In this document: positions 1 through 64,000 of the stretch, one piece after another
Layout: each line of letters begins with the position of its first letter
How positions within the stretch are numbered: the first letter of the stretch is position 1
Assembly: GCA_963850305.1 (NCBI GenBank)
Contig: CAWKKR010000005.1
Span: 64,001-128,000, forward strand
Source: an uncultured delta proteobacterium
GTDB lineage: Bacteria; Myxococcota_A; Polyangia; Polyangiales; Polyangiaceae
Length of the DNA stretch: 64,000 bases
Reading direction: 5' to 3'
Notes under the pieces: model-generated
The model's input: only the letters and a program-made list of their open reading frames with translations
The model's database searches: none
What the model was told of the DNA's origin: nothing
Made by a program: the position numbers and the translations under genes

Positions 1-2
1 CG

Positions 3-404
3 GAGAAGATCCACTCCACGCTCGATGCGGCGGCCCTTTGCAAGATGGCCGATCGCCGCCAAATCACCGGCGGCATCCTGGACGGTCCTCTCGCCTTCGA
101 CAACGCCGTCTCGGCAGAGGCGGCCAAGACCAAGGGGATCATCTCGCCGGTCGCCGGTCGCGCCGACATCTTCGTGGCTCCCGACCTCGAGGCAGGGAAC
201 TTGCTCGCGAAGCAGCTCGAGTACCTTGCGGACGCGCAGGTCGCCGGCATCGTGCTCGGCGCCCGCGTTCCGATCATCCTCACGAGCCGCGCCGACAGGA
301 CGCTCGCGAGACTCGGCTCTTGCGCTATCGCGCTGCTCTTGGCGCGCAACGCCGCAGGGAAGCCTCGGGTTGTCGAGGCCGCTACCGACCTGAGGGGCGC
401 GTGA
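3..404 (+). CDS. Phosphate acetyl/butyryltransferase (PTA_PTB), C-terminal part, 5'-truncated by window edge
   Basis: LDGPLAFDNAVS, GRADIFVAPDLEAGNLLAK and GIVLGARVPIILTSRAD are PTA/PTB family motifs. The frame is open from position 3. Confidence 0.9.
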   Translation, partial: EKIHSTLDAAALCKMADRRQITGGILDGPLAFDNAVSAEAAKTKGIISPVAGRADIFVAPDLEAGNLLAKQLEYLADAQVAGIVLGARVPIILTSRADRTLARLGSCAIALLLARNAAGKPRVVEAATDLRGA

Positions 405-439
405 AGAAGCGTATTCGGCCGCGCCCTTTTCTCACCCAG

Positions 440-2308
440 CTACCGCGGGACGCAGAGGAGCTCTTCGAGGGTCGCTTCGAGTTCCGCGACTTCGACCGGC
501 TTCGTCAGGTATCGATGGAATCCGAGCCGCTCGCCCCGCTGACGCTCATGAAGGGAAGCCGCAGCCGTCAGTGCAATTACCGGGATGTGCTCGGTCTCCG
601 GCCATCCTCGAAGAACCTGCAGCGCGTCGAGCCCGCTCATCCCGGGCAGATTGATGTCCATCATGATGACGGTCGGCGGGTTTGCACGCGCGAGCTCCAC
701 CCCCATCTCCGCCGTCGGCGCGACGATGAGCTCGATCCCCTCGAAGACCTCGAGTAAGTCGCTCATGAATCGGACGTTTGCCGGGTTGTCTTCGACATAC
801 ATGACGATGCCGCGCCGGTCGTGGGCGAGCCGTGGCGGGGTGTCCCGCGGCGCTGGGGGAGAACTCGAAGCCGATCGCTCGACGTGAATCGGAACATCGA
901 CCCAGAACTCGGAACCTTCGGACGGGACGCTCCGAAACCCGACGCTCCCGTGCATCAGCTCTGCCAAGCGCTTCGAAATGGTCAGACCGATCCCGGTGCC
1001 TTCGATCGGCCCCGTCTCTTGCCCTGCGCGCTGGAACGGTTGAAAGAGCTTCTCCTGCCTGTCGAACGGGATCCCAAACCCAGTGTCAGTGACCGTCACG
1101 CGCAACGCCGCGGAGTTCGGGGCCGAGACGCGAAACTCCACGCTCCCGTTCGGACGGTTGTACTTGATGGCGTTGGAGCCGAAGTTCAACAGGATCTGCG
1201 CGAACCGCGTCCGATCCGCACGGATTTCTGGGAGGTTCGCCGGCGAGCTGATCTCCAGCCTCACCCCGGCGTCGGCTGCAGCGGGCTCGAGCGTCTCCCT
1301 GATCTCGTCGAGCACCTCGGAGATGGCGACTGGCTCCATCGACATCGAGAACCCGCCCGTTTCGATGCGGGAAAGATCGAGAATGTCACCGATGAGCCTG
1401 AGCAGATGTTCGCCGCCCTTGAGAATTTGCCTGACGCGTTCTACGTGTCGTGCGGAAAGGGCCTCCTTCTTGTCGCGCTGGAGGAGTTGCGCGAATCCGA
1501 GGATTGCGTTGAGCGGCGTCCTGAGCTCGTGGCTCATCGAAGAAAGGAACTCGCTCTTCGCGGCGTTGGCACTGTCGGCGGTGGCACGCGCCTGCTTCAA
1601 CTGCTCCTCACGATCCATGTCCCCCGTGAGGTCCCAGATCGTCTCGACGGTGCCCCCTTCCGGAGTGCGCTGGTAACTGACACGTAGGCTCCGGCCGTCG
1701 CGGGTTCGGACGTCGAATGTCGTCCCTATTTCGTGTCGCTGCGAGAGCCGCGCCCTGCGGAAGAGAGCACCCTCGCGATCGTCCGAGAAGGCGAGCGTGC
1801 CCATCCACGAGTCGAGCAACTCCTCGTAGGAACTACCGACGACTGCACCGGGCAGCCCCGGACCGATCAGGTGGCGATAAACACTGTTGCAGAGGGCGAG
1901 TCGGTCGCTCGCGTCGAAGAGCGCGAACGCATCCTGCACGCTCTCGACCGCGCTCGCCAGGCGTTCGGCCGCGAGTTTCGCTTCGCGCTCTGCGGACCTC
2001 AGCTCAGTGATATCGAGCAGAGCCGTGCGGCAGGATGTCGGTGCCGCCACGAGCGAGCTATTCACGGCCGCGCTCACGAGCTGAACCGCCATCCGTCCCC
2101 GCTGCTCGGTCGAGATGCCGATCTCGGTCGTAACGGGACTCGTCGATTCGAGGGTGTTCCGAAGGTGTCGCGTGAAGGCGCCGGCATCGTCGAGACGCGC
2201 CAGAGCGAGGAACGGCTTGCCGCTGCAACCTCCCGTTCCTTCGGCTTCGGATCGGGCTCGGTCAGAATTCGGACGGCGTGATGGATGGCGGTGGTGAAGT
2301 GCATCCAC
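440..2308 (-). CDS. Hybrid sensor histidine kinase/response regulator (PAS-HisKA-HATPase-REC), probably N-terminally truncated near 2225
   Basis: H-box FLSSMSHELRTPLNAILGF, N-box NFGSNAIKY, G-boxes DTGFGI and GTGIGL, REC YVEDN..MMDINLPGMSG..KP. The sequence starts mid-PAS (GKPFLAL..CRTALLDITE). Confidence 0.9.
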   Translation of the reverse strand: MDALHHRHPSRRPNSDRARSEAEGTGGCSGKPFLALARLDDAGAFTRHLRNTLESTSPVTTEIGISTEQRGRMAVQLVSAAVNSSLVAAPTSCRTALLDITELRSAEREAKLAAERLASAVESVQDAFALFDASDRLALCNSVYRHLIGPGLPGAVVGSSYEELLDSWMGTLAFSDDREGALFRRARLSQRHEIGTTFDVRTRDGRSLRVSYQRTPEGGTVETIWDLTGDMDREEQLKQARATADSANAAKSEFLSSMSHELRTPLNAILGFAQLLQRDKKEALSARHVERVRQILKGGEHLLRLIGDILDLSRIETGGFSMSMEPVAISEVLDEIRETLEPAAADAGVRLEISSPANLPEIRADRTRFAQILLNFGSNAIKYNRPNGSVEFRVSAPNSAALRVTVTDTGFGIPFDRQEKLFQPFQRAGQETGPIEGTGIGLTISKRLAELMHGSVGFRSVPSEGSEFWVDVPIHVERSASSSPPAPRDTPPRLAHDRRGIVMYVEDNPANVRFMSDLLEVFEGIELIVAPTAEMGVELARANPPTVIMMDINLPGMSGLDALQVLRGWPETEHIPVIALTAAASLHERQRGERLGFHRYLTKPVEVAELEATLEELLCVPR

Positions 2309-2403
2309 CGGATACAGAGATCACCCCCCGTCGATCAACTCCGCCGAAGCACTTTTCTGATGTGGTCGAGTTGATCGGGAGCCGCCGGATCTGTATTCCG
2401 TAC

Positions 2404-2740
2404 ATGAACCCGTTACGCACGCCCGCCGTCCCGTGTCGCACGCTTCTTCGGGTGGTTCCTGGTGCCGAGCCCACCCCCGTCACCGACGACGCTCCCAGCG
2501 GTCACGTGGACGGCATCTGCACCTGCTCCGTCTGCGGGAGGGAATTCCCAGCTCGCCGGAAGAACGCCATCACGTGCTCGTCGGCATGCCGGACACGTCG
2601 AAGCAGGGAAGCTCGTCGGGCCAATCTCTGATCTCCGGGTTCGAGCGGCCGAGGAAGCTCTCACGGCCGCCACGCAGGCCCTCTCCGAGCTACGAGGCTA
2701 CGTGATGGAGAGGCTCGGGCCGGGGAGGGCAAGCTCGTGA
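2404..2740 (+). CDS. Small zinc-ribbon protein with coiled-coil tail; likely frameshift near 2628
   Basis: CSVCGREFPARRKNAITCSSACR. A helical tail DLRVRAAEEALTAATQALSEL continues in another frame to 2740. Confidence 0.55.
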
Positions 2741-3042
2741 GCCGCCGTCGTCCTGCTTCGTCTCCCTGCGTGCCGCTGACGGTGAAGATCCTCGGGGACG
2801 ACGACGCCCTCGGTGAAGCCATCGGCCCCGTGCTCGCCGAAACACCGAAGCTGGCCAGGTACACGAAGGACGTCCGCTGTCGTGAACGAGCCCTCCGGAA
2901 GGTGCTGAACAACCGGCAGTGGCGGGTCTACATGGCTCTCGAAGAGGCCGTCATCGACCGGGTGCTGGCCGAGACGAACGTGCTCATCAGGTGGGCGTTC
3001 GACGAGGGTGTTCGAGCGGGCCGATCACGATCAGCGTCATGA
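2737..3042 (+). CDS. Hypothetical protein of the element
   Basis: 101-aa ORF with a GTGA overlap on the upstream stop and protein-like composition. Confidence 0.55.
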   Translation: MSRRRPASSPCVPLTVKILGDDDALGEAIGPVLAETPKLARYTKDVRCRERALRKVLNNRQWRVYMALEEAVIDRVLAETNVLIRWAFDEGVRAGRSRSAS

Positions 3043-3230
3043 CGTCCATGGTGGCGGTTCCGGCAGAACCGCTTCGTTACTTTTCGTACCTCCCCGAGTC
3101 TACCGAGAAGGCCGTGTCAAACGGACACACGCTCATGAATCGTGAGGGGGTCGAAATCGGATTTGTCGGGGGCGATCTCGCGATCCAGATTTTTTGGGGG
3201 CCGGAGATTTCTAGAACCTGCCGGGCAGCG

Positions 3231-3530
3231 TCAGAGCTTCGGCCCTCGTTCACGGGGAGCGCCCCAGACAGCGAGGACGTGAACGACGCCGTTCGTCTCG
3301 TCCACTCGGAAGTAAATGTGGTTCGACGTCCGGGGCATCAGGATGCGTCGCAGGGTGGGGCGTTTCGAGGTGGGCCATCGAACACCGGCACCCGGGATCT
3401 CGCAGATCCGGCGGAAGACTTCTTCCAGCTCGTCCGTGAAGAGGCTCGGTGCTGCCGTCCGATTCGCGACCCACCAATCCTCGATCTGGTCGGCTTGGCG
3501 TTGAGCCCTCTTACCGACTCGCAGCTTCAC
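3231..3530 (-). CDS. RelE/ParE family type II toxin
   Basis: MKLRVGKRAQRQADQIEDWW..LRRILMPRTSNHIYFRVD..VHVLAVW. 99 aa, overlaps the upstream antitoxin. Confidence 0.85.
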   Translation of the reverse strand: MKLRVGKRAQRQADQIEDWWVANRTAAPSLFTDELEEVFRRICEIPGAGVRWPTSKRPTLRRILMPRTSNHIYFRVDETNGVVHVLAVWGAPRERGPKL

Positions 3531-3753
3531 GTTTGGCTCGGAGCTGAGCGATGAACTCGAACCCGTCCATGTGGTCGCCCTTCTCGATGTCCTCGACGCC
3601 GTCCTCGATAGCCTGGAGCAGCCGAGCCTTCTCCTCGGGCTCGAACTCCTCATCGTCGAGCACGACTAGCTCAACCTCTCTGCCTTCCGGTAGATCGGTC
3701 GGTTCATCCAGAACGAGGCGGCCGTTCTTCACGTGGGCCTTGAGGGCGTGCAT
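3511..3753 (-). CDS. Antitoxin (AbrB/DUF104-like N-terminus, acidic C-terminus)
   Basis: MHALKAHVKNGRLVLDEPTDLPEGREVELVV followed by an acidic helix. Lies directly upstream of the toxin. Confidence 0.8.
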   Translation of the reverse strand: MHALKAHVKNGRLVLDEPTDLPEGREVELVVLDDEEFEPEEKARLLQAIEDGVEDIEKGDHMDGFEFIAQLRAKREAASR

Positions 3754-3799
3754 CGTGACGGGAGTCTACCCGCTTCGGGCGGGATGGTCGAAGGCCGAG

Positions 3800-4072
3800 T
3801 TATTCCGGGCCGATGTCCGGAGTCGGTTCGTCGGATCCTGGCGGGATCGTAGACGGCACTGGCACGAGCCAGTCGTGGGGATCGACGCCGGTCTCCCGTT
3901 CGAGATCGATGGCCCGATGAAGCGTGGGGATGGTGCGGCCTTCCTTCCACTGGATCACCGACGAGTGATCGCAGTCGAGCAGACGGGCGAGCTTGCGGGG
4001 TGTCCACGCCCGAGCTTGCAGGAAGCTCGCCAGCCGTTCGGCTCCACGGTTTCGAAATGTTCGCTTCTGCAT
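3800..4072 (-). CDS. XRE/Cro-like helix-turn-helix protein
   Basis: WTPRKLARLLDCDHSSVIQWKEGRTIPTLHRAIDLE. An aggag RBS lies upstream. Confidence 0.8.
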   Translation of the reverse strand: MQKRTFRNRGAERLASFLQARAWTPRKLARLLDCDHSSVIQWKEGRTIPTLHRAIDLERETGVDPHDWLVPVPSTIPPGSDEPTPDIGPE

Positions 4073-4082
4073 GTTCGTCTCC

Positions 4083-7000
4083 TTACACCGCTTCTTCGAG
4101 AAGCCGGTGGATGGTGTCGGCGTGGTCGTCGTGCGTGATCGGATGCCGGAGGCAGTGCAGATCGGCTGAGGTCATCCCGGGCTTGAAGAGGATCGCGTCC
4201 TCGATGGGCTCCTTCCGGGCGTAGATGCGGACGGACTTCCGCTTCGGTGCGGATGTCCTCGCAGGATCGTTCTCCGTAACCTTCCCGACGGTGCTGAAGC
4301 ACCACCCGAGCGACGTGAGCACCTTGATGATCCGGTTCTGATCCCGCGTCTCCTGCTTCGACGTTTCGATGCTGAGCACCTCGTTCAGGATGAAGCTGAC
4401 GGTGACCTCGTTCAAGTCGGCCACGCTGTTCTCGATGGCCTCGTGCCACGGGTCTTGCTCGCCACGTTGCTGCTGGACGTTCCGGAAGAGGACGTGCTCG
4501 TCCTCCTGGTCGGGGTAGCACCGCTCGTGCTCTCGATACCGATGGACGGCTTCGGCCCAGAGCTGATCCCGATCCCGCTCGATGCCTTCGATGTCGATCT
4601 TGCCGGTCTCCCCGCAGGCGATGGGCCAGTAGCGCCGATTGCCGGTGGGGTCACGAAGGTAGCCGCCCTCGGGGTTGATGGTCGCGAAGAACATGACCTG
4701 CCTCGGCACCTGGACGTTGTGCATGCCGTACGGGGGGCGGTAGTCGTCGGTCTTCGACGTGAAGAACGCCTTGCTCGTCGCATGCTCGGCCTTGAGCAAC
4801 GACGAGGCTTCGGGCAACTCGACGAACCACCGGCCTCGGAGGGCCACCATGGCGTCCTTCGTCCCGATGGTGATCATGGTGTCGGACACCCACGACGGGT
4901 CCGGGCAGAGCGCCATGACGGCGGACGATTTCTTGATCCCCTGGTCGCCCTCGAACACGGGCACGTAGTCTGCCTGGCAGCCGGGCTCGAAGATGCGCTT
5001 CACGGCCTGCATCAATGTCCACGGGCCTACCTTCCTCGTGTAGATGCCGTCGGAGCAGCCGAGGTACGTCGTGAACCACGTGTCGAGCCGGTGAGTCCCG
5101 TCCCACACGAGCCCGCCGAGGTAGTCACGAACGGGATGCACCTTCCACTTGTCCGCGACGAGACGGGCCGCCTGGTACGCCTGCTTCGGCGTCACGGTGA
5201 TCCCCCAGAACCGCTGAAGGTAATCGACGAGCCGGTGGTCGTCGGGCTCGACCCAAGCATCCATCGTCGTGAACGGTGCCGAGGAAGACGTCTCGTTCGG
5301 CCACGGTGCCGCCGCCATCAACACGATCCTGCTCGTGAACTCACACCACGCAAGACGACCCGCCCACCGGGGATCGTGGGACACGACCGTCACGGCGTTC
5401 GAGAAGGTGGACTGGACGGCACCCTTCTTCGTGCGGTGAAGCTTCGTGCGCCACTCCGCATCCGAGTAGTCCTCGTCCATTGGCGACACGTCCCCCGAGC
5501 CGTCGTTCTCCTCCTTCGTGAGGGCGAGCAGCTTCGTCTTCGGGATCCCCGTCTTCTTCGTGAGCGCCTTCATGGACGTCGCTGCCGGACCTGCATCCGT
5601 CGAAAGGATCACCTCGACAATCTCCCGAAGCTCGTCGTCCCTCGACGTGGGGGAGCACGTCTCGATCATGTCGTCGATGAACTTCGGGTTCTCCGTGAGC
5701 TTCGACTCGACCTCGGCCTTCCTGGCTTTCTTTCCCTTCCCGACCTTCGGGATGTCGAATCCCGGGAACTCTCCGGACAGCCAGTTCACCGCTTCACGCC
5801 GGGCGTCCTGGTCGTCGATGTCCCGATGAAGGCCGAGCGTCACGACGAGGTCGATGTTCTTCCACGAACGAGCCCCGCACGTGGCGTGCTGGCACTTTAG
5901 GGATTGAACCCCGAGCTTCTCGTCCAGAAAGTCCGTGGTGTCGTCGGCACCGCATCCGGGGCATTGGGGGTGGCTCGGGTCGTGACCAAGCTCGGCGTAC
6001 ACGTCACGAATCGGGATCGTGTTCGCCAGCTCGAACGGATTCGGCCCTTGGTACTTCGTGCTTCTGGCGCTCGTCGTGGTCGTGGCAGGCCGCTTGCCGA
6101 CACCCTTCTTGGTGCCCACCTCGACCGCAGCCTGGAACCGCTGTCGTTGCTCGTCGGTGAGCTTCTGCTTCAGCCCTTCGACGAGATGCCGGAGCTGTTT
6201 AAGAGACAGCCGCTCGACCGTCTTCGAGCAGTAGATCCCGGTGAGCCGGTGAACACGGCCAAGCCCGATGTCGTTGTATCCCTTCCTCTTGAGTGTCCCG
6301 GCGGCTGGGCAGAGCCGGTTCGGATTCACAACGCTGTCGTCACCGACGACGTGCTCGTCGCTGTAGATCACGCCGACGAGCTGCACGAACGCCGTTCGAA
6401 GAGCTTTAACCTCGGGGTTCACGGGCAGCCGGTCGAGGGCTACGTGAACCTGGCAGCCGTTTCCGCTGAACAGGAAGGCGAGTGCGTTGGCGGATCCGAG
6501 GATCTCGGCGGCATCACCGAAGAGCTGGATGCCCCTCTCGCACGACGTCATCAGCTCGGTGGTCGTGGCCGACACCTTCTTGGCACCGCCTTCTCGGATC
6601 GTGTCGAGGTCGGCGTACACGGAGAGGAAGGCCACGATGTCCTTCTCGGTGGTGCCCGCTCCCGAGCCGAGGACGTGCCACGCATCCGGAGCGGCCTTCG
6701 ACAACGCAGCCGGGTTCACGAGCTGCGGGATGACGTAGAGCCCCTGGTAGCCGTACTCCCGGGCAGCCGACAGCAGAAGGGTGACGCCACCCCGGAACGT
6801 GTCCGTGTAAGCGAACCGGTGCTTCTGCTCGTCGAACCTCCGGCTCTCGTCTTTCAGGTCGGGCTCGACGATCTGAAGCTCGTAGCGTTCGCCCTCGGCC
6901 AGCCCGAGGAACCGGTGCTGCCTCTTGAAGCTCCCGGCGAGGATCTTCGCCGGGTCGATCCCCTCGGCCCTCGTTGTCGTCAGGAACGACGTGAGCCAGC

Positions 7001-7364
7001 CTCGAAGCTCGGCTTCGTGACTGGCTCGACACGGGGTGGTGGTCGGCGTGCCCGGATGAACGGAAACGTCGTCCACGACGACGGAAACGGAGCTGTCTTC
7101 CACGGCGGATGTCTCCAGAACCAACCCCGGTCGGAAGACCGAGGCTCCTGCCGAGCCGCTGGGCGAGCGGGGTTCGGCAGGGAGTTCTTCACATCCACAT
7201 CTAGGCAGCCCTGCCGCCGCAGGACTGATCCACGAAGCTCTTGCCCGAGCTGGCGTGGACGGGAAGCCGTGTGCTCCTGACGTTGAATGATACACACGCT
7301 TCCGTTCGTCGCAAGGGGCGAACTGCACGAGCCGTTCGAGTTCACGTTCACCAAGCATGAGCAC
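4083..7364 (-). CDS. Primase-helicase: AEP/RepB'-like primase, Zn finger, VapE/VirE P-loop helicase (start uncertain, likely ~7100)
   Basis: Primase-like YADLD, FSGNGCQVH and DDSVVNPNRLCPAAGT. Zn finger CPGC..CQHATC. VapE motifs HPVRDYL..WDG..RLD, FEGDQGIKKSS, DDYRPPYG, YLRDPTGNRRYWPI, RDQLWAEA. Confidence 0.9.
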   Translation of the reverse strand: MLMLGERELERLVQFAPCDERKRVYHSTSGAHGFPSTPARARASWISPAAAGLPRCGCEELPAEPRSPSGSAGASVFRPGLVLETSAVEDSSVSVVVDDVSVHPGTPTTTPCRASHEAELRGWLTSFLTTTRAEGIDPAKILAGSFKRQHRFLGLAEGERYELQIVEPDLKDESRRFDEQKHRFAYTDTFRGGVTLLLSAAREYGYQGLYVIPQLVNPAALSKAAPDAWHVLGSGAGTTEKDIVAFLSVYADLDTIREGGAKKVSATTTELMTSCERGIQLFGDAAEILGSANALAFLFSGNGCQVHVALDRLPVNPEVKALRTAFVQLVGVIYSDEHVVGDDSVVNPNRLCPAAGTLKRKGYNDIGLGRVHRLTGIYCSKTVERLSLKQLRHLVEGLKQKLTDEQRQRFQAAVEVGTKKGVGKRPATTTTSARSTKYQGPNPFELANTIPIRDVYAELGHDPSHPQCPGCGADDTTDFLDEKLGVQSLKCQHATCGARSWKNIDLVVTLGLHRDIDDQDARREAVNWLSGEFPGFDIPKVGKGKKARKAEVESKLTENPKFIDDMIETCSPTSRDDELREIVEVILSTDAGPAATSMKALTKKTGIPKTKLLALTKEENDGSGDVSPMDEDYSDAEWRTKLHRTKKGAVQSTFSNAVTVVSHDPRWAGRLAWCEFTSRIVLMAAAPWPNETSSSAPFTTMDAWVEPDDHRLVDYLQRFWGITVTPKQAYQAARLVADKWKVHPVRDYLGGLVWDGTHRLDTWFTTYLGCSDGIYTRKVGPWTLMQAVKRIFEPGCQADYVPVFEGDQGIKKSSAVMALCPDPSWVSDTMITIGTKDAMVALRGRWFVELPEASSLLKAEHATSKAFFTSKTDDYRPPYGMHNVQVPRQVMFFATINPEGGYLRDPTGNRRYWPIACGETGKIDIEGIERDRDQLWAEAVHRYREHERCYPDQEDEHVLFRNVQQQRGEQDPWHEAIENSVADLNEVTVSFILNEVLSIETSKQETRDQNRIIKVLTSLGWCFSTVGKVTENDPARTSAPKRKSVRIYARKEPIEDAILFKPGMTSADLHCLRHPITHDDHADTIHRLLEEAV

Positions 7365-7370
7365 CTCGGT

Positions 7371-7582
7371 GTCTACGGCGTCTACGGCACGTGCCGGAGG
7401 GCGTAGACACTCGGAGCGGCATCTTTTCCGGCCTTGTCTACATGTCTACGGTGTCTACGGGATCTTGATCACATGTAGAGAATCCGTGTTTTCGATCTCG
7501 TTGATCGGATCGATGACGATGAAGAAAGAGATCGATCCCTGGATCTCTTGAAACCGGCGTAGACGGCGTAGACACGTAGACA
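7371..7582. repeat. Iteron-like GTCTAC/GTAGAC cluster (putative origin)
   Basis: GTCTAC at 7371, 7380, 7436, 7444, 7453 and GTAGAC at 7403, 7559, 7568, 7576, with a GATC-rich spacer. Confidence 0.75.
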
Positions 7583-7762
7583 CCCGCCACCGGCAGCACC
7601 GGCTACGTCGGTGGTCACTTCGGCTTGTACCGGCTCCGCCGACCCGGAAACCGAACACGCACTGGCACCCGGTCGGGCAACGTCAAAAAAAGCTCGAAAC
7701 GACCGCCGGACTGCCGAAGCTCCGGAAACCGTTCACGGATGTGCCGCTGCACCGCCGATGAA

Positions 7763-7782
7763 GCTTCGATACAAATCGAAGC
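7763..7782. promoter_or_regulatory. Palindromic operator before the ArsR gene
   Basis: GCTTCGAT-acaa-ATCGAAGC, a perfect 8-bp inverted repeat abutting the start at 7783. Confidence 0.6.
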
Positions 7783-8049
7783 GTGATGACCACGCCGTCC
7801 GAGATCGTTGCCACCGCCGCCGTCCTCGGTGACCCGAGGAGGTTCCTGATGCTGCTCTACCTCGACGAGCCCCTCCCCATCGGGAAGCTCGCCTGCAAGG
7901 CCAACGTGAGCCCGGCAACGGCCTCGTACCACGTCGGCCGCCTCGTAGAGGTCGGGCTCGTCCATGTTCACCGTCGTGGACGACAGCACGTCGTCCGTCG
8001 TGTTCCCGCACGATGGATGTCGATCTGGCGAGCGTTCGGATCGGGATGA
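7783..8049 (+). CDS. ArsR/SmtB family HTH regulator
   Basis: AVLGDPRRFLML..PIGKLACKANVSPATASYHVGRLVEVGLV..RRGRQH. Confidence 0.85.
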   Translation: MMTTPSEIVATAAVLGDPRRFLMLLYLDEPLPIGKLACKANVSPATASYHVGRLVEVGLVHVHRRGRQHVVRRVPARWMSIWRAFGSG

Positions 8050-8104
8050 CGGGGAATCGAACTCCCGGCGGTTGATCCGAACCCGGCTCGTCTGTATCAA
8101 GTGT

Positions 8105-8786
8105 ATGGACACCTTCGGAACGGCCCGAGCGAAACGAGCTGCGATCTACGTCCGAACCAGCACTTCGAGGGATCAGTCCCCGGCCATGCAGCTCGACGAC
8201 CTCCGCCGTCTTGCCGACCAGCGAGGCTGGACGATCACCCGGGAGTACATGGACGTCGGCGTCTCCGGCACCACCGACAAGCGGCCCGAGCTGGACAAGC
8301 TCATGGCCGACATCCGGAAGGGCGGCAAGAACGCTCCGGGCATCGTCGTCGTCTGGAGGTTCGACAGGTTCGCCCAATCCGTCCGGCACCTCGTCACGGC
8401 CCTCGAAGATTTCCGGGTTCGAGGGATCGAGTTCGTCTCCATGAAGGACGGGATCGACACGAGCACCCCGACGGGAAGGTTCACGTTCCATCTCGTGGCC
8501 GCCCTGGCCGAGATGGAGGCCGAGGTGATCCGATTCCCGAGTCCAGGCCGGAGTCGATGCAGCTCGTCGTCGTGGAGCACGTCTCGGCCGTCCTCGTGCT
8601 CACGTTGACGTAGCTCGTGCTCGTGAGCTTCTGGCCCGCCCAGGGACCTCTCGTACCTCCGTGGCCCGGAAGCTCGGCGTTGGCACGAGCACCCTCTCAC
8701 GAGCCCTCCGAGGGGCAGGAATGGGCCGACCAGAATCCCCCTCGGAAGCCGTGATCGAAACCGGCATGATCTCTCGGGTGGCGTGA
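8105..8786 (+). CDS. Serine recombinase (resolvase/invertase) with C-terminal HTH; frameshift near 8534
   Basis: AAIYVRTST..Q, DVGVSG, VWRFDRFAQS, IDTSTPTGR..LAEME. The shifted frame gives SRVQAGVDAARRRGARLGRP..SVARKLGVGTSTLSR, stop at 8786. Confidence 0.88.
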
Positions 8787-8837
8787 TCTCGGATCGAGCC
8801 GACCAGAATCAGGTGATTTTGGCCGACGGCTGGTCGG

Positions 8838-9035
8838 TCAACGAGGGCTGCCATCCTTCCGGGCTTCCTTCTCGTGGCCTTCTTCGTCCTGGCTCCGTTC
8901 GGGAGGACGGAAGGCGATTCGAATCCATCCTGCGACCAAGGCGACCGGGACGAAGAGTATCCCGATGGGCGAACCGGCGATCACGGAGGTGATCGCTCGC
9001 CACCAAACCGGGTGATTTCGATCAGTCAGAATCAT
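8838..9035 (-). CDS. Small single-pass membrane protein
   Basis: MILTDRNHPVWWRAITSVIAGSPIGILFVPVALVAGWIRI followed by a charged tail. Co-oriented downstream of 9056-9496. Confidence 0.4.
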   Translation of the reverse strand: MILTDRNHPVWWRAITSVIAGSPIGILFVPVALVAGWIRIAFRPPERSQDEEGHEKEARKDGSPR

Positions 9036-9055
9036 AGGTTCGTTGGGAGTGGGAA

Positions 9056-9496
9056 TCAGCGACGGAGCAGGAACGGAAGCACGAAAAAAAGGAACACCAG
9101 CAGCTCGATCAGAAGCGTAACTCCTGAGATCGGTCTGGGCGTCGAACCATTGTGCGCTCGCCGACGAAACAGCTTGGGCACCTGTGACCCCGCCATGCAC
9201 GAAGCGGCTCCGAGAAAGAGGACCACACCCATGGACCGACTCGGCTCGTGGAAGAACCAGCCGAGCCCAGCGACCAGACCCACGACGGAACCAATGTTCA
9301 AGGCGGCGGCAGACGAAGCGACCGAGATCGCACCGCCGATGCCAAGGCCGATTGCAACAGAAGCCAGGTAACGCCAGGTGAGCGGATACGGACTCCAGGC
9401 AATGGCGAGCAAGGCGGCGTTCAACAATACGACGATCACGAGGACCGGTTGGCCGGAAGGTTGGCCCGATCCGCCGTCTCGGTTCCCGTCGGACAC
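9056..9496 (-). CDS. Multi-pass membrane protein, candidate immunity protein
   Basis: GTG start 1 nt after the stop of the teneurin-like gene. 4-5 hydrophobic segments. Confidence 0.6.
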   Translation of the reverse strand: MSDGNRDGGSGQPSGQPVLVIVVLLNAALLAIAWSPYPLTWRYLASVAIGLGIGGAISVASSAAALNIGSVVGLVAGLGWFFHEPSRSMGVVLFLGAASCMAGSQVPKLFRRRAHNGSTPRPISGVTLLIELLVFLFFVLPFLLRR

Positions 9497-9497
9497 G

Positions 9498-12400
9498 TCA
9501 GAAACCCTGTCCGCCGCCCGAGGCTCCACCAGATCCACCGAGAGAACCTGTCCCCTCGGCCCCACATTGCGGACCTGGGGGAGGCGGACTCGGGGGAGGA
9601 TCGCAGCTCGGAGCGAGTCCGCAGAGGGCACAGATCGGGACGCACCCCAGCCGAATGGCATTGCACGCCCCGGCACCCTCACCCAAAGAAAGCGCGATGC
9701 ATCTGGCCACCGCCACAGACGACGCCTTCCAGCAAGCAGCACAAGCCGCACAGAGATCGTCGGTGGGACAGAGTCCCGACCGATCCGCACCGTTGACGGG
9801 GTCGTCACCTCGATAAGCGTACCGGTTCAAGCTCCGGAGCGGATCTTTCGTAGTCCACCGGCCAGTCTCCGGCTCGTAGTCTCTCGCTGAAAATCGAACG
9901 AGGCCACTGTCCGGATCGTAGAGCCCCGCCGCAAAGCCAAGCGGCTGAAAGCCAGGACTCGTATCGCCAGCAACCCTGCCCCATTCATCAACATCGAACC
10001 GCTCGGCAACCGCTCCCGTTGCCACGTTCACTACCAATCGGGGTGTCCCGATGTGATCGGTTGCGATTCGGTACAGATTTCCGGCTTGCACCATGTAGGC
10101 CGGGGCATCCAACGGAATCCGCGAGTCGGCACTTCGAAGCCTTTCCGTGAGGATGTCCGGCACACGGAGCCCCAGCCTTGTGAGCACCGTCTTGACGCTG
10201 CTCTCCTCACTCCCCGTCCCATCCGCCCAAACAAACCTGCTCACGACGTTCCCCGCCCCATCCAGTCTCCGCGACGATCCTGAGATCGTCGGCGTAGAGC
10301 CATCCCTTCACGAGCACGCCGTCGATCTTCTTCCCGACCCGCCTCCCCATGCCGTCGATGACGTAATCGATCGCCCTCCCATCTGGCAGATCGACGTGCG
10401 TCAGATTCCCGAGCGCGTCGTACGTATACGTCGTCGTCTGCCCCGAGGACGTATCCGTCTTCGTCCGGAGCGCGCCGTCCGTCGTGTACGTGTACGTCAG
10501 TGTCCCGTACGTGAGCAGCCGGTCCTGCGCGTCGTATGTCCCCGCGCTGGTCGTCCCGTGCTCGACGTCGGTGAACAGCGTCCGATTGCCGTTGGCGTCG
10601 TACGCATACGTCCTGACCGCCGCGCCATTCTCGGCGACGCTGATGAGGCGTCCGACCTGGTCGTACCCGTACTCGGTGACGGTGGTCGTGCCCTGGATGG
10701 TCTCGGTTTTCTGCTGAATGCGTCCGAGCGCATCGCGCGCGTACGAGACGCTGTACAAGTCGCTCGACCCGAACTTCGCGTCGTAGGATGCGACCTCTCC
10801 AAACTGGTCGTACGTGCGGGCGTCCGTCACTGAGCCGAGCGTCGTGGTCTGGAGGCGCGGCGCAGTCGGATCGTACGTGAGCGCCATCGAACCCGCCGGT
10901 GTCGCGACGCTGGTGACGAGGCCGTCGTTGTCGTAGCCGAGGGTAGCTTTCGTCGTGGCGTCGCCGTCGATGGTCTCTGTCGCGACTCGGAGGAAATGGT
11001 CGTAGGTGCGCGCGACGCTGCCGCTCACGGCGCCGCTCCAGGTGGTGCCCGTCAGGAGCTTTCCGTCGTATGCGTAGGCGAGATTGACGCCGTACGGGCC
11101 AGTAGCGCTGGTCAGCCTGCCGGTGGTCGCGCTGTACCCGAGCGTCTCGGTGCCGGTGGGGAGGGTCACGGTCCGCATGCGGCCCGACGAATCGTAGCCC
11201 ATCGTGACGGCGGAGCCATCGGCACGATCGACTTCCGTCGGATGGCCGTCGAGATCGTAGGCGTAGCTCGTCGTGGCAGGGCCGTTGCCGTCTCCGGTGT
11301 CGGGGGCGGTGTAGCTCTCGAGTCGGTTGTCCGGCGTGTACGAGAAGAGGTGCGAGGGTTTGCCGGGCGGCGTGACGCTCGTGAGGTTGCCGAGAGCGTC
11401 GTAACCGAAGCCGACGACCGTCCCGTCGGCGCGGTGGTGGGCGGTGACGCGCCCACGGCGTCGTGGTCGTAGGTTTCGGTCTGGCCGAGGGCGTCGGTGA
11501 CGGAGGCGAGGTTGCCGTCGAGAGTCGTAGGCGTTGGTGGTGGTGCGGGTGTCTTGAGTGATGGCCTGGAGATGGCCTCGGGGGTCGTAGAAGAAGTCGA
11601 CGGGAGCGAGGCCAGCAGTCGTGACTTCCAGTGGACGACCCTGTCCGTCCACCGCGGTTGTCGTGATGCGGCCGGCCGCGGACGTTGCCGTCTCTGTCTT
11701 CGATGGTCCGGTAAACGCCGCCACGCTCTGAAGGCCGTTGATCGCCGAACTGTCGGAGTAGCTCTGGAGGTTGAATGGATCGCTGTTGACGGTCGTCACG
11801 GATTGCGCGTCCGCGGTTGCGAGGGTGACGCCGGATGGCGTCGTGAGCGTGGTGCTGGTGGCGATGGGTCCGACCATGCCCCAGCGCGCGGAGGCGCCGA
11901 GTACGGCGGTCGTCGTCGTGCCGTCCGGGACGGTCGTGGTGCTGGTCTGCGTGGACACGTGACGCTGCCGGACGATGGGGAGGCCGTCGTCGATGACGTT
12001 GGTGTCGACGAGATCGCCAGTCGGAAGCGTCTCGGTGGAATAGGTGGCGGTGACGCCGAGCGTGGTCTGGCGCGTCACGGTGAAGCCGCTGCTGTCGGTG
12101 GTGCGGGTGAGGTTTTTGACGACGCCAGCGGGGGATTGGTCCCGAATGATATAGCCGTTGGGGTCCCAGTCGAATTGGTGGACGCCGCCGCGAGCGTCTT
12201 GCATCTGGGTCATCAGGCCATCTGGCGTGTAGGTAAACCGGCTCACGGCGCCAGCCGGGTCGGTGACTTGAGAGAGGAATCCATCGTCATCGAGCGCCAG
12301 GGAGGTGGTGTGGCCGTACGGGCCGACGATGGTGTTCGGGTTGCCGGCGAGATCGCGCTGAATGGTAGTCTGGTTGCCGTCGCCGTCGGTCACACTGACG

Positions 12401-15400
12401 AGATGGCCGTCGGAATCGTATCCGAAGCTGAACAAGGTGCCGCCCGTGAGGGCGCTCCGAGTGCGAAGATGGCGGCCGTTGGCGTCGAATTCGTACACCT
12501 GCTCGCCATCCTCGGAAGGGATGAGAATGTCCGCGGAGAGGACACCTCCCGGCAGCGGCGGATGGATGCGGCGGATCGTGTCATCCTCGAGACTCAGGAG
12601 GAGCGAGCCATCGGGAGCGAGGGTGAAGCTGAAAAAATGTCCGATGGGCGCCCGCCCTGCCGGAACGCTGTCCGGTACCGCCGCGTGCGCCACGTCCCCG
12701 GTACCGACCAGCGTGTTGATGATCCCACTCGGCGAGACGGTTCGAAGACGGAAGTTTCCCCAGTCTTCGAAATAGAGGGTGCCGTCGGGCCCTATCTCCA
12801 GGTGCTCCGGCAAAGCCAATAGGGCCTCGGTCGCGGGCCCACCATCTCCAGAGTACCCAGGCCCGGCAGCCTGGTACACGCCAGCAACGATGGAGACCTT
12901 CCCATCCGGGGACAGGCGTCCTATCAAGGCGCGCGCACTCTGAGTGAAGTACACGCTTCCGTCCGCGCCGACGGCGAGCCCGCCGTCGAGGTTGCTGTCG
13001 TTGACGACATTCGACAGGTTCGGGACCAGCGTACGGATCGTGCCGTCACAGGCGATCTGCCTCAAACCGCCTTGCACGAGCCCATCTTGGTCAAGCACGT
13101 AGACCGAGCAGTCCGGACCGGAAGCGACGGCCACGATGCTGCAGAAAGTCGCCGCCGTGGCAGGTCCCCCATCGCCGGAGTAACAGCCGTTGCTCGGGAG
13201 TTTGGGATCGACGACGCCGCCAGCGATGGTAATCATGGTTCCGTCCGCCTGAAGCCGGCGAAGGCGCGGAATGGGGACGCTCGTGGTTCTTGAGTTGACT
13301 TGGTCGGCCACCAGCAGAGTATCAGCCTGCTCACCGGTCAGAAGTGCAGAACCACAAACCCCGGCGACGCTCGCTGACGCGCCGTTGGGAGGCAGGCTGC
13401 CCGCGTCGCAGGACGCTCCTGCGGAAGGCATGATTAGCGAAACCAGTCCTGATTGAGCGTCGATCCGGTGCACGCCGGTCGCGCTACTGAAGTAGACGTC
13501 GCCGTTCGCCATCGCGACAACGGACGTGGGGGCCATCTCGGAGTAAAGCCGAGGGACACCATCGGTTACGCCTGCACCAAAGTACGGTATCCCCGCAAAC
13601 CGTTCCATGACGGCTCCGGCGGCGGCGACGTTTCGAGTCGTTCCATCTCCCTTGTACAACGTCGGTCCGTACGGGTCGTACCAGTGGTGGACGTCGACCG
13701 TCCACCCAGCGACGTCGGTTTCGCGGGCGTCCTCGGTTCCGAGGGTCATGTTCGTCGTCGTCCAGATGATGTATTCGCTGCGCGCCCGGTCCGTCGTGAG
13801 CGAGACGTTCGGCTGGGCCGAATACTGCGCGAATGCGTTGGCGACATCGGACGGCGGAGCGTAAACGGCGGGGACGATCCGCCCGACGCGCACGACAGCC
13901 GGTTGACTTCCAGTGAGCACCCGTCCGTACGCATCCTGGCCATCCCACTCGAAGACGTAGTTCTGGTTGGGTTCGGCCGGGAAGCTCTGCTGGAACGTGC
14001 GCCCCGCGACATCGACCTCCAGATCGAATCCGACCGTCGTGCTGCCAATCTCGGAGCCCGATATCGGAATGTTGATCGTGCGCGCAATCCGCCGCCCCGG
14101 AACTCGGTCGCTGCGGTAGGTCAGGTTCATGTTCGTTCCGGCGACATGGAGCGATTCGCCCATCGTCTGGTCTTGCATGCTGAGACTGGAGCCCGGCTCG
14201 TTGCACATGGCCCCAGTGCCTCCCCCTCCGGGGCCAGGGCCGGGCGAGCCGCCGGGGCCGCCGCCGCTGCCGGTCCCACCGTTTCCAGGAGGATCGTCAG
14301 GTTCGTAGGGCCAGTTCGCGTCCGCGCCGGTCCAATGCGACAGTGGCGCTCGCCAGAGCTGAGTGCCCGGCGCGTACGTCTGCGCGAGCTGTTGCCGCTC
14401 CGCGTCCGTGATCCCCATCGTGGCCAGCTCCGCGTCGCTCGCCTGTGAGCCGGATCCATCGACGCTCAGATCGGCGAGCCCGTTCATCACTGCAAGGATT
14501 TGGATGACTACACCGTTTGGCTGCGGCACCCAGCACCCGGTGATGCGATCGTATGTCCCGATGGGCACGATGGTGCCGACAGGGAAATGGAGAAAATTCT
14601 CCACGTAGAGGGGCACGGCGCGGTCGAAGGTTACCGTCGTGGCGCCCGCGGCAACGGCCTCGTCGGCGGTCAGCTCGACGGCGTAGGTATACCCTGAAGC
14701 TGCAGGCAGGACCCCCGGCATCCTCTCCGGACCCTCCGGGCCCACGGTAAACTCGGTCGCGTGCACGGTGATCGAGTCGAGCGGTTGCGAGGTGCCGTCT
14801 GGGAGCACCATCGTGGCATTCGTTCCCGGTTCGAAGAAGACGCGCGCTTGCCGCGTTCCGTCGTCATCGGACACCGGACTTCCCGCCGCGACCTGCAAGT
14901 CTGGGTTTCCGAGCGTGACGACCGTAGCCACCGGGTCTACCGCAACCAACACAACGTCCTCGAGCACGACCGAATCGTTCCAAGGGAGCGAAACCTTTCG
15001 CTGCGCGGTCAGGAATCCAGGGTTCGAGAACTGGACGATCGATTGTCCCCCGCCATTCACGACGAGGTCGTACATGCCGTCGGCGCGCGTGCGCGTGCCG
15101 CCGAGTTCCGGATGCCCTTCGATCTGTACGGCAACCCCGGATAGAGGCGCGTTGTTGGCGTCGAGCACGCGGCCTCGGACTACCGCAGCGCGGACAGGGT
15201 TGATCGTACCGGGCAGAACGCCCGTCTGGATCGGGTGATCGCCCGAGATGAGGAACGAGACGCGATCGAGGAGCGAAAGATTGGTGGTCAGGTTGACCGG
15301 CGGCGCGATCGTTGCCGGATCGGGCGGCACGACGGGGACGCAGGCGTCGGCACCGTTACAATACGCCGACGGGCCGCAGACAGTCCCGTTCGCGGCCAGG

Positions 15401-18400
15401 GGATGCGAGACGCCTCGAAGTGGGTCGCAGAGGTCCTGCGTACACGGATCTCCGTCGTCCGTGGCGACAGGTGTGCCGGATTGGCACTGACCGGCAGCGC
15501 TGCACACTTCGTTCCCGTTGCAGACATTGCCGTCCGAGCAGGAGCTGCCCGCGGGCAAAACGACGTGCGTCACTCCCGCGTTCGGATCGCAGGCGTCCGT
15601 GGTGCACGGATTGCCGTCGTCGATCGCGACGGGTTGACCCGTGCACGCGCCGCCTGCGCACGCGTCGCTCGTCGTGCACGCGTTGGCGTCGGAGCACGAG
15701 GTGCCGTCTGCAATCGCGACGTGGACGACGCCGGTCGCGGGATTGCACGAGTCGATTGTGCAGGGGTTCCCGTCGTTCGAGTCGAGCGGTGTGCCGGCCC
15801 GGCAATAGCCAGTGCCGCTGCACGTCTCGGTTCCGTTGCACTGGTTCGCATCGGCGCAGCTCGTGCCAGCTGCGGACGGAGAATGCAGGACGCCCTTGAT
15901 GGGATCGCAAGAATCGTCGGTGCACAGATTGTTGTCGGACAGGATGGGGGCCGTGCCGGGCAAACAGAGGCCGTGCGAGTCACAGATCTCGGCGCCGTTG
16001 CAGAAGTTACCGTCCGAGCAGGACGCGCCGGCAGGTGCGAGCGTGTGCGTCACGCCGAGCGCCGGATCACAGCTATCCACCGTGCACGGATCCCCGTCAT
16101 CGATGACCGGCGCGCTACCCGCCAGACAATCGCCGCTCGCGTCGCAAAGTTCCAGGCCGTTGCAGGCGTTGTCGTCGGAGCACGAAGTTCCGGCCGCTGC
16201 GAGTACGTGAGTGACCGCTCCCGATGCGGGGGCGCAAGCATCGGTCGTACAGGGATTTCCGTCGTCGACGTCGAGGGGCGTACCCGAGCAAAGGCCGCTC
16301 GTGCAGCGTTCGTGTGTCGTGCAGAAGTTGCCGTCGCTACACGCCGAGCCATCCGGGAACGGCGTGTGCGTGACGCCCTTGACGGGATCGCAAGCGTCCG
16401 CCGTACACGGATTGCCGTCGTCGACAGGGGTGGCTTCGGCGCTCGCCTGGCAGACGCCGGACTCACAGGTTTCGGTGCCGTTGCAGAGGTTGTTGTCGGG
16501 ACAGGCGGTGCCATCAGGAACGGCAACGTGCGTGACGTTGCCGCTGACGGGGTCGCACGCGTCGGCCGTGCACGGGTTGCCGTCGTCGATGCTGAGCGGG
16601 GTGCCGGCGGTGCAGGCGCCGTCGGCGCAGAGTTCGACGCCGTTGCAAGCATCGCTATCGGGACACGGGGTGCCGTCGGGGAGAGCACCGCTTCCCGAAG
16701 TGGTGCTGGTGCAGAAGGTGCCCGTGCACGAGCCGGAATTGGCGCGCGTTACGCACTGGGGCGGGAAGGAGGCGCCGGCACCCACGGTGCAAGTGCCGTT
16801 GCAGGTGCCGTCGGTGCTGGCACAAGGCGCCCCCGTGTCGGCGAGAGCGATAGCACGGGAGGCAGGGTCGCAACTATCGGCGGTGCAGTTGCAGGAAACG
16901 GTGGTGCACGGGTTGTCGTCTTCAGCGCAAACCTGCTGGCACTGGAAGAGAGCGTCGTCCTGCGACGAGCAGGCGCCGAAGATCATGTCGCACGACGTGA
17001 ACTGCGACGCCGCCGCGCAGCCCAGGAAGGACGTCGACTGCGTCGCGCACGCCCCCGTCGCAAGGTTACAGTCGCGCAGGCACTCCGAGGGATCCACGCA
17101 GCCCGCCGCTGCGAGTCCCTGACAGGCTGTCAGACACGCGGAACCCGTAGCGGGCACGCAGGCGCCGGTGGCGTCGCAGACGGAGTGGTCGTTGCAAGGA
17201 AGCCCTGGAGTGATGACGTGCGTCGGCACTCCGGAGGCGTCACAGGCATCGACGGTGCATGGGTTTCCGTCGGGAGCGGGAACGCAATGCCCGGCGGTGC
17301 ACGTCAGCGCGCGCGCGAGAGAGTCTTCGCAGCCGTTCGCAGTGAAGAGCGGAATCGAATGGCCTGCGACACTTAAGGTCTGTCCGGGGAAGCATTCCCA
17401 TTGCGGGTTCTGCCCCGCGCAGGTGAAGTATGAACTCCAGTCATCCGCGCAGCCCGGGGCTTCGGTCGCTTGCACGCAAGTCGCCAGACAGTTCGCCGGT
17501 GCGCAGCCCGCTTGGGTGAGTGACGCGCAGAGGTCGACGCACGGGACCGCTCCCGGACCTGCTTCGGCGCAGACGAAGGCGCGGTCCGACTGCTGCTCAC
17601 AGCCGTTGACGGCGAAGTTGAGCTCCCCGGTGCATTCCGTCCGAGGCGCGGGGCCCGCGCAAGCGTCGAGCGCCGCGAAGACGCTGTCGCAACCGGTCGC
17701 GGCAGAGCACACTTCGGACACGCAGTCCTGCTGGGTGAGCCCGAGGCATCCAGATCCGCTGAGGTCGGAGCAGAAGCTCGGACAACCGGAGAGCTCAGTA
17801 CAGGTGCCATCGCCATCGCAAGCCGCGTCGCTGCCGCACGCGGTCCCCACGCAAGCGGGCGCGTGGGTCGTACCCGTGGTCGGATCGCAGGTGTCGATGG
17901 TGCACGGGTTGCCGTCGTCGACCGCGACGCACCCACCGCTCGTCGTGCAGGTCGCGAGAATCGCTGAACGCGCCGTCGCATCCGGCAACGGTGAAGGGCG
18001 CCGGACCTCCGGGCGTGCACGTGACAGCCGGCGTCACGCCCGCGCATTGGTTCAATTCTTGTAGCGTGCTGCCGCACGCGCCGGACGCGCTCGCCGAGCA
18101 ATACTGGGCATCGCACGCAGCCTGAGTGAGGCCCGGCACGCATCCCGCCGCGACGACGGCGGAGCAGATCCCATCGCACCCCCCTATGTCGACACACGCG
18201 CCCGTGGCGTCGCAGACACGATTGTCGAGGCAGGGACTGCCGGTCGCAGCGGGTGTATGCGTCGTCGCTCCGCTGGTCGGATCGCAGGTATCGACGGTGC
18301 ACGGGTTGCCGTCGTCGGCAGGCGTGCAAGCGCCGGTCGCGCATGCGAAGGTTTGCTGGACCTGCGTCGCGCAGCCATTCACCGAGAAGGACGCGACGCC

Positions 18401-21400
18401 GCCCGACGCGCAGGTCACTTGTGGCGCCGAGCCGGCGCATTGAAGTAGTGCGCCGAGGCTGCTCGAGCACGGCGCGCTCGCCGCGGGACCGACGCAGGTG
18501 TTGAAGCAATCGGTCTCGGATGAACAGCCGGCGGCGGCGACGGCCGTGCAGAGATCGGCGCAGCCGGTAGCGCCGGGCCCGCCGTCTTCGCACGCGGCGA
18601 GCTCGAGCGCGCTCGTGTCGCAGCCTTGAATCGTGTATCCGAGCGGGCCGCCACACGCAACGGCGGGCGTCGACCCGGCGCACGTCGTCAATGCCGTCAG
18701 CGCGCTGCCGCAACTCGATGCTGTGGAGCCCTGGCAGAGCGACGCTTCGCAGTCGGACTCCGAGAAAACGCCGGGGCAGCCCGCGGCCGCAATCGCCGTG
18801 CAGGTGGTCTTGCAGCCGGGGACGTTCTTGCAGTCGCCGTCGCCGTCGCAGGTCGCGTTGTCGCCGCAGGACGTGCCGGCCGCGACTGGTAAATGCTGCG
18901 GGCCGTTCACGGGGTCGCACGTGTCGAGCGTGCAAGGGTTCGCGTCGCCGAAGACCGGGCACGGATTTCCTTCGGCGTCGCACGCAAGGTTCGCCTGGAG
19001 CTGCTGTTCGCACCCGACCACCGTGAACGGCGCGCTCCCCCCAGTCGTGCACGTCACGGTCGGGGTCGAGCCCGTGCAAGCCGTCAGGGCCGCGAACTCG
19101 GTCTGACAGGTGCCGCTTGCTGGGAGCGTGGCGCACTCGCCGAGGCACTGGTCCGTCATGAGGCCGCAGTTCGCGACCGCTTCCGCCGAGCACAGAATCC
19201 GCGCAGCCCGGAACGTCGCCGCCGAGCACCTGGCACGCATGCACGGCCGCGGCTTCACGCTCGCAGCCGGTGACCGAGAACCCCAGATCGCCGCTGCAAG
19301 AGATCGCGGGGGAAGTTCCGGCACAGGCGACGAGCGCCGCGATGTCGTCCCCGCATTGCACGGCGGTCTGCTGGGAGTCGAGCACGTCTTCGCAGTCGAG
19401 CCCGGTCGTCGAGCATCCGGCGCTCCCGACGGCGTTGCACAGCGTTGCCCCGGTCGCGACGCGCCCTTCTTTTTGACATGCGGTCAGGGCGAATTGCTTC
19501 GCGTCGCAACCGGTCACCGTGAACCCGGAGCTCCCGCCGCACGTTACTGTCGGCGAGGAGCCCGCACAGGAAACGGAATCCGAGAGCGGCGCGGCGCAGG
19601 TGGCGTCTTCGGTCCCAGGACAGAGCGAACTCTGGCATCCGTTCGCGTCGAGACCGGCGCCGCAGTTTGCGGACGCGACCGCCGAGCACAAGGACGAGCA
19701 CCCCGCCTGCACCTGGCAGATGCCTGAAGCATCGCACGTGCGGCCGAGGCCACACGCCGTGCCCGAAGGCAGGGGCGCGTGCGTGATGCCGTGCGCCGGG
19801 TCGCACGCATCGGCGGTACAAGGGTTACCATCGTCCGTGTTCACAGCGCCGAGCGAGAGGCATTCGCCGGTCAGATCGCAGAACTCGCTCCCGTTGCACG
19901 GGTTACCGTCCGAGCACGGCGCCCCATTCGCAAGTGGCGCGTGCATCGCGCCCGTCGCGGGATCGCACGAGTCCGCCGTGCAAGGATTGCCGTCGTCGAT
20001 GGCTACGGGAGTGCCGAGTTCGCACGTGCCGTTCGCATCGCAGAGTTCCAGGCCGTTGCACGCGTTGCCGTCGGAGCACGACGTCCCGGCGGCGACAGGC
20101 ACGTGGGCGACTCCGATCACGGGGTCGCACGAATCCGCGGTGCAGGGGTTTCCATCATCGATGACCGGCGGCGTCCCGGCCGTACAAGTGCCGGTTGCGC
20201 TGCACGTCTCGGAGCCATTGCAGGCATTGCCGTCGGAGCAAGAGGTTCCGAAGGAGACTGGCGTGTGCGTGACGCCGGTCGCCGGATCGCAGCTGTCGAC
20301 CGTGCATGGATTGCCGTCGTCAACGACGGGTGGCGTCCCAGCGGTACAAGTGCCCGTTGCGTTGCACGTCTCGGAGCCGTTACAGGCGTTTCCGTCGGAG
20401 CAAGAGGTCCCGGCGGACACAGGGGTGTGGGTGACTCCGACGGTCATGTCGCAAGCGTCCACGGTGCAGGGATTTGCGTCATCTACCGTGGGCGGCGTAC
20501 CGGCGCCGCACTGACCCGTCGTACCGCACGTTTCTGCTCCGTTGCAGGCGTTGCCATCCGAGCACGACGTGCCCGTAGCGACAGGCGCGTGCGCGCAGGC
20601 CCCCGACGCACACGTGTCTACTGTGCACGGGTTCGAATCGTCGCAAGACGTGGCGCCGCAGGTCGTGGACGAGAAACCGTCTTGGAATGTCGTCACCGAC
20701 CCCGTGCCCACGTCGACATCGCGAGCGAAGAACGCGCCCGTCAGGACGTCGCCCGTACCGACTACCAACGTGCCGTTCGCCACCAACACCAGCGCTTGGA
20801 CCTGGTTCCCGTCGCCGAACGCTGCCGCCTTCGGTGTCGCCGAAAGGGTGCCGCTTGTTCCGTTGATGCCCGATACCTCGACCTGGATACCGCTCGCACT
20901 GAGTGCTGGCGACGCCGGGCCGAGGAACGCGCCGCTGCCCATGCTCCACCGACCTGCCACGTGGATCTGCACGGCGCCCAGAGCCTGGACGCGAGCCCCC
21001 GCGCCAACCGTGACGCTTGCGACCTCGTAGAGCCCTGGTCCGAGTCCAAGAGTACTGCCAGCGTTCACCGTGACGTCTGCGTAGCGTCCTGGTGACGCGA
21101 CGACGGTCCCGCTTCCGACCATCAAGTTCGAGGTTCCCGCCGTTACCGCTGAGACCGCGGGCAATGCCGGTAGCTGCACCAGCGCTGTCACTCCACCGTG
21201 AATCGAGCCGGCGGCGGAAGAAAACTGAGCGGTCTGAACGTCACCCACGACCGCCCCTGATCCGAGGTGGACTGAATTCGCGATGAGATTTTGCGTCTTA
21301 TCGACGACAGCCCCTGCGAGCGTATCGATCGAGACGCCACCTGACAGGAAGGGCCCCGCGCCTGCACCGAGCGCCCCGATGTCGCCCGCGTGGAGGACGC

Positions 21401-21533
21401 TCCCCGATTGAAGGCGTACGCTGTTCGACGCTTCGATGACGAAGTCCGACGTCTTCGGAAAGCACGCGCACATCGGCGCACTTGGCCGACGTTCAGCGCT
21501 CGGTAGTTGCGCAGTTGCCCGGTCATCGGGCAC
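9498..21533 (-). CDS. Giant teneurin-like YD/RHS protein (~4000 aa), split by apparent indels near 19200, 17960, 11520/11455 and 10260
   Basis: Joined from ORFs 17373..21533, 17795..19324, 10207..17988 and 9498..10244. Contains DDGNPCTxDxC repeats, teneurin-type RAAVVRGRVLD..TRADGMYDLVVNGGG, NHL repeats (YSGDGGPAT), YD repeats and an RHS core (TDHIGTPRL, RDYEPETGRWTTKDP, DPVNGADRSGL). Confidence 0.88.
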
Positions 21534-21715
21534 TACCGGTCACTTCCGTCCAACGAGGACAATCGGCGCCGTCGCACGCCCGAACTAAGCGAGCGATCTC
21601 CTTGTCCGGACCGGGTCGGCGGCGGCTTCGGGAACGGTGAGTGCCGCAAATGGGACTTCTCTGTCTCTCTCAGTACCGTTTTTGGTACTTCGATCGGTGA
21701 TGAGGGTCGGCAAGA

Positions 21716-22125
21716 TGGCCTACCGCGTCCACGACATCGTGACGGCGGCGAGAGTGAGAATCCTGTCGTTCAACGCCTGGACGTCAGACGATCCCAAAAA
21801 AACACGCCACCCCAACCGCAACTACTCGAAATCATGCGGCCCGGTTTTCGACGAAGAGCGGGAGTTAGCCGATCGGCTGACTCCACTCCAGGTCGTCGCG
21901 CGACACCCGTTCGAGATCGACTCCACCGTTGGCTTCGTCATTGAGGCTCGGCGTGGCTCTCGTCTGCGGTCGCCGGTCAGGATCCGAGATGGCCGACACG
22001 TGCGTCCCGAAGGTCAACGTCGCCAAGGAGCTGGCGGAGATCTCCAAGGACGTCACGAACCCCCCGGGGCGCTGATCCGCGACGCCCCCTGTCACGGTGA
22101 GCCCAAGCCCCCCTTCATAGAGTAG
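21716..22125 (+). CDS. Hypothetical protein (possibly frameshifted)
   Basis: ORF divergent from the giant gene. No recognisable motif. Confidence 0.3.
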
Positions 22126-22137
22126 AGCTTCGAGAGC

Positions 22138-23085
22138 ATGGTCGAATCCGAGCGCGCGCTTTCGCGGTGTTCCGCGCACGGGCTCAGCTACGACCCGCGC
22201 GTCGCGGCGGGGTGCGTCCTTTGCCAGCGGGAGCGACGCTCGAAGGCGGCGCCGAACGCGAGTGGGCGCACGTCCAGTGCGGTGGCGCTCGTCGCAGTGC
22301 TCGCTGTCATCTTCGGGGGGACGTGGTTCGCTTACTCGAAGGGGATCTGGGGAAATGTCGACGCGCCGCGCGTTGCGACGGTCTTCGATGCGGTATTGGC
22401 GCCGACCGCCCCGCCGAGTGCCACCAGTGCGGCTCGGTTGCCCGCCTTCGGCGGCGAATTCACGGCGCGGAACGCTTCCGGAAGGTCCGGCTACTTCTTC
22501 GTCCCGGCGCGGGCAAGCACCGGGGCACTGCCGCTGATGGTGCTGCTACACGGCACCGGAGGCGATGGGCGCGACATGATCTCGGCGTTCCGAGATCTCG
22601 CGGCAGAGCGCGGGTTCGTGCTCGCCGCACCGTCCTCCGACTACGTCGAGGAAGGGCATGCCTTCAACTGGCGCGTGGGGGATCACCCGAGGGACTTCAG
22701 CGACGACTACGATCACGTGCTGGCGTGCGTCGCGGAGATCCGAGCGCGCCGGGATCTGTCGATCGACCCAGCGCGCGTGCTGATCGCCGGTTTCTCGGGC
22801 GGCGCGAGCTCGGCGCCGTACATCGCGAGCAACGCCGAGCCGTTCACGGAGTTCGCGGTGCTCCACGGCGGCGTGTTCGTAGGTGGCATCGGGCCGCGGA
22901 AGGTCCCGGGCTGGTTCTCGACCGGTGACTCCGACCCCGCGCGTCCGCCCGCCCACGTGCTCGGGCACTTCAACAGCATGCAGCAAGCAGGCTTCGACGT
23001 GGTCTTCCGAACATTTCCCGGCGCGCACGTTCTCTCGTCGATCGAGAAGGACGCGCTGGTAGCGTGGTGGCTCGGGGACACATGA
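22138..23085 (+). CDS. Membrane-anchored alpha/beta hydrolase (esterase/phospholipase-like)
   Basis: LMVLLHGTGG, nucleophile GFSGG, GDSDP, FPGAH. N-terminal C-x2-H..C-x2-C motif and a TM helix. Confidence 0.85.
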   Translation: MVESERALSRCSAHGLSYDPRVAAGCVLCQRERRSKAAPNASGRTSSAVALVAVLAVIFGGTWFAYSKGIWGNVDAPRVATVFDAVLAPTAPPSATSAARLPAFGGEFTARNASGRSGYFFVPARASTGALPLMVLLHGTGGDGRDMISAFRDLAAERGFVLAAPSSDYVEEGHAFNWRVGDHPRDFSDDYDHVLACVAEIRARRDLSIDPARVLIAGFSGGASSAPYIASNAEPFTEFAVLHGGVFVGGIGPRKVPGWFSTGDSDPARPPAHVLGHFNSMQQAGFDVVFRTFPGAHVLSSIEKDALVAWWLGDT

Positions 23086-23193
23086 CAAACCAACCTCGAG
23101 CCGGTAAAAGCACCACACCTGGTGTCAGTGAGCAGTTTGAGGGTGTTTCTGAGGTATGATGGCACGCCATCGGAGCGTCGCTTAGAGCGCGGC

Positions 23194-23625
23194 TTAGAGT
23201 TCACGAGGGCATGAAGGCACGGTGGGCTTCTGAAACGGGCGCGCCTCCTGCTCGGTGTTCTGTGCGTGGGGTGCGCGCTTCAGCGGAGCGAAGAGGCGTG
23301 TGGGGTCGAGTACCGCTTCCGTGGCGCCGAGGGGTACGGGGAGACGAGGTGCGTCGATCCCGTGATCTCCTTCCGCCGCGGTGGCCCTTGTCTTTGCGAC
23401 CACCTGGATGGACGGTGGCGTGGTCGCACGCCTGGTACTCCCGCCCACCTCGGTGGTCGTCGTGCACGCGGAGTTCCCGGCTACGGTGGCCGGCGACTCC
23501 GGCACCACGCTCTTCCTCCACGACGAGTGCGGGCCGAGGATGCCATGGAATCGTAGTAGCGGATGACGCGGTGGAGGAATCAAAGCCGAAAGGCGCGCGA
23601 GCGGCTCGACCGGATCCATCACGCG
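23194..23625 (-). pseudogene. IS91-family (Y2) transposase C-terminal remnant
   Basis: MDPVEPLARLSALIPPPRHPLLRFHGILGPHSSWRKSVVP matches the IS91/IS801-type transposase C-terminus. Confidence 0.75.
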
Positions 23626-23889
23626 ATGGCCGCACGTCTCGATAGTTTGCAAGTGCTGCATCGAGCAGATCTTGCAGCAGCGGCGCGGCGTTGTTCTTGA
23701 CTCTGCACGCATGGTGAGATTGGCCGTTGCTGAGCTCGAGTTTGCCGACACTCGCTTCCCGCACGTGCTCGCCGCGGCGCTGGATGGGAAGGGGGCGGTG
23801 CGCGCGTGCAGGGATTCGAGCCATTTTCGGGACCGTGCGCCTGCCGTCGATCGGGGAAATGGATGCGAGCAGCAGACGGTAGGATACTC

Positions 23890-24786
23890 CCCGGTCAACG
23901 ACTGGATCGCGCGCCGGGCCAGCGATCAGCGTCTTCGCCCTGGTCACATCGAGCGCGCGTCGCGAGTGGTACGGCTCGCGGGGTCGAACGGCGCGGCCGA
24001 GACGGAACACCTTCTCTCGCGGGTCATGGACGGCACGCTCGCGGCCGAGGGCGCGCGCCCCGGCGAGGGCCGGTCCGCTCACGACGCCGTTCGCTACGAT
24101 CTCGGTCTGATCAACGCCAGCGTCGACCTCGAGAGCGTCGTTCAAGGGCTGGAGAAGAACCGCGCGGGCACGCTCTGCCTGCACGGACCTCCGGGTACAG
24201 GGAAGACCGCTTTCGTCACGCACCTTGCCGAACGGCTCGGCGTTCCTCTCGTCACGCGGCGCGCGTCGGACCTTCTCGGCATGTACCTCGGCCAGAGTGA
24301 GCAGAACCTTGCCCGCATGTTCCGGGAGGCAGAGGCGCAGGGCGCGCTCCTGTTCCTGGACGAGGCGGACGGCTTTCTTCAGGATCGTTCGCGCGCAACT
24401 CGCACGTGGGAGGTGACCCAGGTCAACGAGCTGCTCGTCGGCATCGAGCGCTTCCCCGGCATCTTCGCGTGCGCAACGAACCTCATGGACACGCTCGACC
24501 AAGCCGTCTTCCGTCGCTTCGCGCTGAAGATCCGCTTCGAGCCCCTGAGCAGCGATGGAAGCTGCTCGCGTCGGTCCTCGACGGCATGGGCGTCACGCTG
24601 CAAACGGGAGACGACGCGCGCCGCGTGCGCGCCGAGCTGGGACGTCTCGACTCGCTCACGCCGGGGGATTTCGCGGCGGTCGTTCGGCGCGTGCGGATTC
24701 TTGGGGGCGCACCCGACGCCTCCGCTCTCGTGCGCCGGGTGAAGCCAGGGGCGGGGAAGCGGAGGATGGGATTCGGAGAGTCATGA
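23890..24786 (+). pseudogene. AAA+ ATPase, C-terminal half only; frameshift near 24548
   Basis: Walker A HGPPGTGKT, Walker B LFLDEAD, ATN..LDQAVFRRF. The other frame gives LTPGDF..RRMGF. No credible N-terminus. Confidence 0.8.
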
Positions 24787-24819
24787 AGCTTCGACGCACG
24801 TTGAGGTACCGGTTGTTCG

Positions 24820-25270
24820 TCAGCCCATGAGGGCTTTGCCAATGCGCGCGCGCACGTCCGCGACCATGGCAGCGTTCGTAATCCGGTAGCCCATCTCCCT
24901 CTTCGAGCCCCTGCCTGGCTTCGGGTTAAGTGACAGGAAGTTGAAGCTCGTGAGGATGACGTACTGGTCGTCGCAGATCACGATTTTCTCGTGTGTGTTC
25001 CCGACCTCCACGACGCGAAGGCGATTCCGCGCTCGGCTGCCCATCTCTCGGAGCCGTCGAAGCGCCTCCTCTTGATCGCGCACCGCTGGGTCCTGCCGCT
25101 TCGACGCGGCGTCGCGTTGATGCCGTAGCCGACTGTGATCCGGAGGTCCTTGTTCCGGTCGAGGCTCGTTCGAAGCCACCCGAGAAGCTCGTGGTCCACG
25201 GCTGCTGTGCGGAGCCACGGTGAGACGATGATGAGCTCCCGGCGGGCTTCGAGGATGTTCGGGCCCGTAG
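24820..25270 (-). pseudogene. Phospholipase D-like (HKD nuclease) domain remnant, frameshifted
   Basis: ARRELIIVSPWL..RITVGYG in one frame and NTHEKIVICDD..TSFNFLS..REMG in another. Confidence 0.75.
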
Positions 25271-25483
25271 CAGCCTTTCGCTTCGTCGTAGGCGCAAGCA
25301 ACGACGGTGCGACAAGTGCCGTCGTCCGATGCGTCCGCCGTGCTCGTCGATCCGCCTAACGCCCCGCTGTCGCCCGCGGTGTCCGTCGAAGCGTCCATGC
25401 CGCCGCTGCCGCCCGACTGAGAAAGCATGATCCAAGGTCCCCTGGTGCGCCTGTACGTGTGCAGGCCGCAACGGCAGAAGAGG

Positions 25484-26326
25484 TCACGCCAGCCGCTCCA
25501 GCCCTCGCACGTCGTCGTCGGTCAATTCGAACCCGGTGCACGCGAGGTCTTCTCGCTGGTGATCCTCGCTCGTGGTCCCCGTGAGCGGGAGCACGCCGAG
25601 CTGAAGCGCGAGCCTGAAGACGATCTGTGCCCGCGTCCGGCCGAGCCGCTGCGCAACGGTCCCGAGTGCTTTCGAATCCATCACGCGGGCGTTCGCGGTG
25701 AGGAGGGAGAAGCCCTGATAGACGATATCGTGCTCGCGGCAGAAAGCGCGGACGTCCCGGTCCCACCCGGTGCTGGCGTAGCACCGGTTCTGCACGAACG
25801 CGGGCTTCACTGTCGCGTCGCGATGGAGCAGCTTGAGTTGCTCGACGGAAACGTTGCTCACGCCGAGCAGGCGTGTCCGGCCCGCCTGGGCCAGTTGCTC
25901 CATCGCACGCCACGCGGACCAGTCGTCTGCGGCGAGGCCGCTGCGGATCGACGGACCGTGCAGCACGTAGGAGTCGAGCATCGTCGTCTGCAGATGCGCG
26001 AGGGAGCTCTCGAACGACTCCTGGACCTGCGTCGCGATGTCCCTCGTCGGATCGTACGGTAGGCGAGAGTCCTGTCCGGCACGGAACGTGAATTTGGTCT
26101 GGATGAAGAGCTCGCCGCGGTCGATGCCGCTCTTTCGTATCGCGTCGCCCACGGCGGCCTCGAAGTAATGCTTGCGCTGGTTGGCCGTGTCGATGCCGCG
26201 AAAGCCCGAGCGGATGGCGAGAGTGACGAGCTTCTCCGTCGCCTCCTCCTTCCACGCCGTGCCGTAAAGAAACGGAGGGATTTCGACGTCGCGGACGGCG
26301 AGGGGCGATAAGGGTGCGGCGGTCAT
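25484..26326 (-). CDS. Aldo/keto reductase
   Basis: YGTAWKE, GFRGIDTANQRKHY, LFIQTKFT, DSYVLHGP, LGVSNV. Confidence 0.92.
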   Translation of the reverse strand: MTAAPLSPLAVRDVEIPPFLYGTAWKEEATEKLVTLAIRSGFRGIDTANQRKHYFEAAVGDAIRKSGIDRGELFIQTKFTFRAGQDSRLPYDPTRDIATQVQESFESSLAHLQTTMLDSYVLHGPSIRSGLAADDWSAWRAMEQLAQAGRTRLLGVSNVSVEQLKLLHRDATVKPAFVQNRCYASTGWDRDVRAFCREHDIVYQGFSLLTANARVMDSKALGTVAQRLGRTRAQIVFRLALQLGVLPLTGTTSEDHQREDLACTGFELTDDDVRGLERLA

Positions 26327-26826
26327 GAGCGTGCTCGTGGGGAGCCTACCAGCCCGTGCCCGGTTGATGGTTGCTCGCCGCGAGTGACTGCTGAGTGCCC
26401 GCTGGGCGCGCGTGCGTTCGTGACCTGACGAAATTCGAGTGCATCATCGACGCTCGAGGATATCCCATGGATGAACGCAGGCTTGATCGCGCTAAGCGAT
26501 TCGAAGAATCGTTTCGCGTCACCGTCACGGGACCTGCTACCGCGGCGTCGCATACGTGAACTGATCCGAGATCGGCTGCTACATGAACGGTGTGGCGTGC
26601 GATCCTGGCACAACCATGGCACAACCACGTACGTGAACCTGTACAGGGAGGCGACTGCGACTGCCGGAACCTGCACGCCAGACGGGGGCGTCGTGTCGGG
26701 TTCCGTCACCACGAGCCAGGTGACCGTGTGCTGCAGGTAGTGGCGGCGGTGCGTACGCGGGGGTGGTCGGACTGATGGCCGGGTGCGAATCGCAGACGGC
26801 CTCGGGCCCATAACGCTTCCCGCGCA

Positions 26827-29124
26827 TCACCACACCACCGGCGTCGGCACGTCCCGGTTCGTCGTGGTGCGGTCGCCGACCTGACCGTAGTTGTTCGCGC
26901 CCCAGCAGCTCACGTTGCCGGTGCCGAGCAGCGCGCACGCCATGCCGATGCCTCCCACGATTTGCGCGTCCGGGGCGAGCCCGGACACCGGCGTGGGGAC
27001 GTGCCGGTCGGTGAACGTGCCGTCCGCGAGCTGTCCCTGGTTGTTGTGCCCCCAGCATTCGGCGCTCCCGTCCGTCAGAGTCGCGCAGCTGAATTCGTCC
27101 CCGACCGCGATGCGCTTGACGCCGGTCAGATTGGGCACGGCCGCGGGCGCGTACGCGGAGCTCGTCGAGTTATTTCCGAGCTCGCCGTTGGCGTTCAGAC
27201 CCCAGCAGTCGACGGTCCCGTCGCCGAGGAGCGCGCAGATGTGATTGGCCACCGCCACCTGCGTCACGGCGGTAAGACCTGGGACCGCCTGGGGCGCGAG
27301 GGCGTTGGAACCAGCGACGCCCGTGCCGATCTGACCCCACGAATTCAGACCCCAGCATTGCAGAGTGCCGTCGCTCATCAGCGCGCAGGTGTTCGACCCG
27401 CCCGCGACGATGGTCTTCACAGTGCCGGTGATGGTGACGGGCACGGGCGCGAGGTGGGGTTGCCCTGTGCCGTCGCCCACCTGGCCCCAGCTGTTGTCAC
27501 CCCAGCATTCGACTGCGCCCGTCGTGAGCAACGCGCACGAGTGATAAAACCCCGAGGTCAGCTGTGCGACGCCGCTCAATCCCGGTACCACCGCGGGCGT
27601 GCCGTGCGGTTGCCCGGTACCATCGCCGAGCTGCCCGTCCAGGTTCGTACCCCAGCACTGGACGGTTGCGTCGTTCATGAGTGCACACGTGTGCTGCGCG
27701 CCGGCCGCGATGAGCGTGACGCCTGTCAGGCCGGGGACGAGCCCAGGTTTCGCGCGGTTGTTGGTCGTGCCGTCGCCGAGCTCGCCATTCCCGTCGAAGC
27801 CCCAGGTGCTCACCGTGCCGTCGTTCAGGGTGACGAAGGGGTCGCCGTTCACCGAGAGCGCCGCCGCCGTCACGCAGGTCGAGTTGCTGCACGCCACGGC
27901 ACACGCGTGGTCGCAGGTGCCGCAGTTCTTCGCGTCGGTGTCCGGGTGCGAACAGACGTCGTGGCACATCACCGGACAGGTGCACACGCCCGCCTGACAC
28001 GTCGCGAGCGGATTGACGCCGAGGCACGTCGTGTTCACCGCGGGCTGATCGTCGATGACGCCGTTGCAGTCGTTGTCGAGGCCGTCGCACTTCGTCTCCG
28101 TGGCCTCGTAGTCGGGCGATGTATACGCGCAGGTCCACCCGGACGAGCCGCTGCACGTCGCGGTCGTCGCGCCCGCGCACACGCCGTCCGTCTTGCACGA
28201 GGGGCAGTCGACGGGATGGTCGTCGATTTTGCCGTTCACGTCGTTGTCGATGCCGTCGCACACCTCGGGGGAGGCGGCGAAGAAAGTCGCTGTTCCGAAC
28301 GCCGGTGACGAGCCCGTGGCCGCGAGCGAGAGCCCGTCCGAATTCACGCAGTAGTCGAACGCAATGCCGGACGCGGTCGTGACCTGGGTGCCGGAGACCG
28401 TTGCCGCCTCGGTGTCGTCGACCGTGAGGGTCCCTTCGATGTTGCAATCGCAGTCGCCGTCGGGGTCGCAGACCGGATCGCAGGTCGCCTTCACGCCCGC
28501 GGAGTTCAGCTGATCTGCCATCTTCGAGCACTGGCAGGCCGCGCAGTCGCCCGGGAGCGTGAGAAGCCCCGCGACCTTCACCTGCATCGAGAGACTAAGC
28601 TGTCCGTTTGCGAGCTCGAGCGACCCGGTGGTGGACTCGGGCGCCACGCCGAACACGGCCGTGCTGCACACCGAGCGCGCGTGCGTGAACAGGTCACCGA
28701 AGAGCTGCGCGGCGGAGGCGCACACGGTGCCGAGTCCCCACTTCGTGCCGTCGAGCTTGCCGCTGCACGCCGTCGGGGCGGGGCAGGTGTCGCTGTACGT
28801 GAGACCGGTCTTCGGAGTGGGCGGCAGCGTGCTGCGGTCGACGCAGGTCCCGGCATCCGCTCCCGACGACCCGCCCGCGCCCGCGGTGCCTCCGGTTCCC
28901 GTCGTCCCACCGATGCCGCCGGAACCACCGCTCGACGTCGATCCGCCGTTACCCGCCCCCGCGATGCCCGCGTCCGTCCCGCCTCGCGCGCCACCGGCGT
29001 CCCCTCCTCCGGTGCCGGAGCCGTTCTTGGAAGAACCACTCGAGCCGCATGCCGGAGCCACGGCGAGACCGAGGAGGGACAACGTGACCGTTGCGAGCGT
29101 CGCGCGAGCGCCGAAGTAAGCCAT
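26827..29124 (-). CDS. Lipoprotein with Gly linker, Cys-rich region and RCC1 beta-propeller
   Basis: Lipobox APAC, CDGxDNDC motifs, ~7 repeats of HTCAL..CWG.N..GQLGDG. Confidence 0.9.
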   Translation of the reverse strand: MAYFGARATLATVTLSLLGLAVAPACGSSGSSKNGSGTGGGDAGGARGGTDAGIAGAGNGGSTSSGGSGGIGGTTGTGGTAGAGGSSGADAGTCVDRSTLPPTPKTGLTYSDTCPAPTACSGKLDGTKWGLGTVCASAAQLFGDLFTHARSVCSTAVFGVAPESTTGSLELANGQLSLSMQVKVAGLLTLPGDCAACQCSKMADQLNSAGVKATCDPVCDPDGDCDCNIEGTLTVDDTEAATVSGTQVTTASGIAFDYCVNSDGLSLAATGSSPAFGTATFFAASPEVCDGIDNDVNGKIDDHPVDCPSCKTDGVCAGATTATCSGSSGWTCAYTSPDYEATETKCDGLDNDCNGVIDDQPAVNTTCLGVNPLATCQAGVCTCPVMCHDVCSHPDTDAKNCGTCDHACAVACSNSTCVTAAALSVNGDPFVTLNDGTVSTWGFDGNGELGDGTTNNRAKPGLVPGLTGVTLIAAGAQHTCALMNDATVQCWGTNLDGQLGDGTGQPHGTPAVVPGLSGVAQLTSGFYHSCALLTTGAVECWGDNSWGQVGDGTGQPHLAPVPVTITGTVKTIVAGGSNTCALMSDGTLQCWGLNSWGQIGTGVAGSNALAPQAVPGLTAVTQVAVANHICALLGDGTVDCWGLNANGELGNNSTSSAYAPAAVPNLTGVKRIAVGDEFSCATLTDGSAECWGHNNQGQLADGTFTDRHVPTPVSGLAPDAQIVGGIGMACALLGTGNVSCWGANNYGQVGDRTTTNRDVPTPVVW

Positions 29125-29568
29125 GATTCGTCATCTTGACGGCTCCGCTCGGCGTCCGTCAAACAGTGGCTCTGGGATGCCGTCTTTCGCGTTTGCGTGG
29201 CGACTACGTCGTCCGACGCGGGATCGGGTCGCGCGCTGCTGAACGTAATCCCTGAGAATCTGGATGGGTGCAGCAGGTGGCCGCGACAAATCTATGTGGC
29301 GGAACCGTGATCGTCGGCGGCGGAGAAAGCTCCCTGCCATGCGCGGCGCGTGCGCCGCCGCTTCGCGATCACGATGACGTCGAGCACGCATGCTTGCGAC
29401 CCGTGGACAATTCGTGGCAAAAACCCACGAAAAGCCACGCTTGTTACCACGCGTGAGCCACGCATCGAGCCACGTTTAAGCCTCGCGCATTACCTCGAAT
29501 TTCGATGTCGAACGGGCGCCGTAGAGGCTCTGGATCGCCCCGTTCTGCGTCATCTAGGCAATCAAAAC

Positions 29569-29596
29569 GTGCGTGATAAGGATTCTTATGATCGAT
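29569..29596 (+). other. dif-like tyrosine recombinase core site
   Basis: gtgcgtgATAA-ggattc-TTATGatcgat has the 11-6-11 layout with the conserved ATAA/TTATG inner bases. Confidence 0.4.
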
Positions 29597-29693
29597 GACC
29601 GGTCCTCGGCGTGCCAGGCGAGGGGCACGTGCCGGCATCGAGAAGGGGAACACACGGGTTCGGCCCGCCGCCGCACATCTGCTGCACGCAGAC

Positions 29694-30272
29694 CTATTTC
29701 ATGCCGCAGGTCTGGCTGCTGCAAGGAAGAGTTCCCGCATCGGACGGGCACGGATGCAGCGGCGAGCAACTGTTCAAAGCAAGCGGTGCGAGGGGGACGA
29801 AGGAAGCACCATAAGCCTCGCAGGAATACGAGTTCTGCGATCCGATGAGCTTCCCGGGGGCGTCGTAGAAGTACGTGTTGCCGTTGTCGAAACCCGTGAC
29901 AACCACGGCATTGTAGGGGCCGCAGTGAGCGACACTTGCCCCCGATGTCGTGAAGCCGCACGCGGTGAACCACGACAGCGCCGAGGGCCAGTCGGGGGCA
30001 CAGGGCGGGTAAGTGTTCTGCGAGCACGCAGGTGGAGTAGTTCGGAGGCAAGGACCCGCATCAAAGCTGGCAGCAATGCCGGCGTCGACGAGGCCGGAGC
30101 CGCTGGAACCACCGCTTGATGCCCCTGCTCCCCCCGAGCCGTTTCGATATCCTCCGGTCGATGCGTCCGTGCCGACATCGACGTGCGTGCCGGTCCCGGT
30201 CGTCTGACCACCGCATCCCGCGACGAGTGAGGCCACGACGAGCCAGGAAAAGGCTTCTGCGGGAACAGTCAC
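29694..30272 (-). CDS. Gly/Cys-rich lipoprotein
   Basis: Lipobox VAGC-GGQTTG. GTG start overlaps the upstream stop. Confidence 0.75.
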   Translation of the reverse strand: MTVPAEAFSWLVVASLVAGCGGQTTGTGTHVDVGTDASTGGYRNGSGGAGASSGGSSGSGLVDAGIAASFDAGPCLRTTPPACSQNTYPPCAPDWPSALSWFTACGFTTSGASVAHCGPYNAVVVTGFDNGNTYFYDAPGKLIGSQNSYSCEAYGASFVPLAPLALNSCSPLHPCPSDAGTLPCSSQTCGMK

Positions 30273-30985
30273 TGTGCGTGGCTTCGGCAAGCGCCCGTGT
30301 CGCATGTCGCGATGAATGACGACCCCGTCTTCCCCTCTTCATCTACGTCGGCGTGAAAACAGCCGCGTAGACCGCAGCCCGGGATGCAGGAGAGTGCCTG
30401 CGTGTTCGCGGCTACGAAGGCGGTCTCAGTGCCCTTGCGGACGCCCACCTTGGTTGTGCCGCAGCAGTCACCACGATCTGCGATCACGCAGTCGGCATCA
30501 GATGCGCATCTCTTGTCCGGCGTGTAGCTCGCCGCTGCGTCGCATCCAGTCATGGTGCCCCCGGCTCCATCCGATCCGCCCGCGTCGTGCGACGGCCCAC
30601 ACGAAGTTGGGCAGCACTGGCCTGGCGACGTGACCGGCTGCTCACCTGGACCACACGCCGGCAGGTTCGGGCAGTTTACGACGCCGCAGGGCTGGCATGA
30701 GGGACAGCACTGATCGGGTAACTGCACCGAACGGGTACCGGGAGCACATTCTCCGGCGAAGCACTCGCAGGTCGTAACGCTGGAGCCGCCCGTTCCCGAT
30801 CCGCCGGTGCCCCCCGCTGCGCGACCACCCGACCCTCCCACGCCCGAAGCGTCAGTGAGTGCCGCACCCGATCCTCCTCCTCCGACGACGCCGGGCTTGC
30901 TGATCCCGGTCGTCTGACCACCGCATCCGGCGACGGCCGTCGCGATCACGGCGATCATCCACATCGAAACTCGCGTGCGTGCCAT
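30269..30985 (-). CDS. Cys-rich lipoprotein (paralog of 61248-61985)
   Basis: Lipobox VAGC, CCPSCQPC and CCGTT motifs. Confidence 0.8.
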   Translation of the reverse strand: MARTRVSMWMIAVIATAVAGCGGQTTGISKPGVVGGGGSGAALTDASGVGGSGGRAAGGTGGSGTGGSSVTTCECFAGECAPGTRSVQLPDQCCPSCQPCGVVNCPNLPACGPGEQPVTSPGQCCPTSCGPSHDAGGSDGAGGTMTGCDAAASYTPDKRCASDADCVIADRGDCCGTTKVGVRKGTETAFVAANTQALSCIPGCGLRGCFHADVDEEGKTGSSFIATCDTGACRSHAQ

Positions 30986-31062
30986 GCGACGAACCCAAGA
31001 GTAGCAGTCCCCAGGGGGCCCTCGCTTGCTTCCGTCATCGCCGGCCCGCACACTTCACCGTC

Positions 31063-31758
31063 ATGGGCAGGGTGATCCTCGTCGGGGCGAGCACGTTGAT
31101 CGCGTTCATCGTATTCGGTTGCGGAGGCAGCACCTCAGGCAGCGGCTCCACAGGGTCGGGAGGCTCTCTCGGAACGGGCGGTTCCGTTGGATCTGGTGGC
31201 AGCCCTAATGGTGGAGGAAGCGGAACCGGTGGCTCCGTTGGATCTGGCGGCAGCACGACAACGGGTGGCGCCACCGGCTCCGGCGGGAACAGCGGAGGAA
31301 CCGATGGCGTCTCGCCGGCGAAGGCACGCATCGAGTTCACCGTTACGGGCGGTCCGTTTTGCCATCACGGTTGCGATGGACCGCCGTCGATCAACGTCGT
31401 GGACTCGGCGGGGCACGGGCTCGAACTGGGTAGCAATTGCTACGCGGACTGCAAGACGTGCAGCATCTCAGGTTGCCCGCCTGGCCCCTGCTCCCAGGAC
31501 GGCATCGTGACCGGAGCGAATCTGGATTGGGACGGCAACTACCTCGCGACTTCAACCTGCGGCGCGGGGACGTCGTGCCTCGAACCGGCAGCGGCACCGC
31601 CCGGTAAGTACACGGCGAGTTTCTGCACAACGCCTGGCAGACTCACAGGACCCGATGGCGGCTTTCAGCAGTGCGTACCAAGCGGCGCGGCCAAGTGCGG
31701 TTCAGTCGAGTTCGATCTTCCTTCAAGCAGTGTGGTGAAGGGAACGGTCGGGCCGTGA
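31063..31758 (+). CDS. Gly/Cys-rich lipoprotein (paralog of 60452-61108)
   Basis: Lipobox VFGC-GGSTSG. C-terminus CGSVEFDLPSSSVVKGTVGP. Confidence 0.8.
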   Translation: MGRVILVGASTLIAFIVFGCGGSTSGSGSTGSGGSLGTGGSVGSGGSPNGGGSGTGGSVGSGGSTTTGGATGSGGNSGGTDGVSPAKARIEFTVTGGPFCHHGCDGPPSINVVDSAGHGLELGSNCYADCKTCSISGCPPGPCSQDGIVTGANLDWDGNYLATSTCGAGTSCLEPAAAPPGKYTASFCTTPGRLTGPDGGFQQCVPSGAAKCGSVEFDLPSSSVVKGTVGP

Positions 31759-32123
31759 TTTTCACAGGCAGGTCGCGCACCGGACGCTTCGTCCGCCGCT
31801 TCCGGCGTTTGTCGGGCCACGCCGTTCTCGTGGTGCTCGGTATCTCGCTGCCGTCGTGCACTCACGACCGACTGACCGTGAACTCACGGATATTCATGCG
31901 ATCGGGCAGCCATCTCACGTACCAGGGTGGCGGCTGTTCGTTCATTGAGTTGGGCGCCTTCGGTGCCCATGCCAAAGACCGCACAGCTACCGTGCAACTA
32001 CCGCTCAACCTCCATACAAAAGACCGGGGGGTACGGATCCCACGAGGCCGCGTACGCGGGGCTGCGGAAGGCATCGAGCGTGCTGTGCTTCCAGTCTGGT
32101 CCGCCGAGCCGCTTTCTGGATAA
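31755..32123 (+). pseudogene. Probable lipoprotein fragment
   Basis: Signal-like AVLVVLGISLPSC then a short domain; the sequence degenerates after ~31970. Confidence 0.3.
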
Positions 32124-32534
32124 TGTACTGTCATCACACCGGTTTTCACCCGGTCCGAGCCGCTGTGTCGCGTGCACTGTGGACGCGAAGCCCCCGTCGC
32201 TTGGCGTTCGGGCTCTGCGATACGCGAACGAGCCGAGATGCGCCTGAGGGTGCGTCTGGGAACGTTCGGGCGAGATCTCCCTGTCGTCTACCGTGCTTGA
32301 GCCGTGTAAACGCCGTGTGAGAGCCGTGCCAAATGCCGGCACGTAACCTCGTCCCGCGATTTCGTGTGCAAGTTGCGAGCGCGGTCCCGGTTGTGGCTCC
32401 ATGCCTCGGTCCCTATCTTTCTAAGTTGCGGTTATCACAGTGGGATTTTCTGCCGTTCGGGCTCTGCCACGCCCCGTTGCGCACGAGAGTTCGCGTTTCG
32501 TCTGCCCGTAGCTCTGACGTTCCGCCAACCTTAG

Positions 32535-33975
32535 CACTACTGCCAGGAAGTTTTCCATCGGTCGAGTTTCGTGAGACGGGGCTGTCATGGCCCAAAAAGT
32601 CTCGGAAATCGCAGCAGCGGCTCGGCTTGAACAGTTCTTCGGCCGCATCGGCACTCACCTGAAGGACTGGCGGAAGCGAGAGTCGTTCGCGATGTACGCT
32701 TTCGGCATCCTTGGAGACGGCGAGCGTAAGAGCGCGGAGCCGATCGCGGCGCGGGCGTGCGCGGACCCGAGCCAGACGAACAACGTGCACAGCAAGCTCT
32801 GCTACTTCCTCGGCAAGAGCGAGTGGGACGACCGAGAGGTCCGGCTGGAGGCCGCTCGGTACGCGATCGACACGGTCCAGAAGCGCGAGCCGATCACGAC
32901 CTGGATCATTGACGACACGGGCTTTCTCAAGCAGGGAACGCATTCCGTTGGCGTGCAGCGGCAGTACACGGGCTCGGCGGGTAAGATCACGAACTGTCAG
33001 ATCGGGGTGAGCCTCGCGGTGGCCACGAGCACCGAGCAGATCCCCGTCGATTTCGATCTCTACCTTCCGAAGACGTGGGCCGAGGATCCGGCGCTTCGAG
33101 CTGAGGCGAAGATCCCGGACACGGTCACATTCAAGACGAAGATCCAGCTGGCGCTGGAGATGATCGAACGGGCCGCGCTTGCCGAGCTCCCGGGGGAGAT
33201 CATTCTTGCCGACGGAGCGTACGGCGACAGCTCCGATTTCAGGAACACCATCCGCTCGCTGGGATTCGACTTCGGCGTCGGCATCCAGTCGACCGTGCGC
33301 GTGGTGCGGCTCGATCTTCTCGATCGAGCTCGCGGCGACACGACCACCGTCCTCGATCTGGTAACGACGCTCGGTCGGAAGGCCTTCCGAAAGATCACCT
33401 GGCGTCACGGATCGAAGGCGAAACTGAGCTCGCACTTCTGCTTCGTGCGCGTGAAGACCATGCATGACGACGGGCTCACCGTTGCCGATCGAGAGCCGCT
33501 CTGGCTCGTAGCCGAGTGGCTCGACGGTGAGGACAAGCCCACGAAATTTACGCTCACCACGCTGCCGCGGCGCATGAGCCGGAAGCAGATCGTCAGGATT
33601 TTCAAGGAGCGTTGGCGCACCGAGCGCATGTACGAGGACCTCAAGGGCGAGCTCGGACTCGACCACTTCGAAGGTCGATCGTTCCCCGGTTGGCACCATC
33701 ACGTCTCCGTCGTCTTATGTTGCTACGCCTTCGTCGTTGCCGAGCGCGTCAGCGCTTTTCCCCCCTCGGCCGGAAGGCGCCGTCCCGACCGTCAGATCTC
33801 CGTCGCGGCCTGAGCGACACTTCGCCGACTCCTTCATCACCGCCCGCCTCGCCATCGCCCTCTTCCTCACCCGCTGGCTCCCACGCTGCCCCTTCTGCCA
33901 CCGCCCCCATGCCCCATCACGATGCCCGCAGGAGCAATCTACCCGTGCCGCATGACGGAATCTCTGGCAGTAGTG
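32535..33975 (+). mobile_element. IS701-family insertion sequence
   Basis: 12-bp perfect IRs cactactgccag (32535-32546) and ctggcagtagtg (33964-33975). TTAG duplicated at 32531-32534 and 33976-33979. Confidence 0.93.
32587..33813 (+). CDS. IS701-family DDE transposase
   Basis: WIIDDTGFLKQGTHSVGVQRQYTGSAGKITNCQ, ILADGAYG, RWRTE..LGLDHFEGRSFPGWHHH. Confidence 0.95.
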   Translation: MAQKVSEIAAAARLEQFFGRIGTHLKDWRKRESFAMYAFGILGDGERKSAEPIAARACADPSQTNNVHSKLCYFLGKSEWDDREVRLEAARYAIDTVQKREPITTWIIDDTGFLKQGTHSVGVQRQYTGSAGKITNCQIGVSLAVATSTEQIPVDFDLYLPKTWAEDPALRAEAKIPDTVTFKTKIQLALEMIERAALAELPGEIILADGAYGDSSDFRNTIRSLGFDFGVGIQSTVRVVRLDLLDRARGDTTTVLDLVTTLGRKAFRKITWRHGSKAKLSSHFCFVRVKTMHDDGLTVADREPLWLVAEWLDGEDKPTKFTLTTLPRRMSRKQIVRIFKERWRTERMYEDLKGELGLDHFEGRSFPGWHHHVSVVLCCYAFVVAERVSAFPPSAGRRRPDRQISVAA

Positions 33976-34168
33976 TTAGCGGGATAAGGTTAGAGCGTGT
34001 CAGATAGGCGGGGTGCGGGGCGACGCCTACGTTCCGAGAGGGGGACATTACTGGACACGCCGTGGTGGCGAAGCAGCATTTCGCGTGAGAATCCCGGACG
34101 TTTGATCGAACTACCGAGGACGCGCCGCTGGCGTGCGTAGTCGATCGCGTCGCGCTAGCGTGGACCGC

Positions 34169-34804
34169 ATGCGGGAAAAGGCGAAGCTAGATGGCGGCAC
34201 CAAAACCCGGCTCTCGTCGCGCGAGGAGCTGGAGAGGTTGTTCGAACGGCACTTCGGGCAGGCATGGGACGCATCTACGAGGGAGCAGGTTCTTTCCGCC
34301 GTCCGCATACGCAAGGACGGCTTCCTCGTGCTCCGTGAAATCGAACGCGTCGTTGCCGGCGCCACGGCACTCATGCGCATGTTGGACGGCGTGCCTCCCC
34401 CCGGCAAGGAGCCGCGGTCGGTTTTCGGCGGCGATCGAAAGCGCAGCCAGGGCTTCCTGATGGTGTGGGCGTTTGAGGAAGGCCTCGTGCCGTTCGCGTC
34501 CGACCCTGTCTCAGTCTCACCCCGGATGCTCGCCGTCGTTAGCATGCTCATGGGGTACGAGCCTGACTCCCTCAAGGAAGGCGTTTTTCAGAGAGCCGAG
34601 GAGCGCATGGAGAAGACTCGCCAACGATACCGGCGGGGGCGCGCTCCGACGACTCCGGAAACCAAGCAACTCGTTGCTCAGGCTGATGCGTTGCGTGCCC
34701 TCGAAGGGCCAGCGCGCCAAGCGCTCGACACCCTCATGCAGATGTTCGGGGGGACGATTCACCAGAGCGAAAGTGTCCCTGTAGGGACAGTTTCTCAGAG
34801 CTGA
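34169..34804 (+). CDS. Hypothetical protein of the tRNA-Val element
   Basis: 211-aa ORF with protein-like composition, upstream of the xis/int pair. Confidence 0.55.
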   Translation: MREKAKLDGGTKTRLSSREELERLFERHFGQAWDASTREQVLSAVRIRKDGFLVLREIERVVAGATALMRMLDGVPPPGKEPRSVFGGDRKRSQGFLMVWAFEEGLVPFASDPVSVSPRMLAVVSMLMGYEPDSLKEGVFQRAEERMEKTRQRYRRGRAPTTPETKQLVAQADALRALEGPARQALDTLMQMFGGTIHQSESVPVGTVSQS

Positions 34805-34850
34805 ACCGTCATCTTTCGCGCTACGCCGAGCATGGCGAGAATGCTCGTCG

Positions 34851-35573
34851 ATGGCGCACGACGAGCAGAAACGGGACGGGACGCAGTTCGCGTTCATCCG
34901 CGCGACCGATATCCCGCGCGAGGACGTGGATGAGGGCTGGCGAGACCGGATGGCGCGTCGAGTCGCCACCCCCGCGCCCTCGCAATCGTCGTCATCGACA
35001 AGCTCACCGAGTTCAAGCTGCTCGGGCGGCAGCGACGGCCCGAGGAGCGATGGCGAGTCGACACAACCCGGGTCCGCAAGGGGTCAACTCGTCGTTGCCG
35101 TCGTGGACGGCATCCGGACGGAGTTCGTTCTCGGCGCGCGCCGCGTACTGACGTCGCGAGAAGCTGCTGCCTACTGTGGCTTCGAGACCACCGGCGCGAT
35201 CCGCAAGGCGAAATCGGAGGGACGTCTCGTTCCCGTCGGGCGCCGCGGAGGGACGGGAACGTGGATGTTTGCGATCGAAGAGCTCGATCGCTTTCTGCGC
35301 GGGGATCCGCCTGGTACGGTCACCTTGGATCGTCCGCGTTTGCCCCTCATCACAGGAGCAAATCATGGACAAGGTGAAGTGGAAGAATCGTTGGAACAGC
35401 CTGGTCGCCCCGACGGGGCGCCGCGGCATCTGGAAAGAAAGGAAGGAGGTCATCTAGTGCGAGCCCGAGCAGTCGATCCAGCACGGGGCGCACGAAAGAG
35501 ATCCGAAAGGTGCTGCCGCTCGCGGACGAAGCGACGGCGTACCAGTGGCTGGAGGAGCAGCGAGCACTCCTGA
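34851..35573 (+). CDS. Excisionase/MerR-like HTH protein (ends uncertain)
   Basis: VLTSREAAAYCGF..AIRKAKSEGRL..GTWMFAIEELDRFL at ~35145-35300, directly before the integrase. Confidence 0.7.
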   Translation: MAHDEQKRDGTQFAFIRATDIPREDVDEGWRDRMARRVATPAPSQSSSSTSSPSSSCSGGSDGPRSDGESTQPGSARGQLVVAVVDGIRTEFVLGARRVLTSREAAAYCGFETTGAIRKAKSEGRLVPVGRRGGTGTWMFAIEELDRFLRGDPPGTVTLDRPRLPLITGANHGQGEVEESLEQPGRPDGAPRHLERKEGGHLVRARAVDPARGARKRSERCCRSRTKRRRTSGWRSSEHS

Positions 35574-36695
35574 AGTCTGGCCAAGTGGCGGCCCCGCCAC
35601 TGCAGGCTGCACTTCGGAGAATTCGCAGCCTTGCTGATGGAGCGGAAGCTCGCCGCGGGAATCGATCCGCGGCAAGCAGGGGAGAAATCGCTGGAAGTCC
35701 ACCCTCGTGCACCTCGTCGACGGAATCCGTGATTCCGACGGCAAGGTGGCGGTGCATGGCTTCGGCGAGATCTACCTCGACCGGATCCGCGTCGGGCACA
35801 TCGAGCAGTGGAAGGCGGACGTCGGCAAGCTCATCCAGAAGCAGGCCGTTTCGCTCCGACGACCACGAACTCGTGGCTCGCGCATCTTGCGCACCATCAT
35901 GAGGGCGGCGAAGCGGGAGTTCGAGCTTCCGCGGCTCGTCACCGAGGGCGTCACCGACTTCGATTTGTCGACGCACGTCGTCTACACAGAGGAGTCACCG
36001 AACGCGCTCGCGCCCGAGCAGGTACCGGAGTTTCTGAATCGCATGCGGGAGATGTTCCCCCAGCACTTCGCGATGGTGTTTCTCGGTTTCGCCACCGGGT
36101 TACGTCCGTCGTCGCTTCGCCCTCTGCGGCGCAGCGGCCCCTCGGCAGACGTGCAATGGGACGAAGGACCGGATCCTCGTCCGACGCTCGCAAACGGGCC
36201 CGAACGAGGTGAAGGAGACCACCAAGCAGAAGGTCCGGTATCGGATCGAGGTGCCGCCGAGGTGATGAAGGTGCTCCGGTGGCACGTCCAGACGCAGCTC
36301 GACACGCCGGAGCAGCAGGAGTCAGAACTCCTGTTTCCGTCCGTGAAGGGCAGCTTCCGGGCGGTGACGTCGCTCTGCAAGCCGTTCGCGGCGGTCGCGA
36401 AGGACATCAAGTTGCCCTTCCCGTTTTCGCCGCGGGGGATGAGGAGGACGTTCAACGACCTGGCGCGTGCTTCGAACGTCGAGGCCATCGTGACGCGCTC
36501 GATCAGCGGGCACTTAACCGAAGAAATGCAGAACCACTACAGCACGGTCCGGGGACCCGAGCAGCGCGACGGGATCGCGCGCGTGGTGGACCTCATGACC
36601 GCCCCGTCAGAAGGCGCCGAGTGGTACTCAAAGTGGTACTCAAGGCGATTTGGCACCCCGAAAGTGGTACTCAAGAGCGCCCGACGATTCACTAA
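35365..36695 (+). CDS. Tyrosine integrase, multiple apparent frameshifts; 3' end uncertain
   Basis: aggag RBS then ATG at 35365. Catalytic motifs ATGLRPSSL, RGMRRTF, SGH..MQNHYS. Adjacent to the tRNA-Val 3' end. Confidence 0.85.
36620..36674 (+). repeat. Three AGTGGTACTCAA direct repeats (putative integrase arm sites)
   Basis: Copies at 36620, 36632 and 36663, between the integrase catalytic Tyr and the tRNA. Confidence 0.75.
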
Positions 36696-36708
36696 CTGGC
36701 AGGATTTC

Positions 36709-36783
36709 TGGTGGGCGCAGCAGGGATCGAACCTGCGACTTCGACCGTGTGAAGGTCGCACTCTACCGCTGAGTTATGCGCCC
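36709..36783 (-). tRNA. tRNA-Val(CAC)
   Basis: GGGCGCATAACTCAGCGGTAGAGTGCGACCTTCACACGGTCGAAGTCGCAGGTTCGATCCCTGCTGCGCCCACCA, with encoded CCA. Confidence 0.97.
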
Positions 36784-36879
36784 GGATGCGGACGCCGGGC
36801 GGAAGCCCGGCTGAGGAAACGCTTTTTAGCCCGTGGTTCTGGGTTCCGCAATCGCGGACGTCTGATATATGTCGCCGCG

Positions 36880-37560
36880 TTGGAAACGGACATTCGCGCT
36901 CGTCGCCGGGACCGCTGGATGGGGCTTCTCATCGTCGGGACGGCATTCGTCGCGGCACTGTCGGTCTCGTGGTGGGCGCGCGGCAAGGCAGCGCCGGAGG
37001 AGGAAGGGCCGCCCGCGCCGCCGACGACCGAGGGCGTCGTTGGGTACCCGCACGCAGTGGACGCGATCGCGACGCTCGAGACGGCACGGGGGATGACCAA
37101 GCGCGCGGACCTCCGCGGCATCGCACTTTACGGCGTGGCGAGCAACGGGATGGTGGACGTGTCCGTGCCCGGGCACCGCATCCGGTTTGCGTTCTCGAGC
37201 GCTCGCGGGGAAGGGCCGCAGCCTCCGCACCCGCCCGGGACGCTCGCGCGACATGCGTTTTGCGGGCGGCAGAATATCCACGTTCGTCCGGACGGCATCG
37301 TCGCGGATCCGGATCAGGCGACGGCACCGTGTTCGCCCCTGGGCGAGCCGCTTCCGGAGCCCCGTTGCGGTCCCAAAGAAGTCTGGCAAGTGGCCGTGCG
37401 TCACGGTGTTCCCACCAATCGCCCCGCGAACATCGATTACTTCCGGTCGGTGGCGGGTCCCGCGTGGCGGTTCAATCAAATCGGATCCGCGCCGTTCGTG
37501 CTCTACGGGGATTGCGTGCGTGAGCTCACGGGCAGGGACGTGTTCGGGTCGGTCCCCTGA
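36880..37560 (+). CDS. Hypothetical membrane-anchored protein
   Basis: TM segment WMGLLIVGTAFVAALSVSWW then a Cys-containing domain. TTG or ATG start. Confidence 0.7.
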   Translation: METDIRARRRDRWMGLLIVGTAFVAALSVSWWARGKAAPEEEGPPAPPTTEGVVGYPHAVDAIATLETARGMTKRADLRGIALYGVASNGMVDVSVPGHRIRFAFSSARGEGPQPPHPPGTLARHAFCGRQNIHVRPDGIVADPDQATAPCSPLGEPLPEPRCGPKEVWQVAVRHGVPTNRPANIDYFRSVAGPAWRFNQIGSAPFVLYGDCVRELTGRDVFGSVP

Positions 37561-38186
37561 TCCGCTCCGACGCCGGCGGTGCGACGGATCTCGCGAAAGA
37601 GGTCCGCATGAGTTTGTCGGTCCGACTCCGAAAAGCCGATGACTCGCTTGCCGGCAGAGGCGACGAGCCTGGCGAGCGCAGGCTTTCGCGCGGACGCCGC
37701 GAGCTTGTCGAGCTTCGTCGCGACGACGATCGCGTTCACCGTCGGTCGCGAGACGCTTGCAGGGGAAGCAATCAGATCGAGCAGTCCCTGGTCGTCCTCC
37801 TCGATCCCTCGGCGAACATCGACGAGCAACACGACCGCGCGCAGGGTGGCTCGTCCGAGCAGGTAGTCTTCGATGAACCCGGCCCACGCGGCGCGCTCGG
37901 TCTTCGATCGCTTGGCGTACCCGTAGCCCGGCAAATCGACGAACGTCATGAGCGCGGCGTCGCTGGTCCTCGCCTCGAAGATCACGAGCTCGCGCGTGCA
38001 CCCGGGCGTCGAGCTCGTGCGCGCGAGCCCCTTGCGTTCGAGGAGCGCGTTCAGGAGCGTGCTCTTTCCGACGTTCGAGCGCCCGGCGAAGGCGATCTCG
38101 ACGCCGGTGGGCGGCGGTAAGAGCCGCGCTTCGGGCGCGCTCGCGACGAAACGGGCAGACGCGATGCGCTGAGCCGGCAGGGTCAT
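37503..38186 (-). CDS. engB: Ribosome biogenesis GTPase YihA/YsxC
   Basis: EIAFAGRSNVGKSTLLN, ARTSSTPGCT, FVDLPGYGYAK, ATKLDK. Confidence 0.95.
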   Translation of the reverse strand: MTLPAQRIASARFVASAPEARLLPPPTGVEIAFAGRSNVGKSTLLNALLERKGLARTSSTPGCTRELVIFEARTSDAALMTFVDLPGYGYAKRSKTERAAWAGFIEDYLLGRATLRAVVLLVDVRRGIEEDDQGLLDLIASPASVSRPTVNAIVVATKLDKLAASARKPALARLVASAGKRVIGFSESDRQTHADLFREIRRTAGVGADQGTDPNTSLPVSSRTQSP

Positions 38187-38203
38187 CGCGCGACTCTAGC
38201 GCG

Positions 38204-38779
38204 TCAGCCGGACTTCCGCTCGCCGGCGTCCCTCGGGGCCTCCGCCTTCGCGAGCGGCGCGGCTCGAACAAGGTCTCCGACCTTCGCGAGCGTGCCCGCG
38301 TCGAGCTCCGGGGCGAGCTTCGCGAGGCGGTCGATGAGGTCACGCGTGCCGAAGTACGCCCCGGCGCACGTCAGATGAATCGTCCCGATCGGGTTGACCC
38401 GGCCTTCTTCGAACATCTGGAGACGCAGGCGATAGGAGTCCTTCGCGATGGGCTCCCGGCACGAGCGGCACGTCGCGCGACCCGAGCTCGCCCGCTCGAT
38501 GCCCGCGAGCCGCGGCAACCTGTGGTGAGCGACGCCGAACTCCGCGGTCGTTCTGAGCCACTCGCGGTCATCGATCTGCCCTGCGGCGTCGAGGACCGGC
38601 AAGAGCCTCTCGGGGCGCATCAAGGCCGCGCAGGGTACGTGAAACCAGCTCTGCGCTTCGCCCTCGGCGTACGGGTTCGCGAAGCTCTCGCCGAAGCGGA
38701 GCTCGCCCTTGGCGATGGGTCGTCCGCAGCCGCGACATTTGGCGCGGCCGCTCGGTGCTGGAGCGAGGACGTCGGGCAC
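38204..38779 (-). CDS. Protein with two PARP-type zinc fingers
   Basis: APSGRAKCRGC..IAKGELR..WFHVPC and ASSGRATCRSC..IAKDSYR..IHLTC. Confidence 0.85.
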   Translation of the reverse strand: MPDVLAPAPSGRAKCRGCGRPIAKGELRFGESFANPYAEGEAQSWFHVPCAALMRPERLLPVLDAAGQIDDREWLRTTAEFGVAHHRLPRLAGIERASSGRATCRSCREPIAKDSYRLRLQMFEEGRVNPIGTIHLTCAGAYFGTRDLIDRLAKLAPELDAGTLAKVGDLVRAAPLAKAEAPRDAGERKSG

Positions 38780-38839
38780 GTCGAAATTGAAGCGCGTACC
38801 GTCATTGCGGTCAACTTCGGCGAGCATCGGGGTCGGGTG

Positions 38840-40447
38840 TCACCCATGGGCACGACGTCGCGACGCGGTTGCGAGGATTGCTCGCAGTTCCTCGCTGCCG
38901 AGGGCGCGTGCGGCCAGCAGGAACACGACGACGAAGACGATGGCGCTTGCGGCGCCCGGGAGCGCCGATGAAAAGGGGAACATCGCCGTGGCGATCCTGA
39001 CGGTGTGCGCCGTCGCGATGCCGGCCAGCGCGCCGGTGATGCCGGCACCGAGCGTGCGCGCCGCGGAAGTACCAATCTCGCGGAAGCGAAGGCTGGGGAC
39101 GTGCTTGCCGAGGCGCCACCAGAGGAGCGCCATCTGCACCGCGCTCGATCCGGTCACCGCGAGGCTGATCCCGACGTGTCCGAGTCTGCCCCGCAGGCCG
39201 ATCGCGAGCGCGATGAACGCGGCGAGATCGATGAGCGAGACGATGACGGGCGTCCGCGTGTCGCCGACCGCGAAGTACACGGCGACGAGCTGACGCACCA
39301 TGGCGACCATCCAGATGCCGAGCCCCTGGGCAACGAGTGCGCGCGCGGTTTCGTGGACCGCGTGCGCGCCGAACTCGCCCCGCTGGAACAGTAGCGCGAC
39401 GACGGGCTCCGAGAGACCGACCATGAGCGTGGTCGCGGCGATGGCGACGAACAGCGTGAGTCGCACCCCGAAGGCATACGTCGCCTCGAGTTCCGCGCGG
39501 TCCCCGCGAGCCGCGAGGGCCGCGAGACTCGGCAATGCCGCGGTCTGGATGGCCATGACGAAGATCCCCTGCGGGAAGTCGCATAGCCGGAGCGCGAAGC
39601 CGAAGTAGGTCTGGGCGCCGACGCCGAGCTCGGAGAGAAAGCGCCGGGCGATGACAACGTCGACCAGGTAGATGCCGAGTCCGAATACCGTCGGCCCCAT
39701 GCGGCGAAGCGCGTCGCGGACGCCCGGATGACGGAAGTCGAGCCGCGGTCGTTCGAAGAATCCGGTGCGGCGCAGGCTCGGCCATTGCGCGACTACCTGG
39801 AGCGCGCCGCCGACGAGCGCTCCCGCGGCCATCGATAGAATCGGGTCCCGGCCGTGAGCGAGGAGCCACGAGGGGAGGGCGATCGCGAACACGATGCACG
39901 ACACGTTGAGGAGCGCCGGCGCGAACGCCGTGACGGCGAACTCCTTCGCTGAATTGAGCGCCGCGGCGCCGAGGGCGGCGGTGCCCATGAAGAAAATGTA
40001 CGGAAAGAGCCAGCGCGTGAGCGTGACGGTGCGCTCGAGCTGGCCGGGCACGGCGCGGAATCCGCCCGCGAAGAGGTCGACGAGCGGCCCCGCAAAGACG
40101 ACGCCGGCGACGCTGACGACCGCGAGCGTCAGGAGCGACACGCCCCGCGCCGCGGCGAAGAAACGCCGGGCTTCCGCGGCGCCCTGCTGCTCGCGCGTCT
40201 TCGTGAGGACGGGGAGCACGGCGGTCTGGACGGCGCCCTCGGCGAGCAACTGTCGCAGCGTGTTCGGGATCGTGAACGCGACCATGAACGCGTCGGTGGC
40301 GCCGCGAGTGAAGAGCGCCGCGAGCGCGAGATCGCGGCCGAGTCCGAGCACGCGGCTCGTCAGGGTGCCGAGCGCGACGATGCCCGCTCGGCCCGTGAGC
40401 GCGTGACGTTCTTTCTCGGCGTCGTTCGTCGCGGGGAGGTCGGTCAC
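38840..40447 (-). CDS. murJ: Lipid II flippase MurJ/MviN
   Basis: SRVLGLGRD..DAFMVAFTIPNTLRQLLAEGA, LFQRGEF, YFAVGDTRTP. Confidence 0.95.
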   Translation of the reverse strand: MTDLPATNDAEKERHALTGRAGIVALGTLTSRVLGLGRDLALAALFTRGATDAFMVAFTIPNTLRQLLAEGAVQTAVLPVLTKTREQQGAAEARRFFAAARGVSLLTLAVVSVAGVVFAGPLVDLFAGGFRAVPGQLERTVTLTRWLFPYIFFMGTAALGAAALNSAKEFAVTAFAPALLNVSCIVFAIALPSWLLAHGRDPILSMAAGALVGGALQVVAQWPSLRRTGFFERPRLDFRHPGVRDALRRMGPTVFGLGIYLVDVVIARRFLSELGVGAQTYFGFALRLCDFPQGIFVMAIQTAALPSLAALAARGDRAELEATYAFGVRLTLFVAIAATTLMVGLSEPVVALLFQRGEFGAHAVHETARALVAQGLGIWMVAMVRQLVAVYFAVGDTRTPVIVSLIDLAAFIALAIGLRGRLGHVGISLAVTGSSAVQMALLWWRLGKHVPSLRFREIGTSAARTLGAGITGALAGIATAHTVRIATAMFPFSSALPGAASAIVFVVVFLLAARALGSEELRAILATASRRRAHG

Positions 40448-41149
40448 GGGGTACCTGCGTGCGACCGGAGCGCCTGCTCGACGAGCCCGAGCGCCGCGTC
40501 CACGTCTTCGGGCAAGAGTGCTCCCCGCGCGACGCGCGCGCGCGTCGCGCCGCTCATTCGCAGACGTGCGCCGCCGCAAGCGCGGCACACGAGACCGCCG
40601 CGATCCGCGTCGATCATCGCCGCGCGGCCTGGAGCGCACTGCTTGCCGCAGCGCACGCAGCGCTCGAGTTCGAGGGCCCACCCGAACGCGGCGAGGAGCA
40701 AGAGCCCCTGTTCCGCGAGCACCTGGCGCTGATCGACGGCGACGGCGTCGTTCAGGCGGTCGAGCAACTCGACGAGGGTTCGCCACACGGCGGGCTCCGC
40801 CGTTCGCGCGGGCGTCGCAACGCGGATCCAGCCGAGCGCGCGGCCCGCGGCGTCCATGCGCGCGAGGTTCGACGTGAGCGTGAGCCGTGTCGTCTCCAGC
40901 GCCGCGTCGCGCAGCGGGAACAACTCGCCGGACGCGGGCTCGTCGAACTCGACGCGGACCGTGTGGAAGGGCTCGAGCGCGCCGCCGAAACGCTTCTTGC
41001 TCTTGCGCGCGCCGCGGGCGAGCGCCGACACGCGGCCGAGGGACTCCGTGAACAGCGAGAGGATCGAGATCCGCTTCCCCGTGCTCGATGCGACGGAGCA
41101 GGAACGCACGCGTGCGGTGCGTCTGGCGCGCCGCGCGGCTGCCCCTCAC
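40444..41149 (-). CDS. recO: DNA repair protein RecO; frameshift near 41065
   Basis: AFLLRRIEHGEADL then LFTESLGRVSALARGARKSKKRFGGALEPF; Zn motif CVRC..CRAC. Confidence 0.9.
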
Positions 41150-41574
41150 GCGACGAAGATCGTCGGATCGCCGGGGAGCGACGAGAGCTCTTGCGGCATG
41201 TCGTGGCCGCGCGGCTTCAGCACGATGCTGAGCGCGAGCGTGAACAGGATGAGCAGAAGGACGAACGCAATCGCGACGCCGAACCGACGGCTCCGAGCCG
41301 GCTTGGACGGGCTCGAAATCGGCAACGGCGTGACCCACGCGACGCGCCGGCTCGCGGTATAGCGGGCGAGCACTTCTTCCGTCGAGACGCCGACTGCCCG
41401 CGCGTACGACTTCAGGAAGCCGCGCACGAAGACCTCGCCGGGGAGTTCGTCGAACTGGTTTGCTTCGATCCGCGTCACGCTGTCCATCGGCACGCGCGTC
41501 GAGCGCGCGATCTCTTCCACGCTCATCTGGCGCTCCTCGCGACAGCGACGAAGAAATTGTCCGACGGGTTCCAT
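41146..41574 (-). CDS. RodZ-like HTH_25 membrane protein
   Basis: GQFLRRCREE..IE..FDELPGEVFVRGFLKSYARAVG plus a TM helix. Confidence 0.9.
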   Translation of the reverse strand: MEPVGQFLRRCREERQMSVEEIARSTRVPMDSVTRIEANQFDELPGEVFVRGFLKSYARAVGVSTEEVLARYTASRRVAWVTPLPISSPSKPARSRRFGVAIAFVLLLILFTLALSIVLKPRGHDMPQELSSLPGDPTIFVA

Positions 41575-41586
41575 GTAGCGACGGGT

Positions 41587-42426
41587 TTACTTCAGTTTCT
41601 CGAGTAACGCGCTGCATTCTCGTCCGGCGGCGGTGCGTTGATCAAGCTGAACGCATCGCACGACGTCGGGGCGGGCCGCGTCGGGGCGACCGAGGGCCAG
41701 CAGGCACCGCGCGCGCCCCGCGTAGGCCACCTGGAGACCCTTGCACTCCGGGTGGTCCGTCTCGAGCGCGCGGGTGTATGCCTCGACCGCGGCGGCAGGG
41801 GACTGCTTCTTCTCGTACGCGAGGCCGAGCCGGTAGTTTCCCACGCAGAAGTTCGGCTGTGCGGCCACGCTCCGCCTCAGCGCGTCGATGGCCGGGTCCA
41901 GATCGCCTTTTTCGAGGTAAGCCCAGCCCAGATTTCCCCAAGCATCTTCAGGGGTTTGGTAAAGGATATCCTGCGAGAGGGGGCGCAGAACGGCGATGGC
42001 GTCGTCGTACCGTTTCTCGTGGACCAGGATCACGCCGAGAGTGTTCTTCGCTTCCCGAAAGTCGGGCTTGATGGCGATGGCCTGGCGCGCGTAGCGCTCG
42101 GCCTCCGAAAGCCGGCATTCATCGATGCTCCGGCGGCAGAAGTCCAGGTAAAGGAGCGCCACGAGGTGGGCCGCCTGGGCGTTCTCGTCGTTGAGCTCCA
42201 CTGCCTTCAGTGCGTGCCCGAGAGCGACTCGCGGCTCGTCATGGTGGAGCCAGATATCGGCGGCCAGGTTTTGCTCGGCGACGCTCTCGCGTTCCGGGTC
42301 TTTCGGGGGCATTCCATTGTTTGCGCTGGGGGCGCACGCCGTAAACAAAGTCGCCGCAACAAAAAACCACCCTCGATGGGTCAAGCTAGTCTTGCCTCCG
42401 CGCGGGCCGCCCGGGCTCGCTCCCAC
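41587..42426 (-). CDS. tgl: TPR lipoprotein, Tgl/PilF-like pilotin
   Basis: Lipobox FTAC. TPRs EAKNTLG..DILYQTPEDAWGNLGWAY..QPNFCVG. Lies upstream of the RodZ-like HTH and recO. Confidence 0.7.
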   Translation of the reverse strand: MGASPGGPRGGKTSLTHRGWFFVAATLFTACAPSANNGMPPKDPERESVAEQNLAADIWLHHDEPRVALGHALKAVELNDENAQAAHLVALLYLDFCRRSIDECRLSEAERYARQAIAIKPDFREAKNTLGVILVHEKRYDDAIAVLRPLSQDILYQTPEDAWGNLGWAYLEKGDLDPAIDALRRSVAAQPNFCVGNYRLGLAYEKKQSPAAAVEAYTRALETDHPECKGLQVAYAGRARCLLALGRPDAARPDVVRCVQLDQRTAAGRECSALLEKLK

Positions 42427-43102
42427 TGCCGCCGACGATCTCGTCCTTCATCTCGAGCAAGCGGCGGAGCTCACGCAGACTTTCCGGATCGGGGATCTGG
42501 ATTTGCTCCCCGTCGACGCGGACGTGGCCACTCGTCCGGAGCTGCTGCACGTTGCGTTTGACGGTCTCGACGTCGAGCCCCACCCGCGCGGAGAGCTCCA
42601 TCGGAGAGACCGAAAGTATTACGGATTCTGCGCTCGTGGGCCGGCCGCGGGTGGCCTCTTGCGCGAACTGAAGGAGGGCGGCGGTGATTTTGACCTGTGC
42701 GTCCCGGAGCATGAGGAGCTCGATCTGGTCCTCGGCATCGTGGAGCCGGCGTACGAGCTGGTGAAGGACGCGCATGCCAATTGCCGGATTCCCCGAGAGG
42801 AGATGCTCGAACGTCGACTGAGCGAGGACGAGTGCTGCACTTTCGACCAGCGCCACGGCCGTCGAGGTCCGTGTGCTCCCCGCGGAGAGGGCCTGCTCGC
42901 CGAAGAGCTCCCCCGGGCGAACCACCCGCAGGCTGCGCTCGCTCGCCCCGGCGCGCTTGATGAGCCGTACCCGGCCTTCCTGGAGAAGGTACGCCTCGTT
43001 CGCGGGGGCTCCGGCCTCGAACACGACCTCGCCGGCCGTGAAGCGCCGCCCGAACCGAGTCAGGAGCCGCGACTGTTCGTCGGGACCGGCGTCGATCGTC
43101 AT
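42386..43102 (-). CDS. Crp/Fnr family transcriptional regulator
   Basis: cNMP domain GEVVFEAG..PGELFGEQAL..RTSTAVA; HTH ELSARVGLDVETVKR. Confidence 0.9.
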   Translation of the reverse strand: MTIDAGPDEQSRLLTRFGRRFTAGEVVFEAGAPANEAYLLQEGRVRLIKRAGASERSLRVVRPGELFGEQALSAGSTRTSTAVALVESAALVLAQSTFEHLLSGNPAIGMRVLHQLVRRLHDAEDQIELLMLRDAQVKITAALLQFAQEATRGRPTSAESVILSVSPMELSARVGLDVETVKRNVQQLRTSGHVRVDGEQIQIPDPESLRELRRLLEMKDEIVGGSGSEPGRPARRQD

Positions 43103-43779
43103 GTCGGCTCGCGCGAAGATAGCGGAGATCGGGGCAGCTTGGGACGGATTGCGTCCGCGGGGCGCACGTATTCGGCCGCTGGCGGAGCGCCCGCGTGAGT
43201 CCCCGAGAGCTTCCCGCCGACGCGCGCCACGGCCGTCGCATGAGGAAGGTCCGTCGAGGCCGACCGGAACGCCACCTCGAACTCTGCCGCGGCCTCGCCG
43301 ACGAGCACGCGAGGTCCGTCCCCGAGCCGCCGCAGCCAATCCTGAAGCTCGGTCCGAGGGAACGCCCGCGGCGAGACGATTTCGGTCCCATCGGCATCGT
43401 AAACAGCGCCGAAAAGCTCACTCCGGTGCGCGTCGAGCAGGGCGCACCGCGGTCCGGCGAGCTCGTCGGGCACCGCCGCGCACATCGCCCGGAGCGAGCC
43501 CACGCCCACGACGGGACGGCCCAGCCCGAGGCCGATCCCCTGCGCGAGCGCGAGCCCAACGCGGAGTCCCGTGAACGAGCCGGGCCCCACGCCGGCGGCG
43601 ATGCAATCGAGGCTCGTCCTCGACCACCCCGTGCGCCCGAGAGCCTCGTCGATGAGCGGCAAGAGGCGCTCGCCGTGCGGGACTTCGCCCTCGTTCGCGA
43701 GCGCGATCGCTTCGCGTCCGTCTTCCACGAGGGCGACCGTTCCGCGTCGCGACGACGTCTCGATGCCCAGGACTCGCAC
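43099..43779 (-). CDS. tsaB: tRNA t6A biosynthesis protein TsaB
   Basis: VLGIETSS, HGERLLPLI, GVGPGSFTGLRVG. Confidence 0.93.
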   Translation of the reverse strand: MRVLGIETSSRRGTVALVEDGREAIALANEGEVPHGERLLPLIDEALGRTGWSRTSLDCIAAGVGPGSFTGLRVGLALAQGIGLGLGRPVVGVGSLRAMCAAVPDELAGPRCALLDAHRSELFGAVYDADGTEIVSPRAFPRTELQDWLRRLGDGPRVLVGEAAAEFEVAFRSASTDLPHATAVARVGGKLSGTHAGAPPAAEYVRPADAIRPKLPRSPLSSREPT

Positions 43780-43860
43780 GGCTCCTCCGCGTCTATCACG
43801 ATTCCCGAGGCACGCCGGGTCTTTGGAGTTCGCGAAGGGGCGCGCTAGTCTGGGCTCGTC

Positions 43861-45120
43861 GTGTCGCAAACCCAGTCGGAGATCGTGCCGCGGTTCGACT
43901 TTCGCGTCGCATTCAAGGTCGTCGAGGACATCGGCCGGAGCCGCGAAACGAACGAGGACGCGCACCTCGTCGAGCCGGGGCTCGCACTCTTCGCCGTGGC
44001 CGACGGGATGGGCGGACACGCTGCGGGAGAAATTGCGTCGCGCGTCGCCGTCGCGGAGGTCAAAAAGTCCATCGCATCCCAGCGTTCGCAGGCAACGATG
44101 GAAGCGTACGTCCGCGAGCCCACGCCGAACGCGCGACGCCAGGTACTCGCACGCCTGCGCCGTGCCATCGAGCACGCGAACGACCGCGTGCGCGAAGAAG
44201 CGCGGGTCGACCCGGAGCGCAACGGCATGGGCACGACGCTCGACGTCGTGTGGCTCGCACGCGACCACGCCTTCGTCGCGCATGCCGGCGACGGCCGGGT
44301 ATACCTCGCCCGTCCGAGCGCCGTGCTCCAGCTCACGCAGGATCATGCCGAGGTCGACAAGCTCAAGGCGACCGGCGTCCTCAGTGCACACAACCGGAGC
44401 CGGAACAGCCGCTTGCTCAATGCGGTCGGCATCGCGCCGCGCGTCGACGTGGACACACTCTTCGTCGATCTCACCAAGGGTGACCGCTTGCTCCTCTGTT
44501 CCGACGGCGTGCACGGGCAGCTCGACAGCGAGGCGGAGCTCGGCGAGCTCCTCCGCACCGGCAATGCCGACACTGCATCACGCGCGCTCGTGGCCCGCGC
44601 GGCCCTCAAGGGCCGCGACAATGCCACCGCGCTCGTGATCGAAGTCGCCGATCGTTTCGTCAAGCGCAACGACGAAGATCACGGCTTTCGTTCGCGCGAC
44701 GTCGAGCGAGCCCAGCTCGCGCCGATCTTCGCCGATCTCCCGCTTCCCTCGGTCATGGCCGCGCTCGCCGCAGCCGTCGAGATCGAATTCGAAGCCGGCC
44801 TGCAAGTGCCGCAGGTCGTCGCGAGCGATCTCGTCGCCTACGTGGTCCTCGACGGCCTCGTCCGCTGCGACGGTGATCGCGTCGTGACCGTCGGGGCCCT
44901 CCTGTTCCCCGAATCCCTCGTCGGTGTTCCGGTCGTCGGCGAGCTTCCCATCGTTGCGGAACGTGCGCGCCTGCTCCGTCTCCGTGCAGACGACTTCGCC
45001 GAAGTCTGTGCCGCCGATCGGTCGCTCTCGTGCGAGCTACATCGTCGCCTCGCCGTCCATCTCGCGCGCGCGCGCCAGCGCCCCGTGCCTCGAAAGCCCG
45101 GAAACCCCCCGCAAACCTGA
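43861..45120 (+). CDS. PP2C Ser/Thr phosphatase with degenerate C-terminal cNMP-binding-like domain
   Basis: GRSRETNED, VADGMGGHAAGEIAS, MGTT, HAGDGRVY, LLCSDG, GRDNAT. Confidence 0.92.
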   Translation: MSQTQSEIVPRFDFRVAFKVVEDIGRSRETNEDAHLVEPGLALFAVADGMGGHAAGEIASRVAVAEVKKSIASQRSQATMEAYVREPTPNARRQVLARLRRAIEHANDRVREEARVDPERNGMGTTLDVVWLARDHAFVAHAGDGRVYLARPSAVLQLTQDHAEVDKLKATGVLSAHNRSRNSRLLNAVGIAPRVDVDTLFVDLTKGDRLLLCSDGVHGQLDSEAELGELLRTGNADTASRALVARAALKGRDNATALVIEVADRFVKRNDEDHGFRSRDVERAQLAPIFADLPLPSVMAALAAAVEIEFEAGLQVPQVVASDLVAYVVLDGLVRCDGDRVVTVGALLFPESLVGVPVVGELPIVAERARLLRLRADDFAEVCAADRSLSCELHRRLAVHLARARQRPVPRKPGNPPQT

Positions 45121-45223
45121 TTGCCGCCGGCTCGTCGCGACGAACCTCCTTGCATTCAGACTCCGAACGACTACGGTCCCCGGCACTCGCCAGAGCCCAT
45201 GGAAGCTCGAAGCGGGTTGGTCT

Positions 45224-45300
45224 CGGGGCGTAGCGCAGCCTGGTAGCGCATCAGACTGGGGGTCTGAGGGTCGTCGGTTCGAATCCGGCCGCCCCGACCA
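45224..45300 (+). tRNA. tRNA-Pro(GGG)
   Basis: CGGGGCGTAGCGCAGCCTGGTAGCGCATCAGACTGGGGGTCTGAGGGTCGTCGGTTCGAATCCGGCCGCCCCGACCA. Confidence 0.97.
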
Positions 45301-45720
45301 TTTCTGGCCCACCTTTGGCCCACCCGGCCGCGTGACCGTGACCGATCCTTACCGTGTGGGTCGGGCGGGTTCGGCCCCTTCTCCGGATGCGCGGATAGCT
45401 TCCGCAGGAGTGCCTCGAAGGCGGGGATGGGGTTGAGCTCCGGAATGCAGAACACGAGGGGCCAGACGTCGCCCATGGCGAGTTCCTCGAGAGCCTTGGC
45501 TGCTTGGCGGTATTTCAAAATTTGATCGCCCCTGTGTCCCGTGCGGCGCCGCACAGTGTCCTCGTTCATTCCGAGCGCCAGGTTCCGGGTAACCATGCTC
45601 CGCCGGAAGCAGTGGCTCCCGAAGCGTCCCTTGTTGGAGCCGACGCTGTAGAGGTCGGCGCGGTCAAGCCCGGCTTCGCGCATCCACTTGCGGAGCGGCG
45701 GGTCGACGAAGGGGACGGCT
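45301..45720 (-). pseudogene. Tyrosine integrase C-terminal remnant facing tRNA-Pro
   Basis: HCFRRSMVT..RRTGH..KY (HxxR, H, Y motifs). TGGCCCAC repeats at 45305, 45316 and 45878. Confidence 0.8.
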
Positions 45721-45946
45721 TTGCTTCTCCTGGCCTCCCGGAATTACGGCATTCCGCGTATCTCTGGTCGCCTGACCGACGTCCACGTCGTATGAGGTAA
45801 CATCTCCAATTGCTGCGTGAGCAACTTCAAGCCAGGGGAAACTCGCCCGGAAATCACAGCTTCGGGGTGGCACAGCTTGGCCCACTGAGGTGCTTATTCC
45901 ACGGTTTCTGCGATTGGTTCGCGTCTTGCTTTAGCTGGCGCGGTCC

Positions 45947-47123
45947 ATGAAGATCCACCTTGCTTTCGTGTTGTCGGCGCTAACGGCTGTTTCAGGTCTT
46001 GGCTGCGATGGGCGTGTGAGCGGCGGCACACTGTCGCCGAGCACATCGAGCTCGAAGGAAAAACCGAGAACATCGGCGCCCGGGGGCTTGGATGCGGGCA
46101 GCGGCGGATTCGATGGGCGATGGGTCACCGGGTCCCATCTCGAGCGCATTACCGCCCGGGGCGCGCGCCATCGCCTCCGACTCCACGGGAATGAACCTCG
46201 TCGTCGTGGACACCGACGTCTGGACGTCCACGAACGGAGGGACGAGCTGGATCGACCAGACTCCCTCGGGCCCGGCGCACAATCAGGACTGGACGTCGGT
46301 CGCATCCGACACGACGGGGCAGAAGCTCGTCGCGTTGGTCAACGGCTTCTACGACGGTCCCGACGAGGATCCTGCGATGTTCAGCGGAGACGTCTGGACT
46401 TCAACGAACGGCGGCGTGACGTGGACCGACCGGACGGCGTCGAGCGCCGCGCACGGCCTGGTGTGGAGGGGAGTCGCGTCGGACGCGACAGGGACCAATC
46501 TCGTCTCGGTCGCCTCGAGCGCAGGCGTCCTCGTACCGACGGGGAGCATCTGGACCTCCACCGATTCGGGCGCGACCTGGACCGATTGCACGATGGTCAC
46601 GAGCCCCACGGGGTCGCAGGCGTGGCAAGCCGTCGCCTCGGACGCGACCGGGCAGAACCTCGTCGCAGTCGGCACCGGCGCGATCTGGACCTCGACCGAC
46701 GGCGGCGCGACCTGGACCGACCACACGCCGCCCGCTTCCGCTCAAGTTATCGGCGGGTTCGGCTTTCAGTCCGTCGCGTCGGACGCAACTGGAAAGAAGC
46801 TCGTCGCGGTCGTCAACACCGGCGACGTTTGGACGTCCACCGACGGCGGCGTCACGTGGATCGACACCACGCCGTCGGGCCCGACATCGGACCAGGTCTG
46901 GATCTCCGTTGCTTCGGATTCCACTGGAACGAACCTCATTGCGACCGACGCCCTAGTGCACGGCTACAACGGCGACGTCTGGACTTCGGCCAATGGCGGC
47001 GCGACCTGGACCGATGTGACCACGAGCGATCCCTCGGCCAGCGGAGAGTGGCAGGTCGTCGCGTCAAGCGCGGACGGGGCCCACCTCGTCGTCATCGGGG
47101 GCGGGAAGGTCTGGACGCGCTGA
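45947..47123 (+). CDS. Lipoprotein with Asp-box/BNR repeats (beta-propeller); frameshift near 46110
   Basis: Lipobox GLGC in ORF 45947. Six copies of WTSTxGGxTW with VASD.TG..LV blades in ORF 46092. Confidence 0.85.
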
Positions 47124-47400
47124 TGAATGCGGAGGCAAAAAATGGCCAATCCGAGAGCCGGCACGAACCGTGCTTCGTGTGACAACCCAGACAACCATGC
47201 CCCCCTTTCACACCGTTCTTCGCCTCGTCGATGTTCACTCGTTCCGCGCGGCACTCGCTGCGACCGTCGCGGCCGTCGCGCTCGCTGACCCCATCGACCC
47301 CGGGTGCAATTGTTCTATCGTATTTAGCTTGCGGAGGTGGAAGTGGTGAAGGCCCGGACTGCTGGATTCTTGGGCTCCTTGGCGGTGGTGGGTCACGTTG

Positions 47401-49040
47401 GGGTGCAGTTCCCGATCTGCTGACGAAAAACAAAGCGAGATCGATCGGTTACGACGCGTAGGTTGAAAGGAGGGGCTCATTCGCGGCAGATATCCGGTTG
47501 CTAAAACAAGAACACCAACCGGAAGGAGCCCCATGGCGACGACTATCGAGCGCGCCGAACGGGATGTCCAGAGCGCGAGCGAGCGAGTTCGTAGATGCGC
47601 GGAAACGAAGGACGCGACGACGCTTTCTGCTGTCGAGCGAGAACTCTGGACAGCGCTGCTTCATCTCGGGCGTGCGGTAATGGCCCTGTTTCTCGTGCGA
47701 TACGCTGCCCGTCCGCAACCATCGACCTACGAGCATGACGGCGGGCGATTCGCGCTCGACACGGACACGCGGCGTCGGAGCGAGATCGGCACGCGGTTCG
47801 GCAAGGTCGCGTTCGTACGACCCGTGGGTCGTCCAATCGGAGGTCGCCGCTGCACCGACCTTCCCATCGATCGCGAGCTCGGCGCGTGCTCGGGCTTCAG
47901 CCTCGGGACGGTAACGGCGGTCGTGCATCTCTGCGCGCTGATGGCCTTTGGGACAGCGCGTCGCCTGTTCGCGGAGTTTCACGAGTGGGCGCCGAGCTCG
48001 CGTTCGACGCTGCGCATGGTCGACGCGGTCGGCGCCGAAGCTCGCGGCTTTCTCGACGCGGATGCTGTGCCCGAGGACGACGGGGAAGTTCTCGTGATCC
48101 AGGTCGACGGCCGCGGCGCACCGATGATCACCGCGACAGAGCACGCGCGACGCTGTCAGGCGCGACAGAAGGTCAAGGGAACGAAGCGACACGGGCGCCG
48201 TCTGCGGCGACGCGAGCATCCGCGTCCTCGTCGCAAGAAGGGCGACAAGAGCAAGAATGCCAAGGTCGCTTTCGTCGGCGTGATTTACACACTCCGGGCG
48301 ACGCGCCACGGATGGGAGGGACCTATCAACAAGCGCCTGATCGCGACATTCGAGAGCCACGAGGCGCTCTTTCGGTGGCTCGCCGTGCACGCGGAGCGCC
48401 GCGGTTACGGTCGCAAGCGATGCTTCTTCCTCGCCGATGGCTCCGACCACATCTGGAGAAACCAGCAGGTCCATTTCCCGAAGGCGGTGCCCTGCATCGA
48501 CTGGTACCACGTCGCCGAGAAACTGTGGGAGGCGGAGGCTGCCTCCATCCCGAGGGCAGCCCGCTGCTTCGTCCGTGGGTCACTGCTCAGCTCGGCAACC
48601 TGCGACGAGGCAAGGTTGCCGAGGTGCTCGAAGACATGGCCACCGCACACAACGCGATCTCGAAGACGGGCCCGGGCAACAAGGGCCGTCGCAAGCGGCT
48701 GCTCGGCATCATCGAGTACCTCGCCACGCACGAGCAACGCATGCCGTACTGTGCACTCCGCCGTGACGACCTCGACATCGGTACCGGCGCCGTCGAAGGC
48801 GCCGTGCGCAACCTTGTCGGCCTTCGTCTCGACGGGCCCGGAATGCGCTGGGGGCGAGACCGCGCCGAGATGGTCCTCCACCTCCGTTGCATCGTCCTCA
48901 ACGAGCAGTGGAGTGACTTCTGTCGCCACCTGGAACGACGCACGCTCAGGCTTGCCGCGACGCCCGTCCCCGCACGAACGCACGACGCGAAACCTCAGCA
49001 ATCACGCGAGGCCGCGTGATGCAAATTGGGATCTGCACCC
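47401..49040 (+). mobile_element. ISKra4-like (IS256/Mutator superfamily) insertion sequence
   Basis: IRL gggtgcagttcccgatctgc vs IRR reverse complement gggtgcagatcccaatttgc (17/20). 9-bp TSD gtcacgttg at 47392-47400 and 49041-49049. Confidence 0.92.
47533..49019 (+). CDS. ISKra4-family transposase; frameshift near 48530
   Basis: IQVDG, FLADGSDHIW, IDWYHVAEKLW, then IGTGAVEGAVRNLV..RL..PGMRW in the second frame. Confidence 0.88.
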
Positions 49041-49559
49041 GTCACGTTGTCTTCTTACAGCTGAGTTGCGCCAGTGATACCCTCGAAAGCTCGCGGAGCG
49101 GCGTAAGCGACGACTCAGGGGTGGGGAGAAGCCTAGCGACGGGCGGCAGCAACAACGCAGGGGCGGGGGGAAGCCTCGGGACGGGCGGCCTTCTGCCGAG
49201 CGGATGCCTTGACTGGCTCGGCGGCCAAGGCGGCACTGAATGCGGCTCGCCGATGGTTACGGTGGTCGACGGCGATACGGGCGCGGTGATCTGCGATCCG
49301 AGCTTCACGGTGACGGCGGACGCCGGAGTCATCTGCTATCCGACCGGGAACCCGCGGGAGCAGCTCGAAGAGCCCGATGGGGCGCCGACGTGCTCGTTCT
49401 TGCTCGGGAGCCTGAACGGCCTCGAAGGCCAGGTCGAAGTCCAAGTGGTCTCGCCCGGATATCAGCCAACCCTCACTTCGATCAAATCGTGCGTCCGGGA
49501 CGCGACCTCGAAAAACCGCGAGAATGTACGACGGATCGCGGACTGGCGGGAAAGCTTTC

Positions 49560-51410
49560 ATGGTTGACCATCCGGTACAGGACACGAGCGAGCGACGAAT
49601 GATCTCCGTCGCGAGCGTCGTCGGGCGTCTCCGGACGCGCTGGCTCGACATCGCGGCGAGCTGCGCCGCCATCTTCGTGGTGCTGCCCACCTGCTGGTAC
49701 CGCTACGGCATCGATCAGGCGCTCTATCACTACGTCGGCGCAGGCTGGCTCGCGGGCAGAGTCCCATATCGAGATGCCTTCGACATCAAGTCGCCGGGCA
49801 TCTACGCGGTGTACTCGGTTGCGATTGCGTTGTTCGGACCTGGACAATCATCGATTCGCATCCTCGAGCTTCTCGGGATCCTGGCCACGGCGGCGATGGT
49901 CGCAAGAACGGTGGGCAAGAACCCTCCCGACGGGGTTTTCGGGCTATCCGCCCTGGCGCTTGCGATGTGGAACGCGACCCTGTTCGGATTCTGGGACACC
50001 GCGCAGGCGGAGTTCTGGGAGTCCGCCTTCGTCGTCGCCAGCTACGCAGCGTTGCTCGCGGACGGGCATCCCCGCCGCTCGCGCGGAATCGCCGGGACGC
50101 TGGCGGCCATTGCCACGCTCATGAAGCCCACTGCAGTGGTGGCGCTTCCGATCCTGGCGTTCCGCGCGGTGCACACGTCGGACGGCAAGAGCCGGGTGTC
50201 CGCGCTGACGGCCTTCTCGATCGGCCTGGTCGTGCCGTTACTTCTGACCGTCGGCTATTTCCACCTGGTCGGGGCTGGCGCTGCCTTCCGGGAATGGATC
50301 GGCTACGTCCCTCACTACGCTGCGGCGCCGCTCGACCCAGATTGGGTGCACTGGACGGGCCCCGAGCTACTCCTTGCTCGCTCGGGCGCCGCCATCGGGA
50401 TCCTCCTCGGCATCTGGGTCTTCGCGCCAAACCTCTGGACCATCAGTCTCCTGACGGCGACTGCGCTCGGAATCGTGCTGCAACGCCGCTATTTCAGCTA
50501 TCACGCGGCTTGCCTCGGCCCTGCGCTCGTCCTTTGCGCCGCGGGCGGCATTCGCGAAGTCATCGTGACGAGGGGGCGTTCGACGGCCGCGGGAGCGGCA
50601 GCAATTCTAGCAGTCGGCGCTTTTTTGGGTTCGCCTCCATGGACCGGAACGGAGTTCACGACTTACCGCTCGTACGTCCTTCATTCGTTCTGGCCCCTGG
50701 CGTTCGGACGGATTTCGAGGGCGACGTTCGACGAGGCGTTCAACGGCCCGTTCGACTACCGATATACGGAAGAGGTGGCGGTCTCCGAGCTCGTAGAGAG
50801 TCGCCACCCGGCGCCGACGGACGGCCTGCAGGTTCGTGGATTCGATCCGACCATCTACGTGCTGACGGGGCTCCATTCCCCGTCGCGGTTCTTGATGGAA
50901 ACGCCACTGGAGAATGCGTACTTGCTGAGCTACGCGTCGGGCTGGAACGCGGAGCACGATCGCGCGTTGTTCGGTCCGAGAGCGCCTCGCTTCTTCGTCA
51001 CTTCGCTCGGCGATACGGATGACCTGTCACGCCTAGAGGTCAGGGGATTCCAGCCGCTAGGATCGCGAGGACGGTACGTCGTTCTCGAGCGTGGTCTCGC
51101 GCAGCACGGCGCCACCAGGTCCGAAGTCGAGACGGTCCTCGCGCGACGGAATTTCGAGGGACTCATGTTTGGCACAATGCCGGCTCGAGCGCTGTTTCGA
51201 GAGGCTGGCACGTATTCCTTTTGGCTCGGCGACAAGGTCTTTCGCGGAACATTTCACGTTACCGATGGTGGCGAGGTCTGCATTGAACCGGAACTGGGTC
51301 AGCCGGGAACGTGCGGGAAAATCTACGCTCGCGGGACCGAATTCGTGGCCTTCGAGGGCAACGGACGCGAACTCGGTGACTTCCACCCCTCGAACGCACG
51401 AGCGGACTGA
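49560..51410 (+). CDS. GT-C membrane glycosyltransferase (ArnT/PMT-like) with extra C-terminal domain
   Basis: DQALYHY..GRVPYRDAFDIKSPGIY, AQAE, TLMKP, many TM helices. Confidence 0.82.
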   Translation: MVDHPVQDTSERRMISVASVVGRLRTRWLDIAASCAAIFVVLPTCWYRYGIDQALYHYVGAGWLAGRVPYRDAFDIKSPGIYAVYSVAIALFGPGQSSIRILELLGILATAAMVARTVGKNPPDGVFGLSALALAMWNATLFGFWDTAQAEFWESAFVVASYAALLADGHPRRSRGIAGTLAAIATLMKPTAVVALPILAFRAVHTSDGKSRVSALTAFSIGLVVPLLLTVGYFHLVGAGAAFREWIGYVPHYAAAPLDPDWVHWTGPELLLARSGAAIGILLGIWVFAPNLWTISLLTATALGIVLQRRYFSYHAACLGPALVLCAAGGIREVIVTRGRSTAAGAAAILAVGAFLGSPPWTGTEFTTYRSYVLHSFWPLAFGRISRATFDEAFNGPFDYRYTEEVAVSELVESRHPAPTDGLQVRGFDPTIYVLTGLHSPSRFLMETPLENAYLLSYASGWNAEHDRALFGPRAPRFFVTSLGDTDDLSRLEVRGFQPLGSRGRYVVLERGLAQHGATRSEVETVLARRNFEGLMFGTMPARALFREAGTYSFWLGDKVFRGTFHVTDGGEVCIEPELGQPGTCGKIYARGTEFVAFEGNGRELGDFHPSNARAD

Positions 51411-51779
51411 CGAGGTCACTTCGGGATGCAGGCGTCCCTCCTGCTTCACCGCGGTGGCGCCAGAATCCGCCGCGCGTGGCTTGACGTCCGTGGGCGGCTC
51501 GGGCGGCAGTTCGTGCAGGGGGCCGTCTCGCATGCAGACGGCCGTGTCGCGGCCACGGATGCAGCCGTATTCGAGCCAGTGTCCGCAACCCCTGGCGACG
51601 ATGACGCCGCCGCTCGCGCGGTAGGTTCGAATCTCCTCCGCGGGACACCCGAGATCGGTGACGGCGCGATCACGCGCGGCAAGGAGAACGGTCGACGTGC
51701 AGGCCGTCGCCGAGAGGCACGCGAGCAGCGCCGCTCTCGACGTCCAATGCTGGCCAACCGTGGCCGACGCGACCCGCAT
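51411..51779 (-). CDS. Small lipoprotein (3' end uncertain)
   Basis: Lipobox ATAC, RAVTDLGCP..ARGCG..YGC. Confidence 0.55.
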
Positions 51780-51841
51780 GCTGCGTGTGTACTACAGTGT
51801 GGGCCAGTTGCGCAGACCGTCGCGCGGGGCCGCGCCGGCGC

Positions 51842-52790
51842 TCAACCCACGGCGGCGACGCTCAGCCCCGAGCGCTCGAGCAGGGCGTCGAGCGACGGCT
51901 CACGGCCCATGAAGGCGCGGTAGAGGCTCTCGGGGTCGTCGCTGTCGCCGCGTTCGAGGACCTTGCGACGGAACTCGTTGCCGACGGTGCGGCTGAACAC
52001 GCCGTCCTTCTTGAACCGGGTGAACGCGTCCGCTTCGAGGACCTCCGCCCACTTGTACGAGTAATAGCCAGCGGCGTAGCCGACCGCGCTCGAGAAGAGG
52101 TGCGTGAACGACGCGATCATCGCGTAGTCGACGTCGAAGGCCGCGGGCGCGTACTCCTGCATGATGCGTCGCGCGTACGCGAGGACGTCCCCGTCGCGCG
52201 CGGCGTCGTAGTCGACGTGAAGGGCGAGATCGACGGCGGCAAAGCCGAGCTGCCGCATCATCGCCGTCGCATCGCGGTACGTTCGCGCCTTCAGCATCTT
52301 CGAGAGCAGCTCTTCGGGGACCTTCGCACCCGTCTCGAAGTGCTCGGCGAAGGTGTCGAGCGCGGCGCGCTCCCAGCACCAATTTTCCATGATCTGCGAC
52401 GGGAGCTCCACGAAGTCCCACGCGACGTTCGTGCCGGCGAGACTCCGGACGCCGACGCGGCTCAGGCAGTGATGCATCAGGTGACCGAACTCGTGAAAGA
52501 GCGTCGTCACTTCCTGGTGCGTCAAGAGCGCGGGCTTTCCGCCGACGGGCGGCGTGACGTTCGCGCAGATGAGCCCCAGGTGCGGACTGCCCGTGCTGCC
52601 CTCCGCCACGCCGGTGACGAGGCCGTTCATCCACGCGCCGCCGCGCTTCTCTTCTCGCGGATAAAAATCGGCGTAGAACGATGCGAGGAACGTCCCGTCC
52701 TCGTCTTTCACGTCGTAGACGCCGACGTCCGGGTGCCAGGTCGAGAGCTTCCGGTTCGGCTCGATGCCGACGCCGTAGAGGCGGCGGGGG
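51842..52790 (-). pseudogene. M3 oligopeptidase A/Dcp, C-terminal half
   Basis: DFYPREEKRGGAWM, TLFHEFGH, WDFVELPSQIMENW, YAAGYYSYKWAEVL. No N-terminal half. Confidence 0.88.
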
Positions 52791-53140
52791 ACGCGCCCGA
52801 GACGATGCAATCCGCGGGCAAGTGAGAGCGCCCCTTCGGAATCGAGACCGCGAAGCAGGTGCCCCGCCCGACTTCGCTCGTCACTTCCACGGTGCCGCCG
52901 TGGAGCCGCACGAGCTCGTGCACGAGGGACAGGCCGATACCGCTGCCCTCGAAGCTTCGTCCGCTCGCTCCTTCGACACGATGAAAACGTTCGAAGATTC
53001 TCGGCAGTTCTTGCGCCGGGATGCCGGTACCCGTGTCGCGAACCGAAAGGACGACACGGTCGCCCGAAGATTCTCATGGTCAGGCTCACCTCGCCCTCGA
53101 ACGTGAACTTGAACGCGTTCGAGACGAGGTTCCAAACCCG
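52790..53140 (-). pseudogene. Histidine kinase HATPase remnant
   Basis: NLVSNAFKFT, DTGTGIP..IFERFHRV..GSGIGLSLVHELVRLHGGTV. Confidence 0.8.
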
Positions 53141-53225
53141 TCCCCGCCTTCACTCCGCCGCTCCCCGCTGTCCACGACGGCCCGAGCCGTCAGGGACGGG
53201 TAATTTCGTAATATCGTGAGCAGTG

Positions 53226-54167
53226 CTAAGCGTGGGAAAGCGCCGCGCGATCCCACCCGGCGAGGTCCGCCGCGGCGTCGTACGTGGTCTCGAGGAATTC
53301 GAGGAGGACGCCGTCGGGGTCCGGCGCCGTGCGTACGGCCTCGTACGGCAGCACGAACTCCCGCAGGACCGGGTGATAGAACGCGCTGCGCGGACCGACG
53401 TTCGCCGAGAAGAGCCCCGACGGCTCGGGATACGCGTAGGCGTAGAACGAGGCTTCGCGAACCGGGCCACCACCCGGCCAGAACCCTGCACTGATGCACT
53501 CGTGCGAATAGGCCTCTTCCTGGACGAAGTCGGGGCAGTTCGGGACGCCGCCCGGGTGCTTCGGCGCGGTTCGACCCGAGAAGCGCGTACAGGCGAGATC
53601 GAACGCGCCCCACCAGAACTGGACCGGGCTGCATTTGCCCAAGAATCGCCCGCGGAATGCCTTCATCACGCGATCGGCCTGCACCGTGGCGCGAAACCAA
53701 CGATGCACGGCCTCCGAGTCGTAGGAAGCGTGCGTGTGATCTTGCGTGAACGGGATCGCGTCGTTCAGTTCCCGCGGGACGGGCCAGATCTTCGGTTCGA
53801 TGTCCAGCGACCGCAGCAGCGCCACGTACTCCCGGTAAAACGAGGCTACCGGTTCGGCGGTGAGCACCATCGATCCCTCTTCGCCGCGGCTCGTCCGGAC
53901 GATCAGGAGATGATGGTCGAAATCGAATTCCACCTCGAACGTGTGCGTCCCGTAAGGGATCGACGAGGTCGTCAATCCGAGTGGCGTCACGTAGAGCGTC
54001 ACGTGCCACCAGTGGTTCACCATCGGCGAGTGCATGAGCCGCGTCTTGCCCACCATCTGCGTCCAGCGGTGGACCGTTTCATACGTGTCCTCCCAGCCGT
54101 CGACGAGGGGCAGCGCCGGCCACGGTTCCGAGCCCGGAGTTCGTTCCAGTTGCGTCGCGGTGTTCAT
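53226..54167 (-). CDS. DUF5996-family protein
   Basis: NHWWHVTLYV, SPVQFWWGAFDLACTRFSGR, EAYSHECISAGFWPG, FYAYAYPEP. Confidence 0.85.
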   Translation of the reverse strand: MNTATQLERTPGSEPWPALPLVDGWEDTYETVHRWTQMVGKTRLMHSPMVNHWWHVTLYVTPLGLTTSSIPYGTHTFEVEFDFDHHLLIVRTSRGEEGSMVLTAEPVASFYREYVALLRSLDIEPKIWPVPRELNDAIPFTQDHTHASYDSEAVHRWFRATVQADRVMKAFRGRFLGKCSPVQFWWGAFDLACTRFSGRTAPKHPGGVPNCPDFVQEEAYSHECISAGFWPGGGPVREASFYAYAYPEPSGLFSANVGPRSAFYHPVLREFVLPYEAVRTAPDPDGVLLEFLETTYDAAADLAGWDRAALSHA

Positions 54168-54457
54168 CGAATATCGCCCGGCGCGCTCGGCGCCGGCTCC
54201 ATCAGGATTTCCTCCGGGTAGCACCATCCCCAGTCCTCCCCGGGTTCGAAGCTCCGCATCACGGGATGCTCGGTCTGGTGATAATGCCCGGTCGCATGCT
54301 TGCCTGGTGAGCTGTCACAGCAACCAACATGCCCGCACTCCAGACACAGCCGGAGGTGCACCCACCGGCCACCCGTCCTCAAGCACTCCTCGCAGCCGCG
54401 CGGCGTGCGAGGCGCGATTTTGCGGACGTGATCGAGGTGAGCGCAGCGCGTTGGCAT
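54164..54457 (-). CDS. UBP-type zinc finger protein
   Basis: CAHL..CEEC..WVHLRLCLECGHVGCCDSSPGKHATGH..SFEPGEDWGWCY. Confidence 0.92.
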   Translation of the reverse strand: MPTRCAHLDHVRKIAPRTPRGCEECLRTGGRWVHLRLCLECGHVGCCDSSPGKHATGHYHQTEHPVMRSFEPGEDWGWCYPEEILMEPAPSAPGDIR

Positions 54458-54583
54458 CTGGGGGAACCTGACTCGATCGTGGTAGTGCCGCCCCTCGAAT
54501 GTCGCAATCGAACGAGCCGCTTCCTGCCGTCGTCAATTGCGCGACTCCCGGTGCGAGATTCATCCTAGGCTTCGCGGCGCTCG

Positions 54584-55801
54584 ATGACGGCGATACTGAT
54601 CTTCGCGTTCACCTACGTTGCCCTCGCGTTGGGTCGCATCCCCGGTCTTCGCTCGGACCGCGTCGCGGCCGTCGTGATCGGAGCGGCGCTCATGATCGCG
54701 TTCGGCGTGCTCGCGTTCGGCGAAGCCGAGCGCGCGGTCGACGGCGCGACCATGGCCCTCCTCTTCGGGATGATGCTGATCTCGGCCGCTCTCGACGTCT
54801 CGGGCGCGTTCGAGACGCTCGGCTGGGTCGTCATGCGCCGAGCACGGAAGCCCATGACGCTGCTCGTCGCCGTATCCGCGGCGACGGCTCTCCTCTCCGC
54901 GGTGATGATCAACGACGTGGTGTGTCTCGCGTTCACGCCACTGCTGCTCCATGTCTGCGACGCACTCGAGTGCGAGCCCAGGCCGTACCTGATCGCGCTC
55001 GCGACATCGTCGAACATCGGCAGTGTCGCGACCATCACCGGGAATCCTCAGAACATCCTCATCGCGTCGCTGTCGCACATCACCTACGCGCACTTCGCCG
55101 CCGCGCTGTCGCCCGTCGCCATCATCGGGCTCGGAGTGAATATCGCCGTCATCTCGCTCGTCTATCGCGAAGACCTGTCGCGTCCCTTCACCGCGCGCGA
55201 CGCCGTTCCGCGACCCGTGACGAACCGCGCGGGCCTATGGAAAGGGGGCGTCGTCGGCGTCGCGGTGCTCCTCGCATTCCTCGCCGGCGCACCGCCGCCC
55301 ATCGCGGCGATTCTGGGCGGCTCGGCGATGCTGGTCACCCGCGCCACGGACCCGAAGCGCCTCTATGCACAGGTGGACTGGACACTCCTCGCTCTGTTCG
55401 CGGGGCTCTTCGTGGTCATTCGCGGGATCGAACACGCGGGACTCGCGGGCCACCTGCTCGGATTTCTGGCGGCGTTCCGGACCGACACGATCTGGGGCCT
55501 GTCCGTCGTCACCGCGATGCTGTCGAACCTCGTGAGCAATGTGCCGGCGGTCATGGTGCTGAAAGCGGGGATCCCTCACCTCCCGGATCCGCAAACCGCC
55601 TGGCTGACGCTCGCAATGGCGTCCACGCTCGCCGGCAACCTGACGCTCCCCGGATCGCTCGCCGCCATCATCGTCGTCGAACGCGCGAAGGAGCGGACCA
55701 CCATCTCGTTCCTCGACTTCATGCGCGTCGGCGTGCCCACGGCGGTCCTCACCGTTCTCCTCGGGGCCTCATGGCTAGCGCTCCGGCAAGTGCTGTTCTG
55801 A
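54584..55801 (+). CDS. ArsB/NhaD/CitMHS (YbiR-like) anion transporter
   Basis: INDVVCL.FTP, SSNIGSVATITGNPQN, VDWTLL.LF.GLF, SNLVSNVP, STLAGNLT. Confidence 0.92.
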   Translation: MTAILIFAFTYVALALGRIPGLRSDRVAAVVIGAALMIAFGVLAFGEAERAVDGATMALLFGMMLISAALDVSGAFETLGWVVMRRARKPMTLLVAVSAATALLSAVMINDVVCLAFTPLLLHVCDALECEPRPYLIALATSSNIGSVATITGNPQNILIASLSHITYAHFAAALSPVAIIGLGVNIAVISLVYREDLSRPFTARDAVPRPVTNRAGLWKGGVVGVAVLLAFLAGAPPPIAAILGGSAMLVTRATDPKRLYAQVDWTLLALFAGLFVVIRGIEHAGLAGHLLGFLAAFRTDTIWGLSVVTAMLSNLVSNVPAVMVLKAGIPHLPDPQTAWLTLAMASTLAGNLTLPGSLAAIIVVERAKERTTISFLDFMRVGVPTAVLTVLLGASWLALRQVLF

Positions 55802-56042
55802 TCGAGTTCTCTGGGGGGCGTTCCTGCTGTTCCTGCCCCCCGAGCTTCGCGGCTGCTCCCCCCGGTATGCCGCGAGCGTTGCCGCGTCCATCGCTTCGAA
55901 GAAAACAGGGTCGCGCAGAAGCCTACGGAGCTCGCTCCGAGAGCAGGATTCGAGGAAGTCGACAAGTTCGCCTTGGGTGCGAGCGATCACGGAGACACGC
56001 TCGCTCTCGGCACGCTGACGTCCCTCGTCTCCTGCGCGTAGC

Positions 56043-56852
56043 TCATTGGGCTTGAACGGGCGCAGCGTCGGGCGCTTCGTTCTCCCACGAATAGCCCACG
56101 ATGAACTTTGCGACGAAGGGGTCGCTCGCGCTCGTGAGCCCCTCGCCGATCCCCGCGTTCAGCTCGACGCGGGGGATCGCGAGCACGTCCACCGCTTCGT
56201 AGACGTACTGGGCTTCGCGAGCCCAGGGCAAAGGTGACGAGATTGGCCCGAACGACGAGTAGTACTCGATGCCGACCGCCACCTTGCCCACGATCTTGAC
56301 CTTCGCCATCCCCGCGGGCTCGAACGATGGACCTTGGGTCGCGCCGGGCGCGGCGAGTGGCACGTCGGCGATTGGGTTGATCGCGAAGAGCCAGTGTTCA
56401 TCTTCCCACGCCGCGATCGGCCGAATCTCGCCGCCCCAGCGGTTTCGGTCGTAATGCTGCGGCAGTAACGACACCTCCAAGTTGAGCCCGAGGCGAAGGT
56501 GCTCGCGCCAGCCCGCGGGTGTCACGAATTTCGCTCTGAGCTTCGTGCCCGCGTACTCGAACGTGCCGTCGCCGAGGAGTGCCGTTTGGAGATACCCGCC
56601 GAGCTCGAGAAAGCGGGTCACGCCGATCGACGGCTCGAGCGTGAAGTGAGTCTGATGCTCCATCGGGAGCTCGGGAGGGTCCGCGGTCTTCACGCCACCG
56701 AAGGCGTGGTTCAGGTGGAGCTCGAGCCCTGGGGTGCCGGGTTCGTCCGCCGTCGCGTCGTAGACCTGGATCTCGAACGGATCGATGGCTGACGCCTCGC
56801 GCGACGAAAGCGCGCAGGCCACGACGAGGAGCACGATGCGAAGCGGGCGCAT
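56043..56852 (-). CDS. Exported/outer-membrane beta-barrel-like hypothetical protein
   Basis: Signal peptide, FEIQVYD..ELHLN, alternating beta strands. Confidence 0.75.
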   Translation of the reverse strand: MRPLRIVLLVVACALSSREASAIDPFEIQVYDATADEPGTPGLELHLNHAFGGVKTADPPELPMEHQTHFTLEPSIGVTRFLELGGYLQTALLGDGTFEYAGTKLRAKFVTPAGWREHLRLGLNLEVSLLPQHYDRNRWGGEIRPIAAWEDEHWLFAINPIADVPLAAPGATQGPSFEPAGMAKVKIVGKVAVGIEYYSSFGPISSPLPWAREAQYVYEAVDVLAIPRVELNAGIGEGLTSASDPFVAKFIVGYSWENEAPDAAPVQAQ

Positions 56853-56939
56853 GCCGTCCGGAGACATTGTGCACCCAATGGCGCACGTCCGACGCGAAGC
56901 CCGACTTGCGAACCGCAACGTCTCTCGCGGTCGGCGTGA

Positions 56940-57207
56940 AGGTTCGGGCCGCGACTCCGGAGGTCTTTACGCCAGGACGCTCACCTGCACGCACCAGGGA
57001 TGCGAGGTCGAGCCCGTCGGCACCGGCGATGCGGCGATGCTCGTCTGTCCGTGCCACGGAAGCCAGTTCGATCGTAACGGAGCGGTGATCCACGGCCCCG
57101 CCAGATCGCCCCTCACGCACTTCACCGTCGCCGTCGCCGCGGGCGGCAACATCACCATCGACGGAAACTCCGAGGTCTCGCCGAGCACGCGGACACCCGT
57201 GGTCTGA
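56940..57207 (+). pseudogene. Rieske [2Fe-2S] domain, N-terminus missing
   Basis: CTHQGC and CPCHGSQFD..GPA. Confidence 0.75.
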
Positions 57208-57728
57208 ACGCGGGGACGGCGAGACCGTCCGAGCTCGAGCCGCTGAGAGCCCTCGCTGGCGTCCAACTCTATGGCCGTGCGGCGATGCTGACCTGAGTGC
57301 TGCCCTCTGCCCCGCTGATTTCGCCGGTGTACGACGACGCGCCCCAGACGTTCACGGAGACCCAGTGTCCCGGCACTACGATCGCCGTGTAAAACTGGAT
57401 CCACCCACAATCGACGCCGCTGCCGCACGCGAGCGGGATGCCGAGGAAGGTCCGCTCGACGGCGGCGGGGCGGCGTCTGGACCTGGCCATCCGACCGAGC
57501 ATCACAGCAACGCGGTGCTCTCGAAGACCGCGCCGCTGGCGAGCCATCGGCAAAAGGTGTCGGCGGCGTCGGGCTCATCGAGCGACGCGTGGTGCCGCAC
57601 GTCGGGCCATGGCTCTTCGATGCCGTGTCGCAGCCGGCTTGACTCGACCGAACGACGGTGAGACGGTCGTTCTCGCCGACCCGCGAGGACAGGGTAATTG
57701 GGCTTGGCGCGAGCCGAAGGAAGTCAGG

Positions 57729-58883
57729 ATGCAAGTCTCGAAGTACCTTCTCGTCTCTCTGGCGGCATGGCTCGCGGCGTGCTCGAGCTCGCCGAATGCA
57801 TCGACCGGAGGTGCGCTCGACGGAGGCCCGAACGCGTCCGGCGGGGGATCGACCGGTTCGGGGGCGAGCGGAAGCGGCGGAGCCACGAGCGCCGGGCCGA
57901 CGATGGGCGGCTTCTGCAAGGTCGACTCGGATTGTCCGAGCGGCGAACTGTGCCTTTCTCCCGGCCTCGGGGTGGGCACGGACAAGTACTGCGCTCCCCC
58001 GTGCGCGCAGCAAGGTGACTGCGTCGCTTTCGCGCAGACATCGTTCAACATTCAGGTCCCGGACACCGTCACGCCCCAGGGCGGCTCGCCGACACCCACC
58101 GTCTTCCAGTCGACCACGCTCGCCCGCGGCTATGCGTGCGCTCCCGTCAGTGGGCAGACGTCGAATTACTGCCAGTTCGCGTGCTCGGCGACGGAGGCGC
58201 TCTCTACCGACAATCATTGCTATTGCCTGCCCGGCTACGAGATCAACGCGACGAAGACCGATTGCGTGTTCGCAGCGGACATCCAGTGCTCCATCCTGAG
58301 CTCCCTTGCTCCGGACCAGCAGGCGGCCCTGAAGGCGAGCTACGGCATTCAGGTGGCGAGCCCGACGTGCGACGCGTGCGACAGCGACATGTCGTTCGCC
58401 AATACGTTGAAGTGCCACACCGGGCTGTTCGGCTGCGAGATCAACGACATCGGCTTGAAGGGTCGCTGCGCGGAGTTCCTCACCGACGACGCGTTCAACG
58501 CCTGCCTCGCGAGCGCTACGAACTTTACCTGCCAGGACACGTGCGGCAGCTCGTGCGACGTCGGGGACGTCACTTGCCTCAGCAACTGCTACACGTGCAC
58601 GGCCGCACCGAGCTCGCCGGCACCGACGTGTACCACCGGCAATGGCGGCGCAGGCTCGGGCGGTTTCGGAGGCACCAACGGCGCGGGCGGCAGTGGTGGC
58701 GGGACTGGTTTGGGCGGCAGCGGCGGCTCCGTTCGCCCCGACGCTGGCTCCGGCTCGGGCGGCGCGGGCGGAGGCGTCGGTGCCGGCGGTGGTATCGCCT
58801 CTGGCGGACACACTGGCTCGGGCGGCTCCGGCGGAACCTTCGGTTCGGGCGGGTCAGGTGGAAACTTCGGCGCTGGGGGATGA
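57729..58883 (+). CDS. Cys-rich lipoprotein with Gly-rich N- and C-terminal linkers
   Basis: Lipobox LAAC, about 30 Cys residues, poly-Gly tail. Confidence 0.8.
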   Translation: MQVSKYLLVSLAAWLAACSSSPNASTGGALDGGPNASGGGSTGSGASGSGGATSAGPTMGGFCKVDSDCPSGELCLSPGLGVGTDKYCAPPCAQQGDCVAFAQTSFNIQVPDTVTPQGGSPTPTVFQSTTLARGYACAPVSGQTSNYCQFACSATEALSTDNHCYCLPGYEINATKTDCVFAADIQCSILSSLAPDQQAALKASYGIQVASPTCDACDSDMSFANTLKCHTGLFGCEINDIGLKGRCAEFLTDDAFNACLASATNFTCQDTCGSSCDVGDVTCLSNCYTCTAAPSSPAPTCTTGNGGAGSGGFGGTNGAGGSGGGTGLGGSGGSVRPDAGSGSGGAGGGVGAGGGIASGGHTGSGGSGGTFGSGGSGGNFGAGG

Positions 58884-58929
58884 AGCGATTGCGGAACTGC
58901 GCCCATGAGGCTCGTTTCGCGAAGGCGGC

Positions 58930-59290
58930 TCCGCGCAGTTTCGAAATCGAACCCGACGGCGCGCTTCTTCGCGCCATCGAGGCCGTACATCACGTTGATC
59001 GACAGACCGCTCTCGTAGAACACATAGGCGAAGCGGGTGCCGTCGACCTCGAAGGACGTGGCCTCCAGGGGCCGCGACGCGATGACGATGTCGCGCTCTT
59101 CCTCGAGGATGCGGTGCACGTACGCGACGATATCCTTCGCCTTGCTCGCCGGCTCCACTGTGAAGACGTGGTCATACTTGTTCTTGAAGTAGCGGGCTTC
59201 GTTGGCGCGCAACGAAGGCCCCACGTCGAAGGGGGGCCTTGCCCCCGCGGCTTGCTTCGCAACCGCTCCCCCCGGCGCCTTCGGCGGGCT
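58930..59290 (-). pseudogene. Conserved-looking hypothetical protein, truncated
   Basis: Globular segment EARYFKNKYDH..VFYESGLSINVMY..KRAVGF that then runs into antisense of the neighbouring gene. Confidence 0.45.
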
Positions 59291-59387
59291 CGCTCCGCTC
59301 GCGTAGTTCCGCACCTCTTTGATCCCTCGGGGACGACGTGCATCGTCGATGCGGAACTACTGATGCCGACTCAAGGAGCCGACCAGA

Positions 59388-59864
59388 ATGAAAGCGAAGA
59401 ACACAATCTGCCTCTGGTTCGACAAGGACGCGGAAGCCGCGGCGCGCTTTTACGCCGCTACCTTCCCGGACAGTGAAGTCACCGCCGTTCACAAGGCGCC
59501 GGGCGACTTTCCGGGCGGCAAGGCCGGCACCGTGCTGACGGTGGAGTTCACCGTCCTGGGAATTCCCTGTCTGGGTCTCAACGGCGGCCCGCAGTTCAAG
59601 CAGAGCGAGGCATTCTCGTTCCAGATCGCCACGGACAATCAGGAAGAGACGGACCGCTACTGGAACGCGATCGTCGGCAATGGCGGCGTGGAGAGTCAGT
59701 GCGGCTGGTGCAAGGACCGCTGGGGCCTTTCCTGGCAGATCACGCCGCGTGCGCTCACGGACGCCCTGGCCGCGGGTGGAGCCGACGCCAAGCGAGCCTT
59801 CTCGGCAATGATGTCGATGAAGAAGATCGACGTCGCCACCATCGAGGCAGCACGGCGCGGGTGA
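59388..59864 (+). CDS. VOC/PhnB-like (3-dmu-9 3-methyltransferase family) protein
   Basis: ICLWFDKDAEAAARFY, LNGGPQF, CGWCKDRWGLSWQI. Confidence 0.92.
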   Translation: MKAKNTICLWFDKDAEAAARFYAATFPDSEVTAVHKAPGDFPGGKAGTVLTVEFTVLGIPCLGLNGGPQFKQSEAFSFQIATDNQEETDRYWNAIVGNGGVESQCGWCKDRWGLSWQITPRALTDALAAGGADAKRAFSAMMSMKKIDVATIEAARRG

Positions 59865-59924
59865 CGAAGGCCCTTCCTTGCCGAACCGCGGAACGACCAA
59901 ACGCGAGCGCCGTCGCGGTGCCCG

Positions 59925-60040
59925 TTACAAACTCCACGGCGTCGTCGCCTGGAGCACGGCTTCGGTGAGCGCTTCGGTTCTCAGGTTCGTGAATGCCTGG
60001 TAATCGGGGTCCGCCACCATCCGTGAAAACGCCTTGCGCG
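59925..60040 (-). pseudogene. DUF1330-like C-terminal fragment
   Basis: RKAFSRMVADPDYQ..RTEALTEAVLQAT. Confidence 0.45.
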
Positions 60041-60046
60041 TTGCAC

Positions 60047-60406
60047 TCAGATGCTCCGGCCGTCGAATTGCATCACCGTCAGCTCGTTCACGTCCACGCC
60101 GTCGAGACAGCGCGCGTTCACCGCGATCATCGGCTGCCCCGCCTTCTCCCCCCTCGCGAACGACTTGATGCCGCACTCTGTACAGAAGAGGTGGTGAATG
60201 TGCTTCTTGTTGAACTGGTAGTCTTTCAGCGTAGCCTCACCGGCTTTCAGTTCGAAGTCCGACGCGGGCACGAAAGCGAGAAGAGTGCCTGCTCTGCCGC
60301 ACATGGAGCAGTTGCAAGCGATGACCGGCTTCCTCAGATCCACCTTCACTTCGTAACGCACTTTGCCGCACTGGCAGCCGCCCGCGTAGGTCTTGAGGTC
60401 GCTCAT
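60047..60406 (-). CDS. GFA/CENP-V family protein
   Basis: GGCQCGKVRY, CNCSMC, FCTECGI, AVNARCLD. Confidence 0.93.
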   Translation of the reverse strand: MSDLKTYAGGCQCGKVRYEVKVDLRKPVIACNCSMCGRAGTLLAFVPASDFELKAGEATLKDYQFNKKHIHHLFCTECGIKSFARGEKAGQPMIAVNARCLDGVDVNELTVMQFDGRSI

Positions 60407-60451
60407 CCCGGCTTTCTAAATCGGAAGCGACCGCGTGCCCAGCCCCGGACC

Positions 60452-61108
60452 TCACGGTCCCACCGTTCCCTTCACGACCGTGCTCGAAGGGAAATCGAAC
60501 TGTACCGAGCCGCACTTCGGGGGGCCGGTGTTGACGCACTGTTGCTGAAAGCCGCCATCGGGTCCCGTGAGATCCCCGGGCGTGGCGCACATCTTGGCCG
60601 TGTACGTGCCCGGTTTCGCAAAGACGGACTGAACGCACGTCGTTCCAGGGCCGCACGTCGAGGTCGTGTTGTAGCTCCCGTCCCAGTCGAGCGTTGCGCC
60701 GGTCACCCCGATGCCTCTGACCTGGCAAGCGTAACCGGGGCAGGGGGATGTCATGCAGGTCCCGCACGAGACCGAGGAGCAGCTCGAGACGATGCTGAAG
60801 AGCGAATGCCCCGAAGAGTCCTCGACGTCGATCGACGGTCCTTGGCCGCACGTGGACGTCATGCAGTACGGGCCACCGACCGCCGTGAACTCGATGGACG
60901 CCTTCCCGGGCGAGGTCCCGCCCCCGCTTCCTCCAGCTCCACCCGTGCTGCTACCTCCGGCTCCGAGAGAGCCGCCTGTTCCGAGAGAACCTCCCGAGCC
61001 CGTCTCCCCGCTGTCTGAGGTGCTGCCGCCGCAGCCGACGACCAGCATCATCACCGTGCTAACCCCGACCACGAAGCTGTAAGGCGGAGGCTTGGTGGCA
61101 AAGATCAT
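60452..61108 (-). CDS. Gly/Cys-rich lipoprotein (paralog of 31063-31758)
   Basis: Lipobox VVGC. C-terminus CGSVQFDFPSSTVVKGTVGP. Confidence 0.8.
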   Translation of the reverse strand: MIFATKPPPYSFVVGVSTVMMLVVGCGGSTSDSGETGSGGSLGTGGSLGAGGSSTGGAGGSGGGTSPGKASIEFTAVGGPYCMTSTCGQGPSIDVEDSSGHSLFSIVSSCSSVSCGTCMTSPCPGYACQVRGIGVTGATLDWDGSYNTTSTCGPGTTCVQSVFAKPGTYTAKMCATPGDLTGPDGGFQQQCVNTGPPKCGSVQFDFPSSTVVKGTVGP

Positions 61109-61247
61109 AGTCCGAAACGCTAGCCTGGCGGCATCCGGCGCACGAAGCAAATCCGCATTGCCTTGATGCTTCTCCTGGCATTTCCCTGTCCGACGGCGAC
61201 GCTCATCGGTGCCGCCGGCCCCGACGGTGCTAGGCTTCCTTGGTCGC

Positions 61248-61985
61248 ATGGCACACACGGAGCGTTCACGGGGGATGGTCGTCGTGGTCCTCACGGCGGT
61301 GGCCTTCATCACCGGATGCGGTGGCCAGACGACTGGCAGCACCAAGTCCAACGTCGTCGGCGGCGCGGGATCGGGTGCGACAACCGCGGACGCTTCCAGC
61401 AGAGGAGGCGCGGGCGGTCTCGAAGCGGGGAGCATCGACGGATCGGCGACGGGTGGAGCCAGCGTCACGAACTGCGACTGTTTCGCCGGACCCTGTGCTC
61501 CCGGTACCCATTCGGTGCAGGTACCCGATCAGTGCTGTCCGTCGTGCCAGCCCTGCGGCGCGGTAAACTGCCCGAACATGCCGGCGTGTGGTCCCGGCGA
61601 GCAACCGATCACGTCACCCGGACAGTGCTGCCCCACGGCGTGTGGCCCGACGCATGACGGAGGAGCAGGAGGCGTCGGGTCAGGTGGAGCCACGGGCACC
61701 CTGACCGGATGCGACGCAGCGGCGAGCTATACGCCGGACAAGACATGCGCCTCTGATGCCGACTGCGTGATCGCAGATAGTGGTGACTGCTGCGGCACGA
61801 CCGAGGTGGGGGTCCGCAAGGGCACCGAGGCCGCCTTCGTAGCTGCCAACCAGCAGGCACTTTCCTGCATTCCGGGCTGCGGCCTCCGTGGCTGTTTTCA
61901 CGCCGACGTGGATGAAGAGGGGAAGACGGGGTCGTCATTCATCGCGACGTGCGACACGGGTGCTTGCCGAAGCCACGCACAGTGA
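61248..61985 (+). CDS. Cys-rich lipoprotein (paralog of 30269-30985)
   Basis: Lipobox ITGC-GGQTTG. C-terminal ~90 aa nearly identical to the paralog. Confidence 0.8.
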   Translation: MAHTERSRGMVVVVLTAVAFITGCGGQTTGSTKSNVVGGAGSGATTADASSRGGAGGLEAGSIDGSATGGASVTNCDCFAGPCAPGTHSVQVPDQCCPSCQPCGAVNCPNMPACGPGEQPITSPGQCCPTACGPTHDGGAGGVGSGGATGTLTGCDAAASYTPDKTCASDADCVIADSGDCCGTTEVGVRKGTEAAFVAANQQALSCIPGCGLRGCFHADVDEEGKTGSSFIATCDTGACRSHAQ

Positions 61986-62202
61986 ACGTTCCCGCAGTTC
62001 CGGCGCCGACTTCACCAGGCACATCAGATCCGCGGGCACGGCCTTCGCCGAGGATCGTTTGAGGCTCGAGCTCGAGACGGAGCCACCTTGCGCCGAATCG
62101 TCCGCCCCGTAAACACTTCGGAAACAGCGGCGTCACCGGGGGCGCCCAACCATCGGATGTCCGGGCGCTGTCGGAGCGGTCGTGTCGGCTCGGTCGATTC
62201 AG

Positions 62203-64000
62203 ATGTATGCCTCTCTCCCGAACGCTGCTCGCAACGCGAAGAGCGTCGATATTGCGGCTTACCTGAGTCTTCATCGCACCGAGCTCGTCACCATGCTCGA
62301 CGGGAACGGCTCGTCCGGCGAGTTGCTGGCGAGGCGCCACGCCAAGATCATGGACGGCCTGCTCATGACGCTCTTCCCCGTCGTGCTTGCAAGCCTGAAG
62401 GCCGAGGAGCGTCCGCACCCGGTGCTGCTGTCGGCGGTCGGCGGCTACGGGCGCGGCGTCCTCGGCTGGAAGAGCGATCTCGACGTGCGGCTCGTCACGA
62501 ACGAAGCTCCCGAGCTTATCGTGCCCCTCGCGGAGGCGCTCCTATATCCGTTGTGGGACACCGGAGTGAGCATCGGACACCAGGTCGCCAGGGTCTCCGA
62601 TGTGATCGAGGGCGCGCGCCAAGATCTCCCCACCGCCACGTCGTTGCTCGATACACGCCGGATCGCGGGTGACGCAGCACTGGCGAACGAGCTCGAGGAG
62701 CGGGCCTTTGCCGGCCTGTTCAGCGAGAGTGAACTGCCGGCCTTCATAGAGCGGCTGGAAGCCGAGGTGAGCCAGCGCCACCGCCGGTTCGGCGACTCGG
62801 TCTATCTGCTCGAACCCGACGTGAAGAGCGGCGCGGGCGGGCTCCGCGATCTCGACATCGCGCTGTGGGCCGCTCGCGCGCGCTATCGCGTCACGTCGAT
62901 CCACGACCTGCTTCGAGTCGGCGTGCTCGGTGCTCGTGAAGCCGCGGAGCTCGAGGAAGCCTCGAATTTTCTCTGGACGATCCGGAATCATCTCCACTGC
63001 GACGCCAGCCGGAGAAGCGACAGACTGACGTTCGAGGAGCAGGAGGTCATCGCGAAGCATCTCCGCTACGACGAGCGTATCGGCCGGCAGCCGTCCGCCA
63101 CCGAGGACGAAATTCAAGGTGCCATGGTGGAGGCGTTCATGTCGGACTACTACCGGCACGCCCGCGTCATCATGCGGGCGCGCGAGCAGATCGTCGCGCG
63201 TGCGACGCCGCACCCAGGTCGCAAGCGGCCTCACATAGAGGAGATCGGGCACGGGGTGCAGGTGTTCGACGGAAAGCTCACGTTCAGCGACCTGAGCCAG
63301 CTCGACAGGGAACCCGCGCTGATCCTGCGTCTGTACGCGCAGGCCGTCGCGCGCGGGCTTCCCGTCCTGCCATTCGCGCGTGACGTGGTCATCCGCAAGG
63401 CGTCCGAGCCCGTCTTCTGCGCGCGCTTGCGGGAGAGCTCCGAAGCGGCGACGCTCTTCGTGAGCCTGGTCTCGGCGGCCCAGGAGACCGTCTTCCACAA
63501 CGGCTCGGTCCTCTCGGCCCTCCACGAGGTCGGGCTCTTGACGGCTATGGTCCCGGAGTTTTTTCCGGTCGTCGGGCGCGTGCACCACGACGTGTATCAC
63601 GTGTACACGGTCGACGTTCACTCCGTGGCCGCGGTCGATCGTCTGCGCGCACTCATGCGGGGGGATCTCGTGCACGAGTATCCTCTGGCGTCGCGGCTTG
63701 CGGCGGAGGTCCTGCGCCCGGAGATCCTGTGCCTGGCGACGCTGCTTCACGACGTCGGGAAAGCCATCGGCGGCCGCGATCACTCGCGGCGTGGCGCGGT
63801 CATGGCCAAGGACATTCTCGCGAGGCTCGGATTTTCGCCCGAGGACATCGAGGAAGGCTGTCATCTCATCCTCCAGCACCTGGTCATGTACCTGGTGGCG
63901 GCGCGTCGCGACCTCGAGGACCCCACGACCATCGGGGAATTTGCGAAAGAGGTGCGCGGGCGCGAGGGGCTCCGGGATCTCTACCTGCTCACGGTCGCGG
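62203..64000 (+). CDS. glnD: [Protein-PII] uridylyltransferase, 3'-truncated by window edge
   Basis: AVGGYGRG..SDLD, EPDVKSGAGGLRD, HHDVYHVYTVDVHS, LLHDVGK..DHS. Confidence 0.95.
   Translation, partial: MYASLPNAARNAKSVDIAAYLSLHRTELVTMLDGNGSSGELLARRHAKIMDGLLMTLFPVVLASLKAEERPHPVLLSAVGGYGRGVLGWKSDLDVRLVTNEAPELIVPLAEALLYPLWDTGVSIGHQVARVSDVIEGARQDLPTATSLLDTRRIAGDAALANELEERAFAGLFSESELPAFIERLEAEVSQRHRRFGDSVYLLEPDVKSGAGGLRDLDIALWAARARYRVTSIHDLLRVGVLGAREAAELEEASNFLWTIRNHLHCDASRRSDRLTFEEQEVIAKHLRYDERIGRQPSATEDEIQGAMVEAFMSDYYRHARVIMRAREQIVARATPHPGRKRPHIEEIGHGVQVFDGKLTFSDLSQLDREPALILRLYAQAVARGLPVLPFARDVVIRKASEPVFCARLRESSEAATLFVSLVSAAQETVFHNGSVLSALHEVGLLTAMVPEFFPVVGRVHHDVYHVYTVDVHSVAAVDRLRALMRGDLVHEYPLASRLAAEVLRPEILCLATLLHDVGKAIGGRDHSRRGAVMAKDILARLGFSPEDIEEGCHLILQHLVMYLVAARRDLEDPTTIGEFAKEVRGREGLRDLYLLTVA

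Follow-up and report, generated by a model that had tools for sequence, protein, structure and literature searches.

A probable giant teneurin-like protein with a long cysteine-rich stalk from an uncultured Polyangiaceae bacterium

Bacterial teneurin-like proteins (TLPs) were described as a class in 2026 by Raoelijaona et al. (Nat Commun, PMC13018210), together with a cryo-EM structure of a Bacillus TLP. According to that paper TLPs are frequent in Myxococcota, Dicty_CTDC is named among their N-terminal domains, and the TIP insertion is placed between the TTR domain and the FN-plug, TTR and TIP occurring together in 96% of TLPs. The protein from Bacillus inaquosorum (BiTLP; 9ifo, 9pt5) is 2,237 aa long, with the domains in the order TTR, TIP, FN-plug, NHL, YD shell and Rhs core, and its N-terminus consists of Ig-like adhesion domains with a Gram-positive SPI signal. 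The animal teneurins (teneurins 1-4 and Ten-m; 6fb3, 6fay, 7bam) also carry a stalk of cysteine-rich repeats before the superfold. They are type II membrane proteins in which an intracellular domain and EGF repeats are present, and their C-terminus (ABD and Tox-GHH) is not cleaved and lies outside the shell. The Rhs effectors of type VI secretion systems (T6SS), such as Tse5 (8cp6) and RhsA (7q97), share the YD shell around a C-terminal toxin, the aspartyl self-cleavage core and the downstream immunity gene. However, their N-termini are of the PAAR or VgrG-binding kind, TTR, FN-plug and NHL are missing from them, and their sequence similarity to the protein described here is limited to shell segments.

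Here we describe a locus in a stretch of 64,000 nucleotides (the window; assembly GCA_963850305.1, contig CAWKKR010000005.1, forward-strand positions 64,001 to 128,000) from an uncultured member of the Polyangiaceae. It very probably encodes a giant bacterial TLP from a single gene, which would be an Rhs/YD-type polymorphic toxin working without a type VI secretion system. An earlier note, made from the letters of the window, had read four minus-strand ORFs as one gene, and the parts that it named are all present, with Pfam matches to Dicty_CTDC, TTR_TEN1-4, FN-plug, TEN_NHL, TEN_YD-shell and RHS_repeat. The high novelty that it attached to the gene is not supported: the TLP class, its abundance in Myxococcota and the Dicty_CTDC N-termini were all published in 2026 (PMC13018210), and the gene therefore adds a member to a known class. 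The features are collected in Table 1.

Table 1. Features of the TLP locus, in positions of the window, with the evidence for each.
Feature	Position	Strand	Evidence and remarks
Whole TLP gene, read-through	9498..21533	-	~4,010 codons including stop 9498-9500; four frames
ORF pieces, head to tail, differing frames	17373..21533, 17795..19483, 10207..18033, 9498..10307	-	ORF lists
Beta-solenoid module, residues ~23-300	20634..21467	-	AF2; without Pfam model
Stalk part 1, six tandem Dicty_CTDC-type units of ~54 aa	19704..20642	-	PF00526, E 7e-34, six stretches
Stalk part 2, nine ~80-aa ten-Cys modules with interspersed single CTDC units	16900..19703	-	copies aligned
Stalk part 3, eight tandem Dicty_CTDC-type units	15295..16587	-	PF00526, E 3e-35, ten stretches in ORF
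TTR domain	14947..15201	-	PF25020 TTR_TEN1-4, E 5.1e-26, full-length 2-86/86
TIP-like insertion, between TTR and FN-plug	14224..14946	-	homology to solved TLP
FN-plug	13834..14211	-	PF24329, E 5.3e-6, 27.0 bits, just under cut-off 27.8
NHL beta-propeller, approximate limits	12634..13686	-	PF25021 TEN_NHL, E 6.3e-14, 52.2 bits, cut-off 27.1
YD shell and Rhs core, to predicted ...ADRSGL cleavage motif (9771-9788)	9771..12633	-	PF25023, PF05593
CTD, candidate toxin cargo	9501..9770	-	90 aa, 11 Cys, hydrophobic centre
Candidate immunity gene, 146 aa, several hydrophobic spans	9056..9496	-	ORF and hydropathy
Break 1	19194..19199	-	one extra base at GGATTCTG; frames compared
Break 2	17957..17962	-	one extra base at CGATTCTC; frames compared
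Breaks 3 and 4	~11521 and ~11452 (11452..11521)	-	compensating +1/-1 pair inside long ORF
Break 5	10265..10269	-	one extra base against paralogous C8 fragment (DNA alignment); homologue join 10267/10268

The conceptual protein has ~4,010 residues, of which 234 are cysteine. Its N-terminal half consists of a beta-solenoid module followed by a cysteine-rich stalk of ~1,770 aa, and its C-terminal half runs TTR, TIP, FN-plug, NHL, YD shell, Rhs core and a 90-aa tail, an order identical to that of BiTLP over the shared domains. Two homologues, P0002 and P0003, are each encoded by one unbroken ORF, of 2,991 and 3,253 aa, and show 48-52% identity to it over the stretch that begins with the last CTDC units and extends through the Rhs core. 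P0002 (the G001 ORF, which NCBI names 'LamG-like jellyroll fold domain-containing protein, Polyangiaceae bacterium') is a homologue from the same genus. The joins between the ORFs are bridged by such homologues: residue 2654 of P0002 ends one tblastn match at 10267 and opens the next at 10268, and the alignment with P0075, a metagenome TLP, begins at 21488. When the four pieces are read through, with an X placed at each break, all six correct-frame segments are free of stops. These results bear out the reading of one gene. The neighbours of the locus are mobile-element genes (VapE-like, resolvase and transposase).

By sequence, the superfold is of the teneurin type. The segment beginning RAAVVRGRVLD, which had been likened to the domain opening the teneurin superfold, does belong to a teneurin-type domain; this is TTR_TEN1-4, aligning to residues 534-642 of teneurin-3 in a search of PDB sequences, and it sits before both TIP and FN-plug rather than being the plug. 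The TIP is assigned by homology to the solved protein, because it has no Pfam model: one continuous match, of query residues 2-573 to residues 364-935 of the 9ifo chain, covers TTR, TIP and FN-plug together. For the FN-plug segment the match has an E of 1.1e-19 against 9ifo and 1.8e-9 against teneurin-2. The FN-plug contains the motif C-N-E-P-G/S (14188-14205; the slash marks the cut), which aligns to C719-N-K-E-G723/S724 of the solved TLP, for which cleavage of the FN-plug has been reported (PMC13018210), and self-cleavage between Gly and Ser is predicted from this conserved motif. The YD shell is strongly matched by PF25023 (E 2e-25, 89.5 bits against a cut-off of 50, and a further match at 2.8e-9) and by PF05593 RHS_repeat (E 6e-32). 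In the Rhs core the Arg, both Asp and the Leu of the cleavage site all align to those of the solved TLP. However, the two catalytic Asp are spaced by 20 residues, compared with 24 in BiTLP and, among 112 parsed relatives, 24 in 96 and 23 in 14; the loop between them is thus four residues shorter, and C-terminal self-cleavage may be impaired.

It is clear from the search of PDB sequences where the nearest solved relatives lie. The entries 9ifo and 9pt5, both named 'Teneurin-like protein', come first (E=0, 1014 bits), followed by the animal teneurins at 1e-73 to 1e-55, with T6SS Rhs proteins at 1e-17 or weaker and no Tc chain among the 29 matches at E<=1e-3. At least 1,121 large proteins share the teneurin-like region, and the same four Pfam families occur in almost all of them. 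The YD shell and Rhs core are of course common to the TLP gene and to T6SS-delivered Rhs effectors and BC-type components of Tc toxins, and could suggest an ordinary member of one of these families. Such an identity is hardly tenable, given that TTR, FN-plug and NHL are present here and absent from those families, that Pfam finds no PAAR, DUF6531 or VgrG domain in the protein and no Tc-specific one (SpvB, TcdB mid N/C), and that the whole genome, which is 94.8% complete, gives no match to PAAR (PF05488) or to VgrG / Phage_GPD (PF05954). The proposal in the earlier note, which saw no PAAR or VgrG in the window, that this is not a T6SS Rhs is supported. Equally improbable is that each of the four ORFs is a gene of its own, with products that join into an assembly or work independently. 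The gene caller did split the locus, and a 2,504-aa product of this assembly is in the database; but breaks 1 and 2 cut domain repeats and single modules in mid-unit, every join is crossed by continuous homologues, and the same-genus homologue P0002 is one open frame.

The tail of 90 aa falls within the range of 67-268 aa seen in relatives (62 of 120 parsed), and its last ~30 residues are first Pro-rich and then Gly-rich. It has no match in Pfam, toxin families included. Over 70 aa it shares 34% identity with the CTD of an orphan module that lies on another contig of the genome, C8. The candidate immunity ORF has a GTG start 2 nt past the TLP stop, and the CTD on C8 likewise precedes a multi-pass membrane ORF, the ATG of which overlaps the CTD stop. 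A downstream immunity gene is reported for almost all TLPs (PMC13018210). BiTLP also has a downstream gene and a short hydrophobic tail, of 92 aa, which is unrelated in sequence to the tail here. The tail of P0002 is likewise short and rich in cysteine (77 aa, 12 Cys).

The N-terminal module is predicted by AF2 to be all-beta, with a mean pLDDT of 91.5 and a pTM of 0.87. It belongs to a family with 1,174 representative clusters at E<=1e-3, but Pfam returns nothing for it, even at E<=10. An identity as DUF7305 / ice-binding-like (Atlas, 0.89) was rejected on the same ground, there being no Pfam match at E<=10, and the sole likeness that stands is a weak resemblance of the predicted fold to ice-binding proteins (Foldseek, best E 1.7e-4, TM 0.33-0.49). 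The module had been called an adhesin head. This description is not upheld: the module is common, it directly follows a signal peptide or lipobox in relatives, and Pfam matches it to no adhesin family. If the protein is anchored by its N-terminus, the beta-solenoid would adjoin the membrane and the teneurin superfold would occupy the opposite end. No signal peptide or lipobox precedes the module in any frame over the ~250 nt upstream of 21533, while in P0075 the same beta-solenoid follows a clear lipobox signal. A protein with 234 cysteines would need to be exported despite this absence. According to PMC13018210, Gram-negative TLPs carry lipoprotein (SPII) signals, but some TLPs have no predicted export signal, and the signal is therefore not a strict criterion for a TLP.

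The four-ORF appearance of the gene is caused by five single-base indels, rather than three as had been thought, the additional two being a +1/-1 pair within the long ORF. The 22 codons between this pair read as basic junk in frame, but in the shifted frame 14 of 22 residues are identical to P0002. A scan of the genome for frame switches, based on codon score, gave 368 candidates in 6.26 Mb, of which 115 are strong. Among the 14 strongest candidates that were checked, metH, uvrA and bamA are clearly broken up between frames; the scan does overcount, because two of the 14 are ordinary neighbouring genes. Of the 115 strong sites, 33 have the hexamer GATTCT or its complement no more than 30 nt away, where 1.9 would be expected, and GGATTCTG and CGATTCTC, the exact contexts of breaks 1 and 2, are among the 7-mers most enriched at frame switches. 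Since GATTCT marks frameshifts genome-wide, bamA and metH included, these two breaks are probably systematic errors of the assembly. It follows that apparent pseudogenes in this assembly should not be taken at face value, because indels linked to GATTCT split even essential genes. The contexts of the breaks at 11521, 11452 and 10267, by contrast, are not enriched at other frame switches of the assembly, and these three may be errors or real mutations. The earlier advice to polish the indels is sound for two of the five breaks. Programmed ribosomal frameshifting at GATTCT was ruled out, because the hexamer occupies different codon phases at different sites (with slashes as codon boundaries, GAT/TCT in the TLP gene and G/ATT/CT in metH and bamA). 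Collapse of the stalk repeats was also rejected as a cause, as TRF shows no tandem repeat at the DNA level in 15000-21000, and so was cross-mapping from a second full TLP, as the genome shows only C-terminal orphan fragments, on C8.

Because three indels lack the error signature, and because the local density of breaks (5 in 12 kb) is well over the genome-wide candidate rate (368 in 6.26 Mb), it is conceivable that the locus is a genuine pseudogene. On this view a TLP was recently inactivated, the true lesions include the missing signal peptide, the short protease loop and at least some of the indels, and no full-length protein is made. We regard this as a serious possibility, though we incline against it. 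It would account for the three indel contexts, for the failure to find a signal peptide in any upstream frame, and for an Asp-Asp spacing not seen in any of the 112 relatives; it also agrees with the mobile-element genes that adjoin the locus, with the lack of a close orthologue among 40 relatives (the best being 49% identical), and with an indel found in the orphan fragment on C8 as well. However, two of the five breaks fit the systematic error that splits bamA and metH too, there is not one nonsense codon in ~4,010 correct-frame codons, and the 22 out-of-frame codons still encode the peptide shared with P0002. Any decay must therefore be very recent. A different doubt concerns the tail, which could be a structural element of a protein for adhesion or recognition with no toxin function, comparable to the C-terminus of an animal teneurin, which has ceased to be a toxin for delivery. 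The lack of a match to any toxin family, the small size of the tail and its Pro/Gly-rich end are all consistent with this, and a role in cell communication is left open in PMC13018210. We consider it unlikely nonetheless. The Rhs core keeps its cleavage residues, a motif that according to the same paper is absent from mammalian teneurins, and the 92-aa hydrophobic tail of the solved Bacillus TLP is toxic when exported (PMC13018210).

A related tail recurs in the orphan module on C8, and each of the two tails has its own coupled membrane ORF. A recurring tail with a coupled membrane ORF is a hallmark of toxin-immunity cassettes.

A TLP toxin at this locus could work as follows, by analogy with the published TLP model, from which the toxicity of the tail, the immunity, the display at the surface and the role of the stalk are all proposed. 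The protein would be exported and held at the cell surface through its N-terminus, with the stalk keeping the superfold far from the cell and the shell enclosing the cleaved tail. Contact with a neighbouring cell would release this tail, which would then damage the membrane of that neighbour, whereas the producer and its kin would be shielded by the downstream membrane protein. Provided that the cell carries an unbroken copy, the gene would offer a natural experiment in reach, with a contact-dependent toxin placed tens of nanometres off the cell surface.

The stalk is what chiefly distinguishes this protein from its relatives. It extends over read-through residues ~297-2066, and 215 cysteines lie within the first 2,114 residues. 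The earlier estimate of ~1900 aa of cysteine-rich repeats was right as to the nature of the stalk, although the unit list shortens it to ~1,770 aa, made up of 19 Dicty_CTDC-type units and nine ten-cysteine helical modules. Dicty_CTDC repeats are found by Pfam in three of the four ORFs, and none of the papers listed by a literature search for Dicty_CTDC in myxobacteria contained the term. P0002 and P0003 share a Dicty_CTDC stalk before the TTR domain; theirs is of ~530 aa with 7-8 CTDC matches and no ten-cysteine modules, and their N-termini carry LamG and Big_7 domains instead of the beta-solenoid. Four metagenome TLPs (P0075, P0147, P0185 and P0192) have a lipoprotein signal, beta-solenoid, CTDC repeats and superfold in that order, as here except for the signal, but with stalks of ~180-460 aa and no ten-cysteine module found. 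In length the stalk thus exceeds those of the relatives compared here 3- to 10-fold, and BiTLP has Ig-like domains at its N-terminus instead.

Likening this stalk to the EGF stalk of animal teneurins is a fair analogy, though an inferred one. The two differ in composition, with Dicty_CTDC and helical ten-cysteine repeats here in place of EGF, and the TLP has the TIP insertion and keeps the cleavage motif of the Rhs core; Pfam finds no intracellular domain, transmembrane helix, EGF, ABD or Tox-GHH family in the four pieces.

The ten-cysteine module is predicted by AF2 to form four helices and a hairpin (pLDDT 77.8). It has no Pfam model, nothing in the PDB is matched by Foldseek at E<=0.001, the ESM Atlas gives no usable match, and the best Z of 4.0 in a wide VIA-align search is not meaningful for a small helical domain. 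Word-seeded searches recovered the product of this gene alone among proteins of 1,434-4,564 aa and nothing among those of 30-1,433 aa, but missed relatives that a profile search later recovered. We suggest, as a tentative idea, that this is the longest-stalked TLP so far, and that its ~1,770-aa disulfide-rich spacer, built from Dicty_CTDC and nine undescribed ten-cysteine four-helix domains, is an invention of its own lineage.

Several things follow for the class as a whole. In Polyangiaceae-like bacteria, members of the published TLP class are confirmed to extend to ~4,000 residues. The variable part at the N-terminus need not be a handful of adhesion domains but can consist of a cysteine-rich stalk of great length, and the parallel with the EGF stalk of animal teneurins becomes sharper as a result. 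Two families that are missing from Pfam could be curated, namely the N-terminal beta-solenoid (>1,000 clusters) and the ~80-aa ten-cysteine helical module. It is worth adding that the profile of the latter matches 37 of 200 other genomes of the same order, and that outside the TLP gene small lipoproteins of that order contain the domain, either as one copy or as a pair.

The four long, consecutive minus-strand ORFs, which lie in differing frames, make up a single gene, as the earlier note had read them. The joins are spanned by alignments of three large database homologues. For P0002, from the same genus, and for P0003, the match stays in one frame between 16590 and 10267 and resumes at 10268 in the following frame, at the very residue where it broke off; that of P0075, a metagenomic teneurin-like protein (TLP), begins at 21488. 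In the ORF's own frame, a 22-codon stretch of the long ORF translates to basic junk, and the +1 frame over it gives DGNLASVTDALGQTETYDHDAV, identical to P0002 at 14 of the 22 positions, so that an indel pair (+1/-1) is placed at about 11521 and 11452. There are five single-base indels in all. The read-through, with X at each break, comes to about 4,010 residues, in keeping with the predicted size of ~4000 aa, and contains no stop in any of its six correct-frame segments.

Features of the TLP locus and of related loci (window coordinates unless prefixed; G000 is the window's own genome and C1 and C8 are contigs)
Feature	Location	Strand	Remarks
TLP ORF 1	17373..21533	-	ORF list
TLP ORF 2	17795..19483	-	ORF list
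TLP ORF 3	10207..18033	-	ORF list
TLP ORF 4	9498..10307	-	ORF list
Dicty_CTDC	three TLP pieces	-	Pfam; 6, 2 and 10 matched stretches
TTR_TEN1-4	segment quoted in the earlier note	-	Pfam E 5e-26, full length
FN-plug_TEN1-4	TLP	-	Pfam E 5e-6, 27.0 bits against a cut-off of 27.8
TEN_NHL	TLP	-	Pfam E 6e-14
TEN_YD-shell	TLP	-	Pfam E 2e-25; 2.8e-9 in last piece
RHS_repeat	TLP	-	Pfam E 6e-32
Candidate immunity ORF	2 bases past TLP stop	-	GTG start, 146 aa, several hydrophobic spans
VapE-like primase/helicase protein	4086-7445	-	1,120 aa; just downstream of immunity ORF
Serine resolvase	7949-8605	+	just downstream of immunity ORF
DDE_5 transposase	32575-33810	+	11 kb upstream
L024 (orphan modules)	G000:C8:1-6000		C8 start falls inside Rhs C-terminal fragment
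Sel1-like repeat ORF	L024:603-1757
Four-span membrane ORF	L024:3881-4384
Transposase-like ORF	L024:4751-5998
L010	C1:570763-575239		example frame-switch locus
L017	C8:86130-88938		example frame-switch locus
L018	C8:1571798-1575143		example frame-switch locus
L019	G000:C8:1752943-1756750		example frame-switch locus

The teneurin superfold is likewise present. TTR, FN-plug and NHL, together with the YD shell, are all recognised by Pfam, and the segment that had been likened to a teneurin domain is TTR. All solved structures were searched by sequence. The top match is the Bacillus 'Teneurin-like protein' (9ifo/9pt5; E=0, 1014 bits), in which TTR through FN-plug align as one stretch (query 2-573 to chain 364-935), followed by the animal teneurins (1e-73 to 1e-55); T6SS Rhs proteins are at 1e-17 or weaker, and no Tc toxin chain is among the 29 solved-structure matches. 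The FN-plug self-cleavage motif C-N-E-P-G/S aligns to C719..G723/S724 of the solved bacterial protein, and aligned counterparts also exist there for the Arg and the two Asp of the core and for the cleavage Leu; both self-cleavage sites thus appear, from the alignment, to be represented. The Asp-Asp spacing in the core is 20 residues; among the 112 relatives (of 119 examined) in which the motif was parsed, 96 have a spacing of 24 and 14 a spacing of 23. The assignment to the TLP family is correct, and the original observation is borne out. The family-defining features are present with two exceptions, the missing export signal and the atypical core loop.

The bacterial ancestry of teneurins is reportedly the subject of earlier papers (PMC5851990, PMC6425310). 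The TLP class was defined by Raoelijaona et al. (Nat Commun 2026, PMC13018210) and is therefore already in print, the present gene being a new member. According to that paper, TLPs share an invariant FN-plug/NHL/YD superfold, 96% of them have a TIP insertion, their N-terminal adhesion domains are variable, there are two self-cleavage sites, tails are polymorphic (~15 kDa on average), an immunity gene nearly always follows downstream, and over 20% of Myxococcota species have at least one TLP. The legend of its Supplementary Fig. 1c names Dicty_CTDC (CTDC) as one of the N-terminal domains, and shared 'TTR and cysteine rich domains' are mentioned in a reviewer reply. Whereas the paper describes lipoprotein signals in Gram-negative TLPs, no export signal is seen here.

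A search with the TTR-to-NHL region, in which 7,999 candidates of 1,434-4,564 aa were scored, retrieved at least 1,121 proteins (E<=0.001). Of the 119 non-self relatives listed, almost all have the four teneurin Pfam families found here and they differ widely in their N-termini; only three have CTDC. TLP matches occur in 19 of 40 related genomes, none of them a close orthologue, the best being 49% identical and from a same-genus genome. This best match is a single open frame, 2,991 aa long, that combines LamG and Big_7 with eight CTDC matches and the superfold; its product is a database protein named 'Polyangiaceae bacterium'. In a same-family genome, an open frame of >4,555 aa (L007:5836-19500 (+), on G019:C145) continues past the contig end and holds TTR, FN-plug and YD shell, then PKD domains, DUF6531 and a second RHS repeat set, and may have two shells in one protein.

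The marks that distinguish the present TLP are its size, its long stalk and an undescribed ten-cysteine module. The stalk (residues ~297 to ~2066 of the read-through) is 3 to 10 times longer than the ~180-530 aa stalks of the relatives examined, and has 19 CTDC-type units, made up of a tandem run of six, five scattered ones and a tandem run of eight; 215 cysteines fall within the first 2,114 residues. TRF detects no DNA-level tandem repeat in the stalk, so the units are old, and assembly collapse was ruled out by the same result. Among the CTDC units are nine copies of the ten-cysteine module, which is ~80 aa long; eight of its cysteines are invariant and two vary. No Pfam family matches the module and it lacks a PDB counterpart; it is predicted with moderate confidence to form four helices and a hairpin (pLDDT 77.8), and occurs in 0/269 other proteins examined, TLPs with CTDC stalks included. 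Word-seeded searches failed to pick up its relatives; a profile search found it in 37 of 200 other same-order genomes, mostly as one or two copies within an open frame of 126-500 aa. These small ORFs are an undescribed family of small secreted-domain proteins. One ORF in the window's own genome (L023:160-519 (-), G000:C8:464459-464818) encodes a predicted 119-aa lipoprotein, with a lipobox signal and a single module.

The N-terminal module (residues ~23-300) is confidently predicted to be a β-solenoid (AF2 with 26 sequences; pLDDT 91.5, pTM 0.87), and its sole fold likeness by Foldseek is a weak one to ice-binding proteins (best E 1.7e-4, TM 0.33-0.49). Exhaustive HMMER gave relatives in 1,174 representative clusters at E<=1e-3, 84 of them at E<=1e-30, and the match begins at residue 40-55 in most of the 150 listed. 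Pfam scans of 23 relatives, picked mainly by length, usually place a CTDC repeat after the module at about residue 320, with very diverse cargoes beyond (RCC1 propellers, EGF_3, non-teneurin Rhs shells and, in seven, TLP superfolds). In P0075 the module is preceded by a lipoprotein signal. Upstream of the present gene its frame is closed by a stop at 21539, and none of the frames there contains a signal-like stretch. The module would be membrane-proximal if the protein is N-terminally anchored, and the 'adhesin head' of the earlier note is therefore unsupported. A GGATTCTC site at 21757-21762 (-), ~225 nt upstream of the TLP start, does not account for the missing export signal, since no surrounding frame encodes a signal peptide. 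A search of the genome found no second copy of the module. RCC1 propellers are frequent cargo in its database relatives (P0122, P0125); the 767-aa RCC1-repeat (WD40_RLD) protein at 26830-29130 (-) is without it.

Of the 90 tail residues that follow the cleavage Leu, 11 are Cys; the centre of the tail is hydrophobic, its end is first Pro-rich and then Gly-rich, and it matches no Pfam family. For the Bacillus TLP, a hydrophobic, toxic tail of 92 aa is described (PMC13018210). Orphan Rhs C-terminal fragments form an array at the start of contig C8 in the same genome, with two orphan core-plus-tail modules in L024. One of the fragments is a mosaic, at 90% identity, of the final ~1.2 kb of the TLP shell; compared with window 10122-11321, some of its blocks are 100% identical and others have diverged, and it carries a one-base indel of its own. 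The mosaic blocks suggest recombination between the main gene and the orphans. The tail of this fragment is 34% identical to the TLP tail over 70 residues, and behind it comes a membrane ORF with four spans, the ATG of which overlaps the tail's stop. Two related tails, each with a coupled membrane ORF, would fit a toxin-immunity cassette pattern. Mobile-element genes lie on both sides of the TLP locus, and the gene may be at the edge of an integrated element.

A genome-wide codon-score scan looked for sites at which the coding signal moves to another frame of the same strand with no stop. It yielded 368 candidates, 115 of them strong, and recovered the TLP breaks at 19194-19199 and 17957-17962. 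When the 14 strongest were examined by Pfam, a single domain of metH proved to be divided between two frames (model positions 2-222 and 230-283), and uvrA and bamA were plainly split (in bamA, POTRA in one frame and Omp85 in the next); a split is probable for two tamB-like genes and several others, and two candidates are ordinary neighbouring genes. GATTCT or its complement lies <=30 nt from 33 of the 115 strong sites, against 1.9 expected, and GGATTCT, GATTCTG, CGATTCT and GATTCTC are 24- to 35-fold enriched at frame switches. At metH, bamA and tamB the extra base is located in GAT-T-CT, with GATCT read with one extra T. A ribosomal mechanism is ruled out because the codon phase of GATTCT differs from site to site. 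These frameshifts look like a systematic consensus error, so that 'pseudogenes' in this genome should be treated carefully.

The TLP gene has three GATTCT sites, two of which coincide exactly with these two breaks (GGATTCTG and CGATTCTC), making them very probably assembly errors. We conjecture for them a methylation-linked base-calling error, which would fit. The contexts of the other three indels are not enriched at other frame switches. That the gene is truly inactivated is a serious possibility, if a somewhat doubtful one: its break density far exceeds the genome-wide rate, the signal peptide is absent, the protease loop is shortened, mobile-element genes adjoin the locus and a close orthologue was not found, but ~4,010 codons contain no nonsense codon and the out-of-frame peptide is well conserved. 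Another assembly-error split may be present in the AAA ATPase gene at 23567-24739 (+), which has a candidate frame switch near 24556 and GATTCT at 24696-24701.
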